A stretch of DNA of 64,000 nt from Candidatus Hadarchaeota archaeon (GTDB lineage: Archaea; Hadarchaeota; Hadarchaeia; Hadarchaeales; JAGGTB01). The position numbers were made by a program, and so were the translations under genes. The notes beneath the pieces were generated by a model, which was given only the letters and a program-made list of their open reading frames with translations, was not told where the DNA came from and did no database searches. The stretch is taken from assembly GCA_964384105.1 (NCBI GenBank), contig CAYLJV010000005.1, positions 24,576 to 88,575 on the forward strand, in the 5' to 3' direction. Shown piece by piece: positions 1 to 64,000 of this stretch. Numbering within the stretch: position 1 is the first letter of the stretch; each line of letters starts with the position of its first letter.

Positions 1-486
1 GGAGTTAAAGGGGCAGTCATATCAGCGGTTACTTTGGTAAAAGGATTGGGGAAGCTTGCCGGAATGGATAGTATAGATGTTCCTGGAGCGACCGGTTATT
101 ATGATACGGATTACGAAAGTAAAGCAGATTATGCTTTGAAAGCTTTGGATGAGCACGATCTGGTTATAGTTCATGTTGAGGCACCTGATGAAGCGGGTCA
201 CTCTGGAGATATTAAACGTAAAATTGAAGCTATAGAAAATTTAGATGAAAGACTATTGAAGAGGATATTGGATAATATTGAAGATGAATATACTATAGTG
301 GTTACAGCTGACCACCCTACCCCAATAAGCGTTAAAAATCACGTTTCAGATCCTGTACCCTTTTGTTTTTTCTCTAGTCGAGAAAATTCAGATGGTTTGG
401 GTTCTTTTGATGAAGAATCTGCTTTGAGGGGTTCAGAAGGAGTTTTAAATGGACATGAACTTATGAGAAGGATAATCGATTCTTAA
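1..486 (+). CDS. apgM: Cofactor-independent phosphoglycerate mutase (ApgM type), C-terminal part; begins before the window
   Basis: Motifs VPGATG, HVEAPDEAGH, TADHPTP and DPVP. Frame 1 is open back to base 1 (GVKGAVISAV...). Confidence 0.85.
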   Translation, partial: GVKGAVISAVTLVKGLGKLAGMDSIDVPGATGYYDTDYESKADYALKALDEHDLVIVHVEAPDEAGHSGDIKRKIEAIENLDERLLKRILDNIEDEYTIVVTADHPTPISVKNHVSDPVPFCFFSSRENSDGLGSFDEESALRGSEGVLNGHELMRRIIDS

Positions 487-562
487 ATTTTTAATTTTAG
501 GAGTTTGCGTCTAAATAAAAAATCAAATAAAGCTATAAGACTCACAATAGTAAGGTGTTCGA

Positions 563-1060
563 TTGAGAGCAAGATTGGAGATGGAACTGGAAGACGTGCC
601 AGGCCAGCTGGTAAATGTTCTTGAGCCAATCTCAAGATTGGGGGCTAATATCCAGAATATAGTTCACAAGAGAGAAGAAAAGACACCTCTCGGTAAGGTA
701 CCAATCACGATTCTTTTGGAATTAGAGAGTAAAAAACTGCTCGATAAGATTGTGGAAGAATTAGAGGAGAGAGGGGCTCGGATAGTTAGAGTTGGGGAGG
801 AGAAGGCGGCCACTTCTACTGTTCTTCTTCTAATTGGTGATATTCTTCAGACGGATATGCGAGATTCGGTATTGAGACTAAATTCAATTGATGGGGCTAG
901 GATTTCTAATCTGAGCATGGCTATTGGCGAGTCAGATGAAGAAAATTCGGCTCGGATTATAGTGGAAGCTAGGAACGAGGAAGTTCTTAAGAAAACAGTT
1001 TCTAGAATGAAGAATATAGCAAAGGAAAAAGATCTTTTATTGATTGAGACTTTAGGGTGA
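563..1060 (+). CDS. Tandem ACT-domain protein, probable allosteric partner of homoserine dehydrogenase
   Basis: LEDVPGQL...GANI ACT signature; lies directly upstream of hom, as is common in archaea. Confidence 0.75.
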   Translation: MRARLEMELEDVPGQLVNVLEPISRLGANIQNIVHKREEKTPLGKVPITILLELESKKLLDKIVEELEERGARIVRVGEEKAATSTVLLLIGDILQTDMRDSVLRLNSIDGARISNLSMAIGESDEENSARIIVEARNEEVLKKTVSRMKNIAKEKDLLLIETLG

Positions 1061-1064
1061 TTTT

Positions 1065-2075
1065 TTGAAACTAGCTTTGATTGGATATGGTAATCTGGGG
1101 AAAGGACTATCTAAGATTCTATTGGAGAAGAAGGAGTATCTGAAGAAATACAAGGGATTCGATCCTAAAGTAGTTGCCGCAGTGGATACTAAGGGGGCGG
1201 CTATGGATCCAAATGGGCTCGATTTAGGTGAATTACTGGAAGTTTCAGAGGAGAAAGGAACAGTCACAGCTTATGGGGGTGCAGAAGAGGGTGTCTCTTC
1301 TTTCGATGTAATACAGGATGCTGATTACGATATTTTAGTGGAACTTACTCCGACAGATATTGACGAGGGTGAGCCAGGACTTTCTCACATAAAAGAGGCG
1401 ATGAATCGTGAGAGACACGTTGTAACTTCCAATAAAGGTCCACTCGTAGTTTCTTTCCATGAGTTAGAAACCCTTTCAGAGGAAAAGAAAATCGAGTTCA
1501 GATACTCCGCTACGGTTGGTGGCGCTGTTCCAATAATCGGCCTGGCTCAGAAACAGCTGTATGGAGATACTATTCAAGAGATTAGAGGTGTTTTGAATGG
1601 GACTACGAATTATGTTCTTACTAGAATGGCAGAAGAGGGAACACCTTTCGATGTGATTCTACATGAGGCCCAAGAACTAGGAATAGCTGAAAAGGATCCA
1701 ACTCTCGATATTGAAGGTATTGATACTGCTTCTAAAATGACCATATTAACGAATGCGTTGTTGGATAGAAAGGTGGGTCTCGATGACGTAAGTGTTGAAG
1801 GTATCACTCGGATTGGTCCGGAGGTCTTAAGACTAGCTAAAGATACCGGAAAAGAGGTTCGACTGGTGGGAATAGCTAGTTCCGATACTTTAGAAGTAGC
1901 ACCAAAGCTTGTTCCTTCTGGTAATCCTCTAGCAGTAACGGGTACTTTAAACTCCGTTACTTTGGAGACGGACCTTGCTAGAGAGGTTACTATAACCGGT
2001 TTTGGAGCAGGACCAATAGAGACTTCTAGTTCTATACTATCTGATATAGTGGATGTATATCTCTCTGTTAGGTAA
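1065..2075 (+). CDS. hom: Homoserine dehydrogenase
   Basis: GYGNLG Rossmann motif, HVVTSNKGP, ATVGGAVP, LNGTTNY, GAGPIET. Confidence 0.95.
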   Translation: MKLALIGYGNLGKGLSKILLEKKEYLKKYKGFDPKVVAAVDTKGAAMDPNGLDLGELLEVSEEKGTVTAYGGAEEGVSSFDVIQDADYDILVELTPTDIDEGEPGLSHIKEAMNRERHVVTSNKGPLVVSFHELETLSEEKKIEFRYSATVGGAVPIIGLAQKQLYGDTIQEIRGVLNGTTNYVLTRMAEEGTPFDVILHEAQELGIAEKDPTLDIEGIDTASKMTILTNALLDRKVGLDDVSVEGITRIGPEVLRLAKDTGKEVRLVGIASSDTLEVAPKLVPSGNPLAVTGTLNSVTLETDLAREVTITGFGAGPIETSSSILSDIVDVYLSVR

Positions 2076-2603
2076 TGAGAGAGTGTCTTTAACTTCCGGA
2101 GATTTGGATATGTTTTGGTATTCTATTTTTAGTGAAGATTCTCATTTATCTCGCCCAAAAAGAACGATTTAAAATTCGGTTTTTCTCCGATCCCCCTCAA
2201 TTTTCAAAAACCGAGAACCTTTATTTCCAGTGTTTCGAGTGGAAGACCGGAAATTAGATTTTCATTTTCTGAATAAATGGGATTTTTGGTTTCTTTCTCT
2301 TCCGAATAGGAGGAGGATTTTTTCTGGGAAAAGAGAGTTTTTTTACTTTCACTCACCCCTCCCAGAAAAGCTATTCAATTTTTCTTGGAACAAAGAACTA
2401 TCAGCTCTCAATTTGGTGAATAGAGTGAATGTTTTCAATTTGGTGTCGGGGTCAAAGACTTTGAGTGGGTGTTGTTTTGTGCTTTCGGTTAATGATGATA
2501 GTAAAATAATTTCACAAATTTCAGAAAAAGGTGTAATCTTTACACCCAAATCTCATAAAAAGGATAACGAAAATTTCGTTCATGCAGTCGGAGGCTGAGG
2601 AAT
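2076..2603. other. Candidate replication origin or regulatory region upstream of the replisome operon
   Basis: Unusually long gap for this compact genome, upstream of mcm-gins-cdc6. It holds several inverted repeats and one mini-ORB-like site (TTCGAGTGGAA, about 2234-2244). Confidence 0.4.
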
Positions 2604-4622
2604 TTGGACGAGGATATAGGGCAGAGGTTAGAAGAGCTTTTGAGTAGCAGTGAAATAGCAGATGAATTACAGAAGCTTTCTTCAAAAGGTAAGAGGTCAC
2701 TTGTTCTAGATTTTGATCGTTTGTTTGAAGAGGATACTGATCTTGCTAACTATCTCCTTGATAATCCATCTAAGTTTTTAGAGAAGGCAGATTCTATTCT
2801 AAAAGACATAACTGAAATACCGGGCTTTCATTTACGGATTAAAAACCTGGATGAAACTGTTGATATAAGACAGGTAAGAGCCAGTGACGTGGGCAAATTC
2901 ATACAGTTAGAGGGTATTTTGACTCGGGCCAGCGATATAAAGCCGGAAATCAAGGTTGCTACTTTCAAGTGCCTTAAGTGTGGGGAGAGGAATAGGGTTC
3001 AACAACCTGGTGAGATGTTCAGGGAACCCCAAGTTTGTCAGAATCCGAACTGTTCGAAGAAAGGACCATTTAAGCTTGAGGCCGAGGACTCAGAATTTGT
3101 AGATTGGCAGAGCCTTAGAGTACAGGAGTTACCGGAGAAACTTAGAGGTGGTAGAATCCCTCGTTATATCAATGCCATAGCTAGGGATGATATTGTTGAT
3201 GAAGGGGTACCAGGTAACCAAGTTCTGATTACGGGCATTCTCAGAGCATTTCAGGAGTCCAAAAGAAACAAGAAAAAAACGACTTTCCAAAAAGTTCTTG
3301 AAATAAATTATATCAAAGTTAAGGAAAAGAGTGTAGAAGAGACAGAGCTCTCAGAAGAAGACGAAGAATGGATCGAGGATTTAAAGCAGAATCACCGAGT
3401 TAGAAATATTTTCATAAATTCTATTGCACCTAGTATTTTCGGTTACGAAAAAATCAAGGAAGCTATTGCTCTTCAGTTAGTTGGGTCTCCCGCTGTTGAA
3501 CTTCCGGATGGGTCGAGGATTAGAGGTGATAGTCATATTTTGATGACGGGGGATCCTGGAACGGCTAAGAGCCAACTCCTAAAGTGGACGAACAAAGTTA
3601 CACCTAGAGGAGTGTATACTTCGGGTAAGAAGGCGACTGGAGCGGGGTTGACTGCTGCTGCCGTTAGAGATGAGATGACTGGTGGTTGGACTCTTGAGGC
3701 AGGTGCTTTGGCCATAGGAGATGGTGGAATGGCTTGTATAGATGAGTTTGATAAGATGTCTGATGAGGATTCGGGTGCTATTTTGGAATCCATGGAGCAA
3801 CAAACTATTAGTGTGGCCAAGGCAGGTATTGTAGCAACTTTGAATACAAGAACAGCTATACTAGCAGCGGCTAACCCAAGGTTGGGTAGATTTGATAGAT
3901 ATGATCCTATTCCTCAACAGATAGATTTACCGGCTTTGATTCTATCCAGATTTGATTTGATATTTGTCTTGAGAGATGTTCCAAAGGAGGAGAAGGATCG
4001 GGATCTTGCGAAGCATATGTTGAATCTTCAGAGTAGTCCTGACAAGGTTGTCAAACCAGATTTGACTCAGGAGGAGCTTAGGAAATTAATAATTTATGCT
4101 AAAAAGTACGTTCATCCCAAATTTAAGAGCGAAGAGGTAAAGAAGAAATTAGAAGACTTTTTCGTTCAGTGGAGGAAGGTTGCTGGTGGAGAAATAGCTT
4201 CTGAAGAAGAAGCTGTTCCTATAACCGCTCGGCAGTTAGAAGCATTAGTGAGGTTGGCTAAGTCGAATGCACGACTAAGATTAGCCGATGAAGTTACAGT
4301 TGAGGATGCGGATAGAGCTATCGGGATTTTTAGGGCCTCACTCAGACAACTTGGTATAGAGGATGAGTCGGGTAAAACCGATATAGATCTTCTGATGACC
4401 GGTCACTCTAGAACCCAACACGAAAAACTCCAGAGAATTATGGAGATTATTGATGATTTGGAGAAGGATTACGAAGACGGAGCCCCCATCAAATTGGTCA
4501 AGCAAGAGGCAAGATCAGAGGGAATTGATCAAGAGTTTGTGGAAGAGATGATCCGCAGAGAAAAAAGAAACGGCAGACTTTACTCTCCAAGTGAGGAAGT
4601 AATCAGTCGGGCTACGAGGTGA
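2604..4622 (+). CDS. mcm: Replicative MCM helicase, no intein
   Basis: Zn finger CLKC/CQNPNC, GDPGTAKSQ Walker A, CIDEFDKM, SRFD arginine finger, ITARQLE. Confidence 0.97.
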   Translation: MDEDIGQRLEELLSSSEIADELQKLSSKGKRSLVLDFDRLFEEDTDLANYLLDNPSKFLEKADSILKDITEIPGFHLRIKNLDETVDIRQVRASDVGKFIQLEGILTRASDIKPEIKVATFKCLKCGERNRVQQPGEMFREPQVCQNPNCSKKGPFKLEAEDSEFVDWQSLRVQELPEKLRGGRIPRYINAIARDDIVDEGVPGNQVLITGILRAFQESKRNKKKTTFQKVLEINYIKVKEKSVEETELSEEDEEWIEDLKQNHRVRNIFINSIAPSIFGYEKIKEAIALQLVGSPAVELPDGSRIRGDSHILMTGDPGTAKSQLLKWTNKVTPRGVYTSGKKATGAGLTAAAVRDEMTGGWTLEAGALAIGDGGMACIDEFDKMSDEDSGAILESMEQQTISVAKAGIVATLNTRTAILAAANPRLGRFDRYDPIPQQIDLPALILSRFDLIFVLRDVPKEEKDRDLAKHMLNLQSSPDKVVKPDLTQEELRKLIIYAKKYVHPKFKSEEVKKKLEDFFVQWRKVAGGEIASEEEAVPITARQLEALVRLAKSNARLRLADEVTVEDADRAIGIFRASLRQLGIEDESGKTDIDLLMTGHSRTQHEKLQRIMEIIDDLEKDYEDGAPIKLVKQEARSEGIDQEFVEEMIRREKRNGRLYSPSEEVISRATR

Positions 4623-4626
4623 TTTT

Positions 4627-5178
4627 ATGGAGCAAGTTGTGAAGATATTACAAGATTTTCCGGAAGTAAGATTGGTAGGGAGAAACTTGGGGTCTTTCTC
4701 GGAAGGGGAGGAGGTAAGCCTTAAGGTTTGGGAAGCTTCTCTTCTTGAGGAGAGGGGGATAGCAAAACCTGTTGATGATTTTTCCGTAGTAGGAATTCGT
4801 AAGATGCTTATGAGGGAACAAAGATCTTCAGAGTTGAAAAAGATCCCTTCTAATTTTTATCACATTATTTCAAATAAGATCGAAAAGTTGAGACGTGAAG
4901 AAGAATTCGAGAAGGCTGAGGAAGTAAAGAAAATAATTAAGTCTTTAAGCAAGATCAGACTACAAAAAATTGCGAGAATTTCTTTGTCCTCTGATTCTAC
5001 TACAGATACGTCTTATATGGAAACTTTCTTTGTGAATAGACTTAATCATGTTCTTAAAATATGGAGACAACGGCTGGACCGTCTCCTAGAAGAAACCTAT
5101 AAAGAGGAGGTAGGTGCCCATAAAGGAGGAATCAGGAGGAGTATTCCGAGAGTTGTTGAAAACACAGCAGATATTTAA
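4627..5178 (+). CDS. GINS subunit (Gins23-like, B-A domain order)
   Basis: N-terminal B-domain pattern LGSFSEGEEVSLKVWEASLLEERG followed by a helical A domain; directly downstream of mcm. Confidence 0.7.
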   Translation: MEQVVKILQDFPEVRLVGRNLGSFSEGEEVSLKVWEASLLEERGIAKPVDDFSVVGIRKMLMREQRSSELKKIPSNFYHIISNKIEKLRREEEFEKAEEVKKIIKSLSKIRLQKIARISLSSDSTTDTSYMETFFVNRLNHVLKIWRQRLDRLLEETYKEEVGAHKGGIRRSIPRVVENTADI

Positions 5179-6397
5179 GAATAGAGAATATTTAAGACCG
5201 ACATATATACCCGAAAACTTGCCCCATCGGGGTGAGGAGATAGACCAATTAGCTAGGATATGGGTAGCACCCCTTAGAGGAGAGACTCCTTCGAATGTCT
5301 TTGTCTATGGAAAGACGGGCACAGGGAAGACTGCGACCGTAAAATACTTAATGGGCGAGCTGGAAGAGACTGCAGATGATTTTTCTCGAGAGATAAGAGT
5401 TGCTTATCTTAATTGCGAAGTTGTTGACACTAAATATAGAGTACTTGCTACTTTATCGAATAAGCTCCGTAGTGAGTTGAGTGATGATTTGAAGGAAGAT
5501 GGGGATTTACCGGATGAAGTTCCAATGACTGGCTGGCCGACGGATGAGGTATACGAAAATCTTCGAAGTATGTTGGATTTTAGGAATCAGATAGTAATAG
5601 TTATTTTAGATGAGATCGATCGATTGGTCTCGAAAGGAACTTCAGATGTTCTTTATCTTCTCACTCGAATAAATTCGGATTTGTCTAGGGCCAAAGTTGG
5701 AGTTGCAGGAATCTCAAATAATCTTAATTTTGTAAATGATTTAGATCCGAGAATTATTAGTAGCCTTGGAGAGGAGGAGGTTATATTTCCTCCATACAAT
5801 GCAGAACAGTTAAAGGATATTCTGATTGAGAGGTCTAGAAAGGGATTTGCTGAGAATGTTATTTCAGAGGGAGTGATAAGCCTTTGTGCGGCCCATGCTG
5901 CCAGAAAGCATGGTGATGCCCGAAGGGCACTAGACCTCCTGAGAAATGCGGGCGAAATTGCAGAGGAGGAGAGAGCTAAAGAAGTTAAGAATAAACATGT
6001 CACTCGCGCAGCCCAGCGAATCGAAAGAGATAGAATGGAAGAAGCGATCAGAACTCTTCCGGATCAATCAAAGTTAATTCTTTTGAGCGTTCTATTGCTT
6101 CAGGAAAGGAAAGCCCGTAAGATAGGAACTGGGGATGTTTACGATGTTTATTCTTCCTTATGCCGACAACATGGGTGGGAAATTTTAACCCGGAGGCGAG
6201 TTAGTGGGCTTCTTTCAGAATTGGACATGATGGGTGTTTTAGATGCAAGAGTGGTCAGTAACGGTCGTTATGGAAGGACTAAGGAAGTTGAGTTGAATGT
6301 TGACCCACTTCAGGTTAAATCGGCGATTCAGGAAGAGATCTATATAAAAAACTTGGATTCTCTTCCCGGACCTAAGCAGACTCGACTCGGAGGATAG
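5114..6397 (+). CDS. cdc6: Orc1/Cdc6 replication initiator
   Basis: YIPENLPHR, GKTGTGKT, ILDEID, HGDARRALDLL and a C-terminal wHTH with GRYGRT. Confidence 0.97.
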   Translation: MPIKEESGGVFRELLKTQQIFKNREYLRPTYIPENLPHRGEEIDQLARIWVAPLRGETPSNVFVYGKTGTGKTATVKYLMGELEETADDFSREIRVAYLNCEVVDTKYRVLATLSNKLRSELSDDLKEDGDLPDEVPMTGWPTDEVYENLRSMLDFRNQIVIVILDEIDRLVSKGTSDVLYLLTRINSDLSRAKVGVAGISNNLNFVNDLDPRIISSLGEEEVIFPPYNAEQLKDILIERSRKGFAENVISEGVISLCAAHAARKHGDARRALDLLRNAGEIAEEERAKEVKNKHVTRAAQRIERDRMEEAIRTLPDQSKLILLSVLLLQERKARKIGTGDVYDVYSSLCRQHGWEILTRRRVSGLLSELDMMGVLDARVVSNGRYGRTKEVELNVDPLQVKSAIQEEIYIKNLDSLPGPKQTRLGG

Positions 6398-6399
6398 AA

Positions 6400-8040
6400 A
6401 TGTCGAAGGCTTCCGAAGTTGTGGATAGATTTATTGATGAAGGAATGCATCTAACTCCAAAAGCTTTAGATTTAATTTTAGAGCGAACAGATTCGAATAT
6501 TTCCCAGGTGATTTCAAAGCTTGATGAAAGAAAAGATCGTCCTAGTATAATCACTGACGAGGTTTTATCTAGAATTTTGGAATCCGACGATACGATTACT
6601 TCCGATGCTTTTGAGCTCTCTTTGCAAGATGAAGATATTGAACCTGCAGAATGTAAAGAAAGTGTTGATACTGAGTCGGGCCATGGTTTTATAGAAGAAA
6701 AAGAGGAGTCGAGACTTCGGAAGAATTTGAAGATTACGAAACATCGTGATCATCAGGATCAGGTTCAAGTTTTGCAAGAAATTACTGGAAAAAGTACTAG
6801 TGAAGGCAAAGTTGAAGACTTCGTTCAATTGTTTAGAGATAGATACGAGAAGCTAAGTTCTATTATCCGTTCTAGGGAGGGATTCCAAAATTACACAGAG
6901 ATTGGCAATGTGGTAAGACATGAAGGTGATACAGTCCATCTGGTGGGATTAGTGAATAGTAAGAGAGAGACAAGAAATAAGGATGCGTGGTTGATAGAGC
7001 TAGAAGATCTTTCAGGAAAGGTTGTTGTTTACGTCAAAGATTCTCAAAGGAATGAGGAAGTTATCGAAAGTATGGGGAAAATAGTTACTGATGAGGTTAT
7101 CGGAGTGAGGGCAAAGGTACCTGATGACCTCCGGACAGGTGATAGAACTCCGCTGGTTTGGGGAAATGAAGTGGTTTGGCCAGATATTCCTATCTCAAGA
7201 TCCCCTTCTTTTGATCAGGATGAATCAGTAGAAGCTTCTGGTTTTGCAGTTCTCGTTTCTGATCTTCATGTTGGTAGTGGAATGTTTCTTCCAAAAGTTT
7301 TTGAAAAATTTCTCGAGTGGCTAAACTGTGAAGCAGGTAACGAGGAACAAAGAAAGATAGCGGAACAGGTGAAATATCTGATAATTGCAGGAGATTTAGT
7401 CGACGGAATTGGAATCTATCCCGGTCAGCAGAAGGAACTTGAAATAGAGAATATAGAGGATCAGTATATGAAGGTAGCTGATTATTTGTCTCAAGTTCCA
7501 GATAGGATAAATATTATCGCTTCTCCCGGAAACCATGATGCCGTTAGACTAGCTGAACCTCAGCCTTGTTTGTATTCCGAAGTGGCAAATCCTCTGCGAG
7601 AAATAGGAGTGAAGTTGGTAGGAAATCCTGCTCTTTTGGATATCGAGGGTATTAAGTTTCTTGTATATCACGGAATGGGTTTCGATGACTTATTTTCGGC
7701 AGTTTCTGGTTTAGATCGGAAGGATGTTGTCACTCCGATGAAAGAGATTTTGAGAAGAAGACATTTAGCTCCTATTTATGGAGAACCTATGGGAGGAAGG
7801 ACGCCTATAGCGCCTGAGAAAGAAGACTATTTAGTAATTGATGAAGTGCCAGATGTCTTACATTGTGGCCATCTACATAGGTATGGGTGCGGAGAATATC
7901 GAGGAGTTCTAATGGTTAATTCAGCCACTTTCCAGGAACAGACTGTATTTATGAAAAGACAGGGGATTGTTCCAACGCCTGGTCGAGTTCCTATAGTTGA
8001 TTTGGAAACAAAGAAAGCGAGGGCGATAAATTTTGCCTAG
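6400..8040 (+). CDS. polB: DNA polymerase D small (proofreading) subunit DP1
   Basis: OB fold plus calcineurin-like motifs SDLHVGS, AGDLVDG, PGNHD, YHG, HLAP, GHLH. Confidence 0.95.
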   Translation: MSKASEVVDRFIDEGMHLTPKALDLILERTDSNISQVISKLDERKDRPSIITDEVLSRILESDDTITSDAFELSLQDEDIEPAECKESVDTESGHGFIEEKEESRLRKNLKITKHRDHQDQVQVLQEITGKSTSEGKVEDFVQLFRDRYEKLSSIIRSREGFQNYTEIGNVVRHEGDTVHLVGLVNSKRETRNKDAWLIELEDLSGKVVVYVKDSQRNEEVIESMGKIVTDEVIGVRAKVPDDLRTGDRTPLVWGNEVVWPDIPISRSPSFDQDESVEASGFAVLVSDLHVGSGMFLPKVFEKFLEWLNCEAGNEEQRKIAEQVKYLIIAGDLVDGIGIYPGQQKELEIENIEDQYMKVADYLSQVPDRINIIASPGNHDAVRLAEPQPCLYSEVANPLREIGVKLVGNPALLDIEGIKFLVYHGMGFDDLFSAVSGLDRKDVVTPMKEILRRRHLAPIYGEPMGGRTPIAPEKEDYLVIDEVPDVLHCGHLHRYGCGEYRGVLMVNSATFQEQTVFMKRQGIVPTPGRVPIVDLETKKARAINFA

Positions 8041-8842
8041 TATAAAAAAAGAGTTCTCTAACTTGGAGGCCTTTCTTTTTGATATGGATGGTGTTCTCTA
8101 CATTGGTGAGTCTCCTATTAGGGGTTCTAAAGAGGCGATCTATTCTCTGAGGCGAGAGGGGAAAAAGATAGCTCTTCTGACTAATAATTCTACTAAGTCC
8201 CGGAAAAGTTACGAAAAGAAATTTTCTGAGGTTGGTCTGGAAATAGATAAATCTAATATAATAACTTCTAGTTATGCTACAGCCCTCTACTTATCCGAGA
8301 ATTACAAAGAAAGGAAGGTTTATGTGATTGGAGAAGCGGGGCTAAAAACTGAGTTGGAGGAGGCGGGATTCGATATTCTTTCCCGAAAGGATTCGAAAAA
8401 CGCAGATTTTGTTGTTGTGGGGATGGATAGAGGACTAACTTACGATAAAATCTGGGGTGGACTATCTGCTCTTCTATCCGGAGCTGAATTTATAGCTACA
8501 AATTCTGACCCAACCTACCCGACCGAGCAGGGCTTATCTCCAGGTGCAGGCGCATCAATAGGTGCACTCTCAGGGTCTTCAAAGAGAGAGCCTTCTACGG
8601 ACATAGGGAAGCCTTCTACCTATATGATTGATACGGCACTTGATATTCTCGGGGTTCCTCGAGAAAAAACCGCGATCGTAGGGGATAGAATAGATATGGA
8701 CATAAAAGCGGGCAACCGAGCGGGTCTTACTTCTATTCTGGTTTTGACCGGTGTAGATGATCGAGATAATGCTAATACTGCTGTGGGAACTGAAGCTGCT
8801 CCAGATTATGTGATTTCCGATCTTCTTGAATTATTAGAGTAG
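8033..8842 (+). CDS. HAD-IIA (NagD-like) phosphatase
   Basis: FDMDGVL, LTNNS, GKPS, VGDRIDMDI. Confidence 0.9.
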   Translation: MPSIKKEFSNLEAFLFDMDGVLYIGESPIRGSKEAIYSLRREGKKIALLTNNSTKSRKSYEKKFSEVGLEIDKSNIITSSYATALYLSENYKERKVYVIGEAGLKTELEEAGFDILSRKDSKNADFVVVGMDRGLTYDKIWGGLSALLSGAEFIATNSDPTYPTEQGLSPGAGASIGALSGSSKREPSTDIGKPSTYMIDTALDILGVPREKTAIVGDRIDMDIKAGNRAGLTSILVLTGVDDRDNANTAVGTEAAPDYVISDLLELLE

Positions 8843-8850
8843 GTGGTTTT

Positions 8851-11800
8851 CTGAAAGATTATTTCTCTATTTTGGACGAAGGACTGGAAAAGGCCTATGA
8901 AACTGCTAAAAAGGCTAGAAAGAGAGGATTTGATCCAAAAGATGAACCCGAGATTCCTTTGGCGGAGGATCTCGCTGCTAGGGTAGAGAAGCTGGCTGGA
9001 CCGGAGGGGGTTGCGGAGGCGATTAGAGACCTTGAGAAGGATTACTCCCGAGAGGATCTGACTTTCAAGATCGCAGAGATGATTGTTGACGATGAATTTG
9101 GACACCTTTCCGATAGTGAAGCAGCTGAACAGTCTGTTAGAACTTGTTTGGCTATTATAACTGAGGGGGTTGCTGCCGCTGCACCCATAGAAGGAATAAC
9201 AAAAGTTGATATAAAGGAAAATTTTGATGGTTCCCTCTATCTGGCTATCTATTTCGCGGGTCCTATAAGGTCCGCGGGGGGGACTGCAGCTGCGCTTGCG
9301 GTACTACTGGGAGACTTTGTTAGAAGGAAGATGAATTTGAGTTCCTATGAACCCTCAGATCTTGAAGTGGAGCGATTTGTGGAAGAGGTAAATATCTACG
9401 GGGATACTGTAGGATTACAGTATACGCCAAGAGAAGATGAGGTTAGAGAAGCATATCAGAATATTCCTGTTGAAGTAACGGGTGAACCCACTGAACAGGA
9501 GGTTGTAACTGGGTACAGAAATCTTGAGAGAGTTGAGACAAACAGGGTGAGGGGAGGTGCAGTTCTGGCCATAGCCGAGGGTGTTCTTCAGAAGGCACCA
9601 AAGATATTGAAGCACCTTGATAATTTGGGCTTAGGTGGATGGGAGTGGCTCAGTGATTTGCAGAAGCCCTCTTCGTCTGAGGAAGAGGAGAAGCAGAAGT
9701 ATCCAAAAGGGGATAAATATCTTAAGGACATTATAGCTGGCCGAGCGGTTTTTAGCCATCCTGGTAGACCCGGTGGTTTTAGATTAAGATATGGGCGTGC
9801 TCGCAACACAGGACTTGCTGCCGCGGGTGTTCACCCTGCGACGATGAGGATCTTGGATGATCATATCTCCACTGGTATACAACTGAAGACTGAGCGTCCA
9901 GGGAAAGCGACAGCTGTTTCCCCTGTTGATTCGATCGAAGGTCCTACTGTACTTTTGAAAGATGGTTCAGTAATCCGTTTGGATTCAGCTTCAGTAGCTA
10001 AGGATATCAAAGACGATGTTAAGGAAATATTGTCTCTTGGAGATATTCTCTTTGGTTATGGTGAGTTCTTGGAAAATAATCATCCATTGATGCCTTCCGG
10101 TTATTGCCAGGAGTGGTGGTCTCTAGAGGTCAAAAAAGAACTCAAAAATAAAGACTTCGAAGAAGATTTGGCTCCTTACTTAGAACCCCCCTTCGAAACC
10201 CCCAGTCCAGGACTTGCTTTAGAAGTTTCTAGGAATCTAGATGTTCCTCTTCATCCTGACTTTACTTTCAATTATCACGATTTGGAGATAGAGGAAATTG
10301 AAAGGTTAGGGAACTGGCTGGCTTCTTGTGATGCTAGTTTCGAAGGAGAGATTTTAGGAAATCTTCGCGGCAATCTCGATAAAGACTCTAAGAGAATGTT
10401 GGAGGTTTTGGAAGTTCCCCATGATGTTGAAGGTGATGAGATCATTATTGGGGAGGAGTCGCTTCCCCTCTGTGAAAGTCTGGGCCTTGTTGAGGGTGAA
10501 AATTTAAACTCTAATCGTCTTAGCTCCGCTGTCCGGGAGAATAGTGAGTTAGACACAGTAGATTTATTGAACTTAGTGGCAGGATTTCCGATCAGAGAAA
10601 AGGCTCCCACTCGTATAGGTGCAAGAATGGGCCGTCCCGAGAAAACTAATCCAAGAAAGATGAGTCCTCCCCCGCATGTTTTATTCCCGATAGGGTGGGC
10701 CGGAGGGAATACGAGAAATGTGGGCAAGGCATCCGACAAGGAAAATGTACAGATCGAGGTTGCACATTGCGAGTGTCCTGAATGTGGTGAGGTTACTATT
10801 CTCAACAAATGTCCCAGCTGTGGTACTAGGACAGAGATGACCCGTTATTGCACTAAATGTGAACGACCTTCGAAAGAAGAAAATTGTGTTGCGTGTGGGG
10901 GTCGAGCAACTTTCTATCGTGAAAGAGAAGTGGACCTTAAGTCCTTTTTGAATGACGCACTTGGTAGGTTAGAGGAAGGTATTCCAGGAACTCTTAAGGG
11001 AGTAAAGGGAATGACTAGTGCATATAAACTCCCTGAACCTCTCGAAAAAGGTATTCTCAGATCAAAACATGATGTTTATGTTTTTAAGGATGGGACTATA
11101 AGATTTGATGCTACGGATTTGCCCCTTACACATTTCTACCCTCGTGAGATAGATGTTTCAGTTGAACGACTTAGGGAGATGGGTTATACTGAGGATTATA
11201 GAGGAGACCCTTTGGAAAATGAAAATCAGATCTTGGAGCTGAAGGTTCAAGATATACTTCTATCAAAATCTGCAACGGGCTATCTCTTAAAGACTGCCCA
11301 ATTCGTTGACGATTTGCTAGAGAAGTTTTACGACTTGCCTCCATTCTACAATGCGAATGAGAAGGAGGATTTGATTGGTCATCTCGTGATTGGCCTTGCC
11401 CCTCACACTTCTGCTGGAATAACTGGTAGGATAATTGGATTCTCGGAAGCCAATGTTGGATATGCTCATCCTTACTTTCATGCCGCTAAGAGAAGGAATT
11501 GTTTCAATTATGATCATAGAGTTTTCTTTTACGATGAAAGTGTTGATAAATTTGTGACTAGTAAGGTAGGCGAATTAGTTGAGAATAGGTTTCAAAATAA
11601 GGAGCCAATACCCTTAGATAATTTCGGTACCGAAAAGGTCTGTTCCGATGGTAATCTATATGCTTATGTTTTAGATAGGGAGTCTGGAAAACTTGTTAAG
11701 AAACCGATTAATTGCTTTATTAGAGGAAGGACCGAGAAGTGGGTGAATATTACTACTTCGACTAACAGAGAGCTGAAAGTCACTCCAGGTCATAATATTT

Positions 11801-13782
11801 CTGTTATGGAGGATGGGGAGCTTAGAGTAAAAAAAGCTATTGAGATTAGTGAAGGAGATAGAATCCCTATTTCTTTGAAAACTCCTATTGAGACAAAAAT
11901 AGATAACCTAAACCTAGCTAGAGAACTCTCTACTTTAGAAGAAGAAAAACTTATGCAGATAAGAATAAGAAACGTTGAAGAATTTTTTGTTCAGATTATG
12001 GAGGAAATAGGAAAGAAAAAGCTTTACGAAATCTGTGGAGGTGCGAAGAGCTTTCCAAAAAGTTTGTCGGATTGGTACAAGAGTGTGCCTTTGTTACATT
12101 TCAAGAAGATATGTAGTGAGGGTGTAAGAGATTACGAGGATTTACCTAAAGATGCGAAACTGGGTATTAGACGAGATAGTGTTGCACTCCCCTGTTACAT
12201 TGAAGATATACTTTCATTGTTCTGGCTTTTAGGGATGTATTGTGCAGAAGGCTGGTCTAGATCAACAGAAAGTTCTCATCAGGTCTCTTTTAGAATAGGA
12301 AATGAAAGGTTGAGAGAAAGAGTAAAATCTGCTATAAAAAGCGTTTTTGGACTAGATCCATATGAGAAAAATGGAAAGCTTACATATTCCTCAAAGATAC
12401 TCCGGTTCCTTATTTCGAATGTTTGGAATGCGGGTTCTTCTGCTTACGAGAAAAAAGTTCCAGAAATAGTTTACCATGGCGATGACGAGAAAGTGAAGGC
12501 TTTCCTATCTGCTTATTTTGATGGGGACGGAAGCATTAGTCTTTCCCCCGATAGAGTAACTTTCTATTCAGTTTCGAAGAAGCTTTTGGAGGGAATCTCA
12601 AATCTACTTTTGAGAGTTGATGTATTCTCACGGTATCTAAGAACCGGTTTGAGAGAGCCGGGAAGAACGGTGGCTAGGAAATACAAAAAACGTGGGAAGG
12701 AACCTGTAGAACATCGTTTGTATCATTTAGTATTGACGGGGGAGGATAGGTATAAATTCGCTTCTTATGTCCAACCTGTCTCTGAAAAGAAGCGAGATAG
12801 AGCTTCTAAAATGGCAGAATTTTCACCCGAGAATGCTAAGAGGCTTATAAATTACAAGGGTAAAAATTACGAAGCAACCCCCTCTAGCGATTATACTTTT
12901 GATGTAGTTAAGGGAACTTCGGTATTGAAAACACGGGGTGAAAAAACTTATTGTATTGATGTAGATGGGGAAGAAATATTGGACAAAAATGTTCTCTGGC
13001 ATAATCAACTTGTACAATTACGATGTGATGGCGATGAAGATGCGATAATGTTGCTTCTCGATGGCCTCTTGAATTTCAGTCGTTATTACCTTCCTGAGAC
13101 TCGAGGCGGGAAAATGGATGCTCCGCTTGTTTTAACTCCTCACTTGGACCCTTCTGAAATAGATGACGAGGCACACAATCTCGACGTGGACGAGATTTAT
13201 CCATTGGAATTCTATGAGGCTTCTTTACTTTACGAGAATCCCAGTAAACTATCTTCAAAGATTGGAATTGCCGAGAATAGGTTGGGTACTGAGGAGCAAT
13301 ATAAAAATCTCAGTTTTTCTGAAGCCCATAATCCTACATCTATTTCTGCAGGTCCTACGTCCTGCCGATACAAGTCTTTGGGTCCTATGGAAGAAAAGAC
13401 AGATTCTCAACTTTCCTTAGCAAGAAAAATTCGTGCTGTTGACGAATCTGATGTAGTTGAAAGGTTGATCGAGAACCATTTTATTCCAGATCTAAAAGGT
13501 AATCTCAGAGCTTTCTCTCGTCAAAAGTTCCGTTGCGCTTCGTGTAATTCAAAATACAGGCGGGTTCCTCTTACTGGTAAGTGTACTAATTGTGGTGAGA
13601 ATTTGATCTTGACGGTCACTAAGGGAGGAGTAGAGAAGTATATAGATGTAGCTAGAAGGGTTGCTGGAGAATATGGGGCCTCTCAGTATACTAAACAGAG
13701 GCTGAGACTAGTCGAAGAGGAGATCGAGTCCGTCTTTGTCAGTGATATAAAAGAGCAGCTGAGTCTGGCAGATTTTGTATAG
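8851..13782 (+). CDS. polC: DNA polymerase D large subunit DP2 with intein; start probably CTG 8851 (ORF track uses TTG 8872)
   Basis: AGPIRSAGGT, GGFRLRYGR, GARMGRPEK, HAAKRRN-[intein]-CDGDED and C-terminal Zn fingers. Confidence 0.95.
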   Translation: MKDYFSILDEGLEKAYETAKKARKRGFDPKDEPEIPLAEDLAARVEKLAGPEGVAEAIRDLEKDYSREDLTFKIAEMIVDDEFGHLSDSEAAEQSVRTCLAIITEGVAAAAPIEGITKVDIKENFDGSLYLAIYFAGPIRSAGGTAAALAVLLGDFVRRKMNLSSYEPSDLEVERFVEEVNIYGDTVGLQYTPREDEVREAYQNIPVEVTGEPTEQEVVTGYRNLERVETNRVRGGAVLAIAEGVLQKAPKILKHLDNLGLGGWEWLSDLQKPSSSEEEEKQKYPKGDKYLKDIIAGRAVFSHPGRPGGFRLRYGRARNTGLAAAGVHPATMRILDDHISTGIQLKTERPGKATAVSPVDSIEGPTVLLKDGSVIRLDSASVAKDIKDDVKEILSLGDILFGYGEFLENNHPLMPSGYCQEWWSLEVKKELKNKDFEEDLAPYLEPPFETPSPGLALEVSRNLDVPLHPDFTFNYHDLEIEEIERLGNWLASCDASFEGEILGNLRGNLDKDSKRMLEVLEVPHDVEGDEIIIGEESLPLCESLGLVEGENLNSNRLSSAVRENSELDTVDLLNLVAGFPIREKAPTRIGARMGRPEKTNPRKMSPPPHVLFPIGWAGGNTRNVGKASDKENVQIEVAHCECPECGEVTILNKCPSCGTRTEMTRYCTKCERPSKEENCVACGGRATFYREREVDLKSFLNDALGRLEEGIPGTLKGVKGMTSAYKLPEPLEKGILRSKHDVYVFKDGTIRFDATDLPLTHFYPREIDVSVERLREMGYTEDYRGDPLENENQILELKVQDILLSKSATGYLLKTAQFVDDLLEKFYDLPPFYNANEKEDLIGHLVIGLAPHTSAGITGRIIGFSEANVGYAHPYFHAAKRRNCFNYDHRVFFYDESVDKFVTSKVGELVENRFQNKEPIPLDNFGTEKVCSDGNLYAYVLDRESGKLVKKPINCFIRGRTEKWVNITTSTNRELKVTPGHNISVMEDGELRVKKAIEISEGDRIPISLKTPIETKIDNLNLARELSTLEEEKLMQIRIRNVEEFFVQIMEEIGKKKLYEICGGAKSFPKSLSDWYKSVPLLHFKKICSEGVRDYEDLPKDAKLGIRRDSVALPCYIEDILSLFWLLGMYCAEGWSRSTESSHQVSFRIGNERLRERVKSAIKSVFGLDPYEKNGKLTYSSKILRFLISNVWNAGSSAYEKKVPEIVYHGDDEKVKAFLSAYFDGDGSISLSPDRVTFYSVSKKLLEGISNLLLRVDVFSRYLRTGLREPGRTVARKYKKRGKEPVEHRLYHLVLTGEDRYKFASYVQPVSEKKRDRASKMAEFSPENAKRLINYKGKNYEATPSSDYTFDVVKGTSVLKTRGEKTYCIDVDGEEILDKNVLWHNQLVQLRCDGDEDAIMLLLDGLLNFSRYYLPETRGGKMDAPLVLTPHLDPSEIDDEAHNLDVDEIYPLEFYEASLLYENPSKLSSKIGIAENRLGTEEQYKNLSFSEAHNPTSISAGPTSCRYKSLGPMEEKTDSQLSLARKIRAVDESDVVERLIENHFIPDLKGNLRAFSRQKFRCASCNSKYRRVPLTGKCTNCGENLILTVTKGGVEKYIDVARRVAGEYGASQYTKQRLRLVEEEIESVFVSDIKEQLSLADFV
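11500..13023 (+). mobile_element. 508-aa intein with LAGLIDADG homing endonuclease in DP2
   Basis: Inserted at the conserved RRN/CDGDED site. Starts CFNYDH, has block B VTPGH, LAGLIDADG helices LLGMYCAEG and FLSAYFDGDG, block F TYCIDV, and ends ...QLVQLR. Confidence 0.93.
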
Positions 13783-13806
13783 TTTGTTACACCCATAACA
13801 AAAAAT
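13783..13806. repeat. 24-bp palindromic element TTTGTTA-CACCCA-TAACAAAAAAT, copy 1
   Basis: Identical to 54937-54960. Confidence 0.85.
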
Positions 13807-13869
13807 TCTCATTGTTTTCTCGAGGTTTTGATAGTTGAAATTTATAATCTCTGGACAATACCAATAGAA

Positions 13870-15339
13870 ATGATGAGGTACGAGAGCACTAGAAAGAATT
13901 ACAGAAAGGTTGCCTCTTCGGAAGCAGTCCAGTTAGGTATGGTTCCGACAGGTGGTCTTTTTGTCCCTGAGGAGCTCCCTGAACTCTCTGAAAAGGAACT
14001 CGAGGGGATGTTGGATGAGAGCTATCAGGAAAGAGCTTTTAGAATATTGAGAAAGTTTTTAACTGATTTTCCAATAGAGACTCTAAGGGAGATAGTTCTC
14101 AATTCTTATGGGCAAAATTTTGATTCAGAGGAAATAGCTCCAATAGCGAAGCTTGACAAAGAAGTCTATCTTTTAGAGCTTTGGCATGGACCAACGGCGG
14201 CTTTTAAGGATTTAGCTCTTCAATTTATGCCCCGCTTGCTTTCTAAAGCGATAGATAGAGAGACCGTTATTCTTGTGGCTACTTCAGGTGATACGGGCAA
14301 GGCCGCCTTGGAGGGTTTTAAAGACGTAGAAGGTACGAAAATCATAGTTTTCTATCCAAAAGATGGCGTTAGTAAAATGCAGGAGCTTCAGATGGTCACT
14401 ACAGGAGGTGGAAACACAGCAGTTGTGGCTCTTGAAGGGAACTTTGACGATTGTCAAAACGGAGTAAAGGAGATATTTTCTGATCAAGAATTTAAGAAAC
14501 AGTTTGATCAAGCTTTCTCTTCTGCAAATTCTATAAATTGGGGGCGACTGGCTCCACAAATAGTTTACTGGTTTTCAGCTTATTCAGATCTTTGTAATGA
14601 GGGAGAGATAGATTTCGGAGAGAAGATAGACATAATTGTGCCTACTGGGAACTTTGGTAACATCCTCTCTTCTTACTACGCCTACCGGATGGGTCTCCCT
14701 GTGGATAATTTTGTGTGTGCATCTAATGAAAATAATATATTAACGGACTTCCTAAGAACGGGAGTTTATGATACTTCTAGAGAATTTAAAAAGACTATAA
14801 GTCCAGCAATGGATATTCTTATCTCTTCTAATCTTGAACGTTTTCTCTTCCATGTTTCAAACGGTAGTGCAGAAAAGATTAGAGGATGGTACGAAGATCT
14901 TGATGAAAGAGGAAAGTTTGTAGTTGATAAGAGAGTCAAAGAAAAGATAAATGGCTTTTTTTATGGTGAGTACGCGACCCAGAGAGAAACATTAGAAACT
15001 ATCTCGGATACTTTCGAAGAGTACGATTATCTTTTGGATCCTCACACTGCAGTTGGAGTCAAATGCTACTATAAGTACAGAGAGAAACTCGATAACAATA
15101 AGAAGGCTTTAGTCGCTTCTACGGCAAATCCCTTTAAGTTCGCGCCTGCTGTTTTGAGGGCCTTGACTGGAGAAGAGCATGAAAAGGATGTTTTTGAAAC
15201 TTTGGAAAGATTGAAGGAAATAACCGGCTTGGAGATACATAGAGGTTTAAAAGATTTGAAAAATAAGAGTATCGAACATTGCTATACCAGTACTAAAAGT
15301 GGCATTAGAGAAACAATCAGAGAAGTACTCTCAAAATAA
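13870..15339 (+). CDS. thrC: Threonine synthase, long bacterial-type form
   Basis: YESTR, GGLFVP, LELWHGPTAAFKD (PLP lysine), ATSGDTG, SANSINWGRL, PTGNFGN. Confidence 0.93.
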   Translation: MMRYESTRKNYRKVASSEAVQLGMVPTGGLFVPEELPELSEKELEGMLDESYQERAFRILRKFLTDFPIETLREIVLNSYGQNFDSEEIAPIAKLDKEVYLLELWHGPTAAFKDLALQFMPRLLSKAIDRETVILVATSGDTGKAALEGFKDVEGTKIIVFYPKDGVSKMQELQMVTTGGGNTAVVALEGNFDDCQNGVKEIFSDQEFKKQFDQAFSSANSINWGRLAPQIVYWFSAYSDLCNEGEIDFGEKIDIIVPTGNFGNILSSYYAYRMGLPVDNFVCASNENNILTDFLRTGVYDTSREFKKTISPAMDILISSNLERFLFHVSNGSAEKIRGWYEDLDERGKFVVDKRVKEKINGFFYGEYATQRETLETISDTFEEYDYLLDPHTAVGVKCYYKYREKLDNNKKALVASTANPFKFAPAVLRALTGEEHEKDVFETLERLKEITGLEIHRGLKDLKNKSIEHCYTSTKSGIRETIREVLSK

Positions 15340-15345
15340 CGGCTA

Positions 15346-16065
15346 TTATTTTTCTTGGAAAGATATTCCTTCCTTTGTGGCACTTGCTTCCAATAAATAA
15401 GTCAATAAATCTTCGAAGCCATCCCAATTTTCAGAAGATACGAAAGGAAATACTGTAGAACGAGACACTTCTGATATCATATCTGCTATGTCTATATTCA
15501 TCTGGACCCCCATCTTAAAGTTTCCAGTCTCTCTTATCATTCGAGGATCGGTCATTAGTCTCTCTAGTTCTTCAATATTGTTCTCACTCATCAAATCTAC
15601 TTTATTTATCACTCGGACTACGGGTTTCTCCATAGAATATTCAGCTGCTAGTGAGTACAAGTACTGACTGGGGTAAGTTCGAGTAGGCGCGGTACCGTCG
15701 AAAAGGTATACGACTTGATCTGAGTAGTCTCTAATCACTTGAGATGCATCTCTGAAAACGAACGGATCGAGTTGACCAGGTGTGTCGATTAGAACAAAGT
15801 CGTCTTCGTAGATTGGGAGATCCAAGTTTATTAGCATGTCAACAGATTTTATTGTGGCTCCGTTTGGCCCCAATCCCTCTTCTTTCATTATTTCCTGTAG
15901 TGTATAGTAGTCTCTTACGTCAAAATCTGGCTCATAGGGAAGGTCAATTACACCGGAGTCGAGGTTAATTATCCTAATGGAATAATTTTTCTGTAAATAT
16001 TCTGCGAACGAGGCAGTCATTAGTGTCTTTCCTGCTCCAGCTGGACCCATAATAAGTATGTTCAT
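15346..16065 (-). CDS. GPN-loop GTPase
   Basis: GPAGAGKT, LGPNGA, DTPGQ, NKVD. Confidence 0.9.
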   Translation of the reverse strand: MNILIMGPAGAGKTLMTASFAEYLQKNYSIRIINLDSGVIDLPYEPDFDVRDYYTLQEIMKEEGLGPNGATIKSVDMLINLDLPIYEDDFVLIDTPGQLDPFVFRDASQVIRDYSDQVVYLFDGTAPTRTYPSQYLYSLAAEYSMEKPVVRVINKVDLMSENNIEELERLMTDPRMIRETGNFKMGVQMNIDIADMISEVSRSTVFPFVSSENWDGFEDLLTYLLEASATKEGISFQEK

Positions 16066-16101
16066 AGTATCATTCTCTTATCATGTTTCTTTTCTTTGAA
16101 T

Positions 16102-16533
16102 TTATACTCCGGTGGAACCAAAGCCACCTTCTCCTCTATCTGTGTTATCTAACTTTCCTAAGGATATTTTTGGATGTTCTACTCTTGCAAAAACCATTTG
16201 AGCTATTCGGTCTCCCCTCTTTATTGAAATTGTTTCTCCTAGTAAATTTGCTAGTATTACTTTTACTTCACCCCGATATCCTGAGTCTATGGTTCCTGGA
16301 GAGTTCAGTACGGTCAATCCAGACAATGAAAGGCCACTTCTTGGCCGAACTTGGGCTTCTATACCTTCAGGGATTTTCATTCTCAGTCCTGTTGATACCG
16401 CTTTTACCTCTCCCCTTTCTATATTAGTTTCTTCTGAGGAAAAGAGATCGTATCCTGAATCCCCTTTATGTTGACGTTCAGGTAGCTTTGCGTTTTTATC
16501 AATTTTTTCGAAGATAACTTCTTGTTTGGGCAT
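16102..16533 (-). CDS. dut: Trimeric dUTPase
   Basis: [38 protein letters not shown] at 16533 follows a GAGGAG SD. Confidence 0.95.
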
Positions 16534-16654
16534 ATTACACTCCTCTTTGAACCTGTTTTCGTATTTGGTTTTAAGGTGATTCTTTTTAGTATTGATCAAA
16601 ACTTTTATGACTTGTCAGCTTTATTAGCTAATTTTCTTTATTTAAGATTAATAA

Positions 16655-16743
16655 GCCGGGGTGGCAGAATCTGGCTAATGCGCCGGCCTCGAGAGCCGGT
16701 GGCCTTCGTGGCCATCTGGGTTCAAATCCCAGCCCCGGCGCCA
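16655..16743 (+). tRNA. tRNA-Ser(CGA), long variable arm, CCA encoded
   Basis: Acceptor stem GCCGGGG/CCCCGGC, anticodon arm CCGGC-CTCGAGA-GCCGG, GGTTCAAATCC T-arm, discriminator G then CCA. Confidence 0.95.
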
Positions 16744-16748
16744 TTTTT
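16727..16748 (+). repeat. attL (tRNA 3' end)
   Basis: Exact match to 26309-26330. Confidence 0.92.
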
Positions 16749-16789
16749 GCCCGTAAATTTATTAGTGTTATCTTACATAATTTTACTCG

Positions 16790-17308
16790 ATGTCTAAGAC
16801 GGACACGATAAAGCAGAGACGTGTGGACGTTTATCTCGATTCTCTTGAGAGGAAGAAGGAGCTGAAGGAAATAGCCGAGGAGGAGGATATTTCTCTTTCT
16901 AAGTTCATTCAGCGTTGTATTGAGTATGCGATGGATCAGGGAGGGCCGGATCTTACTGAAACTGGCGCAGCAAAAAAGAAAGTTGAGAGTTTAGAGGAGG
17001 AGGTTTCTGAGCTTCGGAGGAAGTTGGAGCGGAAGGATAAGGTTATCGAGCGGCTTGAGGATGAGTTGAGGAAGTATAGGTTGGAAAAGTTTTCTGGGGA
17101 GGAGTTTGAGGGTGTTAGGGAGTTTGATGAGGAGTTGGTGGAGGTTTTGAAGGAGGATGGTTGGCATAATGATGAGGAGATTTTGAGGAGGCTTGATGTT
17201 GATCCTAAGAATTCTGATCTGGTTTCTGCTGTGAGGAGGCAGTTGGAACAGCTTGAGAATTATGGTTTGGTTAGATCGGGTAAGATGGGTTGGAGGTGGG
17301 AGGGATGA
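16790..17308 (+). CDS. RHH + coiled-coil + wHTH protein, integrase-associated
   Basis: RVDVYL...ISLSKFIQRCIE (RHH-like), a heptad coil, and a C-terminal wHTH ending LENYGLV...GWRW. ATGA overlap with the integrase. Confidence 0.65.
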   Translation: MSKTDTIKQRRVDVYLDSLERKKELKEIAEEEDISLSKFIQRCIEYAMDQGGPDLTETGAAKKKVESLEEEVSELRRKLERKDKVIERLEDELRKYRLEKFSGEEFEGVREFDEELVEVLKEDGWHNDEEILRRLDVDPKNSDLVSAVRRQLEQLENYGLVRSGKMGWRWEG

Positions 17309-18276
17309 AGGCTGAATATAAAATCTCTGAAGGTGGGGAGGCTGGTTCTGATTTGATTGAAGGTTTTTTGAAGGATTTGGAGGTTCAGGGAAAGAGTGAA
17401 GGGACGGTTAGGGATTATAGGACTTATGTTTCTAGGTTTGCAGAGTTTCTTGAAGAGGAGGATTCTGTTTCTTTTGAGGAGGTTGGGACTGGGTGTTTGA
17501 GGGATTTTATTGGTTATCTTCGTGAGGAGCGGGGTCTTTCTGAGAAGACTATTGGTAATTATTTTTCTGGTCTTTCGAGTTTTTACGAGTATTTGAAGTT
17601 TGAGGGTTTGGTTGATGGTAATCCTGTTTTACCGGTGAGGAAGCGTTACGTTAAGGTTTCTAACGGTAATTCTGGCGGTTCTAAGAGGCAGTTGATTTCT
17701 GTGGAGGAGATGGCTATGCTTGTGAACAGTATTTTGAATTCTAGGGATCGAGCGTTGGTTGTGCTTTTGGCTAAGACCGGTGTTAGGCGGAATGAGTTGT
17801 CGGCTATTGATGTTTCTGATATTGATTTGGAAGATCAGTCTATTCGGCTTAAGGAGAAGTTTAGGGAGGGTAAGCGTTCGAATTTGACTGTGTTTTTCGA
17901 TGATGAATGTGCTAGGGTTTTGAGGAGATGGTTGGATGAGAGGGGGGAGTGGTTGAAGGAGGAGGATACGGATGCTTTATTCTTGAATAATTATGGTACT
18001 AGGTTGAAACGTCATGGGATTCAGTATGCGGTTAGGAAACATGCGGAGCGAGTAGGATTACATGACCCGGATAGTGATGATTTGAAGGATAAATTCACTG
18101 CTCATTGTTGTAGACATTGGTTCACTACTCATTTGCGTAGGAATGGTATGCCTAGGGAGCATATTAAGGAGCTTCGAGGAGATTCGAGGGGTGAGGCGAT
18201 GGATATTTATCATCATATTGATAAGAAGGAGCTTAGAGAGTCTTATTTGGCTCATATTCCTAGTTTGGGTCTTTGA
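17305..18276 (+). CDS. Tyrosine recombinase/integrase
   Basis: N-terminal SAM-like domain; catalytic motifs TGVRRNE, HCCRH, LRGD and DIY. Confidence 0.93.
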   Translation: MKAEYKISEGGEAGSDLIEGFLKDLEVQGKSEGTVRDYRTYVSRFAEFLEEEDSVSFEEVGTGCLRDFIGYLREERGLSEKTIGNYFSGLSSFYEYLKFEGLVDGNPVLPVRKRYVKVSNGNSGGSKRQLISVEEMAMLVNSILNSRDRALVVLLAKTGVRRNELSAIDVSDIDLEDQSIRLKEKFREGKRSNLTVFFDDECARVLRRWLDERGEWLKEEDTDALFLNNYGTRLKRHGIQYAVRKHAERVGLHDPDSDDLKDKFTAHCCRHWFTTHLRRNGMPREHIKELRGDSRGEAMDIYHHIDKKELRESYLAHIPSLGL

Positions 18277-18293
18277 ATTTCTTTTCCGGATTT

Positions 18294-18710
18294 TTATTTG
18301 ATGTTTAGGTGTTTGATGAGTTCAGATGTTTTCCAGGCGTTTACTTTTTCTTGTTTTTGGAAGTGTTTGTCGTCTGACCATATGTCTGCGTCTAGGTGTA
18401 GGGCTAGGGCTAGAAATGGTACGTCGTCTGGGTCGATTTCTCCGATGATTTTTTCGGCTTGGGGTAGTGGGTTTTTGAATTCTGGTTTTGGTGTGATGTT
18501 GATTTGTTCGAGGATTATGTTGAGTAATAGTTGTAGGTCGGGTTTGTCTAGTTTTGTCTTGTTCTTGATTTCGTTTTGATGATTTTTGAGTTCGGTGAAG
18601 GTGTATTCTGGGGCGTGTAGGTTTTGATTGTCTGTTATGATGATTTTTCTTGTTTTCCCTCCGGCTATTAGGGCTGAGAAGAGGATGTTTGTGTCTATGA
18701 CTAGTTTCAT
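18294..18710 (-). CDS. vapC: PIN-domain toxin (VapC-like)
   Basis: MKLVIDTNILFSALI...DPDDVPFLALA...IWSDDKH. The true start is 18710, overlapping the antitoxin stop. Confidence 0.88.
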   Translation of the reverse strand: MKLVIDTNILFSALIAGGKTRKIIITDNQNLHAPEYTFTELKNHQNEIKNKTKLDKPDLQLLLNIILEQINITPKPEFKNPLPQAEKIIGEIDPDDVPFLALALHLDADIWSDDKHFQKQEKVNAWKTSELIKHLNIK

Positions 18711-18934
18711 GTGGTTTCCCTGTAGTGTTTTGCTATGTTGTGTTTGAGGTTTTTGCTCAGTTCTTCTGCTCCTTCTTCTGTTAGTTTGCTTTCTGAGGCT
18801 ATTTTTTCTGCGACTTCTAGTTTGCGTATGTAGGTCCACATGGATTGTCTGGCGACTTCGCTCCAGTTTATTTCTGGGTGGTTGTCGATTTCTTTTTTCA
18901 GGTCTTCGGGGATTCTTATCGTCATGTTCGGCAC
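18707..18934 (-). CDS. RHH antitoxin (VapB-like)
   Basis: MTIRIPEDLKKEIDNHPEINWSEVARQ; GTG start after a GGTGA SD; ATGA-coupled to the PIN gene. Confidence 0.82.
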   Translation of the reverse strand: MPNMTIRIPEDLKKEIDNHPEINWSEVARQSMWTYIRKLEVAEKIASESKLTEEGAEELSKNLKHNIAKHYRETT

Positions 18935-19008
18935 ACTAATCACCAGTGCATATATGTGTATGCAAATACTAATAAGTTTGATTATCAGGGTTTGAATTGC
19001 TTCGGGTG

Positions 19009-19680
19009 TTATTTGTTTAGTACTTTTTTCTTGAGTTCCTCTACAATTTTTGAAGGTAAATAATCGAGTGAGGTTTGTGGTAGGCCTCTTATTCCTAGGA
19101 TGAAGTATTTTTTGTTTTCTTTTGCCTTTTTAACTGTATCTTTGGATAGTAGGTCTTTTTGAGGGTATTGGAAGAGTCTGTTTACGAGTGGTCCGGCTAG
19201 TGCTTTGCTGTATATGGGTAGGTATTTTTCGTATAGGATTTTGGAGTTGTATTTTCCTATTTCTTCTAGTTCTTGTGAGAATAGTTCTCGGACTTGTTTT
19301 TTGGTTGGTAGTTCGATTGTGAAGTATTCTGGTAGTGCGCAGCTGAGTGAGATGTCCCAGATTGCGTTAACGTCTGGCATGTCTGCGGTTCCTATTTTGT
19401 TTAGGATTTTGCTGTAGCCTTTGATGATTTCTTTGACTGTTTGGAGTTGTTCTTCTTTTATTCCGGCCATTTGATTGAGGTAGTCTGTGTAGACGGTTGT
19501 GTCGGATTTGTATTTTTTGATTAGGTTTCTTCCTCTCCCTCCACTTTCTTTTTCAAAGGTTTCGCTCTTGAGTAGTCCTTCTTTATCCATTTCTCTGATT
19601 GTGTTTCCGATGTGTTTTCTCGAATAACCTGTGAAGTGTTCGTTTTCATCGTTAAGGTCGTATTCTTCGGCTAGTTTCAT
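19009..19680 (-). CDS. Putative wHTH DNA-binding protein of the element; may extend to about 19764
   Basis: GYSRKHIGNTIREMDKEGLL...GGRGR..KKY fits a wHTH recognition helix plus wing. Confidence 0.55.
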   Translation of the reverse strand: MKLAEEYDLNDENEHFTGYSRKHIGNTIREMDKEGLLKSETFEKESGGRGRNLIKKYKSDTTVYTDYLNQMAGIKEEQLQTVKEIIKGYSKILNKIGTADMPDVNAIWDISLSCALPEYFTIELPTKKQVRELFSQELEEIGKYNSKILYEKYLPIYSKALAGPLVNRLFQYPQKDLLSKDTVKKAKENKKYFILGIRGLPQTSLDYLPSKIVEELKKKVLNK

Positions 19681-20037
19681 GATGTTGAGTTTTCTCTCTA
19701 TTAGGGAGAGATAGAGTCTTGATCTGGTTTCGGAATTGGTTAGTGTTTGCCATCTCGCAAATATTCAAGAAACACCCCCGTTATTTGTTTTTCGTTAATA
19801 ATTTAGGTTGGTGTTTTATAATGGGTTTCGGGGAGGGGGACCTGAATGTACTTTAAAAAATTTTATTTGGCTTTGCCCGTCTGATTCCTTATTTTTATGC
19901 TTAAAATCATTCTATTTGCAAGCATAAATGAACTATATCCCCATCTGATAAGCTTAAACTTCCTTATAGTGCTTATTTAAGCTAAAAATCCTTTAATAGT
20001 CCTCTAAATTTATTTTAATACAGAATTAGGTCATAAA

Positions 20038-20325
20038 ATGATATCGAATATATTTTCGGATTCTAACTTGAACGGTGAAAGTGCGGGTGAAAGTAAGGTT
20101 GTTCGGCTTGGTGTTTGGGAGGAGGCTAGGGGTTGTTTGAAGGAGATCGATAGTGAAGAGGGTGAAGTCGTTCTTGAGGTCCGTAGAGAGTTCAAGATTA
20201 AGCTTCCTCCTCAGAAATTGGACGATCTTAAAGGTTCGATTGGTGAGAAAATTAGTGTTCTGAAGACGGATGGGTCGGTTGATGATGATTTTCTGGTAAA
20301 TATTGAGGGGGATGGGAATGTTTAG
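20038..20325 (+). CDS. Small hypothetical protein, beta-rich and possibly OB-like
   Basis: First gene of an overlapping three-gene unit; no clear motif. Confidence 0.5.
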   Translation: MISNIFSDSNLNGESAGESKVVRLGVWEEARGCLKEIDSEEGEVVLEVRREFKIKLPPQKLDDLKGSIGEKISVLKTDGSVDDDFLVNIEGDGNV

Positions 20326-20692
20326 GATTTTGAAGAAGGTTTTTACGGTTTTGTATCTGTTTTTTGCTTTGTTGTTTCCTTTTGTTTTGACTGATTGGCT
20401 TTCATTTTCTGATTGGTTTGTGCTGCCTTTGATTTTGTTTTTCTTTGGTTTGGCGGACCCTTGGGAGGCTTATAGACGTATCAAGTCGGCTGTTTTTGAT
20501 CTCTTTGATGATCTGGTTTTGGGCCGTACTCGTGATATGAGGAGGAGGTGGATTAGATCGGAAATGAGACGGGGTTTTCGAGAACTGCTTGAGCTTCTAG
20601 ATCGGTATAGGAATGATGAGGTCGGTGTTAATTGGTTGTTGGTTAGGTTGGAGCAGATTGAGGATGTAATTGGGAGGGAAAAACATGACTAG
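20318..20692 (+). CDS. Small membrane protein (2 TM plus cytoplasmic helix)
   Basis: Two hydrophobic segments; overlaps both neighbouring genes. Confidence 0.55.
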   Translation: MFRILKKVFTVLYLFFALLFPFVLTDWLSFSDWFVLPLILFFFGLADPWEAYRRIKSAVFDLFDDLVLGRTRDMRRRWIRSEMRRGFRELLELLDRYRNDEVGVNWLLVRLEQIEDVIGREKHD

Positions 20693-22796
20693 CATAGCTG
20701 AATTCTTGTCAACACATTCTATTACGGGTTTCGTTCTGCCTGCGTTGGCGTATGCTGGGCTTTTGGTTCTGTGTCTTTATTTTGTTTATCTGGGTTTGAG
20801 GAGGAGGCGTTGGTGGTGGACTTCAGTGTTGGCGCCTATAACGATTGTTTTTTATCTTGTTTTTCCTGGGCCGACTATGGCTGTGCTTCGGGGTTTGTTT
20901 GTTGAGTTGTTGGGTGAGTGGGGTTTTACTCTGAATCCTGTTGTTGGGCTTTTGGTTTTCTCTACGGTTCCTTGGTTTGGTCTTGCTGTGTGGGTTTGGA
21001 GGTATGTGGATGGAGATTTGTATGTTGAGTATTTGGTGAGTTTGTCTCATGAGGGGTTTACGGAGGTTGGGCGGCCTTTTGTTCCGAAGTGTGAGTTTTT
21101 GGAGGGTTTGGTTGAGGCTGAGGGGAAGTCTAATGAGAATGTTATGATTACTGGTGTGAGTGGTACGGGTAAGACTACTTTGGGGTGTTATTTGTTGGGG
21201 TGTTATTTTGTGGATAGGGCTCGGTTGGCGTTTTCTTATAAGCCGTGGGATTCTACTTTGGAGTTGCCGGGGTTTGATGTGGTTAGTGTTGCTGAGAATC
21301 CGCCTAGTCCTTTTTCTGATCCTGATTCTTTTACTAAGGCTTATCAGGTGGCTTTTGCGGAGCAGTCTAGTGGGGCTCGGGCTCAGAGGGCGATGACTAT
21401 TTTGCCTGAGGTTGTTGAGTCGAGCGATTCTTGGGGTGATCTTTTGCAGTGTTTGAGGGAGCGGAAGGGTAGTATTGATGATCCTGTTTTGGAGGGTGCG
21501 TTGGAAGATATTATCAGCAATGTTAGGGTTTTGCTGATGAAGAATTTGCCGGAGGGTTCTGGTTGGGGTTCGTGGGATTTTGAGGGTGATTTGATTGTTG
21601 ATTTTAGTGGTTTGGAGAATGATCAGCAGAAGAATTTCTTTTCTGAATATTTGTTGCGTTCGATTTGGAGTGAGGTTGAGGAGGGCGATCGACGTGATTT
21701 TGTTTTGTTTACTGATGAGGCTCATCGTGTTTTGAAGAAGTGGGCTGGTAGGCAGGTCGGGATTTTAGATGTGATGGCTCGGGAGGTCCGTAGTCTCGGC
21801 GGCAACTTGATTATTTCTACTCAGAATCGTTCGGATATTTCGGAGTTGGCTTTGAATCAGTTTGATTCTCAGTTTTGTTTCCGGTCTACTTCGAAGAGTG
21901 ATTTGGAGTCTCTTTCGCAGATTTATGGGGGTTTGTCTTCTCTTGTTCGTGAGCTTTCCACTCATCATTTTGTCGATGTTCGCCAGTACGGTATGAACGA
22001 GGATGTTAAGGTTTACAGTGGTAAGTTCTCTGATTGGTTGGTTTCTGGTGAGGTGAAACCGTCTTCTTCCGTGAGTGAGACTTCACGAAAGAAAAGGGTG
22101 AAACTCGCCGTGAAACGGCAAGAAACGGGGCGTGAAACGCCCGGAGAAAATCGTGAGACGAGTGAAAAAGAGCGTGAAACGCAAAAAGAGGGTTCCGGTT
22201 CTGGGAAAAAGGCGAAGGATTCTGACGGTGCGGTAAAGGTTGATAAAGAGAGTTTGGAGAATGATTTGATGAGGTTGTTGAACGAGCGGGCTTACTATGT
22301 AACCGAACTGGGTCGAGAGCTTGAGGGTAAGTATGATAAGGATGCGAACAGGCTCAAGGTGGATTGTCATGCTCTGCTCAAGGATTTGACTTCTTCAGGT
22401 GCGGTAATGAAGGCCGATCTGGAAGACCGTTGGGGAAACAGGCTTGTAATGTACTGGTCCAAGGAGAAGGGTGTGAGCGCTTTCCATAAAGCTTTGTCCA
22501 GAAAGGCAAAGGCCACAATTTTGGAGCAGGGTGGGGAGATCGAAAAGGGAAGAGCAGGGGTTGATTTTATGGCTTTGATAAATGGTTCTGAAATTGGGGT
22601 CGAATGCGAGACAGGGTTGAAATCGGATTTGGAGAAGTTCAAGGAAAAGGTTGAAGAAAGAGTTGAGCACTTTGATCAGGTTTGGATCATTACACCCACA
22701 AAGAAGAAGCGGAAAAAGTACCGGAAAGCCCTCGAAAGGGTTAGAAACTTGAGTTTCAAGACTCTAAAGACTTTGAAAAGTGCGATTAGAAAATGA
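20685..22796 (+). CDS. Membrane-anchored HerA/FtsK/T4CP-like ATPase fused to wHTH and PD-(D/E)xK-like domains
   Basis: About 3 N-terminal TM segments, GVSGTGKT, LFTDEAH, ISTQ, a charged linker, a wHTH, and a C-terminal H...VD...VECETG. Confidence 0.75.
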   Translation: MTSIAEFLSTHSITGFVLPALAYAGLLVLCLYFVYLGLRRRRWWWTSVLAPITIVFYLVFPGPTMAVLRGLFVELLGEWGFTLNPVVGLLVFSTVPWFGLAVWVWRYVDGDLYVEYLVSLSHEGFTEVGRPFVPKCEFLEGLVEAEGKSNENVMITGVSGTGKTTLGCYLLGCYFVDRARLAFSYKPWDSTLELPGFDVVSVAENPPSPFSDPDSFTKAYQVAFAEQSSGARAQRAMTILPEVVESSDSWGDLLQCLRERKGSIDDPVLEGALEDIISNVRVLLMKNLPEGSGWGSWDFEGDLIVDFSGLENDQQKNFFSEYLLRSIWSEVEEGDRRDFVLFTDEAHRVLKKWAGRQVGILDVMAREVRSLGGNLIISTQNRSDISELALNQFDSQFCFRSTSKSDLESLSQIYGGLSSLVRELSTHHFVDVRQYGMNEDVKVYSGKFSDWLVSGEVKPSSSVSETSRKKRVKLAVKRQETGRETPGENRETSEKERETQKEGSGSGKKAKDSDGAVKVDKESLENDLMRLLNERAYYVTELGRELEGKYDKDANRLKVDCHALLKDLTSSGAVMKADLEDRWGNRLVMYWSKEKGVSAFHKALSRKAKATILEQGGEIEKGRAGVDFMALINGSEIGVECETGLKSDLEKFKEKVEERVEHFDQVWIITPTKKKRKKYRKALERVRNLSFKTLKTLKSAIRK
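22053..22180 (+). repeat. Array of 7 GTGA(A/G)AC heptamers, mostly 21-23 bp apart, inside the ATPase gene
   Basis: Copies start at 22053, 22075, 22098, 22110, 22132, 22153 and 22174. Confidence 0.75.
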
Positions 22797-22959
22797 TATT
22801 GACTTTTGGATCGTAATTAGAAAATAAGTCATTTTACGTGCTTGGAAATAATTTTTCAAGATTTTATACGTATAAAGCTTCCTTCTACAGGGCGTAATTT
22901 TGTCTGTTCTCTATTCTTGTTTTATAGTGTAATGGATTTTTGGAGATTTTGAACAGTGT

Positions 22960-23160
22960 TTATGGTGGAGTGTTTGTTTGTTCGATTATGAGGCGGTTGT
23001 TTTTTTGGTCGATTTTTATTTTGGTTTTTTCTCCTTCTTTTAGGGGGAATGAGCTGTCTTTTGCTACATCTGTGGGGATGTAGATGAAATATTTGTCGTA
23101 TTTTTTGCCTCCTGTTTCTGTGGGCCGGTTTATGAACCTTCCTTCTCCTTTTAATACCAA
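22960..23160 (-). CDS. AbrB/MazE/SpoVT-like DNA-binding protein
   Basis: YFIYIPTDVAKDSSFPLKEGEKTKIKID...RLII swapped-hairpin pattern. Confidence 0.65.
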   Translation of the reverse strand: MVLKGEGRFINRPTETGGKKYDKYFIYIPTDVAKDSSFPLKEGEKTKIKIDQKNNRLIIEQTNTPP

Positions 23161-23226
23161 TTTGGTGTCACCGTTTGTTGTCCAAGGTTGGAGAGGTATC
23201 GGCTTTTCCGACCACCAATTTGGTGT
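23156..23226. promoter_or_regulatory. Duplicated palindromic operator ACCAA-T-TTGGT(GT)
   Basis: ACCAATTTGGTGT at 23156-23168, over the AbrB-like start codon, and again at 23214-23226. Confidence 0.6.
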
Positions 23227-23451
23227 ACCAAAGATTCTTATTGTGTTAGCAGGAATAGTTTAATCGAGAGTTTTTATTGATGAGATTGTTTGGGAAAATA
23301 TTTTCAAATCTTTTGGGGTTATCCTTTGATTCTGTATGTGTGGAAGAGATGGAGGAGTATAAAAAAGATAGGTGGTCTTAAATAAATAATGGGTTGTTTA
23401 GATGGATTTCGACAATTTCAAGTTTTCCAATGTTTTTTGGGGGGGGGCGGT

Positions 23452-26001
23452 ATGAGAGTTTTGTTTGTGGACGACGAGATCGACATTTTAGAGCAGGCTA
23501 AAATTTTTCTTGAAAAAGAGTTGGATCAACTTTCTGTAGAAACTGTAGTTTCTGCTAAAGAAGCTTTGGACTTATTGGAGGAGAAAACTTTTGATGTTGT
23601 GGTTTCCGATTATCAGATGCCGGAAATGGACGGTCTCGAGTTTTTAGAAACTGTTAGAGAAGATAAAGATAGCGAGATTCCTTTCATAATCTTCACTGGG
23701 AAGGGTCGGGAGGAGGTTGCGATGAAGGCCTTGAATCTGGGGGCTAATCGTTATTTGCAGAAGGGTGGAAGTCCTAAGTCGCAGTACGGAGTCTTGGCGC
23801 AATCGATTGTTCAGGAGGTTAAGCATGCAAGGGGTACGTTAGAAAGGAAGAAAGTGGAGGCCAAGTTATCCTCTATCGTGAGGGGTTCCGAGGACCCGAT
23901 CTATATTGTGGACGAGGACTGTAGGATTACGTTTGCAAATCAGGCTGAGTTGGAGAAGACAGGGATGGAGTTTGGAGAGATAATCGGTTTAGAGTTCGGC
24001 GAATCGCACCCGGAAGAAGATGCTAGAGATTTTGAAGAGAAAGTGAAAAAAGCTCTTGAAACCGGAAAATCACAGCGACAGGAAGTCGAACATGAGGACT
24101 CTGGACGATTCTATGATAGGACTATCACACCTGTTGAAGATCCTCGAACCGGAATGATGAATAGAGCAGCTGTAATCTCGAAAGATGTAACCGAACGGAA
24201 AAAGCGCGAAAAAGAACTTGAAGAAAGCGAAGAGCGTTACAGACGGCTTTTCGAGACCGCTCAAGATGGAATGCTCATAGTGGATGCGGAAACGGGCGAG
24301 ATAAAGGATGCTAATCCCTTTATCCAGGATATTTTGGGTTATTCAAAGGAGGAACTTCTAGGCAGAGAACTCGGGGAGATCGGAACCTTCAGAAACTTTG
24401 CTGAGAACAGAGCCCGGTTCAAAGAACTTGTAGATGAGGGATATATTCGTTACGAGGACCTACCGCTCGAAACCAAGGAAGGAAAAGAAGTCCCTGTGGA
24501 ATTCGTGAGCAATACTTACGAGGCGGGTGGGGAGAAAGTGCTTCAATGCAACATCCGGGAAATCTCCGAGAGAAAGAAGAGGAAAGAAAAACTCCAAAAA
24601 GAGAAGAAAAGATTTCAAGAAATTTTCAACAATGTGAACGATGCGATTTATCTCCACGAGTTGACTGAGGATGGGACGCCTGGCGAGTTTATAGAAGTTA
24701 ACGATGTTGCCTGTGAGATGCTTGGATATTCGAGGGATGAATTTATGGAAATGTCTCCTCAAGACATAGATTCTTCGAAAAAATCCGACGAAATCCCTGA
24801 AGTAATGGAAGAACTGTTTGAGAAAGGAGATGTCCGTTTTGAAATGTTGCATCAAGCGAAGGACGGCACCGAGATACCTGTCGAGATCCATTCCCATCTG
24901 TTTGAACTGGAAGGTGAAGAAAGAGTCCTATCCGTAGCCAGAGATATTTCGGAAAGGAAGGGGGCGGAGGAAGATTTAAAACTATATAAGAAGGGTCTGG
25001 AGGCTTCAGGCGATTCTATATACATGATTGATGTTGATGGTCGGTATGTTTTTGCCAATGATGAGCATTTATCGAGGCTTTACGAAGATGGCAGGATCTC
25101 TAGGAAAGATGAAGTTGAAGTTGTTGGGAGAAAATATCGAGATATTCACCCTGACGAGGATTCAAAGGGACTGGAGGCGAATCTTGAAAAGGTGATAGAA
25201 ACTGGAGAGGTGAGAGTGGAGGAGCACGAGTTTTCGTCTATGGACAGGTGGTCGAGCAGAACCTACAGCCCTATCGAAAATCCAGAGTCGGGAGATATTG
25301 AAGGCGTTATTATCGTTTCGAAGGATATAACGAACCAGAAGGAGGCAGAGAAAAGGGAAGAGTTTCTCCATTCACTGTTACGTCATGACGTGAGAAACAA
25401 GGCTCAGATTGCGAAGGGATATTTTGAACTTCTTGATGAGGAGGATCTCTCTGAGAGAGGAAGAGACTTTCTTGAGAAGACAGAGAAAGCGTGTGATGAA
25501 GCTGTGGAGATTATCGAAAAGGTGAGGAAATTACGAGATGTTGAGAAGGGGTCGGAGATTAGGGAGGTTAGCTTAGCGGAAGTAATTGATGTGGTGGTTG
25601 ATGAGCATAAGGATCAGCTTTCTGAGAAAAACATCGAATTAGAGTGTAAAGATGATAAGCGAAAAGTGATGGCGGGTCCTCTGTTGGAAGAGCTTTTTTC
25701 CAATCTTATAGAGAATGCTATCAGGCATTCGGATTGTTCAAACATTCGTATTTATGGAAGAGATCAAGGTGCGGGATGTATTGTTACCGTCGAGGATGAT
25801 GGATGTGGAATTTCTGATGAAGATAAGGAGAAAATCTTTGAAAAGGGGTATAGGAAAAGTGAGCGCGTTGGTTCGGGACTTGGGTTATATATGGTAAAGG
25901 AAATTGCTGAAAATTACGGTGGTGGAGTGAAGGTTAGGGATTCAGATCTTGGTGGGGTCAGATTTGATGTTTACTTGAAAAATGTACATAAGGGGGGTTA
26001 G
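23452..26001 (+). CDS. Hybrid REC-PAS(x4)-histidine kinase
   Basis: VLFVDDE/VVSDYQMP/FTGKG receiver, four PAS/PAC repeats ending D(I/V)(T/S)ERK-like, LRHDVRN, NLIENA, DDGCG, GSGLGL. Confidence 0.92.
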   Translation: MRVLFVDDEIDILEQAKIFLEKELDQLSVETVVSAKEALDLLEEKTFDVVVSDYQMPEMDGLEFLETVREDKDSEIPFIIFTGKGREEVAMKALNLGANRYLQKGGSPKSQYGVLAQSIVQEVKHARGTLERKKVEAKLSSIVRGSEDPIYIVDEDCRITFANQAELEKTGMEFGEIIGLEFGESHPEEDARDFEEKVKKALETGKSQRQEVEHEDSGRFYDRTITPVEDPRTGMMNRAAVISKDVTERKKREKELEESEERYRRLFETAQDGMLIVDAETGEIKDANPFIQDILGYSKEELLGRELGEIGTFRNFAENRARFKELVDEGYIRYEDLPLETKEGKEVPVEFVSNTYEAGGEKVLQCNIREISERKKRKEKLQKEKKRFQEIFNNVNDAIYLHELTEDGTPGEFIEVNDVACEMLGYSRDEFMEMSPQDIDSSKKSDEIPEVMEELFEKGDVRFEMLHQAKDGTEIPVEIHSHLFELEGEERVLSVARDISERKGAEEDLKLYKKGLEASGDSIYMIDVDGRYVFANDEHLSRLYEDGRISRKDEVEVVGRKYRDIHPDEDSKGLEANLEKVIETGEVRVEEHEFSSMDRWSSRTYSPIENPESGDIEGVIIVSKDITNQKEAEKREEFLHSLLRHDVRNKAQIAKGYFELLDEEDLSERGRDFLEKTEKACDEAVEIIEKVRKLRDVEKGSEIREVSLAEVIDVVVDEHKDQLSEKNIELECKDDKRKVMAGPLLEELFSNLIENAIRHSDCSNIRIYGRDQGAGCIVTVEDDGCGISDEDKEKIFEKGYRKSERVGSGLGLYMVKEIAENYGGGVKVRDSDLGGVRFDVYLKNVHKGG

Positions 26002-26006
26002 AAAGT

Positions 26007-26252
26007 TTGACGGGGGAGGACGATTCTAAGGATGAATTTGATGTGTTGGATCAGATTTTGTATCTTTTGAATGATGAAAATTGGCATGACTTGGAAGAGA
26101 TAGTAGAGGAGATTTCTATATCGGAGGAGAAAATTAAAGAGATAATGAAACTTCTTGAAAAAACGGAAATGGTTGAAACAAAAAATGGTGAGAAGAAAGT
26201 CAAAATAGATAAACTTGGGATAACAATTCTGGAATTGCCGTCAGAATCCTAA
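26007..26252 (+). CDS. Small wHTH protein
   Basis: ILYLL...WHDLEEIVEEISISEEKIKEIMKLLEKTEMV; GGGGG SD. Confidence 0.6.
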   Translation: MTGEDDSKDEFDVLDQILYLLNDENWHDLEEIVEEISISEEKIKEIMKLLEKTEMVETKNGEKKVKIDKLGITILELPSES

Positions 26253-26308
26253 AACGTAAAACTAAAAGATTAATAGATAACCCTTTACGGGCAAATTTAG
26301 GGTTAGTT

Positions 26309-26330
26309 TCCCAGCCCCGGCGCCATTTTT
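26309..26330 (+). repeat. attR (duplicated tRNA-Ser 3' end)
   Basis: Exact 22-bp match to attL; the T-stem GGGTT is retained in register at 26300-26304. Confidence 0.92.
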
Positions 26331-26459
26331 AATGTTATTTCGACTGGATTCAGAAGGTATTTTGGAAATTTTTAAAATTAGGCGCGAATATGTCTTGTCG
26401 ATATGTTTGGATAACAGAGGAGTGGGAAACTCTTAGAAGCAAGCATCTAAATGGCGGAG

Positions 26460-27179
26460 CTATCCTTTAGGTAAGTTCTTAATTTCACAATTTTCGAAGT
26501 TATCTTTTATCTCTTCCCGAATTTCCCTTATTTTTTCGTCGGCAATAGGTTCTAGTTGCTCGTATTTTTCTTTTAAAGTGTTCTGGGGAATAAACTGCTG
26601 TAGGTGGTAATTTTTGGTTCTTCCTTTTATCTGGTCTGCGATGTCTATTATTTCATCTTCACTAACGATATTTGGAACGATAGTGGTCCTGAATTCATAA
26701 TTTGTGTTGGAATGTTCTAACAGTGAGATTGTTTTCTTTACGTTTTCAAATAACTCTTTTTTATCAACACCAATGGCTTTTCTATATTTTTTCCAGTTTA
26801 GTGGTGCTTTTATGTCTAGAAAAATATGGTCGGTAAGGTTTCTCTCAAGAAGCTTTTTCAGCATATCAGGATTTGATCCATTTGTTTCTATTCCAACTTG
26901 AAACCCTAATTCTTTGACTTTTTTGGAAAATTCTGGCAGAGCGGAATCCATAGTTGGTTCTCCTCCCGTTATTACTAGGCCATCTAACCATCTCTTTTTT
27001 GACTCTAGATGGTTTAATATCTCATTTTCTTCTATCACTGGGAGTCTTTCTGGGTTAAGTACCAAATCTTTGTTTTGGCAAAATGGACATCTAAAGTTAC
27101 ACCCACCGACAAATGCAACCGCTACTATCTTCCCCGACCACTCGATAAGAGAGCTTTTTTCAAGGCCTCTGAATTTCAT
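26460..27179 (-). CDS. nrdG: Anaerobic ribonucleotide reductase activase (radical SAM)
   Basis: GCNFRCPFCQN, ITGGEPT, ETNG, EFRTT; directly downstream of nrdD. Confidence 0.9.
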   Translation of the reverse strand: MKFRGLEKSSLIEWSGKIVAVAFVGGCNFRCPFCQNKDLVLNPERLPVIEENEILNHLESKKRWLDGLVITGGEPTMDSALPEFSKKVKELGFQVGIETNGSNPDMLKKLLERNLTDHIFLDIKAPLNWKKYRKAIGVDKKELFENVKKTISLLEHSNTNYEFRTTIVPNIVSEDEIIDIADQIKGRTKNYHLQQFIPQNTLKEKYEQLEPIADEKIREIREEIKDNFENCEIKNLPKG

Positions 27180-27189
27180 GAGCCACCCT

Positions 27190-29415
27190 TTAGGCTAGAG
27201 CTAGAGTTTGGTCGAAAGTTTTTCTTTCGCTATACTCTTCTTGTTTTCCGTCATTCCAATTTTGTACCGGTCTGTAGTATCCTACTACTCGAGAGTAGAC
27301 TTCTGTGCCTTTTCCACAGGTCGGGCATTCAGCGTGTTCTCCTGAGATGTACCCATGATCATGACAGATACTGTAAGTCGGCGTCAGAGTTATATAAGGC
27401 AACTTCGTTTTATGCGTGAGTTTCCTGACTAGAGTTTTAGCTTCTTCTCTACCTAGTCTTTCTCCTAGGAATGTGTGGAATACTGTTCCACCCGTATACT
27501 TGGTTTGAAGATCTTCTTCTATTTCTATCTGTTCAAGAACGTCGTCTGTTTCTCCGACAGGAACTTGAGTCGAATTGGTGTAGTAAGGAGTGTCTTCTCC
27601 TGCGGCAATTATCTCGGGATATTTCTTCTTATCATTTTTTGCCAGCCTGTAGCTTGTACCTTCTGCGGGCGTTGCCTCTAGGTTATATAGGTTTCCGGTT
27701 TTCTCTTGGAAGTCCTGAAGTCTCTTCAACATGTAGTCAAGTACACTATTGGAAAATTCATGACCATCTTTAGTGGCTATGCTTTTTCCAAATAGATTGA
27801 TACAAGCTTCGTTCATACCAACTAGCCCTATCGTAGAAAAGTGATTTTGCAAAGTCCCTAGATATCTCTTAGAGTAGGGGAGCAGGTCATTTTCCATATT
27901 TTTGCTTACTACTTCTCTCTTTATCTCGAGAGAATTTTTAGCTAAGACCATCATGTAGTCTAGTCTTTCAAAGAATTCTTCTTCGTTATTTGAGAGGAAG
28001 CCTATTCTTGGCATGTTTATAGTTACTACCCCTAGGGATCCGGTCATATCACTTGAACCGAAAAGTCCACCGGTTACATTTCTTTCTAGCTCTCTTTTAT
28101 CTAATCGGAGTCTACAGCACATACTCCTAATGTCGTCTGGACTGAGATTTGGACTGTTTACGAAGTTCGAGAAGTAAGGTAGACCGTACTGTGCGGTCAT
28201 TTCGAAAAGTAGATCCGTGTTTTCGCTATTCCAGTCGAAAGAATCGGTGATGTTGTAGGTTGGAATTGGAAAGGTGAAAGGTCTTCCCTGCATGTCTCCC
28301 TCCATTAATACTTCCAGAAAAGCCTTGTTTATCAGTTCCATCTCCTGTTGGTAATCTCCATAGGTTCCGTCTCTCGTTTCGCCCTCTATAACTACAGGAG
28401 AGTTTTTGAGATCTTTTGGGACTGTCCAGTCCATAGTTAAGTTAGTGAAGGGTGTTTGGCCACCCCATCTGCTAGCTATGTTCAGGTTGAAGACGAATTT
28501 TTGCATACCTTGTTTTACTTCATTATAACTCAAGTCATCTGCTCTCACAAATGGTGCCAGAAGAGTATCCATTGAATTGAAAGCTTGGGCCCCTGCCCAT
28601 TCATTCTGTAAGGTTCCTATGAAATTCGCCATCTGTAGCAGAGCTGTATCGTAGTGTTTTGGTGGTTTTGATTCAACTCTTCCTGGAACTCCGTTAAATC
28701 CCTCTCTGAGTAATTTTTGCAATGACCAACCTGCACAGTACCCTGCTATTCCGAATGAAAGATCGTGAATATGAATATCCCCATTCCTGTGAGCGTCAGA
28801 AACTTCCATTGGATAGATCCTATCTAGAGTGTAATTTGAAACGACTGATCCAGCAGCGTGTTTGTATAGGCCCGACATTGAGTATCCTATATTGCTGTTT
28901 TCTTTTACCCTCCAGCTCCTTTGTCCCAGGTAATCATCTACTAGCTCCTCTACTTCTATGAAGGTGTTTTTTATTTCCCTCATATCTTCATGCTGTTTTC
29001 TATACAAAATGTAGGCTTTTGCTGTCTTAGCGTGACCGTTCTCGATTAGAACTTTTTCTACGGCATCTTGAATTTCTTCAACATAAGGAACTTCTTTGGT
29101 AATGTTTTTCTCTAAATACTCTACTACTTTATCGGAAAGTCTCTCTGCCAATCGCCTGTTTCTCCCTCCGACAGCACGAGCAGCGCTCCATATGGCTTCA
29201 GTTATTTTGCTCTGATCAAATTCTACTATTCTTCCGTCTCTCTTCTCGACTTTTTCTATTTCAGAAATCTTTGATTCCTCTTTCTCTTCTTCTCCGCCCG
29301 ATACCAACCATAAACCACAACGAGGACATCTTTTAGGTTGTTCAACCCTTGGGTTCCAGATATGGCCACATTTCGGACATCTCATCTTTTCATCTTTTTC
29401 AGAAATCGAAATCAC
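27190..29415 (-). CDS. nrdD: Class III ribonucleotide reductase with N-terminal Zn ribbon and ATP cone
   Basis: IHIHDL, YCAGW, SMCCRL, EATPAEG, YYTNS, a CxxH/CxxC site, the YSRVVGY glycyl-radical loop, and ATP cone VEKRDG. The exact start codon is uncertain. Confidence 0.95.
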   Translation of the reverse strand: MISISEKDEKMRCPKCGHIWNPRVEQPKRCPRCGLWLVSGGEEEKEESKISEIEKVEKRDGRIVEFDQSKITEAIWSAARAVGGRNRRLAERLSDKVVEYLEKNITKEVPYVEEIQDAVEKVLIENGHAKTAKAYILYRKQHEDMREIKNTFIEVEELVDDYLGQRSWRVKENSNIGYSMSGLYKHAAGSVVSNYTLDRIYPMEVSDAHRNGDIHIHDLSFGIAGYCAGWSLQKLLREGFNGVPGRVESKPPKHYDTALLQMANFIGTLQNEWAGAQAFNSMDTLLAPFVRADDLSYNEVKQGMQKFVFNLNIASRWGGQTPFTNLTMDWTVPKDLKNSPVVIEGETRDGTYGDYQQEMELINKAFLEVLMEGDMQGRPFTFPIPTYNITDSFDWNSENTDLLFEMTAQYGLPYFSNFVNSPNLSPDDIRSMCCRLRLDKRELERNVTGGLFGSSDMTGSLGVVTINMPRIGFLSNNEEEFFERLDYMMVLAKNSLEIKREVVSKNMENDLLPYSKRYLGTLQNHFSTIGLVGMNEACINLFGKSIATKDGHEFSNSVLDYMLKRLQDFQEKTGNLYNLEATPAEGTSYRLAKNDKKKYPEIIAAGEDTPYYTNSTQVPVGETDDVLEQIEIEEDLQTKYTGGTVFHTFLGERLGREEAKTLVRKLTHKTKLPYITLTPTYSICHDHGYISGEHAECPTCGKGTEVYSRVVGYYRPVQNWNDGKQEEYSERKTFDQTLALA

Positions 29416-29421
29416 CCCGTT

Positions 29422-29454
29422 TTACTATTATTACTATTACTACTACAGTATAAA
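29422..29454 (-). promoter_or_regulatory. nrdD promoter: TTTATA box followed by a (GTA/ATA)n tandem tract
   Basis: The minus strand reads TTTATACTGTAGTAGTAATAGTAATAATAGTAA and then a GGGGTGA SD. Confidence 0.5.
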
Positions 29455-29488
29455 TCTATAGGTTACTAAAAATTAGGACTAGAGTTGA

Positions 29489-30163
29489 TTATAGTACCCC
29501 TATAGCTATTTCCCTTATTACGTCGGCACTATTTTCAGATTGATCAAGTACTTCCTCTATGTTGTCTTCTACTTCCCAGAGGAAGTAAGAAGTCCCGGGT
29601 TTTTGGGAGTCGTCGGCCCATTTAACTAGTAGTGGAGTTAGGTTTTTTGCTCTAAAGTAGTCCGCTTTTTCTTCTATTTTCTCTACTTCTTCGGTTTTTT
29701 CTATCGCTTTTTCGGGGTCCTTGATTAATAGTGAAAATGCTTCCTCTAACAATTTCGATGATTCAAAAGCGAGATCAGCCAGATTTTTTAGTCCTTTCTT
29801 AACATCATCGTCAATATTTTTTGGGTTGAGGAAAGTTAATTTTGCACTAGCTGCCCTAGCATTGTCTGCTATATCATCTGTGGTCATTATAAGTCGTATA
29901 ATCATTTCTCGGTTTAAAGGTGGAAAGTTCCCTTTAGAAAGTTCGTCTATGACCTCTGCTTTTTTGCTATCTGCCTTTTTTTCTTCGTCCATAACTTTTT
30001 TGGATTTAGTTTCTAGATCTCTTTCTCCTTTGCTGAATGAGTAGACTAGCTCCTTCATAGCTTCGACAACTTTCACTATTTCATTCATATGTTCTTTAGA
30101 GAGCTTCAATGCTCTCTTTTCTTTTTGTTTTCCGAGCCATAATATTGGTTTTTCTTTAGGCAT
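29489..30163 (-). CDS. DUF47/PhoU-like phosphate transport regulator
   Basis: EKKAD...DDIAD and EEKAD...ENSAD repeats; follows pstB. Confidence 0.85.
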   Translation of the reverse strand: MPKEKPILWLGKQKEKRALKLSKEHMNEIVKVVEAMKELVYSFSKGERDLETKSKKVMDEEKKADSKKAEVIDELSKGNFPPLNREMIIRLIMTTDDIADNARAASAKLTFLNPKNIDDDVKKGLKNLADLAFESSKLLEEAFSLLIKDPEKAIEKTEEVEKIEEKADYFRAKNLTPLLVKWADDSQKPGTSYFLWEVEDNIEEVLDQSENSADVIREIAIGVL

Positions 30164-30225
30164 TCTATCTCTCTATCTTTTAATTGATTAGTTTATTAGA
30201 AGCTTTTCCTTTTTCAATAAACTTT

Positions 30226-31038
30226 CTATAACTCTCCTTCAATGTATTTTTTTGTTCTCTTATGTTCTGGATTTTCAAATACATCTTCTGCAGGACCATT
30301 TTCTAGGAGTTCACCCATATAAAGGAAAACTGTATAATCAGCGATTCTCTTTGCTTGGTGGACATCGTGAGTAACGACGATTACGGTTATACCGTACATA
30401 TCTCTTAAATCATTCATGAGAGTCTCTATCGTTTTTGAAGAGGTTGGGTCTAGTGAGGATGTAGGTTCGTCCATCAAGATAATATTGGGTTCTACTGCGA
30501 GGGCACGAGCTATACATAATCGCTGTTGCTGACCGCCTGAGAGTTGAAATGCGGAGGTATCCAGCCTATCTTTAACTTCTTTCCATAGTCCTGCAGCCTT
30601 TAGGCTTCCTTCTAGAATTTCTTCCTTGTTGTTGTCTAATCCATGTATCCGGGGTCCATAGAGAATGTTATCTTCTATTGACATGGGAAGGGGATTTGGT
30701 TCTTGAAATACCATTCCGACTTTTGTTCTTACATCGAGCACATCTACTTCAGAATCATAGATGTTGGTGTCTCCGATCCACACCTCTCCGGTTACTTTAG
30801 CACCCTCAGTAGTTTCGAGCATTCTGTTTAGGCATTTTATGAAAGTAGATTTTCCACACCCGGATGGGCCCATAATGGAGGTTATACTTTTTTCTGGTAT
30901 ACTCACGGAGATATTTTTCAAAGCATGAAAGTCATCATAGTAGGCATTTAGATTTTTTATTTCGACTAACTCCTTTCCTATATCCAAATTTATCACCGTT
31001 TTATTTCCCAAGTTTAGCTGGATAGAATCTCTTATCAT
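30226..31038 (-). CDS. pstB: Phosphate ABC transporter ATPase
   Basis: GPSGCGKST, VGMVFQ, LSGGQQQRLCIARAL, MDEPT. Confidence 0.95.
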   Translation of the reverse strand: MIRDSIQLNLGNKTVINLDIGKELVEIKNLNAYYDDFHALKNISVSIPEKSITSIMGPSGCGKSTFIKCLNRMLETTEGAKVTGEVWIGDTNIYDSEVDVLDVRTKVGMVFQEPNPLPMSIEDNILYGPRIHGLDNNKEEILEGSLKAAGLWKEVKDRLDTSAFQLSGGQQQRLCIARALAVEPNIILMDEPTSSLDPTSSKTIETLMNDLRDMYGITVIVVTHDVHQAKRIADYTVFLYMGELLENGPAEDVFENPEHKRTKKYIEGEL

Positions 31039-31047
31039 TTTTGGGTT

Positions 31048-31902
31048 TTACCATTCTCTCTTACTCCTGTAGTGTCTTCTAATTAATATCATCCCGATAC
31101 TTACGGAAAAAACAAGTAATATGAGAACTATCGCTGTGGCCGATGCATACGCGGAGGCATGTTCGCTAGTGTGTTGAGTTGCCAGTATGTAAATGTGATA
31201 CGGAAGTGCCATGAATTGGCTAAGAGGAGAGTCTGGAAGAGACCCCATGTAAAATACACCGCCTACTAGGAGAAGAGGAGCGGTTTCACCAAGTGCTCTT
31301 GCAAGGCCTATTATTGACCCTGTGATCATTCCAGGAATGGCGTGGGGTAGGACTGTTTTCCTAATTGTCTGCCATTTGGTGGCCCCTAGAGCTAGGGATG
31401 CTTGCCTGAAGGAGTTGGGTATATTTTTTAGAGCTTCTTCACTTGCTGTTATTGTCCAGGGTAGAGTCATAACGGAAAGAGTCAGCCAAGCGGCGAGGAG
31501 AGACTTGCCAAATCCAAACACCATAACGAAAGCGGCGAATCCGAAAAGTCCATAAACTATTGAAGGCACCCCTGCAAGGTTTCTTATTGCAACTCTAACT
31601 GCTCTTACGATTTTTCCTTTCTTTGCATATTCGTTTAGATATATGGCACAGAATATTCCGGTTGGAATGGAGAATGCCCCTATGCCCGCTGCTAGGTATA
31701 GAGTTCCAATAATAGCTGGTAATATCCCGCCTTGGGTTATCTCTCTATGTTCCCACATCGACGAGAGGAACTGCCAGTCTATTATGCTAACTCCCGCTCT
31801 GAATGTGTAAAAAATTACGATAGCCAATATGGCAATACTTAGAACACCAGCGGCTTTTAGTATTCCAAAATAGATTTTCTCTTTTTCTTTTCTAGAAAAC
31901 AT
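31048..31902 (-). CDS. pstA: Phosphate ABC permease PstA
   Basis: LAGVPSIVYGLFG, ASLALGATKWQT, GETAP. Confidence 0.93.
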   Translation of the reverse strand: MFSRKEKEKIYFGILKAAGVLSIAILAIVIFYTFRAGVSIIDWQFLSSMWEHREITQGGILPAIIGTLYLAAGIGAFSIPTGIFCAIYLNEYAKKGKIVRAVRVAIRNLAGVPSIVYGLFGFAAFVMVFGFGKSLLAAWLTLSVMTLPWTITASEEALKNIPNSFRQASLALGATKWQTIRKTVLPHAIPGMITGSIIGLARALGETAPLLLVGGVFYMGSLPDSPLSQFMALPYHIYILATQHTSEHASAYASATAIVLILLVFSVSIGMILIRRHYRSKREW

Positions 31903-31906
31903 TTTA

Positions 31907-32770
31907 TTACTCCTTGTGGATTACCCAGTCTGCTATTGTATTGACACCGAAGGTGATTAGAAAAAGGAACAAACCTATCGCAAAAAGTCCTTGATAATGA
32001 GGGCTACCTTGCACAACTTCTTGAGCTTCCATTGCTATATTTGCTGTCATCGGTCTTACTGGGTCGAGAAGGGTTGTGGGCAGTCCTCTTATATTTCCTG
32101 CTACCATGAGAACAACCATTGTTTCACCTATGACTCTACCAAATCCGAGCATCAGTGAGGCTATTATCCCCGAGTTCGCTGCTGGTACACTCACGTTTTG
32201 TATCGTCTCCCATTTTGTTGCACCTAGCGCTAGGCTTGCTTGCTCGTATTTCTTTGGAACCCCTGATAATGCGTCTTCCGAGATACTGATTATTGTCGGT
32301 AGTGCCATAAATCCCACTAAAATTGATGCTGTAAGCGCATTCAGCCCGTTGGAGAGCCCGAGAATACCTGAAAAGAAAGAAGCTAAGACGAATAACCCGA
32401 AGAGGCCTAGTACGACCGAAGGGATGGCTGCGATCATTTCAAAGACAGGTTTAAGAATTTCTCTAGTTCTTTCACTGGCAATTTTTGATAGATATACGGC
32501 TGTAGCTATCCCAAGTGGAATTGCAAAGCCTAATGCTCCAAGTGCTATAAAGAGAGTTCCTAATAGGAGATTTATTACACCCCAGGATGGGTCTCCGTAG
32601 GCTAATGGGTTCCATTCTAGCTCAAAAAAGAATTCGGCCGGACTTACATTGGTGAAGAATTGAATTCCGGTGAATCCTATGAAGACGAAAATTGCCAGAA
32701 GAATAATAATGATAGAAAAAGCGTTTAAACCTAGAAAATATTTTACAAGTCTGTTTTTTATGTTACTCAT
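31907..32770 (-). CDS. pstC: Phosphate ABC permease PstC
   Basis: AAIPSVV, SEDAL, ASLALGATKWET, GETM. Confidence 0.93.
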   Translation of the reverse strand: MSNIKNRLVKYFLGLNAFSIIIILLAIFVFIGFTGIQFFTNVSPAEFFFELEWNPLAYGDPSWGVINLLLGTLFIALGALGFAIPLGIATAVYLSKIASERTREILKPVFEMIAAIPSVVLGLFGLFVLASFFSGILGLSNGLNALTASILVGFMALPTIISISEDALSGVPKKYEQASLALGATKWETIQNVSVPAANSGIIASLMLGFGRVIGETMVVLMVAGNIRGLPTTLLDPVRPMTANIAMEAQEVVQGSPHYQGLFAIGLFLFLITFGVNTIADWVIHKE

Positions 32771-32775
32771 TCATA

Positions 32776-33711
32776 TCACCTTACTTCATCCCAAGTGGTG
32801 ATTTCTCCACTGAATATTTTGGATAGCTCTTTTAGAGTTAGATTGTTTATAGGGTTGTCTTCGTTTACGATTATTGATATACAATCTCTTGCTATGACAA
32901 ATTCTAGCGGGTTAATCCCATTTTTATTAGCTTCTATAATTTCTTCTTGTTCCATTTCTCTTGAAGAGTTAGCTATATTCGTTCTACCCCCTATTAAAGC
33001 GGCTATACCTGTTCCGGAGCCACCGCCTTCGACAGTTATATTTACGTTTTGGTTGTTTTCCTTGTAAGCTTCTACCATATTAGCTACTAATTGGAGCATT
33101 GTATCTGATCCTTGTATTCGTAATTCGTTTCCTGCTGAGGTATCTCCTGAATAGTTTTCTTCTTTTGCTATTTTGAATTGGTTTTCGTTCTGTTCTCTGT
33201 CTCTGGGAATAGTAGGATAAAATCCCGTATCTCTTATTATTTGTTCTCCAGTGTCACTGAGTTCGAACTTTAGAAATTCTCGAGTTAGACCACCTTCTTT
33301 AATTTCTACTACATACTGGTATAGAGGTCTTGCAATTGGATACTTCCCGGTTTTTACATTCATGGGATCTAGTGGAGAAGCAGGCTCAAGATTTTCACTT
33401 TTTGCTATTTTTAGTATTTTTATTCCAGATATTGGTTGACCGTTTTCTTTAGTTGCGTACCCTACACCCACGTATCCGATGCCGGTTTTGTCTTTCTTTA
33501 CGGCTTCTACGATTGATTCGTTTCCTGCTATGGAGAAAATTTTTGAGCTGTATTCTTTCTCAATAATGTTATTTCTAAAGTATATGTAGGTCCCTGAGGA
33601 GTTCGGTCTTCCATATAGGGTTATTTCGTCTTCTTGCTTCGCCGCGACTGAACCAACTACTGCGACAATAAGGATTATTAACGGGAGAGCAACTTTCCAA
33701 TCTAATCTCAT
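32776..33711 (-). CDS. pstS: Phosphate-binding protein PstS, circularly permuted
   Basis: All PstS motifs are present, but the R..SGT/IGYVG/YPIARPLY half comes before the GSDT/GGGSGTG/IARD half. Confidence 0.88.
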   Translation of the reverse strand: MRLDWKVALPLIILIVAVVGSVAAKQEDEITLYGRPNSSGTYIYFRNNIIEKEYSSKIFSIAGNESIVEAVKKDKTGIGYVGVGYATKENGQPISGIKILKIAKSENLEPASPLDPMNVKTGKYPIARPLYQYVVEIKEGGLTREFLKFELSDTGEQIIRDTGFYPTIPRDREQNENQFKIAKEENYSGDTSAGNELRIQGSDTMLQLVANMVEAYKENNQNVNITVEGGGSGTGIAALIGGRTNIANSSREMEQEEIIEANKNGINPLEFVIARDCISIIVNEDNPINNLTLKELSKIFSGEITTWDEVR

Positions 33712-33860
33712 TTCATTCCCTGAATCAGTTAAACGATCAAAAAAATCTTAAGGGGTGGAGAATATATAATTTGTCCAAGTAAAATATATACTTTTATATA
33801 TGATATATATACAATTCATTTGGTAAGATAAAGAAATTAAAATAAATATCCGGGTTTAAT

Positions 33861-34898
33861 ATGAATAAAAATAAGAAAGCCGAAGTAAGGAAAATCCAAT
33901 TAACAGGTGGATCTACGTATACCCTGTCACTCCCCAAAAAATGGATCCAGAAAATGGAACTTAAAACGGGTGAGGGTATGAGGGTAGAGGAGAGGGGATC
34001 TTATCTAATGCTGTCTCCTGCTAAATTGGAAGATGAGAAAAATCAGGAGGCGATGGTTGAAGTTGGTCCAAATGATAGTTTGGATGCTATAGATAGAAAA
34101 ATTCTTTCACTGTATCTTTTAGGATACAATTCTATCAATGTAAAGTCCTCTGAGGGTAGACTTTCATCAGCCCAGAAACGGTCGATAAAGGAGTTCGTTC
34201 GAAACAAACTGGTAGGGACCGAGATAATCTCCGAGTCTATTGAAGAAATGACTTTAAAAACCCTTTTGAGTTATTCCGAGCTCTCGGTTAGAGGGGCTCT
34301 TAAGCGGATGTATAGAATCTCCACATCTATGCAAGAAAATGCGATGGCCGCTTTAAAAAACGATGATAAAAGATTGGCGAGTGATGTTATGGAGATCGAC
34401 GATGAAGTAGATAGGTTTCAAATGTACTTGATCAGGGAGATAAAAGCTGCTATACAAAATCCATCTTTAATAGAGGAAATAGGTTTGAAAACCCTTAGAG
34501 AGTGCTTTGGATATAGGTTGGTGTCTAACAGCTTAGAACGAGTTGGGGACCACGCAGCTTTGATGGCGAAGAATATTTTGGAAATGGAAAGTTCAATTGG
34601 TGAAGAGTCTTTAGAAATGCTTACTAAGATAAATTCACTAGCGGAATCTATTCTTAAGAGGGCAGTAGAGTCTTTATTTGAAGAAGATTACGATCGTGCC
34701 GAGGAGGTTATTCAGAATCTCAAGGATATTTACAAATTAGAGAATGAAATGAATCAATATCTGTCTAAAGAGAATCCTACTGAAGTGATTAGAATTCGTT
34801 TGATTTTAGAAAGTATAAGGAGAATTGCAGAATACGGGAGCGATATAGCGGAGATAGTTCTTAATCTTACAGTAGTGGAAAATAACTATTCTTTTTAA
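33861..34898 (+). CDS. phoU: AbrB-PhoU phosphate uptake regulator
   Basis: RKIQLTGGSTYTLSLPKKW AbrB domain plus two PhoU repeats (DDEVDR, LERVGDHA, RRIAEY); divergent from pstS. Confidence 0.9.
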   Translation: MNKNKKAEVRKIQLTGGSTYTLSLPKKWIQKMELKTGEGMRVEERGSYLMLSPAKLEDEKNQEAMVEVGPNDSLDAIDRKILSLYLLGYNSINVKSSEGRLSSAQKRSIKEFVRNKLVGTEIISESIEEMTLKTLLSYSELSVRGALKRMYRISTSMQENAMAALKNDDKRLASDVMEIDDEVDRFQMYLIREIKAAIQNPSLIEEIGLKTLRECFGYRLVSNSLERVGDHAALMAKNILEMESSIGEESLEMLTKINSLAESILKRAVESLFEEDYDRAEEVIQNLKDIYKLENEMNQYLSKENPTEVIRIRLILESIRRIAEYGSDIAEIVLNLTVVENNYSF

Positions 34899-34914
34899 TT
34901 ACACAATGATTTTT

Positions 34915-35511
34915 CTAACCTTCAGAAAAAATATTCGGTGCAATGTCTTTTACTTCTTTCAACATTCTCTTTGCTACTTTTCTGATTTCCCACTGAGCGC
35001 TTTCGTCAAGTCTTAGATTGAAAAAGTGTAGTAATTCTCTTCCATTCATAGTCACGGTAATATTGGTCGGTGCAGCTATTGGTAGTACAAATCTCGCATC
35101 CTCTTTTGGTACTCCTTTTTTCAATAATTTCTTATACGTCGAAATCGAGTAATCCAAGAGTTTCTTGTAGTCCTCTTCGGCACCGGCTTCTTTGATTGAG
35201 TCGGGGATAACAAAGTCTTCATACTTCAGTTTGGAAAGATTAACGTACCTCATGGATTGTTGTGAGTATGAAGCTAGTCTATGTCTGACTAGTTGGTGGG
35301 TGCAACTTCTGGAAACTCCTTCTATTGAGAAAGTAAAATTTGCATGTTCTATTACAGAGAGATGACCGAGCTTTTTGGCTTTTCTTATATAATATTCAGC
35401 GGGTTTTTCTAAAGCGAGTTTGTCAGAAGGTTCCTTCGTATGGCAGCTCCTGAAGGCTCTTGCAACGATCTCTTCTGGATTAGGTGTATGTCTTATTAAT
35501 TCGACTCTCAA
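34915..35511 (-). CDS. thyX: FAD-dependent thymidylate synthase
   Basis: GHLSVIEH, QLVRHRLASYSQQSMRY, EDARFVLP, AQWEIR. Confidence 0.95.
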   Translation of the reverse strand: MRVELIRHTPNPEEIVARAFRSCHTKEPSDKLALEKPAEYYIRKAKKLGHLSVIEHANFTFSIEGVSRSCTHQLVRHRLASYSQQSMRYVNLSKLKYEDFVIPDSIKEAGAEEDYKKLLDYSISTYKKLLKKGVPKEDARFVLPIAAPTNITVTMNGRELLHFFNLRLDESAQWEIRKVAKRMLKEVKDIAPNIFSEG

Positions 35512-35546
35512 TTTTTTCCCTCTTTGCTTTTTTGATATCGGACTAT

Positions 35547-36053
35547 TTACTCTCTTGTTTCCTCCAGTGATTTCAGATAGTTTTCAGTGTCTTTTGATAT
35601 CCAGTCTTTAACGTTCTCTTTGAGTATGGTACCATCGGGCCTCTTCGTAATCAGTGTTCTTATGCCTGCATTGATTATCGTTCTTTTGCATCGGTCACAT
35701 GGTTTTCCTTCGAATATCTCTCCAGAATCATATTTTTGTCCATAAAGATACAAATCACCCTCTAGAACGCTTACACCATGTCTTGCTGCATTTATAACTG
35801 CATTCTCTTCCGCATGAACTGCTGGGCAGTAGTCATAACCTTTGTAGGAGGGTATTTCGAGTTCGTCTTTCAGACAACCTACTTGGAGACAGTTTACTAC
35901 TCCTCTTGCAGGACCGTTGTACCCGGTGCTGACCACTGCATCGTTCTTCACCACTATAGCTCCGAATCTTCTTCTAATGCAAGGCGATCTCTTACAGACC
36001 GCTTTTGCAATGCCTAAATAATACTCGTCTTTACCTGGTCTTTTCTCTACCAA
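35547..36053 (-). CDS. dCMP deaminase (ComEB-like)
   Basis: RSPC, TGYNG, HAEENA, PCDRC. Confidence 0.88.
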   Translation of the reverse strand: MVEKRPGKDEYYLGIAKAVCKRSPCIRRRFGAIVVKNDAVVSTGYNGPARGVVNCLQVGCLKDELEIPSYKGYDYCPAVHAEENAVINAARHGVSVLEGDLYLYGQKYDSGEIFEGKPCDRCKRTIINAGIRTLITKRPDGTILKENVKDWISKDTENYLKSLEETRE

Positions 36054-36125
36054 ATCTACACCACGTCTTTCCTAATTTCTTTTGCAAGGAATTTATAATC
36101 ATAGGCTATGAGATTGAGTTGGTTT

Positions 36126-37778
36126 TCATTCAGTATTTTTATTCTTTCTTTTGGCGGCCGCTTTTATGAAGGACAAGTATATGGGATTAGGTTTTCCGGG
36201 TCTAGATGTAAATTCTGGATGGAATTGTACTCCTACAGCCCACTGGTCATCTTGAATTTCGATCGCATTTACAATGCGGCTGTCTTTGTCGGTGGCTGAA
36301 ACTACTACTCCATTCTCTTTCATTTCTTCCACGTATTTTGGGATTAGGTGATACCTATGCCGGAACCTTTCTACTACCCGTTCTTTCCCGTAGGCCTTGT
36401 GTAGAATTGTATCTGGTTTTATCCTGATTTCCTGACCTCCCAGTCTCATAGTCCCTCCTTTTTGTGAGATCTCTTTTTGTTCAGGAAGCAAATCTACAAC
36501 GGGTTGGCTAGTTTCTGGGTCTATCTCTGCACTATTCGCTTCATTCAGCCCTTTTTCTCTACAAAATGCGATAAACAGTATTTGTGAACCAAAGCAAATT
36601 CCCAAGAAAGGTATCTTCTTTTCTATGGCTCTTTGGGAAGCCTTTATCATCCCTTCAGCCCCTCTGGTTCCAAATCCGGGGGTCAAAAGTATTCCATGGT
36701 AGTCCTCTAGTTTTTCGAGTTTTTCAGGATCATCTTCAAAGGGTTCTGTATCTACAAATTCTAGTTCGGCTTTGTATCCTAGTTCTGCTGCAGCATGCTT
36801 TAATGCACCATTTATGCTAATGTAGCTGTCTAGAATCTGAGTGTATTTCCCGGGCATTGCTATCCGAATCTTTTCCTTCGCTTTTTTGAATTTTTCAACT
36901 GTTTCTTCCCAGGATGTGATTTTCGGTTTTCTCGCTCTAAGTCTGAGAATATCACAGAGATAATCACCCAGCCCTTGTTTTTCGAATAGCAATGGAAGTT
37001 CGTAAAGGATTGAAATTCTAGGATCCGAGATTACTGCCCTTTTTGGCACATTACTATACAGGCTTATCTTCTCTCTAGCGGAGTCTGATAGCGGTCTGTC
37101 GCTTCTCCCCACAACCACATCTGGTTGTAGACCTGCCGATAGGAGATTCTTTACGCTGTGCTGCGTGGGTTTTGTTTTCAGTTGTCCTATAGTTTGTAAG
37201 TAAGGTACTAAGGTCACGTGTACCAAAGCCACTCTATCCTCGGGTTCCTCCAATTTCATTTGTCTTATGGCCTCAAGAAAAGGACTTGCTTCTATGTCTC
37301 CTACTGTTCCTCCAATTTCAGAGATCAATATATCGGGAGAGTTCCTTTCGGCTACAGCTCTTATTCTTTTTTTGATTTCATCTGTTATGTGAGGAATTAT
37401 CTGAACAGTTCTTCCCAAGTACCCTCCTGCTCTTTCTTGCAATAGAACTGAAAGATAAACTTGGCCGCTGGTAATATTGTTTCGAGGGTGCATCGTTTTA
37501 TCTAAAAATCTCTCGTAAGTCCCAAAATCTTGATCAATCTCAGCTATTGTGAAAGAAGAGTCTTCAGATGGATTGAATTCCCAGACATCGTCGGTGACGA
37601 AAACTTCACCATGTTCTATAGGGTTTAGAGTACCTGGGTCCACGTTAAGGTACGGATCTATTTTTATCATGTCTACGTCGAGATCTCTGAATTGGAATGA
37701 CTTACCTATTGCTGCTGCGGCAGCCCCTTTACCTATCCCTGAAAGCACTCCACCTGTTACAAAAATAAATTTAGTCAT
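36126..37778 (-). CDS. pyrG: CTP synthase
   Basis: [41 protein letters not shown]. Confidence 0.97.
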
Positions 37779-37875
37779 ACAATATGAAAATGGTGTGGAC
37801 AGCTAAAAAATTTTTGAAAGAATCCATATTAATAAAAAATCTAATCTATAAGTGTTGAGAAATAATTAAAAGAGG

Positions 37876-38787
37876 ATGACCGATAAGCGACTGAATATTG
37901 ATTTGGGTGGGCTTCAACTTAGGAACCCAACTATTCTTGCTGCAGGAATCCTTGGTTTGACTGGAGCATCCTTGCTTAGAGTTTGGAATTCAGGTACTGG
38001 TGCTGTAATAACTAAGACAGTTGGAAGAAATCCTCGAGAGGGCCATCCTGGTCCGAGAATATTAGGGGCCTCTTGTGGGTTAATTAATGCTATGGGTCTT
38101 CCTAACCCTGGTATCGAAGAGATCACTGAGGAAATAAAAATTGTGAAAGATCATAATTCAGTTGTAATTGGGAGTGTTTTTGGAAAAGACCCGGAAGATT
38201 ACTCTTTTTTAGTTTCTGAGATGAACCGTGCAAAGGTCGATGCAGTAGAACTAAATCTTTCTTGTCCTCATGCGGAGGGTCTTTCTACTATTGGACAGAA
38301 TCCAGATCTTACTGGTGATATAATCGAAACTTCTAAAAAAGAATCCGATGTTCCTCTGTGGGCCAAACTTCCAAGTAATACTAATATAACTAATCTCCTT
38401 GATGTTGCGAAATCCGCTGAGTCTGCTGGAGTAGATGCTGTAGTCTTAATGAATACGATTCCTGCTATGGCTATAGATGCAAATTCCGAGAAACCGATTT
38501 TGGGTAACGTTACTGGAGGGTTGTCCGGTCCGGCTGTTAAGCCGTTGGGCCTCAGAATTGTTTATGAGGCTTATAAAGAGGTGAGTATTCCGATTATTGG
38601 GTCTGGTGGGGTTTTAAGTGGTGAGGACCTGATAGAGTATATTCTGGCAGGAGCTTCGGCTGTTGAGATTGGAACTGGAATATTGGAAAGAGATTTGGAC
38701 ATATTTGATAGGGTTTGTGAAGAAGCTTTGGAATACTTGAAAGATCGAAAAATAAAAGACTTAGTGGGAAAAATTCACTCAGATTAA
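37876..38787 (+). CDS. pyrD: Dihydroorotate dehydrogenase 1B, catalytic subunit
   Basis: NAMGLPNPG, ELNLSCPH, GGLSGPAVKP. Confidence 0.93.
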   Translation: MTDKRLNIDLGGLQLRNPTILAAGILGLTGASLLRVWNSGTGAVITKTVGRNPREGHPGPRILGASCGLINAMGLPNPGIEEITEEIKIVKDHNSVVIGSVFGKDPEDYSFLVSEMNRAKVDAVELNLSCPHAEGLSTIGQNPDLTGDIIETSKKESDVPLWAKLPSNTNITNLLDVAKSAESAGVDAVVLMNTIPAMAIDANSEKPILGNVTGGLSGPAVKPLGLRIVYEAYKEVSIPIIGSGGVLSGEDLIEYILAGASAVEIGTGILERDLDIFDRVCEEALEYLKDRKIKDLVGKIHSD

Positions 38788-39602
38788 AAATTTTCTTTTA
38801 ACCCCCTGGAATCTCTACAGTACTTACCAAGCTCACTATTTTCTATTTCTTCGTATCTGAAGATCGGTCCTTCTTTACAGACTCTTAGCCCTGAGGGATC
38901 GATTGTACATTGACCACATATACCAATACCACACTTCATATATCGTTCTAGGCTAAGTTGACTCGGAATCCGTTTATTCTTTAGAATTTCCGCAGCCTTT
39001 TTCATCATTAGTTCAGGTCCGCAGATCAAACAGTCATCAAAATCCCATTTTTTAATTTCTTTTTTTAGAGCGTCTGTGGCCAAACCTTTTATTCCAGCTG
39101 ATCCATCCTCTGTTGCTATTATTAGATTTACCCCTAAATTTTTCAATCTTGATCTGAACAGTAGATGTTCGGAGTCTTTTGCTGCGAGTATGGCTGTTAC
39201 TTTTTTGTCTTCACTTATCGCTTTTTCTGCACTAAATGCTAATGGTGCTGCTCCACATCCTCCACAGATCATCAGAAGATTGTCTCCGGTTAAATCAAAT
39301 CCATTTCCGTAAGGTCCCCTAATGCCGATTAGCTCACCTTCTCGTAATTCATGAAGTCTAGAGGTAGAATCTCCTATCTTTTCGACAGTTAATCCTATCC
39401 GACCATTTTCTTCTGTTTTTGAAATACTGATTGGTATCTCATCGGAGCCGATAATCCATAGCATTAAGAATTGTCCTGGTTCACTTTTTGAGGCTATCTC
39501 AGGAGATTTTACGTAGAAAGTTTTTGCTTTGGGAGTTTCTTTCTCTATTTCTAATATTGGAAGTGTTCTAGGTCTATATTTCTCTTTTAATGAATTTTCC
39601 AT
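38784..39602 (-). CDS. pyrK: Dihydroorotate dehydrogenase electron transfer subunit
   Basis: PGQF, RGPYGNGF, GGCGAAP, CGPE, MKCGIGICGQC...C..GP. Confidence 0.92.
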   Translation of the reverse strand: MENSLKEKYRPRTLPILEIEKETPKAKTFYVKSPEIASKSEPGQFLMLWIIGSDEIPISISKTEENGRIGLTVEKIGDSTSRLHELREGELIGIRGPYGNGFDLTGDNLLMICGGCGAAPLAFSAEKAISEDKKVTAILAAKDSEHLLFRSRLKNLGVNLIIATEDGSAGIKGLATDALKKEIKKWDFDDCLICGPELMMKKAAEILKNKRIPSQLSLERYMKCGIGICGQCTIDPSGLRVCKEGPIFRYEEIENSELGKYCRDSRGLKENF

Positions 39603-40881
39603 GTCCTCTCTCTCCTATTATTTCCCCCTCTCTAAATACTATTTTTCCCCTCACTAGGGTGAGAAACGGTTTTCCTATTACTTCCCTTCCTTCGAAGGGT
39701 GTAAATTTTGTCTTTCCATGTAGTTCCCTTCCTCTAATTTTCCATTTTCTTTTCTGATCTATTGCGACTAGATCTGCGTCAGCTCCTTTTTCTATTGTAC
39801 CTTTGAAAATACCTTCTTTATTTTTAAGATCGAATACTTTTGCAGGTAGGCTACACATCGATTCTATTATTCTCATTAACGAAATTTTTTTCTTCTTCAC
39901 TAAGGTGAAGATTAGAGGAAGAGATGTTTCAACCCCGGCTATTCCCGGTGGGGCCTCTTTAAAGCTTTGATTTTTTTCCTCTAATGAGTGAGGTGCATGG
40001 TCAGTAGCAATAATATCAATATCCCTGTTTTTTATCGCGTCTAGAAGTGCTGTTCTGTCTTTTCTGCTTCGAAGAGGTGGGTGGGTTTTTGCTATGGGGC
40101 CAACTTTCTTCATTTTATTCTTTTCGAGAAAAAGATGATGTGGGGTAACTTCGCATGTTAAGCTTCTTTCAGTCTTTCTTTTTTGGATAAGATCTACCGA
40201 TGACTTAGTAGTTATGTGGCAAAAGTGTAGATTTGGTTTAGGTTGAAAGTTTAAGATCTTATTGATTTCAGATACTTCTGCTTTTTCGGGTCTAGATTCT
40301 ATAAAATCTTTGTAATCTCTTATCGGGCCAGTATATTCTCTTAGGACTTGAGGGTCTTCTGGATGTATCGATACTATTCCTGCTTCTTTCTCTATCTTTT
40401 TTATGCTTGAGTCGTCGGTTATCTCAGGGTAGAGCTTGAGTGATGTTGCTCCTTCTTTTAGTAACTTTTTTGTTTTTTCTCTGGATTCGGAAAGCATTGC
40501 ATGAAGTCCAAAGTCTACTAGTGATTTTCTTTCACCTATCTTGATTTTCTCTCTGAAATTTTCTGCAGAATCGGTTGGGGGGGATGTGTTTGGCATGTCA
40601 CATACGGTAGTTACTCCTCCGGCAGCTGCGGCTTCCGACCCCGTGTAAAAATCTTCTTTGTGAGTGAGGCCAGGGTCTCTGAAGTGTACATGAGTGTCTA
40701 CGATTCCGGGAAGTAGAATTGCACCTTCCAGGTCTATGGTTTTATCCGCTTTTGGTAGATCAGAGTTTTTGGTGATCGAAATGATTTTTTCATCTTCGAT
40801 TGCTACACTTCCCTTTATCAATCCTGTTTTGGTAGCTATTTTAGCGTTCTTCAGACACAAATCAGCGATTTTCAAACTCAA
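39574..40881 (-). CDS. pyrC: Dihydroorotase
   Basis: DTHVHFRDPG, DMPNT, CEVTPHHL, ATDHAPH; inside the pyr cluster. Confidence 0.93.
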   Translation of the reverse strand: MSLKIADLCLKNAKIATKTGLIKGSVAIEDEKIISITKNSDLPKADKTIDLEGAILLPGIVDTHVHFRDPGLTHKEDFYTGSEAAAAGGVTTVCDMPNTSPPTDSAENFREKIKIGERKSLVDFGLHAMLSESREKTKKLLKEGATSLKLYPEITDDSSIKKIEKEAGIVSIHPEDPQVLREYTGPIRDYKDFIESRPEKAEVSEINKILNFQPKPNLHFCHITTKSSVDLIQKRKTERSLTCEVTPHHLFLEKNKMKKVGPIAKTHPPLRSRKDRTALLDAIKNRDIDIIATDHAPHSLEEKNQSFKEAPPGIAGVETSLPLIFTLVKKKKISLMRIIESMCSLPAKVFDLKNKEGIFKGTIEKGADADLVAIDQKRKWKIRGRELHGKTKFTPFEGREVIGKPFLTLVRGKIVFREGEIIGERGHGKFIKREI

Positions 40882-40943
40882 TCTGATTGATATTGGTAGA
40901 CAATCTTAATAAGAAAAGTGCTTTAAGAAAAAATGGGCTTTGA

Positions 40944-41858
40944 GTGGAACTAGAAAGTGAAAATATAATAACATTCGAAGGGTTAACCGACGAAGATATA
41001 GATAAAATATTTACTCGTGCTGAAGAGCTAGAGCCTGTTGCCCGAGGAGAAAAATACTCAGATTATCTAAAGGGAAAGATTCTAGGTTTTCTGTTTTTCG
41101 AACCGAGCACCAGAACCAAACTAAGTTTTAAGGCAGCCGTCCAGAGGCTGGGAGGAGGCGTAATAGGATTTTCTCGTCCTGAGGTCAGTTCAGTTGCTAA
41201 AGGTGAGAGTTTGGCCGATACTGTTAGAACTATAGAGAGATATTGTGATATTATAGTCTTAAGACATCCTCAAATGGGGTCTGCCAAATTGGCTTCGGAG
41301 TTCTCAGAGGTCCCTGTTGTCAACGCGGGTGATGGAGCAGGACATCATCCCACTCAAACTCTTTTGGACATGTATACTATTGGAAAAAATTTCAATACGA
41401 TAAGCGGCCTTAATATTGGTCTTCTCGGCGATTTAAAATATGGGAGGACAGTTCACTCGCTTGCTTATGCAGCTTCGCGATTTGAAAATAATCTATACTT
41501 CATATCTCCTCCTGGATTGGGAATGCCCGAAGAGATTGTCGAGGACCTGACAGAGACCTCTATAGTTACTGAGTCTTCTACTCTTGAAGAAGTACTTCCA
41601 GAACTAGACGTTCTTTATGTCACTAGGATACAGAAAGAAAGATTCTCAGACCCATCTGAATATAGAAAGGTAAAGGATTCATATAAGGTCGATTTGGAGA
41701 TATTGAACTCCGCAAAACCAGAACTCAAAGTTTTACATCCATTACCAAGAATGGATGAAATAGATCCGAAGGTTGATTCCTCCATTTACGCGAAATATTT
41801 CGATCAGGTTTTTTATGGTCTTGTTGTAAGAATGGCTCTTCTTTCTTTATTGTTGTGA
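40944..41858 (+). CDS. pyrB: Aspartate carbamoyltransferase catalytic subunit
   Basis: FFEPSTRT, HPTQ, GDLKYGRTVHS, HPLPR. Confidence 0.97.
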   Translation: MELESENIITFEGLTDEDIDKIFTRAEELEPVARGEKYSDYLKGKILGFLFFEPSTRTKLSFKAAVQRLGGGVIGFSRPEVSSVAKGESLADTVRTIERYCDIIVLRHPQMGSAKLASEFSEVPVVNAGDGAGHHPTQTLLDMYTIGKNFNTISGLNIGLLGDLKYGRTVHSLAYAASRFENNLYFISPPGLGMPEEIVEDLTETSIVTESSTLEEVLPELDVLYVTRIQKERFSDPSEYRKVKDSYKVDLEILNSAKPELKVLHPLPRMDEIDPKVDSSIYAKYFDQVFYGLVVRMALLSLLL

Positions 41859-41863
41859 TTATT

Positions 41864-42334
41864 ATGGAAAAGGATAGATTGAGAGTCAGAAAAATAAAGG
41901 CGGGAACAGTTATAGATCATATTCCTTCAGGTAGGGCACTTACTGTCTTAGAGATTCTTGGAATAACTCAGGGAACCGATGATACTGTCTCAGTTTTGAT
42001 TAATGTTCCAAGTCAGAGATACGGCCGAAAGGATATTGTGAAGGTGGAGGATAGGGAACTAGATGAAGACGAGATAAGCAAAATTGCTTTGACTGCCCCA
42101 AACGCTAAAATCAATGTAATCAGAGATTTTGATGTTGTTGAAAAGAGAAAAGTAGATTTTCCGAAGAAAGTTAAAGGAATAATTAAGTGTTCTAACCCAG
42201 GTTGTATAACTAATTTTCCGGAACCTGTAACTCCGAGTTTTGATGTAGTGAGCAAATCTCCTATAAGGCTTAGATGTGCTTATTGTAGGAGGATCACAGA
42301 GGAAAAAGAGTTGCTTGCTCAATTAAGGAGATAG
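41864..42334 (+). CDS. pyrI: Aspartate carbamoyltransferase regulatory subunit
   Basis: GTVIDHI, KDIVKVE, CSNPGC...CAYC. Confidence 0.95.
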   Translation: MEKDRLRVRKIKAGTVIDHIPSGRALTVLEILGITQGTDDTVSVLINVPSQRYGRKDIVKVEDRELDEDEISKIALTAPNAKINVIRDFDVVEKRKVDFPKKVKGIIKCSNPGCITNFPEPVTPSFDVVSKSPIRLRCAYCRRITEEKELLAQLRR

Positions 42335-42337
42335 ATT

Positions 42338-43060
42338 ATGGTTGGTAAAAGACTAAGAAGTTTGCTCTCCGAGAGGAGTAGAGAAAATGATAGTAGACTT
42401 ATTTTGGCTCTGGATGTTGCGAGTGAGGATATTAGAAAAAAAGATATTGAGGGTAAGTATCTTAGAATATTGAAGTCAGTTTCCGACCATATAGTTGCTG
42501 TGAAAGTTGGTTATCCTTTAGTTCTGAAAACGGGTTTGTCTATTTTTTCCAAGATAAATGAACAAACAGGAGTACCTCTGATTGCAGATTTTAAGATCGC
42601 AGATGTTCCTCACGTATGTGGGCAAATTGCTGCTTACGCTTACGATTCTGGCGCAGATGGTGTAATAGCCCATGGTTTCGTTGGAAAGGACAGTCTCGAG
42701 GCGGTAATAGAAGCAGCGATCGAAAGGGGAGATCGGGGAGTTATTGTTGTTCCCAGCATGTCTCACGAAGGTGGGAAGATGTTTATTTCGAGTTTTACGG
42801 ACGAGATGCTCCAGATGGCTAGCGACCTTGATGTAACAGGTATAATCGGACCGGCTACTAGACCCGAGGATGTAAGAAGACTGAGGGATAATGTGGACAA
42901 AGAAATGTTAATACTGACTCCAGGTATCGGTGCTCAAGGAGCTAAACCGGGTGATGCGATAAGAAACGGTGCAAACTACGAGATTGTAGGCAGAGCGATT
43001 TATACATCCAATGAGCCAGATAGAAAAGCCGATGAAATAAGGAAGGCTATGAATAGGTGA
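42338..43060 (+). CDS. pyrF: Orotidine 5'-phosphate decarboxylase
   Basis: LALD, ADFKIADVP, PGIGAQG, IVGRAI. Confidence 0.95.
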   Translation: MVGKRLRSLLSERSRENDSRLILALDVASEDIRKKDIEGKYLRILKSVSDHIVAVKVGYPLVLKTGLSIFSKINEQTGVPLIADFKIADVPHVCGQIAAYAYDSGADGVIAHGFVGKDSLEAVIEAAIERGDRGVIVVPSMSHEGGKMFISSFTDEMLQMASDLDVTGIIGPATRPEDVRRLRDNVDKEMLILTPGIGAQGAKPGDAIRNGANYEIVGRAIYTSNEPDRKADEIRKAMNR

Positions 43061-43064
43061 AAAT

Positions 43065-43694
43065 TTGAGTAGAGATATTTCTGTAGATACAATCAAAAAA
43101 GAAATTTCGATCCAACTGTATGAGATAGGCGGTATAAAATTTGGAGATTTTACTCTCACTTCAGGAAAGAAGAGTCCATATTACATAGATTTGAGACTCG
43201 TTCCTTCCTACCCCAAGCTTTTCGACAAATTTGCGGATATTTGTTTCAAGATAATAACTGAAGAATTAAAGGATATTGATAGGTTAGTTGGCGTTCCTAC
43301 TTCTGGTCTGCCTTTCTCTGCCTTAGTAGCTCATAAGGCCGGTCTCCCCCTGCTCTATACAAGAAAACAAAGCAAGGGCCATGGCTTAAAAAAGGCTATC
43401 GAAGGAGTCCTCGAGAATAATGATCGGGTCTGTATAATCGACGATGTAGCTACGACTGGAGGTAGTATTAGGAGCGTGTCTAATACCTTGAGGTCTGAGG
43501 GCGCAGTTGTCGAAGATGCGGTTGTAATGTTTGATAGGAGTGAAGGGGCCAATGAGTCTTTAGAAAAAATTGGTCTTCATCTTAAGTCCTGCCTTGAGAT
43601 TTCAGAACTTATAAGTCATCTTAGAGGTGGGGACATCTTAGATGACAGCCGATATTCTCTCGTTGAGGAGTATTTGGACGATCTATCAGGATGA
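43065..43694 (+). CDS. pyrE: Orotate phosphoribosyltransferase
   Basis: FTLTSGKKSPYYIDLR, IIDDVATTGGS. Confidence 0.95.
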   Translation: MSRDISVDTIKKEISIQLYEIGGIKFGDFTLTSGKKSPYYIDLRLVPSYPKLFDKFADICFKIITEELKDIDRLVGVPTSGLPFSALVAHKAGLPLLYTRKQSKGHGLKKAIEGVLENNDRVCIIDDVATTGGSIRSVSNTLRSEGAVVEDAVVMFDRSEGANESLEKIGLHLKSCLEISELISHLRGGDILDDSRYSLVEEYLDDLSG

Positions 43695-43992
43695 TGGATT
43701 ACGGTAAGTTGGATAAAGAGAGATCTGGAATAGAAACACTTTCTTAGTAAGCTTTGACTTATATTTTCTTTTAAAAATTGACAAACTGGGTATTTCTTTT
43801 TTCTGTGCTTATAGGGACTAATCCTAGGTTATTAGTAGCTCTTCTAATATTTTCTATATTTTTGTCCTAAAAATATATTCATATTTCATTTATTTTATCT
43901 AAATAGTAATATATATACTATTGATGAAAAATATATATTTAACTAAAATAAATGTATTTTCAAATTGGAATGAAATAATGTGGGGTGAAAAA

Positions 43993-44868
43993 TTGAAAGA
44001 AAAAGGCATCGGAAATCTCGCTATTGTCGCAATTTTAGTGATTATCGTCGTTGCTATCGTTGGTGGATATTATGCAACTCAAAGTTCTCAAAACAGTGAT
44101 TCAAATGGTAACGATCAGAAAAGAACTATCGATATAATCGGTTCGACCACAGTGCTACCAATTTCACAATCCGCTGCAGAAGAATGGATGAATGAACATC
44201 CAAACGACACGATTAACGTCAGTGGAGGAGGATCAGGAGACGGTATACAGGCAATCATAGATGGTGACGCTGACATTGGAAACGCATCGAGGCCCATAAA
44301 GGACGAAGAGATACAGACAGCAGAAGACAAGGGAAGGAATATCGTTGAACACAAAATAGCTGCAGATGCTCTAAGTGTAGTCGTGCACCCAAACAACAAT
44401 GTTAGTGATCTCACTATTGAGCAAGTAAGGGATATCTTTGCAGGAGAAATTAAGAATTGGAAAGATGTAGGAGGAGCAGATCTTGAGATTGTAGTATACC
44501 ATAGAGAAGAAGGGTCAGGAACAAGGTCTACTTTCGAAAAGAGTGTTATGGAAGATAAGCAGGTAACTTCAGAAGCACTCACTAAAGAATCAAATGGTTC
44601 AATGAGGCAGGCGATATCTGATAATCCAAATGGGATTGGTTATGTTGGACTTGGATACTTAGATGATTCCATTAAGGCTTTGGGTTTAGGTGGAATAGAG
44701 CCCTCAGAAGAAACGGCTTCAAGCGGAGAGTACCCAATCAGCAGATTTCTTTACATGTATACTAATGGAGAACCAGTTGGACTTACAGGAGATTTCATAG
44801 ACTTCGTCTTTAGCGAAGATGGACAAGGAATAGTCGAAGCACAGGGATTCATAAAAATTGCAAAATAA
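43993..44868 (+). CDS. pstS: Phosphate-binding protein PstS, canonical order
   Basis: GSTT, GGGSG, AADA, REEGSGT, IGYVG, YPISRFLY; TTG start after GGGGTGA. Confidence 0.92.
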   Translation: MKEKGIGNLAIVAILVIIVVAIVGGYYATQSSQNSDSNGNDQKRTIDIIGSTTVLPISQSAAEEWMNEHPNDTINVSGGGSGDGIQAIIDGDADIGNASRPIKDEEIQTAEDKGRNIVEHKIAADALSVVVHPNNNVSDLTIEQVRDIFAGEIKNWKDVGGADLEIVVYHREEGSGTRSTFEKSVMEDKQVTSEALTKESNGSMRQAISDNPNGIGYVGLGYLDDSIKALGLGGIEPSEETASSGEYPISRFLYMYTNGEPVGLTGDFIDFVFSEDGQGIVEAQGFIKIAK

Positions 44869-44972
44869 TCTAGAGTCTCCCGTTTTCGGATGGTGGAGAG
44901 CAATTTCTTTTATTTTTTTATTTTTCTGCTCGGTTAGAAACGAAAATCAATTGGCAACTGAGGAGGTAGTTA

Positions 44973-45854
44973 GTGTTGAGTAAAAAGATAAAAAGATTCT
45001 TTTCAGGAAGGGTCCTAACAACCGTTTTCGCAACTACATCCATCGTGGTCATATTCTTTATTTTTGTTTTTATTTTCTACCAGGGGCTTCCTGCCTTTCG
45101 GGAAATCGGTTTAATGGAATTCTTGTTGGGAACAGAGTGGAGGCCAACGGGTAGCCCGCCCTCGTTTGGAGTTCTTCCGCTCTTTTACGGGTCACTTTTG
45201 GTAACCGGTTTAGCTTTATTTATATCCGTTCCTCTCGGAATATTTGGGGCCATCTACATACACGAAGTGGCACATCCTTCTCTTAGAGACATTCTAAAAC
45301 CTGTATCCGAAATACTTGCGGGAGTGCCTTCTGTAATATACGGTTTCTTCGGACTTGTGGTTCTGGTTCCTTGGGTGAAGGAGACTTTTGGGCTACCGGT
45401 GGGGGAGACGGCTTTTACAGCAGGGATAATCTTGGGAATAATGGTTCTTCCGATAATAATAAGCGTTTCAGAGGACGCCATGAGAGCCGTTCCGAGGAAA
45501 TATAAAAGAGCATCACTGGCTCTTGGAGCTACCCGCTGGCAGACGATGACAAAAGTTGTGATTCCCTCAGCGGCCCCTGGGATTTCTTCTTCTATAATCT
45601 TGGCTTTTGGAAGAGCCATAGGAGAGACAATCGCTGTTATGATGGTAGTTGGTGGTTCTCCAATAATGCCCACGACGATCTTCAAACCGGTTAGACCAAT
45701 GCCTGCTACTATAGCAGCTGAGATGGGTGAGATAGCTTATGGAAGTACGCATTTTCATGCACTTTTTGCGATAGGGATATTCCTCCTTGTGACGACCTTC
45801 GTGACAAACTATGTTGCTAAAAAGATCATGACCAGAGGGGTTGTAGAAGAATGA
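44973..45854 (+). CDS. pstC: Phosphate ABC permease PstC, second copy
   Basis: LAGVPSVIYG, SEDAM, ASLALGATRWQT, GETIAV. Confidence 0.92.
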   Translation: MLSKKIKRFFSGRVLTTVFATTSIVVIFFIFVFIFYQGLPAFREIGLMEFLLGTEWRPTGSPPSFGVLPLFYGSLLVTGLALFISVPLGIFGAIYIHEVAHPSLRDILKPVSEILAGVPSVIYGFFGLVVLVPWVKETFGLPVGETAFTAGIILGIMVLPIIISVSEDAMRAVPRKYKRASLALGATRWQTMTKVVIPSAAPGISSSIILAFGRAIGETIAVMMVVGGSPIMPTTIFKPVRPMPATIAAEMGEIAYGSTHFHALFAIGIFLLVTTFVTNYVAKKIMTRGVVEE

Positions 45855-46708
45855 GGAAATCTAAGGTTTTCCAAAATATAGGTTTTTGGACGTCAAGAAT
45901 TTCGATGTTGATAATACTTGCTTTTTTGGGAATGATTATTTTTTACATATTGGAGAAAGGGATAGGCGTTATAAGCTGGGAGTTTCTTACTCAAGCTCCA
46001 ACTCAGGGCATGACGGGAGGAGGTATCTTTCCAGCTCTGATGGGAACAGTTTATTTAGTTGCTTTAGTTATAACGGAAACTCTCCCTATTGGAATATTGA
46101 CTGCAATATACATAGTAGAGTATTCCTCTAAGGAAAGTAGATTAACGGGTTGGATAATTCAGGCAGTCTATAATTTGAGAGGTGTTCCCTCTATAGTGAT
46201 TGGTCTGTTTGGTCTGACTTTTTTTGTTAAAATTCTAGGTTTTGGAGGAAGTCTTCTTTCGGCCTCACTCTCACTATCTTTGATAGCACTTCCGACGGTG
46301 ATAGTCTCATCTATCGAGGCCTTAAGAAGCGTCCCTGACTCTTTTAGGGAGGCTAGCGCTGCCCTGGGTGCTACCAAATGGCAGACAATAAAGAAGGTAA
46401 CCTTACCTTCTGCTTTCCCGGGAATCATAACTGGTTCGATACTTGGAGTTGGAGAAGCTGCAGGAGAAACGGCACCCATTCTTTTCACAGGAGCGGTGTT
46501 CTATACTAGAGGTTTACCGAATTCAATTTTTGATAAGTTTATGGCATTGCCGTATCATCTCTTTGCGTTAAACGCTGAAGCTCCGGACGCTGCAGCAGCG
46601 AGGCCTATAGCTTATGGAACAGCCTTAGTTTTACTCGGATTTGTGTTGATATTTTTCATCGCCGCTACCGTTATTAGGAATTACTATAGAAATAAAAGAG
46701 AGTGGTAG
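45851..46708 (+). CDS. pstA: Phosphate ABC permease PstA, second copy
   Basis: GVPSIVIGLFG, ALGATKWQT, GETAP. Confidence 0.92.
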   Translation: MRKSKVFQNIGFWTSRISMLIILAFLGMIIFYILEKGIGVISWEFLTQAPTQGMTGGGIFPALMGTVYLVALVITETLPIGILTAIYIVEYSSKESRLTGWIIQAVYNLRGVPSIVIGLFGLTFFVKILGFGGSLLSASLSLSLIALPTVIVSSIEALRSVPDSFREASAALGATKWQTIKKVTLPSAFPGIITGSILGVGEAAGETAPILFTGAVFYTRGLPNSIFDKFMALPYHLFALNAEAPDAAAARPIAYGTALVLLGFVLIFFIAATVIRNYYRNKREW

Positions 46709-46943
46709 ACGTAGATTGAGTTTGAATTTTTTATCATCGGTGCAATTTTTAATAGAATGCTGAAAAGTGCGATGAGTGAAACTGAGACTTTAGATAATTT
46801 AGGAAATTGGATAAAAATATAGACAATTGCTACTAGATTGATTCCGGATTTTAGAAGCTCCTGTTGGATTTTGCAAGTCTAACTCTATTGAGTTTACAAG
46901 TTGATATCTTCTTTCATTAAATTCCGTTTGTGTTGACTTCGTA

Positions 46944-47696
46944 CTATCCGATATTTCTCTTCAGAATTTCGACGGTGACCCAGATGAAGAAAACGAGGAA
47001 TAAAGATTGAGCAATTATGTTGACTAAAAACATTTGGTTGTTTATCCCGGTTGTCATTGCCTGTCGAATTGCATCTACTGCATGAGTTAAGGGTAAAAAG
47101 TATGCTGTGGTGCGTAAGACTGAAGGCATGGTTTCTAATGGAGTGAATACGCCGCAAATGAAGACCATGGCAATGCGTATGACAGTTGCGGGTGGCATAG
47201 CATCTGGTATGTCCTTGAAAGGTGAGGATAAGAAAAGTCCGAAGGCAGAAAACAGGAGGGAGGACAATAATATCCCTAAGATTAGGAGTGGAATGTTTAG
47301 AATTGGTGTAAAGAATATTATTATTGCTGTATATGCTAGAGACAAAAGCATTCCAAAGAGAAATCCTGCTAGTACTTTCCCGAAAACTATTGTAGAGATG
47401 GATGTCGGAGCTGTAAGAAGCATGTTAATTGTTTTTGTCTTTCTTTCTAAAGGGAGTGACACAGCTTGTATTGCTCCCGCGCCAAAAAAGGAGGCCATAG
47501 CTATCAGACCAGGAATGGCTGTTTGACTCTCGCTCTCTCCGATGGAGAATGCCAGATATAGAACTATAGGCAGTAATATTCCAAAAGTTAAATTCGGTCC
47601 TTTCAAAAAATAGATCTTGATATCTTTTCTTGCTATATGATAAATATTTCTCAAATTCTCAAACCATTCTCTTGCAAAGATTTTGTTTTGAAGCAA
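46944..47696 (-). CDS. ABC-2 type exporter permease
   Basis: Six TM segments with ER..T...LL.AP, G.F.P...MP and PLTHAVD. Confidence 0.88.
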   Translation of the reverse strand: MLQNKIFAREWFENLRNIYHIARKDIKIYFLKGPNLTFGILLPIVLYLAFSIGESESQTAIPGLIAMASFFGAGAIQAVSLPLERKTKTINMLLTAPTSISTIVFGKVLAGFLFGMLLSLAYTAIIIFFTPILNIPLLILGILLSSLLFSAFGLFLSSPFKDIPDAMPPATVIRIAMVFICGVFTPLETMPSVLRTTAYFLPLTHAVDAIRQAMTTGINNQMFLVNIIAQSLFLVFFIWVTVEILKRNIG

Positions 47697-48656
47697 CTAT
47701 TCACCTTTTTCCATAGCTTCTGGGCTTAAACCTGTAAGTTTTACAAAAGAATCTTCCAACGTCGGCTTCTTTGTATTAATAGATTTGATTTCCAAGTCGT
47801 TTTCCTCGGCAAATTTGAAAATTAGGGGTAAATCTTTGGAAACGTCCTCAACATGTATCTTAAACTTGTCTCCAGCAGTTAGAACTTCATTTATCGGATC
47901 TAAAGACCTTATTTTTTCTATCATTCCTTCTATTTGATTGAAAGATACTTCGATTATGTGTTCCTTTTGCACCACGGCTTTCAGGTTTTCGGGGCTGTCT
48001 GTTATAACAATCTTTCCCCTATCAATAATAGATATTCTTTGACATAGTTGGTCCGCTTCTTCGATATTATGAGTGGTTAAAAAAATCGTCACATTGCTTT
48101 TTTCATTCAAATCTTTTATTAATTCGCGCATCTGTCTTGAACTCTGTACGTCTAAACCTGAAGTAGGCTCGTCCAAGAACAGTATCTCTGGTTCATGTAC
48201 TAGCGCTGTGACTATGGTTAAACGCTTTTTTATACCAGTGGAATAGTTGCCGACTTTTTCCCTGCGTCTTTTCCATAGTCCGAAGATTTTGAGTAGTTTT
48301 TCAGCTAATTCATTTCTTTTCGTTTTTTGGATTCCGTGAAGCTTAGCGTTGAATTCTATATTATCCAAAGCAGTCATTTCATCGTACAGGTAAGGATCGG
48401 CGGGAACTAATCCGACCGATTTTTTCGCCTTTCTTGTTTCTTTTGTAATGTCATAACCCGAAACGAAAGCTTTTCCAGAGGTAGGTTTCGTTATCCCGGT
48501 AAGCATATTGACAGTGGTAGTTTTTCCTGCTCCGTTGGGCCCAAGAAAACCGAAGATTTCGCCTTTAGCCACGCTGAAATTGATTTGGTTTACTGCTAGA
48601 AATTCGTCGTAGTATTTTGTTAAATTTGAAACTCCTATGATCTTATTTGATATCAT
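47697..48656 (-). CDS. ABC exporter ATPase (DrrA-like)
   Basis: GPNGAGKTT, FLDEPTSGLD, LTTH, PTLED.F. Confidence 0.92.
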   Translation of the reverse strand: MISNKIIGVSNLTKYYDEFLAVNQINFSVAKGEIFGFLGPNGAGKTTTVNMLTGITKPTSGKAFVSGYDITKETRKAKKSVGLVPADPYLYDEMTALDNIEFNAKLHGIQKTKRNELAEKLLKIFGLWKRRREKVGNYSTGIKKRLTIVTALVHEPEILFLDEPTSGLDVQSSRQMRELIKDLNEKSNVTIFLTTHNIEEADQLCQRISIIDRGKIVITDSPENLKAVVQKEHIIEVSFNQIEGMIEKIRSLDPINEVLTAGDKFKIHVEDVSKDLPLIFKFAEENDLEIKSINTKKPTLEDSFVKLTGLSPEAMEKGE

Positions 48657-48973
48657 AATTTTGCTTCCTGTTGTTTCGTATTTTTAGTTAATATCCTTTT
48701 ATCAGCCCGCTGTTTTATAAACCACAAATCAGTCCGTTAGTTTGTCAAGATAATCTTATTTTGGGATTATCAGGCTATGTCTTTAATTAATACTATAAGT
48801 CCCGATTATTCATTTGGTTTGAGTATACGAAAGTGCTTAAATGCTTTTTAGGAAAATGAAAAATAACATGTTGCCTCAAGATTTGTATCATAAACTTACC
48901 TAAATAGCTTTAAGAATCAATCAAAGAAAAATTAAAAGGTTTTCTGACAACGACTTTTCTGGAGGAGTATTGT

Positions 48974-49047
48974 GCCTCGGTAGCTCAGTTGGTCAGAGCG
49001 ATCGCCTCGTAAGCGATAGGTCGCGGGTTCGAATCCCGCCCGGGGCT
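48974..49047 (+). tRNA. tRNA-Thr(CGT)
   Basis: Acceptor stem GCCTCGG/CCGGGGC, TAGCTCAG D-arm, ATCGC-CTCGTAA-GCGAT anticodon arm, GGTTCGAATCC; no encoded CCA. Confidence 0.95.
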
Positions 49048-49065
49048 TTAAAATTCGGGAGTCTA

Positions 49066-49422
49066 CTATAGGAACAACATAATTCCTAACATCAGTATAG
49101 TGAAAACGAGATTGAAACCAAGTATTATGAGCCCTAGTACATCTTTTGCATCCATCCACAGATGGTGGAGTGGCTGATACATTGGGTTTTTCCTGTCAAT
49201 ATGGGCTTTAAGGTAATCTCCGTAGACTCTGATGTGAAGGCTGTCTTTTTTGTTAAAATCTCTGAACTCTTTTTTGGCTCCACGTAGCCTCCCTAAACTC
49301 GGTTCGTAAAGGTTTGATAAGATGGAATCTTCTAAATTTTTAGGTAACTTGACTTCGAGGCCGTAAGGGATGCTCAGAAGCTTTTCTCTAAGGTCTGAGG
49401 CATTTTTTACTTCTGTCCACAT
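49066..49422 (-). CDS. Hypothetical protein with C-terminal TM segment
   Basis: GAGGGA SD; H-rich pattern LHIR...HIDRKNP...HL..D. Confidence 0.6.
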   Translation of the reverse strand: MWTEVKNASDLREKLLSIPYGLEVKLPKNLEDSILSNLYEPSLGRLRGAKKEFRDFNKKDSLHIRVYGDYLKAHIDRKNPMYQPLHHLWMDAKDVLGLIILGFNLVFTILMLGIMLFL

Positions 49423-49490
49423 TCTTATCCCTCTAATTTATTGTTTTTAAAAAATAAAAGTATGACACTCCATCTGACTTCTTGTAGTAC

Positions 49491-49703
49491 CTAATTTGTT
49501 CTTAGTGAGGTTTTTTTAGATCTTAGATTTTCCTGTAATCCATTCCAAAAATCATATGCAATTATTGCCTCGCAGTTTCCACATTTCAGATATACGATAT
49601 CCCCGTCAGATCCTAATCGGGATATGGAATCATGAGGACATACGTTGCTTCCACCTACTATTAGACCTCTCTCTTTTTGAAGAGCTTTTGTTTCTCCTAA
49701 CAT
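49491..49703 (-). CDS. Small putative Zn-finger protein
   Basis: CPH...CGNC; GAGGTGA SD upstream. Confidence 0.5.
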   Translation of the reverse strand: MLGETKALQKERGLIVGGSNVCPHDSISRLGSDGDIVYLKCGNCEAIIAYDFWNGLQENLRSKKTSLRTN

Positions 49704-49866
49704 TTCTTTTCACCTCTGGTCTAGATATACAAAGCTTATTTATATAATTTTTCTATTTCTAATTATTTATTCTTTATCTATAGAGCTATCTTCTCATTAA
49801 ATAGTTGAATTCTATCTTGTTCTTATTAGTAGAATGCTGTCTAAAGCTTATTGAGGTGATTAAGCT

Positions 49867-51282
49867 ATGGAAAGGAACATACATCCGGGTAAACATTACC
49901 TTCGTTTCATATCCGACAAAAAAATTCTCTGTTTGGTGGATGGGGAGCATTATCCTCCTGTGACAAAATGGACTATAGAAGAAATTGAGAAGCGTGGGGG
50001 TAAAGTAGTAGGGCTTGTTTTCTTGGGGGGAACCGAAAAGATAGAAAAAAGTTTGAATTTAGAAAAGGAGTACGGTTACAGAGTTTACGCTGGGGAAATT
50101 AAGGATAAAATTCCTTTTGATATAATAAATTCGGCTATAAAGAAGGAATCTCCGGAAGTGGTTTTGGACCTAACTGATGAACCTATAGTTGATTATCATA
50201 GTAGATTCGAAATAGCTTCGATTGTGATTAAGAATGATTTGCCATATGTTGGTTCTGATTTTGTTTTTTCCCCTCCTACCAAATCAGATGTTTTAGAAAA
50301 ACCTAGTATATCGATAATTGGTACAGGAAAGAGAGTGGGCAAAACTTCTGTTGGGGTTACGATATCTCGGTTGCTAAAGAAAAAAGGATTCAATCCTGTT
50401 TCTGTATGTATGGGACGAGGGGGTCCTTCCGACCCTGTTTTTATCAACCCTGCCGAGATGAAAGTGGACGCAGATAAACTTTTAGAAATATCTGACAAAG
50501 GCCTTCACGCCGCGTCTGATTATTGGGAGAATGCCTTGTTGAGTCAGATTCCAACTGTAGGTTGCCGTAGATGTGGTGGAGGGATGGCGGGTAATCCATT
50601 TGCTTCAAATGTTCTTGAAGGGGCGGAAATGGCAAATGAGTCGTCTCAGGATTTTGTTATTATGGAAGGGTCGGGTCCGACTATACCACCTACTCGAACG
50701 AATAGGAGGATAGTAGTGGTAGGTGCGGGGCAACCCTTGAATAATATTATAGGTTTTTTTGGCGAGTATAGAATCAGTTCTTCTGATTTAGTTGTGGTGA
50801 CGATGTGCGAGGAGCCTATAGCTGACGATGAGAAAGTAAATAATATATTAAATGGTATTAAGAATATAGATTCCGACATTGAAATTCTTTTAACGGTTTT
50901 TAGACCAGAACCGTTAGGCGATATTAAGGGAAAGAAAGTTTTTGTTGCCACCACTGCACCTAAAAAAGTTAATCAAGTTATCAGGAAAAGTTTAAGTGAC
51001 TATGGCTGTGATATCAAGGGTATTTCTAATAACCTTTCTAATCGCTCTTTATTGAGGAAGGATCTAATAGAAAATTTAGATAAATGTGATATGCTATTGA
51101 CTGAAATTAAAGCGGCTTCTATCGATGTTGCGGCTTCTGAAGCAAGGAAGAATGGTGTTGATATAGTGTTTTTACACAATCAACCAGTTCTTGTGGGTGG
51201 AACCGTTGAAAATTTCGACGAAGCAGTGATTTCGGTGTGTGAAAAAGCTTTGGAGGATTGGGTGAATGATAAAAGTTCTTAA
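49867..51282 (+). CDS. cpgS: Cyclic 2,3-diphosphoglycerate synthetase
   Basis: LVDGEHYPPV, GTGKRVGKT, MGRGGP, HAASDY, GCRRCGGG, EIKAASID. Confidence 0.93.
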   Translation: MERNIHPGKHYLRFISDKKILCLVDGEHYPPVTKWTIEEIEKRGGKVVGLVFLGGTEKIEKSLNLEKEYGYRVYAGEIKDKIPFDIINSAIKKESPEVVLDLTDEPIVDYHSRFEIASIVIKNDLPYVGSDFVFSPPTKSDVLEKPSISIIGTGKRVGKTSVGVTISRLLKKKGFNPVSVCMGRGGPSDPVFINPAEMKVDADKLLEISDKGLHAASDYWENALLSQIPTVGCRRCGGGMAGNPFASNVLEGAEMANESSQDFVIMEGSGPTIPPTRTNRRIVVVGAGQPLNNIIGFFGEYRISSSDLVVVTMCEEPIADDEKVNNILNGIKNIDSDIEILLTVFRPEPLGDIKGKKVFVATTAPKKVNQVIRKSLSDYGCDIKGISNNLSNRSLLRKDLIENLDKCDMLLTEIKAASIDVAASEARKNGVDIVFLHNQPVLVGGTVENFDEAVISVCEKALEDWVNDKSS

Positions 51283-52144
51283 GGATGAAAAGGAGTTTCC
51301 TTTCTCGAAGGGGATACTTGCTAGATCCATCAATCGTTCGGGGCTGTCTTTAAAGGAGTCTTACGAGATAGTTGAAAAAATTCTCGATGATCTTGAGGGA
51401 GAACATGTCAGAGAAATAACCTCTGAAGAAGTGAAAAGAAGGGTTTCTAAGGAGCTTTTGAGTAGAGGACGTGTGGATGAAGAACGATTTTATCGAGTTA
51501 GAAGGGAGATGAAAAATCTTGATGCTCCGGTATTTGTTACAATTGGTGGTGGACCGGGAGTAGGGAAATCTACTATTGCGATGGAGATAGGACATCGTTT
51601 GGGGATAAATAGGCTGATTGGAACTGACACTATAAGGGAGATAATGCGTTCTATACTTTCACCTACCTTAGTACCAACTTTGCATGAGTCCACTTTTCTG
51701 GCTAGGCATAAATTGAAGACTTCTTATATCAGCAATAAGTTGATTCATTCTTTTGAAGAACAGGTAAGTTTAGTTAACGAAGGTTTGGCAGCTGTTGTGA
51801 AAAGAGGGATGAAGGAGGGTTTAGATATGATAATAGAGGGGGTCCACGTGGTTCCAGGATACTTGGAAAGAAGTTTGGACGAGGCCCCTGAGACTCTTTT
51901 TCAGTATGTGATTGATGTTCCGGATAAGGATCAGCATATTAAAAATTTCTATACTCGAGAGGAGGGAAGTCTACGGGATCCAAGCAAGTACATAGACGAA
52001 ATAGACAGTATACGGGAAATACAGAGTTACATTTTGGAAATGGCGAAGAAGACTGATGTTAAGGTAGTGGAAAATACTGATTACGAAAAAACTCTTAATA
52101 CAATACTAGAGGACATATTGTCTACTCTGGAGAAGGAGATTTGA
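51266..52144 (+). CDS. pgk2: 2-phosphoglycerate kinase with ATP cone
   Basis: PFSKGILARS, GGPGVGKST, TDTIRE, IEGVH; overlaps cpgS. Confidence 0.9.
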   Translation: MIKVLKDEKEFPFSKGILARSINRSGLSLKESYEIVEKILDDLEGEHVREITSEEVKRRVSKELLSRGRVDEERFYRVRREMKNLDAPVFVTIGGGPGVGKSTIAMEIGHRLGINRLIGTDTIREIMRSILSPTLVPTLHESTFLARHKLKTSYISNKLIHSFEEQVSLVNEGLAAVVKRGMKEGLDMIIEGVHVVPGYLERSLDEAPETLFQYVIDVPDKDQHIKNFYTREEGSLRDPSKYIDEIDSIREIQSYILEMAKKTDVKVVENTDYEKTLNTILEDILSTLEKEI

Positions 52145-52145
52145 A

Positions 52146-52577
52146 ATGCCAAAGTATCCGCTTGAGTACTATGATACAGACGAGCCGATAAGTCGTTACG
52201 TTACTAAAACGTTGATTGGAATAGATAAGAATGAATCAGTTCAAAAAGCAGCTCAGAGAATGGTGGAGTTCGATATAAGCTCTCTTGTAGTTCTCGATGG
52301 ATCGGAAATCGTCGGATTTTTTACAGATGGTGACATCAAGAAAAAAGTCGCCGCTCAAGGTCTCGAGCCGGATATTCCAGTAAAAGAAGTTATGACAACT
52401 GATCTTAATACTATCGATATCGGGGCAAGTGTCAAAGATGTTGCTAAGTTAATGACAGAAAAAAAGATAAAATACGTTCTGGTTGAAGATAAGGAAGAAA
52501 TTATCGGAATAGTCAGCTTTGGAGATCTTATAGGAATGGAGAGAAGAAAACTTGAAACCTATATCTCAAGAGAATAA
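52146..52577 (+). CDS. CBS-pair protein
   Basis: Two CBS repeats (VGFFTDGDI, IGIVSFGDL). Confidence 0.88.
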   Translation: MPKYPLEYYDTDEPISRYVTKTLIGIDKNESVQKAAQRMVEFDISSLVVLDGSEIVGFFTDGDIKKKVAAQGLEPDIPVKEVMTTDLNTIDIGASVKDVAKLMTEKKIKYVLVEDKEEIIGIVSFGDLIGMERRKLETYISRE

Positions 52578-52578
52578 T

Positions 52579-54096
52579 ATGAAAATCCTTCATATTTCTG
52601 ACACCCATGTGGGTAGTAAAAAATATTTTAATCGAGACTCTTTTTCCCATATTTTAAAGAAAGCGAATTCTGAGGATTTCAACGTTCTTATTCATACAGG
52701 TGATTTGACTCAATCGGGGAGATTAGAGTACTATAAAGAAGCAAAAAAATTACTCGAAAAGATAAATATACCTTACGTGGTCATTCCAGGGAATCACGAC
52801 AAAAGGAGTGGCGGTTCCTCAATTTTCAAGGAATTAGTCGGGCCAGTGAATGGAACACTCTCACTAGATGGATCGGTTGTAATTTACGTCGATAGTGCAG
52901 TTTCTGACAGCAATGTGGGTAGAGTGGGGACTAAAAAGTTTAACAGGATAAAGGAAGCTTTGAAGGAGAATCAGAAAAAGTCAATAAAGATAGTTGCTCT
53001 TCATCATCATACTATTCCAGTTCCAAAAGCTGGAAGAGAAAGAAATGTTCTCTCAAATGCTGGAGATCTTTTGGAACTATTTCTTAAGTCCGATGTCGAC
53101 TTGGTTCTTTCTGGACATAGACATCATCCTAATGTTCACCAGGTTGAGGATACGGTATTTGTTAATGCGGGGACAGTTTCAGGTAGAAAAACTCGCCATG
53201 GGGATGTTAACTCCTACAATGTGATAAATATAAACGAGGGCCAGATTTCTGTACAGACTCATAGAATAAGTAATTCCGCGGTTACAGAAAAGTTTCCTAG
53301 GAGACAGAGAAAGGTATTTCAGGACTTCAAGGAGAGAAAGCTTAGAATTATTCAAATGGCGAATTCCTTCATCTCTAGCTTGACGGAATCCCCCATGCCA
53401 AATACTAGTAAATTTCTTTACACCCACTTTTCCAATGCAGTTGATACAATCAATGAATCAAATGCCGATTTAGTTATTCACTGTGGTGGTATTGTTGAGG
53501 AGGGGATACCTAGGAACTACAAACTCGCGGATAGATATCTTTCCAAAATTGATCTACCTATATTCTATACTCCAGCTGGTAGAGATATAAACTACTTAGG
53601 GTATCATCTGTTTCAGGAGTATTTTGGGAATTTCGATCAGATTTTTACTAATGAGGAGGTTTATCTTCGGGGTATATCGTCTGCACAATATGATTCCCCT
53701 ATTGGTATAGTGGGAGAAACGGAAAGGGAGGAGATTTTTGAAGATATCAGAAAAAGAGATGAGTCTTTTAAAGGTCTGTTCTTTCATCATAATGTTATTC
53801 CTATCCCTCATGCTAGGGAAAAAGGATTGCTAGAGGACAGTGGCGATATCTTAAGAAGAACGGTAGATGAGAAGATCGATCTTATTTTAACCGGAACTTC
53901 TTCTCACCCCTTCGCTACAAAGGTTGATGGGACCGTGGTGGTAAATGCCAATTCAATAAGCGGTGTTTATCAGAGAAGCGTATATGGTAATTCTTTCAAC
54001 ATTATTGACGTGTATGATAATGCAATAGTGGTTTCGGAGATAAACAGTCTCTGGGGTAATAGGAGATTGTTGGGAATGTGGCGTAGGACCAATTAA
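52579..54096 (+). CDS. Tandem calcineurin-like metallophosphoesterase, one active and one degenerate domain
   Basis: Domain 1 has SDTH, GDLT, GNHD, HHH, GHRH. Domain 2 has ANSF, GGIV, AGRD, HHN, GTSS. Confidence 0.85.
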   Translation: MKILHISDTHVGSKKYFNRDSFSHILKKANSEDFNVLIHTGDLTQSGRLEYYKEAKKLLEKINIPYVVIPGNHDKRSGGSSIFKELVGPVNGTLSLDGSVVIYVDSAVSDSNVGRVGTKKFNRIKEALKENQKKSIKIVALHHHTIPVPKAGRERNVLSNAGDLLELFLKSDVDLVLSGHRHHPNVHQVEDTVFVNAGTVSGRKTRHGDVNSYNVININEGQISVQTHRISNSAVTEKFPRRQRKVFQDFKERKLRIIQMANSFISSLTESPMPNTSKFLYTHFSNAVDTINESNADLVIHCGGIVEEGIPRNYKLADRYLSKIDLPIFYTPAGRDINYLGYHLFQEYFGNFDQIFTNEEVYLRGISSAQYDSPIGIVGETEREEIFEDIRKRDESFKGLFFHHNVIPIPHAREKGLLEDSGDILRRTVDEKIDLILTGTSSHPFATKVDGTVVVNANSISGVYQRSVYGNSFNIIDVYDNAIVVSEINSLWGNRRLLGMWRRTN

Positions 54097-54153
54097 CTTT
54101 GGCCTTATGATTTTTGAACAATCTTATATTATCTTAGTTCTACTTTACACAAA

Positions 54154-54921
54154 ATGATAGATTCACATTGCCATCTCGAATTTAGACAGTTCGATAGTGA
54201 TAGAGATGAGATCATAGCTGAGGCTAAGAGGAGACTTGTGGCAGTAGTGGATTCTTGTGCTAGGATCGAGGATTCTTCGAAAGTGCTTGATCTTCATAGA
54301 TCTAATCCAGATTTCATTTTTCCAACTCTTGGAATTCACCCTACCGGTGCTTCAAAATCTTCAAATAAGGAAATTGAGAGATACAAGGAAAATGTAAGAA
54401 AAAATTCTTCTGAAATCGTTGCGATAGGGGAGGTAGGCTTAGACAATTATCATATTAAAGATTCCCACCATCGAAAAAAGTGTAGAAAGATTTTCAATGA
54501 TTTTATAGATCTTTCTAATTCGCTTGACCTTCCGTTGGTGGTACATTCCAGAGATTCCACAAAAGAGGTGATGGAGTTATTGAAGAAAAAGGACGGGGAT
54601 GTGATAATACACTGCTTCTCAGGAAATACTAATGACTTGGAGGAAGCTTTGGACAGGAATTACTATATTTCTCTTGGAGGCATAATTTTCCGGTCTGAAG
54701 AAAAATATAAAAATATCATAGAGAATCTACCTCTCGAAAATCTTTTGCTTGAAACCGATTCACCGTTTTTAGCTAAGAAAAAATCTGATAGATCTACTCC
54801 TTGGTTCATAGAGGATATTGCTGATCGAATAGCTGAAATTAAAGATTTGGGGAGATCGGAGATATGGAGTTGTGCGGGCAAAAATGCGAAGAAAGTTTAT
54901 GGTCTCCCCGTAAGGATTTAG
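54154..54921 (+). CDS. tatD: TatD family nuclease
   Basis: DSHCHL, GIHP, IGEVGLD, VHSR, HCFSG, ETDSP. Confidence 0.93.
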   Translation: MIDSHCHLEFRQFDSDRDEIIAEAKRRLVAVVDSCARIEDSSKVLDLHRSNPDFIFPTLGIHPTGASKSSNKEIERYKENVRKNSSEIVAIGEVGLDNYHIKDSHHRKKCRKIFNDFIDLSNSLDLPLVVHSRDSTKEVMELLKKKDGDVIIHCFSGNTNDLEEALDRNYYISLGGIIFRSEEKYKNIIENLPLENLLLETDSPFLAKKKSDRSTPWFIEDIADRIAEIKDLGRSEIWSCAGKNAKKVYGLPVRI

Positions 54922-54936
54922 TTTCCTCCTGAAATT

Positions 54937-54960
54937 TTTGTTACACCCATAACAAAAAAT
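54937..54960. repeat. 24-bp palindromic element, copy 2
   Basis: Identical to 13783-13806. Confidence 0.85.
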
Positions 54961-55137
54961 CCTAGAAACGGAATTTGAAATAATCTTTAATTCAAAGTCA
55001 AATCAATGTTTTTATTCTTGATATAGATCACCTATAAAGAAAAATTGTCCAAGAGTAATTGCCACGCCATACTCTTTTTAATTTAAGAGGTGTGTTAATC
55101 TTAATTATCTTATACTAGTAATACTGATTTGAGGATT

Positions 55138-55536
55138 TCAATTCTTTTTTTCAAGATTTTTTAATAGTTGCTTTACGTTTTTTTCTATTTTGTCCCTAAC
55201 CTCTCTAAACTTTTGAATTGATTTTCCGGAGGGGTCCTCTAACTCCCACTCGATGGTTTTTCCACCCACTGGAGTAGGACAAGCATCGGACCCACAGCCC
55301 ATGGTTATGATATAGCCAGCCTTTCTAGCCTCTTCAGGGTCTATTATCGTAGGTTCGTGGAAACTTATGTCTATTCCCTTTTCCTTCATCACTTTCACTG
55401 CTTTCGCATTAACCTTATCTGCAGGTTTGGAACCGCCACTAGAAACTCTGATTTTTTCATCTCCAAAGCGTCGTGCGAAACCCTCGGCCATTTGACTCCT
55501 GCAAGCATTTTCAACACATGCAAATAATAATCTCAA
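55138..55536 (-). CDS. arsC: Arsenate reductase (LMW-PTP/thioredoxin type)
   Basis: CVENACRSQMAE, MGC...CP, LEDP. Confidence 0.88.
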   Translation of the reverse strand: MRLLFACVENACRSQMAEGFARRFGDEKIRVSSGGSKPADKVNAKAVKVMKEKGIDISFHEPTIIDPEEARKAGYIITMGCGSDACPTPVGGKTIEWELEDPSGKSIQKFREVRDKIEKNVKQLLKNLEKKN

Positions 55537-55539
55537 TTT

Positions 55540-55863
55540 TCACACCCTTTCGCTTTGACTGTTTTCAGCTCTTCTGCAGAATTTGCTCGAGAGTTTTCCG
55601 ACTTGTTGCAAAAAGTCTATGACGCCAGGGTCGCTTATCTTGTAAATTATCTTTCGCCCTTTTCTTTCTCTTTTTACAAAACCGCACTCGTGTAAGCTTC
55701 GGAGATGGTGAGAGATGAGAGTTTGTTCTTTGTCCAAAATTTCCATAATCTCGCTGACACACTTTCCATCTTCTCTCAGGATTTGGAGAATCCTGTATCG
55801 GATTTCGCTGCCGACGCATTTGAGAAGTTCTATCTCGTCATTCTCTACCTCATCCATTTTCAA
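55540..55863 (-). CDS. arsR: ArsR/SmtB family regulator
   Basis: RYRILQIL...CVSEI...QTLISHHLRSL...G. Confidence 0.85.
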   Translation of the reverse strand: MKMDEVENDEIELLKCVGSEIRYRILQILREDGKCVSEIMEILDKEQTLISHHLRSLHECGFVKRERKGRKIIYKISDPGVIDFLQQVGKLSSKFCRRAENSQSERV

Positions 55864-55881
55864 TTATACCTCTGTTAGTAA

Positions 55882-56955
55882 TCATTGGAAATGTTTTCTT
55901 GTCTTGTTTGCTATGGCGACCAGAATTAACATTATGGGTACTTCTACCAAGACGCCGACCACTGTAGCAAGAGCGGCTCCTGAGGTTATTCCAAAGACCG
56001 AGATGGCGACCGCCACAGCAAGTTCGAAGAAGTTACTTGCGCCTATCTCTGCTGCTGGAGCGGCTATCTCATGATCCAGTCCCCAGAAGTAGGCCCATCC
56101 ATACGCGATAGAGAATATGGTGAACGTGAATATCGTCAGGGGAATTGCGATCAGCAGGATATGTAGTGGATTGTTAACTATAATGTCACCTTGAAACGAG
56201 AACAGGAGCACTAAGGTGAGTAAAAGTCCTATTATGGTTAACTTTCCAATCTTTTTTAGAAAAACATTTTCAAACCATTCTTTTCCTTTCTTGCCTATCA
56301 GATAGGTTCTAGATAAGTATCCGGCCGTGAGGGGGATGCCAATATAGAGTACTACTGAAAGAATTAGTGTATCGTAAGGAACGGAGATACCACCTATTGT
56401 AAGCAGGAAAGTGACCAGTGGTACGTAGGCAAACAGTAAGATCAGGTCATTCGTGGCGACCTGGACGAGTGTGTAGGCAGCATCACCGTCTGAAAGATAG
56501 CTCCATACGAAAACCATCGCTGTACACGGAGCTGCCCCTAGCAAAACGGCTCCTGCTATATATTGACTCTGTAAAGACGGTGAGATAAAAGCGTCGAACA
56601 CTATCGTCATGAAGAACCAGAAGAGTCCGTACATGATGAACGGTTTTATCAGCCAATTAGAAGTCCAAGTTACCAAAAGACCCCGAGGCTTTTCCTTCAC
56701 GCCAAGAATACTTTTAAAGTCTATCTCTGCCATAGCGGGATAGATCATAAACCAGATCAAGATCGCGATGGGAATGTTGACGTGAGCGTATTCAAATTTA
56801 CCCAAGGTGTTTGTCACCACTGGGACAAATCTGCCTAGGGCGATCCCGACGATGATACAAATAGCTACCCATATAGAGAGGTATTTCTCGAAGAAGCTGA
56901 GTTCTCTTCCAACATTTCTAGCCTGCTCATCGGTTTTCTTTTTTTCTGTGGACAT
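55882..56955 (-). CDS. acr3: Acr3 arsenite efflux pump
   Basis: LSFFEKYLSIW, NWLIKPF, AAPCTAMV, SNFFELAVAVA, LVEVP. Confidence 0.93.
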   Translation of the reverse strand: MSTEKKKTDEQARNVGRELSFFEKYLSIWVAICIIVGIALGRFVPVVTNTLGKFEYAHVNIPIAILIWFMIYPAMAEIDFKSILGVKEKPRGLLVTWTSNWLIKPFIMYGLFWFFMTIVFDAFISPSLQSQYIAGAVLLGAAPCTAMVFVWSYLSDGDAAYTLVQVATNDLILLFAYVPLVTFLLTIGGISVPYDTLILSVVLYIGIPLTAGYLSRTYLIGKKGKEWFENVFLKKIGKLTIIGLLLTLVLLFSFQGDIIVNNPLHILLIAIPLTIFTFTIFSIAYGWAYFWGLDHEIAAPAAEIGASNFFELAVAVAISVFGITSGAALATVVGVLVEVPIMLILVAIANKTRKHFQ

Positions 56956-57294
56956 GTGTTTTACCAGTTAGGTTAATATTAATAAAATTTCATATAAAAA
57001 TTTAATCATATATTACTACAACTTATAGAGATTTGGGAAATATTTAAACGAAGTAAGGTCTTCTCTTTTTGAATTCTTCATTTGAACTTCTTCGATATAC
57101 CCGGTTTTAGAATATTGGGTCTTCATATTACTTCTCTAAACTTTTTCTGTCCCCCGTGACTTGATGTTAAGAAGTTGTTTTGGCCAGAAACTTTCTTGGA
57201 ATTTTTATCTATTTATCAAGATCTGCCCTGATATTGAGATTTCGATCATCATTTCTTAAATTTTATTAGTTATCGTTAACTAACATAATTTGTC

Positions 57295-57891
57295 ATGACT
57301 AAAAAACGAATGAGCACTGAGGAAAGACAGAAGGAGATCCTCGATGTTGCATTGAATATTATCCACAAGGATGGGTACAAGAACCTGACCGTCCGGAACA
57401 TAGCTAATAGGATAGACATTTCGGAGCCGGCGGTCTATAGGCACTTCGATAATAAGGAGGATATAGTGCGGAGCCTTGCTGAGATGATGTTTAATGAGAA
57501 TAGTCCGGATATTGATCAGGAGATGTACGAAGATCCTCATTCTTTGCTCAAGGAAATTCTAAATAGTCAGTTTGAAGAGTTGGAGGAAGATCCTAATGTT
57601 ACGGCTGTCCTATTTCATGGCGAACTCTTTAGAGAGTTTCCAGAGGTCGAAAGGCTCTTTGTGAAACACAGACAGAAAAAGAAAGAGTTCTTGAAAAAAG
57701 TTGTAAGGGAAGGACAGGAGAGGGGGTATTTTTCCAACGATGTGAACCCAGAAATATTTGCCCTGATTTTCATGGGAAGCGTCAGGATGTCCGCGCTCGA
57801 ATGGAGAGGCGAAGGATTCTCCTATTCTCTGACGGGAAAAACCGATCAGATCGCGAATGAGTTGTTCAAAATACTGGAGAGAGGCGATTGA
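57295..57891 (+). CDS. TetR family regulator
   Basis: RQKEILDVAL...TVRNIA...ISEPAVYRHF..KE. Confidence 0.92.
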   Translation: MTKKRMSTEERQKEILDVALNIIHKDGYKNLTVRNIANRIDISEPAVYRHFDNKEDIVRSLAEMMFNENSPDIDQEMYEDPHSLLKEILNSQFEELEEDPNVTAVLFHGELFREFPEVERLFVKHRQKKKEFLKKVVREGQERGYFSNDVNPEIFALIFMGSVRMSALEWRGEGFSYSLTGKTDQIANELFKILERGD

Positions 57892-58544
57892 TCTTGGCAA
57901 GTGAGAAGTTAAAGTACAATCTCCGGATAGCGTCTGAGATCACTTTCTTCACTTTTTTTATCCTAGTCTTACTCTTAGGGTTTACCCAGTTATGGATCGC
58001 AATTTTTGGTATTGGTGTGTTAGTGTCTATCGCTTTCAGCAGATTTTACTGCGGATGGATGTGCCCTATGGGAGCGTTGGCCCGCCCGATAGGATGGTTA
58101 TACGAAAAAACACGGGTAAACAGGAGAAAAACGCCTTCCATCCTTAGAAAGAGAGAAGTACGGTGGATGGCTTTGATCGCTTTTATTTTAGCTATATTAT
58201 ACTTCAGGATCTCTGGGGCACAAATACCCGTGTTTTTAATCGTCGTTCTGATAGGTGTCGGGGGTTTTCTCGTATTCGAGGAGGAAGCGTTTCATAAACA
58301 CCTGTGTCCGTATGGAACGATTCTGTGCGTATCCTCAAAATACGCAAAATACGGAATGCGCGTGGATGAATCCGGATGTATCGGATGCGGAAAGTGTCAG
58401 AAAGTCTGTCCAAATAACACCATTGTTACCCTGGATTCGGGAGCGAGAAGGATCGAAAACAGTGAATGCTTGACATGTTTCAGGTGTGAAGCGGCGTGCC
58501 CCGTTGATGCGATCGAGTACGGAGGCGGTGGTGGAGCCGAGTGA
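57888..58544 (+). CDS. Membrane 4Fe-4S protein (NapH/MauN-like)
   Basis: RFYCGWMCPMG, HKHLCPYG, and two CxxCxxCxxxCP motifs. Confidence 0.85.
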   Translation: MILASEKLKYNLRIASEITFFTFFILVLLLGFTQLWIAIFGIGVLVSIAFSRFYCGWMCPMGALARPIGWLYEKTRVNRRKTPSILRKREVRWMALIAFILAILYFRISGAQIPVFLIVVLIGVGGFLVFEEEAFHKHLCPYGTILCVSSKYAKYGMRVDESGCIGCGKCQKVCPNNTIVTLDSGARRIENSECLTCFRCEAACPVDAIEYGGGGGAE

Positions 58545-59023
58545 ACCTAACTGCGATTTTAATAAACGTTCTCGCATTCCTCGGTCTAGGCGTGGCTTTC
58601 TTCAAGGATCGAGAAAAGGCGATGAAATCCCTCAGAGTAGCGGGGAAGTCCCTTTTCAAAATTCTGCCGATGATCCTCATCATCGTGATCGTCGTCGGAC
58701 TTCTCTTAGGATTTGTTCCTCCGGATCAAATAGCAAGATTTTTCGGTGAACAAACAGGGATATTTGGAGTTCTCATAATCGGGGGTATAGGAGCCATAAT
58801 GCATATCCCATCCCTAATAGCCTTCCCGCTTGCGGCCTCTCTGCTGGAGAGCGGTGCTTCGATAATGGCGGCCGCGGCTTTCATCACCACCTTGACGATG
58901 ATCGGGACGGTCTACCTCCCAATGGAGATGAGAGTGCTCGGGAAGAAATTTGCCCTTTTGAGGAATGGTCTTAGCTTCGTCGTGGCCATAATAATTTCTA
59001 TTCTAATGGGGTTGATACTTTGA
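58541..59023 (+). CDS. Permease, DUF318/ArsP-like half
   Basis: Hydrophobic, with P.LIAFPLAASLL..GA and E...LG.KFALLRN. Confidence 0.7.
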   Translation: MNLTAILINVLAFLGLGVAFFKDREKAMKSLRVAGKSLFKILPMILIIVIVVGLLLGFVPPDQIARFFGEQTGIFGVLIIGGIGAIMHIPSLIAFPLAASLLESGASIMAAAAFITTLTMIGTVYLPMEMRVLGKKFALLRNGLSFVVAIIISILMGLIL

Positions 59024-59580
59024 AACCCGAGAGCGGTACTGAGAAGAAGAAATCCAAAAAGAGTGTGCTTAAGGATTGGATTCTCCTCGGTCTTGCGGCA
59101 GCGGCCATGGCTGTTATCCTGACGATCTTCCCCGAAAAGGTAAGTCCGGTTCTCTCAACATCGACCGACTATCTTATTGAGATGATCTGGATACTTCCAG
59201 CAGTGATGGTGCTCATCGGACTTTTCAAGGTTTGGGTTTCAAAGGATATGGTCGTGAGATATTTGGGGAAGGCCTCCGGATTGAAGGGGATTCTGATTGC
59301 AGTCATCCTTGGAGCGACGCCGACCGGACCGCTCTATGTGGCTTTTCCGTTATCTGCGGCGATGCTCAAGAAGGGAGCTCGCGTACTGAACATTATCGTC
59401 TTTCTCTCCGCCTGGGCCTGTATAAAACTACCTCAAGAGATGGTGGAGCTGCAGTTTCTCGGCCTGAACTTCATGGTCACCAGGCTGGTACTGACAATCT
59501 TGCTTGTATCAATCATGGGGTTCCTCATAGAGAAGATAATCGAGAGGAGTGAGTTGGAGGGGGAAATAAGTGAATTCTAG
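59020..59580 (+). CDS. Permease, DUF318/ArsP-like second half
   Basis: GPLYVAFP..A.MLKKGA, FLSAWACIKLP.E..E..FLG..F...R. Confidence 0.7.
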   Translation: MKPESGTEKKKSKKSVLKDWILLGLAAAAMAVILTIFPEKVSPVLSTSTDYLIEMIWILPAVMVLIGLFKVWVSKDMVVRYLGKASGLKGILIAVILGATPTGPLYVAFPLSAAMLKKGARVLNIIVFLSAWACIKLPQEMVELQFLGLNFMVTRLVLTILLVSIMGFLIEKIIERSELEGEISEF

Positions 59581-59663
59581 CTCAACTTGGACCCTTAAGA
59601 TCCTTTTGAATCCTTTTTGTATGATTGATTGCTTTCAAGACATCCAAGAAGGTGGTTCGACAA

Positions 59664-59793
59664 ATGAAGAAGAAAGATGATCGTTATTCAGTGAGGGTAA
59701 AAGCTAGCGAAAAATTGAGGATCTTACAGCGGTAAAAAGAGCATCTTTCAAAGTCGAGAGGAGAGGGATTTAGTGGGTTATCTTGGATCCGTT
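59664..59793 (+). pseudogene. Possible decayed N-terminus of an ABC ATPase
   Basis: Frameshifted fragments DLTAVKRASFKVE and VGYLG resemble the start of ABC ATPases such as 47697-48656. Confidence 0.3.
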
Positions 59794-59853
59794 TGAAATT
59801 ACAAAATATAGGAAAAAGGAGGTGAAAAGATACAAGTTTTTGATCTCAAAGAA

Positions 59854-60126
59854 ATGGAATCAAAGGAAAGAGCTACCGTCTTTTATGAGGCCGACGAGTT
59901 TAGTTCCAGGCTCATCACTCTACCGAGTGATGGAAAAATACCTCCCTGTGATATGGATTCCTACGTACTCTTCTACGTGATCAGTGGAAAGGTAAGGGTT
60001 ACGGTTGATGGGAAGGAGAAAGTGCTCGAAGAACAGGAATGCTTGGTTACAGAGCCCGCCAGGTTGTCCATGAATAGCGAAAAAGGAGCAAAAATTCTGG
60101 GATTACAGGTAGAAAAAAGAGGATAA
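59854..60126 (+). CDS. Small cupin-fold protein
   Basis: IPPC.M...VLFYVISGKVRVTVDG.E..L....CLV.EP. Confidence 0.65.
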   Translation: MESKERATVFYEADEFSSRLITLPSDGKIPPCDMDSYVLFYVISGKVRVTVDGKEKVLEEQECLVTEPARLSMNSEKGAKILGLQVEKRG

Positions 60127-60832
60127 TAAAGGCTCTCCTCTGAACGGTTTCAAACCCTGATTAGTTATCTGGATTTGGAACCTGAAGATTCTTTTCTCCT
60201 CAGATTTGGAGCGTCGATCTCTGAAGCTATCTTTCAATGTCTTTAATTGTCCTTGATAGATACAGACGAATTTAGGCTTAACTTTGGTTCGAATCCGGGG
60301 AGTTCTTTAAAATTCCAGAAGTTTACGATAATTTGTAAAAAATAGGCCAAAATATGAGAGCTGCTTCGATAAGCAATTAAGTGAACAGGCCAAATGAAAA
60401 AGAAATTGGAAATTTTTTCCGGACAGTCTCAATTATTTCAACACTTTTAGGTGGAATCTTAATAGGGTTAGACATTAATAAATTAGCATCTAGTCAGGAC
60501 GCTCTTTGGTTGTGATGAGCTCGGAATCCCAAAATTTCGGGAAAAGGATCGCTCCTTTTGAAAATAATATTTTGTACGGTTCCATACTACTTAGTGCAAG
60601 CAAAATTATTGGGTCATAGACGAAATCTACCAATTGACTGAACCTGTGGTCGAAATACACATAAAAAAGTAGGTGAGACTGAGAGTAGCATTTCAAGTTA
60701 AGCTCGCTTTCCAATTTTTATGAAGGATTACTTGACCTCTGTTAAATATCAAAAATTTCTATAACTTTGGTAGAATCTTAGACAAGAAAAAACTCGCTAG
60801 AAGATAATTCAAGAATTATTTGGGAAGGTAAT

Positions 60833-61894
60833 TCAAATTTCAGATCTCTCAATTTTTAGTAAAGCTTTCAAAAAATCTTTAGGTTTCAACCCTGCGAACT
60901 TAATGTGTTTTTCAGAGAAAAATTTTTCTATTATTTTTTCCAGATTATCTCTACTATAAAACTCCCCCCTCAGCTCATTCTCAAGCTCTTTTACAGCTCC
61001 TCTTGGGTGAATAAAGAAATCACCATTAATCCGAATATCGTGGATAATGTCATCCTCAAAATCAACGGCTACCTTGATCACGCCCTTTTCAGCCTTATAG
61101 ACAGAGGTTTTATCGTAAGAATTGGTTTTTTGAAATACCCATTCCTTTTTTCCGTATTTTTTTTGGTAGAGAGCATCAGCCAAATTTCTTTCTTTCTGAG
61201 TTAATCCATTATTGATAAAATCAAGCTCTAAGACCTTATTAAACCCATTTACTATACTGGTTTTAACATCCTCCATATCGATTTTATTCTTGAGTTCCCT
61301 CCTAATCGACGTAACACTATCAGAGATTTGATTAACGTTCTTATCTTCGAACTTCTCTTTGGAAATCTTGAGAACTCTACTCATCCTCTCGATATCTACG
61401 TCTACCGATATAGTTCCGTGGTGGAGGATTATTTTATATAGTCTATGCTGTGAAGATCCTGATATCTTCTTACCATTTAGCAAAATATCGTTTATCGGTC
61501 TGAATTCCGTTTTAATACCTATTGAACTAAGTCCTTTGATTACTGCTTCGCTGAATAGTTCGTAAGTCCTGTTTATTTCTTCAGACTCTGACATAAATCC
61601 CTCATCGACTATAATAGAGTATTGTAGAGCACCTTCATCTAGATAAATAGCTCCTCCCGACGAAACTCTTCTGACTACTTCAATCCCCTTTCTCCTGCAG
61701 AATTTTAGATCTACTTCCTCTTTTGGGTCCTGAAAGCAGCCTACGCTTACTATTTCGGGGTGTTGCCATATACGGAGCGTATTAGGACTTCTACTCTCAA
61801 TTCTCTCTCTTAATATTGCTTCTTCGATAGCCAAATTCATGGCAGGATTAGGGGAACTGAAATTGAGTAACCTCCAGACCATATTTTCGCACAT
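60833..61894 (-). CDS. lplA: Lipoate-protein ligase A with C-terminal domain
   Basis: NLAIEEA, RRVSSGGAIYLD, NDI..NGKKISGS, HHGT, I.GDFF.HP. Confidence 0.88.
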   Translation of the reverse strand: MCENMVWRLLNFSSPNPAMNLAIEEAILRERIESRSPNTLRIWQHPEIVSVGCFQDPKEEVDLKFCRRKGIEVVRRVSSGGAIYLDEGALQYSIIVDEGFMSESEEINRTYELFSEAVIKGLSSIGIKTEFRPINDILLNGKKISGSSQHRLYKIILHHGTISVDVDIERMSRVLKISKEKFEDKNVNQISDSVTSIRRELKNKIDMEDVKTSIVNGFNKVLELDFINNGLTQKERNLADALYQKKYGKKEWVFQKTNSYDKTSVYKAEKGVIKVAVDFEDDIIHDIRINGDFFIHPRGAVKELENELRGEFYSRDNLEKIIEKFFSEKHIKFAGLKPKDFLKALLKIERSEI

Positions 61895-61971
61895 TGAATT
61901 CGATTGTATTTAAAAATATAGGTTTGTGAAAGAGAATATTTTATTAATAATTAAATTTTAATTCCGGCAAC

Positions 61972-62667
61972 ATGGAAGAACAGCTCTGCCCGCTCTGTGG
62001 AGAAGGACTTAAGCCAGGCTCTGGTAGGTTCTCCTGTACTTATTGTGGCAAAGAAGAGGAAGATGATTTCATTTGTCCTAATGGACACTATATTTGTGAG
62101 GAATGCAGACTAGCTTCTCCAAATGACTTAATATTAAGAACCTGTAGAAACTCCAGTAATAAAGATCCCATGAAAATTGCTCTTCTCCTTATGAAACATC
62201 CGGCTATAATCATGTTCGGGCCTGCTCACCACCATATCGTAAGCTGCACTCTCATAAAAGCAGTCCATAATCTCGAACCTGATAAGACAACTCACCTAAA
62301 CTCATCGCTAAAGAAAGCTATAAAGAGAGGTGAAAACTTAACTTACGGTTCATGTGGTCTTCTCGGAGTTTGTGGAGCTGCTAGTGGAGTGGGCATAGCT
62401 CTTAGCGTTCTAACTGGGGCAAACTACATGTCTGGTGAGGAGCGATCCTTAGCATTAAAGGCTACCTCCTGTGCTCTGGAGAAAATAGCAGATATTGGAG
62501 GTCCTCGATGTTGCAAGTTAAGCACGTTTATTTCTATCGAAGTAGGAGAGAAGTTCATAAAAGATAATCTCGAATCTGATATGTCTGTTTCACGAGCACC
62601 CCAACCCTGTCCCTATATTGAACTCAATGAAGACTGTCTGGGAACCAGATGTCCTTACTACGAATAA
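61972..62667 (+). CDS. Cys-rich protein (Zn finger plus DUF5714-like domain)
   Basis: CPLC, CTYC, CPNGHYICEEC, GPAHH, CG..G.CG, GGPRCCK, terminal C...CPYY. Confidence 0.7.
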   Translation: MEEQLCPLCGEGLKPGSGRFSCTYCGKEEEDDFICPNGHYICEECRLASPNDLILRTCRNSSNKDPMKIALLLMKHPAIIMFGPAHHHIVSCTLIKAVHNLEPDKTTHLNSSLKKAIKRGENLTYGSCGLLGVCGAASGVGIALSVLTGANYMSGEERSLALKATSCALEKIADIGGPRCCKLSTFISIEVGEKFIKDNLESDMSVSRAPQPCPYIELNEDCLGTRCPYYE

Positions 62668-62771
62668 AAATATGTTCAAGTATTATTCTACTTCGTCAAA
62701 GTACCATTTATAGTTGGGATTACAGAGCACTTGGGAATAGTTATTAAAATTAAATTATATAAGGTGTTTCT

Positions 62772-63122
62772 ATGGAAAAAAGACGTATAGATCTGTATGT
62801 AGCTAATCCGCCAACTAAAAAGTGCAGACGACTTATAGAACTCGTTAAGGAAACTTCCAAAGAGGTACAAGAAGAAACATCCGCGAAGATAGAGATAAAT
62901 GTATTGAAAAGAGGTGAGCAGTCTTCTAACATCAGCCAATCCGATACATTAACTGCAGTAACGAAGTTATACAAAGCCTCGGCTCTCCCAAGTGTGATCG
63001 TTGATGGAGATATAAAATTTTTAGAAGAGATTCCTGATAAACAGAAGCTTAAAGAAGCTATTCTAGTGCCGGAAAATATTCCGGTCGTTAATCCTTTTGA
63101 AACTGCGAGAAACCGCAAATAG
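62772..63122 (+). CDS. Small thioredoxin-fold-like protein
   Basis: PPTKKC...LPSVIVDG.I...IP; AGGTG SD. Confidence 0.55.
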   Translation: MEKRRIDLYVANPPTKKCRRLIELVKETSKEVQEETSAKIEINVLKRGEQSSNISQSDTLTAVTKLYKASALPSVIVDGDIKFLEEIPDKQKLKEAILVPENIPVVNPFETARNRK

Positions 63123-63309
63123 TATCTGATAGTATTGCTAGTTTCAATGGAGACATGAATTGTCTCGTTCACTCTTTCCGAAACTCTTCCACAAGGTTTG
63201 TTTCGAATCACCACCATAGGAGAAGTAATCGGTACCTCTGAGATAGTTACCGTCCTCGAGCAGATAACCTTCCTGAATCTCGACTTTTTCTATTTACTCT
63301 TCAGAAAAG

Positions 63310-64000
63310 TCATTTCCCTCTTAAACTCTTCATAGCTCCACGCAATCCCCGGATCCCTGAAACTATAGTTGGCATTTTTTCTCGAGGTATCCCCACGTAC
63401 ATTTCCTCTCCTTGGAGCTTGCCGGCGGACCTGCAACCGTAACAACCTAGACTAAAGTTCACCTCGTTCTCCTTGTAAGGGTACACTGTAACATCCCCAC
63501 AAGAGGCCTGCATGCCTGCAAAGTTAGCAGTCAGCCGAGGACCCCCCTCTTCGAAGATCATCGAGTTTGCAACCCACATAGCTTGCTCTGGACGAGCTAC
63601 CAATACGATTACATCTGGATCAAAAGGCGCCTTATCCAACGGAGAAACTAAAGTTCCTAAAGTCCCATCTGTCGAAAGTTTCGGAATCTCTTCCATAATC
63701 CGTGCAGCAGCTTCTTGCGAAGAGGCGAGCCCGTGCATGTACGGCACCTTGCCGCTTTTGACTTTTTCAGGAAGCTTTGATATACCCAATGCGGCTTTTG
63801 CGGCTGCACAAGCATGTTGTTCTGCGGGAAGGTGGAAGATTGCGCCAAGGGCCCCCATATTTATCGAAACGCAGTGTCTAACCGGAAAGTCCAACTTTTT
63901 CACTTCCTCGGGGACCTCGCTCGGGTTCGAAACGAGTTTAATCGCGACAGGACTTTTCTCAAGATCAAGTATTTTTTGCAGAGAGTTTGACCAATCGACG
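63310..64000 (-). CDS. DUF169 family protein; starts beyond the window end
   Basis: PVAIKL, RHC, CAAA..ALG, PDVIV...P.QAM, QASC.D, SLGC.GCR. Confidence 0.8.
   Translation of the reverse strand, partial: VDWSNSLQKILDLEKSPVAIKLVSNPSEVPEEVKKLDFPVRHCVSINMGALGAIFHLPAEQHACAAAKAALGISKLPEKVKSGKVPYMHGLASSQEAAARIMEEIPKLSTDGTLGTLVSPLDKAPFDPDVIVLVARPEQAMWVANSMIFEEGGPRLTANFAGMQASCGDVTVYPYKENEVNFSLGCYGCRSAGKLQGEEMYVGIPREKMPTIVSGIRGLRGAMKSLRGK

Follow-up and report, generated by a model that had tools for sequence, protein, structure and literature searches.

Protein splicing proceeds in four steps, the third of which relies on a terminal Asn of the intein and rarely on a terminal Gln or Asp. The DNA analysed here (64 kb from a Candidatus Hadarchaeota archaeon, called the window in the following) carries an intein in the large subunit (DP2) of the essential replicative polymerase PolD that ends in Arg, which raises the question of whether this residue is genuine and how such an element could be released from its host protein. 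A first-pass annotation had offered three readings, namely non-canonical splicing chemistry, recoding or editing, and a sequencing error; the first survived and was strengthened, and the other two had to be given up. Beyond that annotation, the terminal Arg belongs to a large, old, monophyletic clade with further active-site changes.

The genes at the locus are arranged in the order MCM, Cdc6/Orc1, DP1, HAD and DP2, with the following features at the given positions of the window.

2604-4622: MCM
5114-6397: Cdc6/Orc1
6400-8040, + strand: PolD small subunit DP1 (Pfam DNA_pol_E_B and Metallophos)
8872-13782, + strand: uninterrupted precursor ORF of DP2, the PolD large subunit; 1636 codons with the intein
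8872-11499, + strand: N-extein, C-terminal end ...PYFHAAKRRN
11500-13023, + strand: intein of 508 aa, HINT splicing domain with a LAGLIDADG homing endonuclease nested inside
13024-13782, + strand: C-extein, beginning with Cys+1 of the catalytic CDGDED motif (13024-13041)

No convincing attachment-site repeat was found around the integrase adjoining tRNA-Ser. The DP2 ORF is matched by Pfam PolC_DP2_N, PolC_DP2_central and PolC_DP2_cat (E 4.5e-107 to 2.5e-135) and is 64% identical across 1595 aa to the DP2 of an MSBL1 archaeon record. Within this ORF, the intein segment takes up 1524 nt, or 508 codons, in frame. The N junction reads aag aga agg aat / tgt ttc aat tat, with TGT at 11500-11502, and the C junction (13000-13041) reads cat aat caa ctt gta caa tta cga / tgt gat ggc gat gaa gat, where CGA at 13021-13023 encodes the terminal Arg and TGT at 13024-13026 encodes Cys+1. 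The intein C-terminus is ...NQLVQLR, with Leu as the penultimate residue. The first-pass annotation had thus read the junction (HNQLVQLR/CDGDED), the lack of a penultimate His and the CGA-encoded terminal Arg correctly.

The last 100 residues of the N-extein align to 6hms_B 856-954 and 5ijl_A 861-959, and the first residues of the C-extein to 6hms_B 955-1077 and 5ijl_A 960-1059. The exteins abut at 954/955 and 959/960, respectively, which also bears out the earlier placement of the insertion at the catalytic N/CDGDED motif. Because the exteins align to adjacent residues of solved intein-free DP2, the intein boundaries are unambiguous. As is characteristic of class 1 inteins, the insert lies in frame at a conserved host site, and its exact removal restores the host sequence.

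Other boundaries were considered and rejected. The match to the Pfam intein model stops six residues early, at a non-conserved HN, so that automated annotation of these DP2 genes may put the splice site in the wrong place. An intein end at this internal His-Asn (residues 1377-1378, as given by the Pfam local alignment) would be followed by Gln, which is no nucleophile; among the listed Arg-ended relatives described below, the His is replaced by Gly in 25/56 and the Asn by Glu or Asp in 17/56, and the exteins abut only if the entire C...R segment is removed. An end at the Gln/Asn of position -3, or a start two residues earlier, would leave Ile, Leu, Thr, Ala or Phe at +1 and destroy the RR[ND]C motif, and some members (P0034, P0122, P0129) carry Thr or Ser at -3. 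An 18-nt mini-intron removed at the RNA level over QLVQLR was also discarded, as these residues show conservation at the protein level and make up the last beta-strand.

A homology search for DP2 inteins yielded 156 matches at E<=1e-3, of which 120 were listed; two were dropped and 118 could be delimited. In all 118 delimited inteins among the listed matches, the insertion lies between RR[NDST] and CDGD[EA], and 56 of them end in Arg, 41 in Gln and 21 in Asn. The remark in the first-pass annotation that DP2 inteins often end in Gln was therefore justified, and the search for Arg-ended junctions in DP2 homologues that it had proposed was rewarded with these 56 cases. A 50%-identity library contributed 11 further Arg-ended representatives among 64 junctions. 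The 118 DP2 inteins form one tree, in which a single branch (SH-aLRT 95) separates all 56 Arg-ended members from the rest. On this unrooted tree of the listed inteins, Arg requires a single change, compared with 11 for Gln and 10 for Asn. The sister inteins of the Arg clade end in Gln or Asn; since the tree is unrooted, we infer rather than read from it the direction from Gln/Asn to Arg. Pairwise identity inside the clade drops to about 31-35%, and its record titles name Thermoplasmatota, Woesearchaeota, Nanoarchaeota, Pacearchaeota, Hadesarchaea, Iainarchaeota and MSBL1, all members coming from uncultured organisms. The Arg-ended DP2 inteins are a large, old clade of single origin, and the terminal Arg is no chance oddity, because all members of the nearest clade share it.

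The motifs of the intein, with block positions assigned from the alignment, lie at the following positions.

11500-11502, + strand: Cys1, the N-terminal nucleophile of block A; Cys in 118/118 delimited DP2 inteins (listed matches)
11782-11793, + strand: block B, T95-P-G-H98 (TxxH); T95 and H98 each in 56/56 of the Arg clade (listed matches)
12217-12258, + strand: LAGLIDADG motif 1 (LFWLLGMYCAEGWS); G245 and G251 invariant, E250 is Glu in 48/56 (listed matches)
12502-12540, + strand: LAGLIDADG motif 2 (FLSAYFDGDGSIS); D343 in 51/56 and G344 in 54/56 of the Arg clade (listed matches)
12949-12960, + strand: start of block F, Y484-C485-I-D487; Cys at F:4, acidic residue at F:6
12985-12987, + strand: K496, aligned with the block F His (F:13) of Gln/Asn inteins
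13009-13023, + strand: block G, last strand L504-V-Q506-L-R508; CGA at 13021-13023

An AlphaFold2 model of the intein (pLDDT 92.1, pTM 0.92) shows a normal intein-endonuclease fold, with a strand at residues 504-507 as the last one, ending at the Arg. The best Foldseek matches to the model are PI-PkoII (2cw7, E 3.4e-28), TliVMA, PI-PfuI and PI-SceI, all of which are intein-endonucleases. Pfam LAGLIDADG_3 scores 57.7 bits in the intein, and Intein_splicing 35.0 bits, slightly below the cut-off of 35.8. The endonuclease motifs are kept by most members of the Arg clade.

With its HINT fold, Cys1, Cys+1 and block B TxxH, the insert resembles class 1 inteins; the terminal Asn (or Gln/Asp) of this class is replaced by Arg, and the cyclisation-assisting His residues at G:6 and F:13 are Leu and Lys here. 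The His at G:6 is often missing from functional inteins (PMC4031507, partial text). Of the class 3 features, Cys F:4 is the sole match: the intein has Cys1, with Ile100 at B:12 and Gln506 at G:5.

Among the listed matches, H98 is found in 62/62 Gln/Asn-ended DP2 inteins as well, and the two groups differ in block F. Position F:4 (C485) is Cys in 56/56 of the Arg clade and C47/D10/S5 in Gln/Asn inteins, F:6 (487) is D42/E14 compared with E23/N22/T14, and the F:13 column is K46/R10 compared with H51/N7/K3/R1. Near the C-terminus of the 56 listed Arg inteins, position -3 is Q39/N16/S1 and position -2 (G:6) is I35/T6/L5/A5/F4/V1. Because Arg originated once, the combination of Arg with Lys/Arg at F:13, Asp/Glu at F:6 and Gln/Asn at -3 is to be understood as a clade signature and not as statistically independent co-variation.

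Cys1, the Thr and His of block B, Cys F:4 and Cys+1, which make up the machinery of splicing steps one and two, are retained. Since the insert interrupts the catalytic motif of a replicative polymerase, the intein most likely still splices, and does so autonomously. The Arg-ended inserts would then probably be a genuine intein clade that combines autonomous splicing with a non-canonical C-terminal cleavage step, in which the branched intermediate would be resolved without cyclisation of Asn, Gln or Asp. The N-epsilon of the terminal Arg is placed at the same side-chain distance as N-epsilon-2 of Gln and could attack the backbone carbonyl of this Arg, thereby freeing the C-extein. The intein would be left with a six-membered N-amidino delta-lactam, equivalent to the glutarimide from Gln-ended PolII inteins, and Lys/Arg at F:13 and Asp/Glu at F:6, both specific to the clade, might tune this cyclisation.

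That the terminal Arg itself is the nucleophile of C-terminal cleavage is the preferred chemistry for this step, but is put forward tentatively. At neutral pH, the guanidinium group has very little nucleophilicity, which counts against the lactam, and the loss of the cyclisation-helping F:13 His could point to a different chemistry. In favour of it, the sister inteins end in Gln or Asn, and CAA is converted to CGA by a single transition. In peptide synthesis, an Arg whose carboxyl is activated can close to the delta-lactam, which is described as the worst side reaction when Arg is coupled (PMC7352207, partial text). Arg-selective chemical cleavage (PMC10463270, partial text) was rejected as a precedent, as it cuts on the other side of Arg and via an aldehyde.

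With a small but appreciable chance of being right, splicing could instead depend on Cys485 (F:4) cutting the C-terminal peptide bond in the manner of a cysteine amidase. The thiol would attack the Arg508 carbonyl, the C-extein amine would be released and the intein thiolactone would hydrolyse later, with Asp/Glu F:6 as base, Lys/Arg F:13 as oxyanion stabiliser, and Arg508 either positioning the bond or activating the thiol. The set of Cys, Glu and Lys is presumably reminiscent of nitrilase-type amidases and was counted for this route, together with the Cys found in every listed Arg intein (56/56 versus C47/D10/S5 in Gln/Asn inteins), the always acidic residue 487 (D42/E14) and the always basic F:13 (K46/R10) in the same matches. 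Class 3 inteins depend on Cys F:4 of the same active site as an obligate nucleophile (PMC4031507; PMC2807308, partial texts). However, the class 3 partners are missing here (Ile100 at B:12, Gln506 at G:5), Cys F:4 is also common in Gln/Asn inteins of the same site, and attack by Cys485 alone leaves the obligatory terminal Arg unexplained.

Splicing or self-cleavage is unlikely to be based on direct hydrolysis of the Arg-Cys bond, or on an N-to-S acyl shift at Cys+1 with aminolysis of the N-extein thioester and subsequent thioester hydrolysis. Arg and Lys would act as electrostatic catalysts only, for which the grouping of three clade-specific residues, two basic and one acidic, in blocks F and G can be cited, as can the bacterial intein-like domains that cleave or ligate without the standard residue set (PMC4031507, partial text). 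Yet uncatalysed amide hydrolysis is slow, a shift at Cys+1 would occupy the same thiol that is needed to accept the N-extein, and neither variant explains the strict requirement for Arg.

It is quite improbable that the element has ceased to splice and that DP2 works with the domain retained or N-cleaved only, that another polymerase or DP2 copy is used, or that a host protease cuts after Arg. None of the residues canonical for the third step (terminal Asn/Gln/Asp, His at G:6 and at F:13) is present, and the view of the genome spans the 64 kb of the window, but Cys1, Thr95 and His98 have stayed invariant in a clade that diverged to about 31-35% identity, and the insert splits the catalytic N/CDGDED motif between exteins that are intact and highly conserved. 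The endonuclease motifs are also mostly kept, and the clade occurs in many archaeal lineages; this wide spread and the kept endonuclease fit a mobile element that is harmless on arrival without a host-specific helper.

That Arg is an artefact of sequencing or assembly, RNA editing or a reassigned CGA, with Gln as the true residue, has practically no chance of being correct: CGA is one transition away from CAA, but 55 other listed proteins of the clade from independent assemblies end in Arg, which excludes a sequencing error, and the use of all six Arg codons at the junction, AGA and AGG included, together with two CGA codons of the DP2 ORF at columns that are Arg in 40/40 homologues, excludes recoding or editing.

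The codons were obtained from a genome scan with a degenerate DNA pattern in which the junction had to be Arg (or Ser AGY) and position -6 Gln. Only codon diversity, and not the presence of Arg in all matches, therefore counts as evidence; the pattern passes over LLGNG-type members and is blind to non-Arg relatives. In 62 species-level genomes, the junction codon is CGA in 23, AGA in 19, AGG in 10, CGT in 4, CGG in 4 and CGC in 2. Full-length uninterrupted ORFs of DP2 with intein are present at 45 of these 62 loci, 15 are cut by contig ends and two are interrupted. Placed on the tree, the 62 loci require at least 21 codon changes and at least 13 switches between CGN and AGR. AGA and AGG lie more than one step away from every Gln or Asn codon, and the DP2 ORF of the window contains 11 CGA codons in total. 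Given six Arg codons in 62 loci and at least 21 codon changes, selection, as judged from these genomes, acts on the Arg residue rather than on the codon.

Splicing with a non-canonical third step, if true, would mean that this step can be achieved by another route, in a clade that is distributed over many archaeal phyla, has diverged to about 31-35% identity and resides inside the active-site motif of a replicative polymerase. The Arg-ended PolD inteins may with reasonable probability be regarded as a fourth mechanistic kind that splices without Asn, Gln or Asp cyclisation, via either the Arg guanidino group or the set of Cys F:4, Asp/Glu F:6 and Lys/Arg F:13. If the Arg-lactam or the Cys F:4 amidase applies, it would be a peptide-bond-cleaving chemistry undescribed in any autoprocessing protein. 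The intein offers enzymologists a defined, clonable test case and could bring new self-cleaving chemistry to intein-based protein engineering.

Compared with known systems, the closest solved folds and the closest PDB sequence match are PI-PkoII (2cw7) and TliVMA, PI-PfuI and PI-SceI (E 3.4e-28 to 1e-10), which reside in other host proteins and have canonical termini. In the openly accessible literature, no paper on an Arg-ended intein or a new intein class was found, and the available part of PMC4760082 does not mention an Arg-ended intein. The available parts of reviews from 2014 and 2023 (PMC4031507; PMC10663303) give no terminal residues other than Asn, Gln and Asp. Gln- and Asp-ended inteins (CIV RNR and others; Amitai et al. 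2004, cited in PMC4031507, partial text) are natural exceptions that still splice, but Gln and Asp cyclise like Asn, whereas Arg is absent from the same parts of both reviews.

The mini-inteins of Pyrococcus abyssi and P. horikoshii PolII (2lcj, 5bkh, 7oec) occupy the same site (RRN/CDGDED) of the same host protein, are of class 1 with Cys1, Cys+1 and an unusual terminal residue like the Arg intein, and show weak but detectable homology to it (2lcj, E 1.7e-5); relatives ending in ...THQ (P0103, P0119, P0120) are among the homology-search matches. They have a His-Gln end, retain His in block F and use Gln cyclisation (PMC8229266; PMC8175363, partial texts), whereas the Arg intein has a Leu-Arg end, Lys for the block F His, Gln for Thr at G:5 and a LAGLIDADG endonuclease. 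Class 3 inteins (WCT motif) share the invariant Cys F:4 with the Arg clade and are a precedent for a whole intein clade of single origin with a re-routed mechanism (PMC4031507, partial text). However, class 3 inteins lack Cys1 and have step 1 re-routed, whereas the Arg clade has kept Cys1, is devoid of Trp B:12 and Thr G:5, and would have changed step 3.

The PolD large subunit DP2 is encoded on the + strand by an open reading frame (ORF) of 1636 codons (8872-13782). Pfam located the N-terminal, central and catalytic DP2 domains in it (E 4.5e-107 to 2.5e-135), together with LAGLIDADG_3 and, slightly below the cut-off of 35.8 bits, Intein_splicing at 35.0 bits. The gene belongs to a one-strand replication row (2604-13782), near which a replication origin may lie, and is followed by a region (16655-22796) that is probably an integrated element.

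Features around the DP2 gene
2604-4622: MCM (replication row)
4627-5178: unknown 183-aa ORF (replication row)
5114-6397: Cdc6/Orc1 (replication row)
6400-8040: PolD DP1 (replication row)
8033-8842: HAD-family hydrolase, directly before DP2 (replication row)
8872-13782, + strand: DP2 with intein
16655-16743: tRNA-Ser(CGA), then an unknown ORF
17290-18276: tyrosine integrase
18294-18839, - strand: PIN_2 protein
20670-22796: 708-aa ORF, one of several in 16655-22796 without Pfam match

AT skew falls to -0.29/-0.20 at 16-24 kb of the window, and a search for an attachment-site repeat around the integrase and tRNA-Ser gave none that was clear. Elsewhere in the window lie the genes of the anaerobic ribonucleotide reductase NrdD and its activase, without intein (26460-29415), and, beyond a pst/phoU cluster, a long series of pyrimidine genes (thyX, dCMP deaminase, pyrG, pyrD/K, pyrC, pyrB/I, pyrF and pyrE-like; 34915-43694). 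Two adjoining, slightly overlapping ORFs of 160 and 186 aa (58541-59580) each match the ArsP_1 permease profile over its N-terminal half and could represent one split gene or a pair of genes.

The intein comprises 508 codons, with Cys first, Leu-Arg last and Cys next after the insert. The N junction reads aag aga agg aat / tgt ttc aat tat (slash, splice junction; TGT at 11500-11502) and the C junction cat aat caa ctt gta caa tta cga / tgt gat ggc gat gaa gat (CGA at 13021-13023), identical to the reading of the first-pass annotation. The latter was also right about the terminal Arg without penultimate His and about the insertion at the catalytic motif of DP2, N/CDGDED, which the intein interrupts. 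The last 100 residues of the N-extein and the first 126 of the C-extein, each searched alone against the PDB, aligned with 6hms_B 856-954 and 5ijl_A 861-959, and with 6hms_B 955-1077 and 5ijl_A 960-1059, respectively. Both are solved DP2 proteins without intein, and since the exteins match adjoining stretches of them, Asn-1 and Cys+1 are adjacent in mature DP2 and the insert runs exactly from Cys to Arg. The local alignment of Pfam Intein_splicing stops 6 residues short, at the His-Asn of protein residues 1377-1378 (window 13000-13005), inside the intein. This pair was rejected as the intein end: it is not conserved among Arg-ended DP2 inteins (the Arg clade; Gly for His in 25/56, Glu/Asp for Asn in 17/56), and the Gln that comes next is unable to serve as +1 nucleophile. 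Given this early end and the score (35.0 vs 35.8), automated pipelines may put the C-terminal splice site of the clade in the wrong place or overlook it.

With the intein region as query, a search of 5.8 billion proteins gave 156 matches at E<=1e-3 (120 listed). In 118 of those listed the intein could be delimited between RR[NDST] and CDGD[EA]; one truncated protein (P0032) and one without such a C motif (P0086) were left out. Among the matches listed, the delimited inteins end in Arg in 56 cases (window protein included), in Gln in 41 and in Asn in 21, so that Arg-junction homologues exist and the earlier remark that DP2 inteins often end in Gln holds. The closest relatives listed are Arg-ended, from 60% down to about 33% identity, with named members in records titled MSBL1, Micrarchaeota, Pacearchaeota and Thermoplasmatales. 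We left the terminal residue out of the 118 inteins and computed an unrooted tree (IQ-TREE quick, LG+G4). A single branch (SH-aLRT 95) separates the 56 Arg-ended inteins from the rest, so that Arg requires 1 change vs 11 for Gln and 10 for Asn. The nearest group is Gln/Asn-ended, its named members coming from Hodarchaeota and Heimdallarchaeota records; because the tree is unrooted, we only infer the direction of change. Another search, index-free and against 1.84 billion representatives at 50% identity, added 147 proteins with 64 recognisable DP2 junctions (Gln 26, Asn 25, Arg 11, Asp 2). The Asp-ended proteins, P0255 (...TID/CDGDE) and P0262 (...TYD/CDGDED), carry the intein at the same site, which thus harbours Asn-, Gln-, Asp- and Arg-ended inteins.

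For the terminal Arg, sequencing error, recoding or editing, and non-canonical splicing chemistry had been proposed. A DNA scan of one genome per prokaryotic species with the degenerate pattern Q-h-x-[QNHK]-x-R-C-D-G-D-E gave 82 loci. Of these, 20 are unrelated bacterial chance matches and 62 are DP2 junctions, 61 of them under archaeal record titles and 1 under the title Atribacteria. As the pattern demands Arg (or Ser AGY), the all-Arg outcome arises by construction and the spelling is the informative part: CGA 23, AGA 19, AGG 10, CGT 4, CGG 4 and CGC 2. A tree built from 54 of these inteins and that of the window requires at least 21 codon changes, at least 13 of them between CGN and AGR. 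Furthermore, two of the 11 CGA codons of the window DP2 gene stand at columns with Arg in 40/40 homologues. The six spellings, CGA at invariant Arg columns and 56/56 Arg in the unbiased protein set together rule out a sequencing error, a reassigned CGA codon and any single-base editing to Gln or Asn. The Arg is thus confirmed. Two placements were unusual and could reflect mis-binning or transfer: in a 2.1-kb contig titled Atribacteria (L007) the DP2 is archaeal and its Arg intein of the WHNQ type, and a locus titled Methanosarcinales (L053) has a WGEQ-type intein elsewhere seen in DPANN records.

Among the matches listed, Cys1, the block B TxxH residues Thr95 and His98, and Cys485 at block F position 4 all occur in 56/56 Arg-clade members, and most members retain the LAGLIDADG glycines and acidic residues. 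An AlphaFold2 model that includes six extein residues per side and was built on 55 sequences of the Arg clade (pLDDT 92.1, pTM 0.92) has its best PDB matches in the intein-endonucleases PI-PkoII (E 3.4e-28), TliVMA, PI-PfuI and PI-SceI, and ends in a strand-turn-strand with final strand L504-L507, then Arg508. Across the 62 loci, the DP2 plus intein ORF is full-length and uninterrupted in 45, cut by contig ends in 15 and interrupted in 2. In the latter (L052, L071) the frame is broken away from contig ends, and the open stretch before the junction is just 181 and 1166 codons long; a pseudogene, a frameshift or an assembly error could account for this. The conserved splicing residues, confident intein-endonuclease fold, intact ORFs, replication gene row and split N/CDGDED together provide strong indirect evidence that the intein must, and does, remove itself.

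Arg-clade active sites were compared with 62 Gln/Asn-ended inteins of the same DP2 site, among the matches listed, with block numbering (F:4, F:13, G:5-7) assigned here from the alignment and the descriptions in the available text of PMC4031507. The block F His column holds Lys/Arg (46/10) vs His in 51/62; two residues after Cys F:4 there is always Asp/Glu (42/14) vs E23/N22/T14; and position -3 is Gln/Asn/Ser (39/16/1) vs mostly Thr, Ser or Val. Position -2 is never His in the clade, and Trp81 and Asp468 are invariant. Thr or Ser at -3 in three members implies that Gln/Asn is not essential there. As Arg arose only once, these associations are clade signatures and not independent co-variation.

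Splicing can begin as usual, with an N-to-S shift at Cys1 and transfer to Cys+1. Asn/Gln/Asp cyclisation is impossible as step 3. Our first choice for this step, held tentatively, is attack of the terminal Arg N-epsilon on its own carbonyl, which would give a six-membered N-amidino delta-lactam. N-epsilon occupies the side-chain position of Gln N-epsilon-2, which also yields a six-membered ring. This route is favoured because Gln CAA to Arg CGA is one transition, because neighbouring clades are Gln/Asn-ended and because carboxyl-activated Arg is notorious for forming a delta-lactam (PMC7352207, in the portion available); it would also directly explain the invariance of Arg. Attack by Cys F:4, helped by Asp/Glu F:6 and Lys/Arg F:13 and forming a thiolactone, comes second and seems rather improbable. 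Hydrolysis, or an N-to-S shift at Cys+1, is more doubtful still, and an intein that does not splice or relies on a host factor is the least likely of the four.

With error and recoding refuted, non-canonical chemistry is strongly supported as the sole survivor of the three readings. Full-text literature searches, with subscription-only literature outside their scope, returned no paper on an Arg-ended intein or such a new class, nor is one mentioned in the accessible part of the intein survey PMC4760082. The Arg-ended form occurs in at least 62 species-level genomes of several archaeal phyla and can be put to the test by expressing a simple construct. Its fold, insertion, Cys1, TxxH and Cys+1 make the insert an intein; it lacks the usual terminal Asn/Gln/Asp and the assisting His at either position. 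The presence of Cys1 and the absence of Trp B:12 and Thr G:5 set it apart from class 3 inteins. The terminal residue is given as Asn, otherwise Gln or Asp, in the passages available from PMC4031507 (2014) and PMC10663303 (2023), and among PolII inteins those studied from P. abyssi, P. horikoshii and Methanoculleus marisnigri have Gln there, whereas that of the window ends in Arg.

Follow-up and report, generated by a model that had tools for sequence, protein, structure and literature searches.

An N-terminal zinc ribbon and an upstream triplet-repeat tract suggest possible autoregulation of a class III ribonucleotide reductase in Hadarchaeia

Related repressors and enzyme-regulators

To our knowledge, the ribonucleotide reductase (RNR) repressor NrdR is absent from most archaea, and the control of their RNR genes is largely unknown. 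NrdR is a free repressor of 140–220 aa, whereas the module described here, likewise a zinc ribbon N-terminal to an ATP-cone, sits in a 731-aa enzyme, the anaerobic reductase NrdD. Passages of PMC9110341 describe an NrdR tetramer built by pairwise Zn-ribbon contacts, and passages of PMC9110341 and PMC12176259 describe two 16-bp palindromic NrdR boxes. The site proposed below is instead a direct triplet repeat, which, as in NrdR, would overlap the RNR core promoter and start. The NrdR ribbon packs tightly on its cone, in contrast to the linker of ~17 residues, predicted to be disordered, that precedes the cone in our protein, and its knuckles are separated by about 25 residues, compared with 13 here. 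The earlier note on this DNA had called the ribbon NrdR-like, while remarking on the absence of the RRRR motif of NrdR. That motif is indeed missing, but the implied homology did not hold up, since the ribbon has no match to the NrdR ribbon family PF22811 at E≤0.1. The genome (90% complete) yielded no NrdR gene; its best PF22811 match reaches 12.8 bits (cut-off 27.2) and is located elsewhere than nrdD.

Fusions of the NrdR ribbon to an ATP-cone and NrdD do exist, as in P0054 (PF22811, 62.3 bits), in DPANN archaea, Desulfofervidus and others. Among the matches listed, 104 of 120 combine PF22811, PF03477 and PF13597; these represent at least about 100 protein clusters and include both single-cone and two-cone forms. 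They share with our protein the order ribbon then cone and the same idea of self-regulation, and differ from it in that their ribbon is an authentic PF22811 domain. The available portions of the NrdR and RNR literature, searched for 'fused' and 'fusion', yielded no mention of them.

BirA and PutA are bifunctional enzyme-regulators ('trigger enzymes'), and we know of no RNR that acts as one. In these proteins, as in the archaeal RbkR, an active enzyme has a DNA-binding domain at its N-terminus with which it regulates its own pathway, as proposed here for NrdD; the domain is of the HTH or RHH type in the trigger enzymes and a 25-residue zinc knuckle in NrdD. Parts of PMC5397151 describe RbkR as a bifunctional riboflavin kinase with a DNA-binding domain. 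Small CPxCG zinc-finger proteins control archaeal transcription, as demonstrated by genetics for Brz, and the motif as defined by Tarasov et al. (2008) comprises two Cys/His patterns 7–40 residues apart, one or both being CPxCG-like (both from parts of PMC2253796). The ribbon falls within this definition; like the CPxCG proteins, it has two CPxCG patterns, with relatives of 35–70 aa. However, CPxCG denotes a class of motifs rather than a family related by descent, and has no known DNA site, whereas the subfamily to which the ribbon belongs has a signature (CPKCGY/HxWxPRVxxPKRCPRCGKWL) and a candidate operator.

The nrdD–nrdG locus and its zinc ribbon

We refer to the whole 64-kb stretch of DNA that was analysed as the window. 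Its nrdD gene (27190..29385, minus strand; 731 aa from the ATG at 29385) lies in an open reading frame (27190..29415, minus strand) whose translation starts MISISEKDEKMRCPKCGHIWNPRVEQPKRCPRCGLWLVSGGEEEKEESKISEIEKVEKRDGR. The catalytic core, with a C-terminal Zn site and the glycyl-radical domain, occupies residues 162–724 (27214..28902, minus strand) and scores 652.8 bits against PF13597 (cut-off 26.2, E = 6.4e-196). The protein also exceeds the cut-offs of NCBIfam NF006126 (1081.6, cut-off 548) and TIGR02487 (564.9, cut-off 326). Its C-terminus reads ICHDHGYISGEHAECPTCG...SRVVGYY and contains what we take to be the C-terminal glycyl-radical motif, RVxGY, with Gly702 encoded at 27280–27282. 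C674, C687, C690 and G702 vary little or not at all in the NrdD alignment (A4). The nrdG gene for the radical-SAM activase (26460..27179, minus strand; Radical_SAM 74 bits, Fer4_12 35 bits) follows downstream after a gap of 10 nt, and the two genes probably form one operon. The core scores, the glycyl-radical motif, the Cys-rich Zn site and the adjacent NrdG together identify the protein by sequence as a class III RNR.

The region N-terminal to the core has three parts, and the ORF, Pfam and homologues bear out the zinc ribbon, acidic linker and ATP-cone that the earlier note had read there. The ATP-cone (residues 45–133; 28987..29253, minus strand) is assigned through PF03477 (81.4 bits, cut-off 25.8), is modelled by AF2 with pLDDT 78–89, and is predicted to bind nucleotide. 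It is 65–71% identical to the cones of ribbon-less NrdDs, i.e., an ordinary NrdD cone. The acidic linker (VSGGEEEKEESKISEIE, residues 28–44; 29254..29304, minus strand) differs in sequence among homologues (alignment A1) and is disordered according to the model, with AF2 pLDDT below 50 at residues 29–40. An ordinary NrdD has the cone only, as the earlier note also stated. This is true of 109 of the best 120 database matches, one further match (P0054) having the NrdR ribbon; the ribbon described here occurs in 10 of the 120, counting the window's own protein.

The ribbon itself (CPKCGHIWNPRVEQPKRCPRCGLWL, 25 residues, C3–L27; 29305..29379, minus strand) consists of two CPxCG knuckles (CPKCG and CPRCG) about 12–13 residues apart, with a basic surface (K5, R13, K18, R19, R22) and two tryptophans (W10 and W26). 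Across 10 homologous sequences, 20 of its 25 positions are invariant and the linker is variable. The 25 ribbon codons of seven Hadarchaeia genes, whose overall protein identity is 81–83%, fall into 3 identical, 17 with synonymous variation only, and 5 with amino-acid variation. These patterns indicate that the ribbon is translated and has been under purifying selection after the fusion. A chance extension of the ORF is ruled out by the homologues with a ribbon, the invariant residues and the synonymous-only codons.

AF2 gives the ribbon a pLDDT of 66–80 within the model and 78 when it is modelled alone, so that a folded knuckle attached through a disordered tether is predicted. A fold search with the ribbon alone (VIA-align, 48,161 chains) retrieved only generic rubredoxin-like knuckles, the best being the rubredoxin-like domain of rubrerythrin (9fj2_A, Z 2.5, rmsd 1.4 over 27 residues). 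NrdR is not among the 10 matches listed, which excludes nothing. In a separate complex prediction, run without controls, the ribbon (residues 1–45, A1) and the remainder of NrdD (residues 46–731, A4) gave a score of 0.00, which speaks neither for nor against a contact.

The earlier note's reading supposed that translation begins upstream of the ribbon, and the ribbon lies inside the products of all three in-frame start candidates in the window: GTG 29415, ATT 29406 and ATG 29385. The GTG falls within a Shine-Dalgarno-like sequence, GGGGTGAT (29411..29418, minus strand, read from the sequence), and the ATT occupies the position of the homologues' ATG. In three homologous loci (L093, L094 and L105), the Shine-Dalgarno sequence GGAGGTGA is found 6–8 nt ahead of an ATG that is upstream of the ribbon; L104 has GGAGGTGA, but no ATG at this spacing. 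A 212-nt contig from an RNA library (run X11, record 5, 9 differences) spans 29189–29400 and joins ribbon, linker and the beginning of the cone; such contigs cannot reveal starts and the libraries may hold DNA, so neither transcription nor the start site is thereby proven. When contigs of four runs were placed on 28800–29800, none covered 29412–29513.

Ribbon relatives and the promoter tract

By its sequence signature, the ribbon is one of a large and so far undescribed family of mini zinc ribbons with roughly 2000 members. These occur as proteins of 35–50 aa, as tandem arrays, or joined to nucleases, HTH domains or membrane proteins; the DNA-acting partners are PD-(D/E)XK, HTH_17, GIY-YIG, HNH, LAGLIDADG and a Hjc-like nuclease. 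In two loci (L095 and L097), a mini-ribbon gene is located immediately upstream of a DNA methylase gene. The NrdD ribbon has the subfamily signature CPKCG[HY]xWxPRVxxPKRCPRCGxWL, common to stand-alone proteins of 35–50 aa, and such proteins from other phyla match it almost letter for letter. NrdD ribbons and mini proteins share 15 invariant columns (alignment A3). In this genome, the NrdD ribbon is the sole member of its subfamily. The best Pfam match of the family is PF23470 (Zn_ribbon_PF0610), named for a protein, PF0610, whose winged helix is interrupted by the ribbon. Residues 2–23 of our ribbon score 16.5 bits, below its cut-off of 26, but tandem relatives exceed it (e.g., P0254, 54.8 bits; P0299, 48.2 bits), which makes kinship plausible. 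Some relatives have sub-threshold to moderate matches to RUBY_RBDX. A scan of viral contigs with A3 found 10 weak loci, two of them with 69% identity over 13 residues only and the others with 41–61% identity over most of the ribbon.

Upstream of the window's nrdD lies a run of eight RTA triplets, GTAGTAGTAATAGTAATAATAGTA (29423..29446, minus strand), in which TAATAGTAA occurs twice in tandem as a 9-nt direct repeat. We regard this run as the candidate operator. It is the single such site in the window, with none expected in 100 shuffles, and it is one of two runs of at least 6 RTA units in the 1.6 Mb genome. A TATA-like box, TTTATA, is found 2 nt upstream of the tract (29449..29454, minus strand, read from the sequence). 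By analogy with archaeal promoter geometry, the transcription start would be expected close to the tract's 3' end. The same order of TATA, tract and start is seen in 14 related loci. The 140 nt upstream of nrdD contain 9-nt direct repeats; the sole palindrome there, 9 nt long and overlapping, is at the TATA region. A frame-related origin of the tract was rejected: it forms eight stop codons in the nrdD frame of both the window and L093, whereas in L092 it does not.

The tract, (GTA/ATA)n, is present upstream of the ribbon-bearing nrdD in 7/7 Hadarchaeia sequences (the window, L091–L094, L104 and L105) and in none of the 18 parsed upstream regions of ribbon-less Hadarchaeia nrdD genes. The flanking intergenic DNA is not alignable among the ribbon-bearing genes, and the tract itself is conserved. 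The earlier note had proposed a survey of such ribbons for upstream TAC/GTA tracts; with the Bathyarchaeia NrdD described below added, its outcome is strongly positive. For a wider count, loci were chosen by protein motif only and a strict tract was defined as at least 5 RTA units, including at least 2 GTA, within 150 nt upstream. Strict tracts were found at 13 of 33 loci of the RCPRCGxW subfamily compared with 1 of 27 loci of another subfamily, although the loci in these counts are not phylogenetically independent. Some of the subfamily loci that fall short of a strict tract are operon-internal, and some have degenerate tracts. Beyond these upstream windows, there are three strict tracts in 203,524 nt, all three at the TATA box of operons with a mini-ribbon gene. 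A relaxed in-phase score gave 17/31 for the subfamily, 1/25 for the other subfamily and 21/1860 for random windows (Mann-Whitney p = 1.2e-5).

The same tract is present in the promoters of stand-alone ribbon relatives. In the mini-ribbon genes, the tract abuts or overlaps the ATG, and these genes are apparently leaderless. In Hadarchaeia proteins that combine a ribbon with a transmembrane segment, CATCATAATCATAGTAGTAG is found upstream of the TATA box at 25 of 26 loci (24 of 724 random windows). The tract can run either way (L096, L109, L116, L174 and L176), which fits duplex DNA and not an RNA element. The link between ribbon and tract is thus family-wide, cross-phylum and independent of orientation. 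Ribbon and tract may travel as one promoter–gene cassette, and part of their co-occurrence may reflect shared ancestry. A literature search of main texts found no paper on the pairing of ribbon and tract or on an N-terminal zinc ribbon of NrdD.

A ribbon-NrdD is also found in Bathyarchaeia (P0391, locus L096). It is 29% identical to the window NrdD (P0001) and has the same ribbon subtype, and no ATP-cone was detected in it by Pfam. The inverted tract GTAGTAGTAATAATAGTA is located about 18 nt before its nrdD ATG, behind AAGTTTATC. On sequence grounds, the fusion of ribbon and NrdD arose independently in the two phyla, and the Bathyarchaeia form, with no Pfam-detectable cone, implies that the ribbon–operator pair can do without one. 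Directly upstream of this gene, an NrdD paralogue (493–2667; NRDD 188 bits) has a weak HTH_20/DUF7347 match and no RVxGY tail. It resembles the window protein in having a putative DNA-binding domain on an NrdD scaffold next to RNR genes, whereas the window protein keeps the glycyl-radical motif and scores as an NCBIfam equivalog. A homologue search with P0391 residues 1–40, covering long proteins under a strict word filter, gave one match among 3 candidates.

The ribbon-less Hadarchaeia have a different arrangement. Their loci contain a small 4-Cys ORF between nrdG and nrdD, and in 6 loci an HxlR-like winged-helix gene adjoins the ribbon-less nrdGD. With the same query, the HxlR-like gene was not found in four genomes (G000, the genome of the window, G048, G051 and G052), and in three others (G049, G050 and G053) it is distant from the nrd genes. 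This distribution, in 7 related and incomplete genomes, is suggestive of a replacement of the regulator.

Proposed autoregulation and its alternatives

We propose that the N-terminal ribbon acts as a minimal domain for sequence-specific binding of double-stranded DNA, with the (GTA/ATA)n tract as its cognate site, and that a mini-ribbon gene, together with its TATA–tract promoter, was fused in frame to nrdD. Because the tract immediately follows the TATA box and covers the expected start, NrdD bound to it would block RNA polymerase. The nrdD–nrdG genes would then be repressed, a negative feedback of the enzyme on its own synthesis. Since NrdD is a dimer, its two flexibly tethered ribbons could reach the tandem repeats. 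That the ribbon is what binds the tract, and that binding means repression, is what we infer from the survey and from the tracts in the promoters of relatives, which make binding of the enzyme to its own promoter, as suggested in the earlier note, the best reading. We give this reading, with the tract as candidate duplex operator and NrdD as repressor of nrdDG, a probability of roughly 0.55. Further tract sites adjoin unrelated, non-homologous genes in two genomes (G000:C4:54050 and G051:C40:11122), which counts against it, as does the limited share of subfamily loci (13 of 33) with a strict tract, and no nucleotide-metabolism regulon emerged from these second sites.

How nucleotides might enter is more tentative. 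Parts of PMC11226230 report that dATP shifts the dimer–tetramer balance of P. copri NrdD via its ATP-cone. By analogy with NrdR, loading of the cone with ATP or dATP might alter the oligomeric state and hence binding, which we consider possible and rather doubtful. We are at least as hesitant about a fuller version, in which dATP-loaded cones convert dimers to tetramers that place four ribbons on the tandem operator and switch nrdDG off when dNTPs are plentiful, and in which the ribbon represents a widespread, undescribed archaeal DNA-binding class of ~25 residues. NrdD would then be a trigger enzyme that senses nucleotides, an archaeal counterpart of NrdR carried on the reductase. In the broader form of this idea, the class would comprise autoregulated mini-proteins, ToxR-like membrane-anchored regulators and enzyme fusions, all using the same type of triplet-repeat site.

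Several other roles for the ribbon deserve consideration. The tract might be a promoter element or the site of another factor, with the ribbon serving as a structural or oligomerisation knuckle that modulates the cone, or as a dock for NrdG or a redoxin. The ribbon does adjoin the cone, ribbon pairs hold NrdR tetramers together (from parts of PMC9110341), and the 4-Cys ORF of ribbon-less operons hints at a small metal-binding partner. However, the linker to the cone is predicted to be disordered, the subtype is common to stand-alone proteins in other phyla, which argues against an adaptation of its conserved surface to NrdD, and such a role leaves unexplained why the tract accompanies the ribbon in mini genes, in membrane proteins and in a cone-less second NrdD; we consider it unlikely. 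The basic and aromatic surface of the ribbon would also suit binding to the nrdD mRNA leader or another single-stranded nucleic acid, with translational autoregulation as the result, and a Hadarchaeia nrdD leader with a Shine-Dalgarno sequence does follow the tract. Yet the orientation of the tract varies relative to the gene, and the tract is at the ATG of apparently leaderless mini genes and upstream of TATA in membrane-protein genes; such mRNAs would lack the tract or carry its complement, making this improbable. No more probable is a rubredoxin-like Fe(Cys)4 module that feeds electrons to the 4Fe-4S cluster of the activase or to the reductase. It would agree with the CPxCG spacing, which is that of a rubrerythrin domain, with 9fj2_A as best structural match, and with the RUBY_RBDX matches among relatives, but for a model of 33 residues a Z of 2.5 does not rise above noise, the family is found fused to nucleases, HTH domains and membrane proteins rather than to redox enzymes, and the tract is left unexplained.

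The TATA–tract–ribbon unit resembles a mobile cassette, and AAGTTTATA-type boxes recur in Bathyarchaeia nrdD and mini genes; nrdD could thus have captured a strong promoter together with a first-exon-like mini gene, leaving a functionless passenger on the enzyme. Strong purifying selection, seen in the 20/25 invariant residues and 17 synonymous-only columns at 81–83% protein identity, and the independent fusion to the same enzyme in two phyla make this very improbable. Least probable is that the module is a diverged NrdR, homologous in both ribbon and cone, fused to NrdD. The order of ribbon then ATP-cone and the existence of true NrdR-ribbon::NrdD fusions would favour such an origin, but PF22811, which gives 62.3 bits with P0054, does not match the window ribbon, the RRRR motif is lacking, the loop is shorter, the cone is of the ordinary NrdD type, and the close relatives of the ribbon are cone-less mini proteins. 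Taken as homology, the NrdR relationship is refuted by the tests of PF22811, RRRR, spacing, cone and relatives.

If autoregulation through the ribbon is true, NrdD would become the first demonstrated case of an RNR that controls its own gene, and a compact model for the coupling of enzyme and regulator. The large family of tiny zinc-ribbon proteins, mostly missed by annotation, gains a testable candidate DNA site. The finding also suggests a role for the N-terminal ribbon carried by a conserved membrane-protein family of Hadarchaeia.

Structure and selection of the NrdD ribbon

The nrdD gene (27190–29415, minus strand, as defined by its ORF and translation) encodes a class III ribonucleotide reductase (RNR), which NCBIfam assigns as an NrdD equivalog (NF006126, 1081.6 bits; cut-off 548). 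The protein has the SRVVGYY glycyl-radical motif as well as the C-terminal Cys site. The source names that databases attach to its close homologues assign the organism to the Hadarchaeia. Pfam places the ATP-cone at residues 45–133 and the NRDD core at residues 162–724, numbered from ATG 29385, and identifies the activase gene nrdG 10 nt downstream. At the N-terminus, residues 1–23 match Zn_ribbon_PF0610 (PF23470) below threshold only.

The N-terminal ribbon described in the earlier note is borne out. It is found in 10 of the best 120 of 5803 matches to residues 1–140, the window's own protein counted. One further match, P0054, carries a different ribbon, of the NrdR type, and the remaining sequences begin at the cone; that ordinary NrdD starts at the cone thus holds for most of these best 120, with P0054 and the ten as exceptions. 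When aligned, the ten share an identical residue at 20 of 25 ribbon positions (C3–L27), while the linker that follows is acidic, yet variable. Among seven Hadarchaeia genes, 3 of the 25 ribbon codons are identical, 17 vary only synonymously and 5 vary in amino acid. This codon split indicates that the ribbon is a translated peptide under purifying selection.

At three homologous loci (L093, L094 and L105), GGAGGTGA lies 6–8 nt ahead of an ATG that is itself 7–8 codons upstream of the first cysteine. The equivalent codon is ATT in the window (29406) and ATA in L104, with the same Shine-Dalgarno in front. The xSExxEEM residues after the replaced ATG stay conserved in both (window 29385–29415). 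The sequences suggest either that a non-canonical codon is used or that initiation has shifted to ATG 29385. All of these positions are upstream of the ribbon, so every candidate start takes it in, and a start downstream of it, as the earlier note had allowed for, is not found. In an AlphaFold2 model built from a 40-sequence alignment, pLDDT reaches 66–80 in the ribbon and 78–89 in the cone and stays below 50 across residues 29–40; by these values the ribbon folds as a small knuckle, attached through a flexible tether.

Relation to NrdR and distribution in Hadarchaeia

The description of the ribbon as NrdR-like does not survive as a statement of homology. Pfam finds no NrdR-type ribbon (PF22811) in it, whereas the control P0054, whose true, RRRR-bearing NrdR ribbon precedes a cone and NrdD in one fused protein, scores 62.3 bits. 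The best PF22811 score anywhere in the genome, which is 90% complete, is 12.8 bits, under the cut-off of 27.2, and no NrdR is present among its five ATP-cone proteins: NrdD, a class II RNR, a 175-aa protein, a 292-aa protein encoded within the window, and a cone with a further domain. The class II-like ORF (C1:~297900–299140, L002:544–1779) has an ATP-cone and an NPCGE motif and ends at 411 aa, far below the length of a full enzyme, which may reflect an intein, a split gene or a frameshift. The 175-aa protein (C1, L003:1495–2022) has a C-terminal part that by eye resembles a small heat-shock (alpha-crystallin) domain.

Searching long proteins with the first 50 residues of P0054 gave 125 proteins. 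PF22811, the ATP-cone (PF03477) and NRDD (PF13597) occur together in 104 of the best 120 of these (P0054 and P0122–P0240), and in a few of the 120 class I/II RNR domains replace NrdD. The fusions comprise single-cone (~700–760 aa) and two-cone (~820–870 aa) forms, and their named sources include Woesearchaeota, Nanoarchaeota and Desulfofervidus. We found no mention of them by full-text search or in passages on fusion in the NrdR/RNR papers searched.

Among 65 Hadarchaeia genomes searched, NrdD with the window-type ribbon is confined to the window's own genus, where it occurs in five of seven genomes; in the other two (65% and 85% complete) NrdD was not found with the query used. Other families have ribbon-less NrdD orthologues with 54–70% identity over the cone. 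In ribbon-less Hadarchaeia, an ORF of 80–84 aa with four cysteines (C-x16-C-x2-C-x10-C) and no Pfam match lies between nrdG and nrdD (L052:1214–1468, L053:1869–2111, L054:1215–1463 and L056:1891–2139). Its first eight residues are identical or nearly identical to the N-terminus of the following NrdD in L052 and L054; six residues are common in L056, and the L053 start differs. An HxlR-like winged-helix gene (~230–240 aa) adjoins ribbon-less nrdGD at six loci (L051, L053, L054, L056, L061 and L064). Of the five ribbon-bearing genomes, four (G048, G051, G052 and the window's own, G000) gave no hit to the same query; it was found in G049, G050 and G053, distant from the nrd genes.

A profile of 17 ribbons retrieved 1977 proteins (E≤1e-3) from 1.84 billion representatives, including tandem arrays of 2–11 ribbons, mini-proteins of 35–70 aa and N-terminal ribbons on proteins of ~230–270 aa. 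Sixty of the best 150 of the 1977 were scanned with Pfam, a choice favouring length or multiple ribbons, with five minis added. Seven carry a non-zinc-ribbon domain, which acts on DNA in six (PDDEXK_5 twice, HTH_17, GIY-YIG, HNH and a weak LAGLIDADG). The KRCPRCGKWL signature of the NrdD ribbon recurs in mini-proteins such as P0264, P0280, P0288 and P0290. Throughout the class Hadarchaeia, related ribbons occur in two settings. In a conserved family of proteins of ~235–280 aa (L013–L037 and L043), the ribbon (MKCPRCGYEWxPKVPNPKECPRCKxRLDY) stands at the N-terminus, and a linker, a single transmembrane helix and an extracellular domain with W[KG] at its end follow, a layout like that of ToxR-type membrane-bound regulators. 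Others, of 126–130 aa (L038–L041, L044 and L045), begin with CxNCGYEWRPRGKPKRCPSC, followed by a domain with an IDV...FIDVK motif and a weak match to Hjc (Holliday-junction resolvase)/PD-(D/E)xK. N6/N4 DNA methyltransferase genes at three loci (L095:2992–4018, L097:2986–3814 and L099:~1235–2268, the last methylase recognized by eye on the DPPY motif alone) are directly preceded by stand-alone mini-ribbon genes (39–46 aa), a placement like that of controller (C) proteins in restriction-modification systems.

A triplet tract upstream of ribbon genes

Upstream of nrdD, the five ribbon-bearing genomes of the genus have no conserved DNA apart from a TATA-like box and, behind it, triplet repeats resembling TGTAGTAATAGTAATAATA. 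The window's copy of this tract, GTAGTAGTAATAGTAATAATAGTA (29446–29423), begins 2 nt behind TTTATA and contains a 9-nt tandem repeat; an NrdR-box-like palindrome is absent from it. No other such site occurs in 64 kb (0 expected, 100 shuffles), and the whole 1.6 Mb genome has just two runs of six or more RTA units (GTA or ATA), this being one. Within the genus, a near-exact pattern hits nrdD in each of the five ribbon genomes and two or three other places; a reversed control pattern matches once. Upstream of ribbon-less Hadarchaeia nrdD, no run of even four units occurs in the 18 parsed regions, many of them operon-internal, 8 further loci being unparsed.

A profile built on the RCPRCGxW subfamily, the ribbon type of the window's NrdD, hit 13 loci when run against species-representative genomes, and a metagenome scan gave 80 more; in 64 of these 93, a regular expression could parse the ribbon ORF. 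We defined a strict tract as at least five RTA units, at least two of them GTA, within 150 nt upstream, and counted loci whose upstream sequence extended for 80 nt or more. The co-occurrence survey proposed in the earlier note is positive: 13/33 RCPRCGxW loci have a strict tract, against 1/27 of the other subfamily and three tracts in 203,524 nt of background outside upstream windows. All three background tracts are located at the TATA box of small operons holding a mini-ribbon gene. Two metagenome contigs share one layout (L108:236–2775, L117:1–1354), in which two to five short genes, one winged-helix-like and the mini-ribbon gene last, begin at a TATA box and tract directly after an Mrp/NBP35-like ATPase gene. 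By a relaxed in-phase score with identical proteins merged, the counts are 17/31, 1/25 and 21/1860 for the subfamily, the other subfamily and random windows; the Mann-Whitney p of 1.2e-5 between subfamilies is too strong, since the loci are phylogenetically non-independent.

One of the 13 species-representative loci provides an independent case, a ribbon-NrdD from a Bathyarchaeia MAG (L096; 775 aa, PF13597 E 3.9e-137) with 29% identity to the window enzyme, the N-terminus MICRKCGYKWSPRVTSPKRCPRCGKWLIPRP and no Pfam match to an ATP-cone. Behind AAGTTTATC and ~18 nt ahead of its ATG lies CTACTATTATTACTACTAC, the tract on the other strand. Directly upstream of this gene is a 724-aa NrdD-like paralogue (L096:493–2667) whose N-terminus resembles ArsR (HTH_20, HTH_5 and DUF7347 hits, all weak), which ends just past its Cys site without the RVxGY glycyl-radical tail and is followed by a glutaredoxin/NrdH-like 88-aa gene (CPRC; L096:2694–2960).

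The layout is constant: TATA, tract, 0–50 nt, ATG. The tract is inverted at five loci and reaches into the ATG in several mini genes, which are therefore apparently leaderless. For the Hadarchaeia membrane-protein ribbons, a related motif, CATCATAATCATAGTAGTAG, lies ~12–15 nt upstream of the TATA box at 25/26 loci, versus 24/724 random windows. At a minimum, the pattern is shared by the ribbon-NrdDs of Hadarchaeia, the one of Bathyarchaeia, the family of membrane proteins and five different mini genes.

A possible self-regulating reductase

In these comparisons, the ribbon–tract link is family-specific and orientation-independent, and it persists across phyla while flanking DNA varies. The window's genome has one ribbon of the RCPRCGxW subfamily and essentially one conserved tract. 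Together, these features are most simply explained if the ribbon recognizes the tract in duplex form. A role of small CPxCG zinc-finger proteins in archaeal transcriptional regulation is known from Brz (PMC2253796). Alternatively, ribbon and promoter may be co-inherited as a cassette, or the knuckle could bind iron. Counting against tract binding are the many RCPRCGxW loci without a strict tract, and extra tracts with no evident RNR link at two mutually non-homologous sites: C4:54050–54070 of the window's genome, within ~900 bp that lack long ORFs, ahead of a gene for 232 aa (its ORF starts at 54305), and C40:11122–11139 of G051, a perfect copy ~50 nt ahead of a 103-aa membrane-protein ORF. 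On balance, we give tract binding by the ribbon together with autoregulation a probability of about 0.55. The core of the earlier proposal, that the enzyme may bind its own promoter, is thus supported by the ribbon–tract link, while its appeal to NrdR homology is wrong.

The ribbon would bind the tract as double-stranded DNA. Archaeal promoter geometry suggests that sites lying between TATA and start (nrdD and mini genes) would cause repression, and that those upstream of TATA (membrane proteins) might allow activation. Coupling to ATP/dATP is plausible, because the cone is adjacent and dATP is reported to move Prevotella copri NrdD from dimers to tetramers (PMC11226230); the Bathyarchaeia fusion without a detectable cone qualifies this. 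Autoregulation in its full nucleotide-sensing version seems to us rather unlikely.

BirA and PutA are bifunctional enzyme-regulators. If the reading is true, nrdDG would be autorepressed by its own enzyme product, and NrdD would itself belong to this class of proteins, comparable to RbkR of archaea (PMC5397151).
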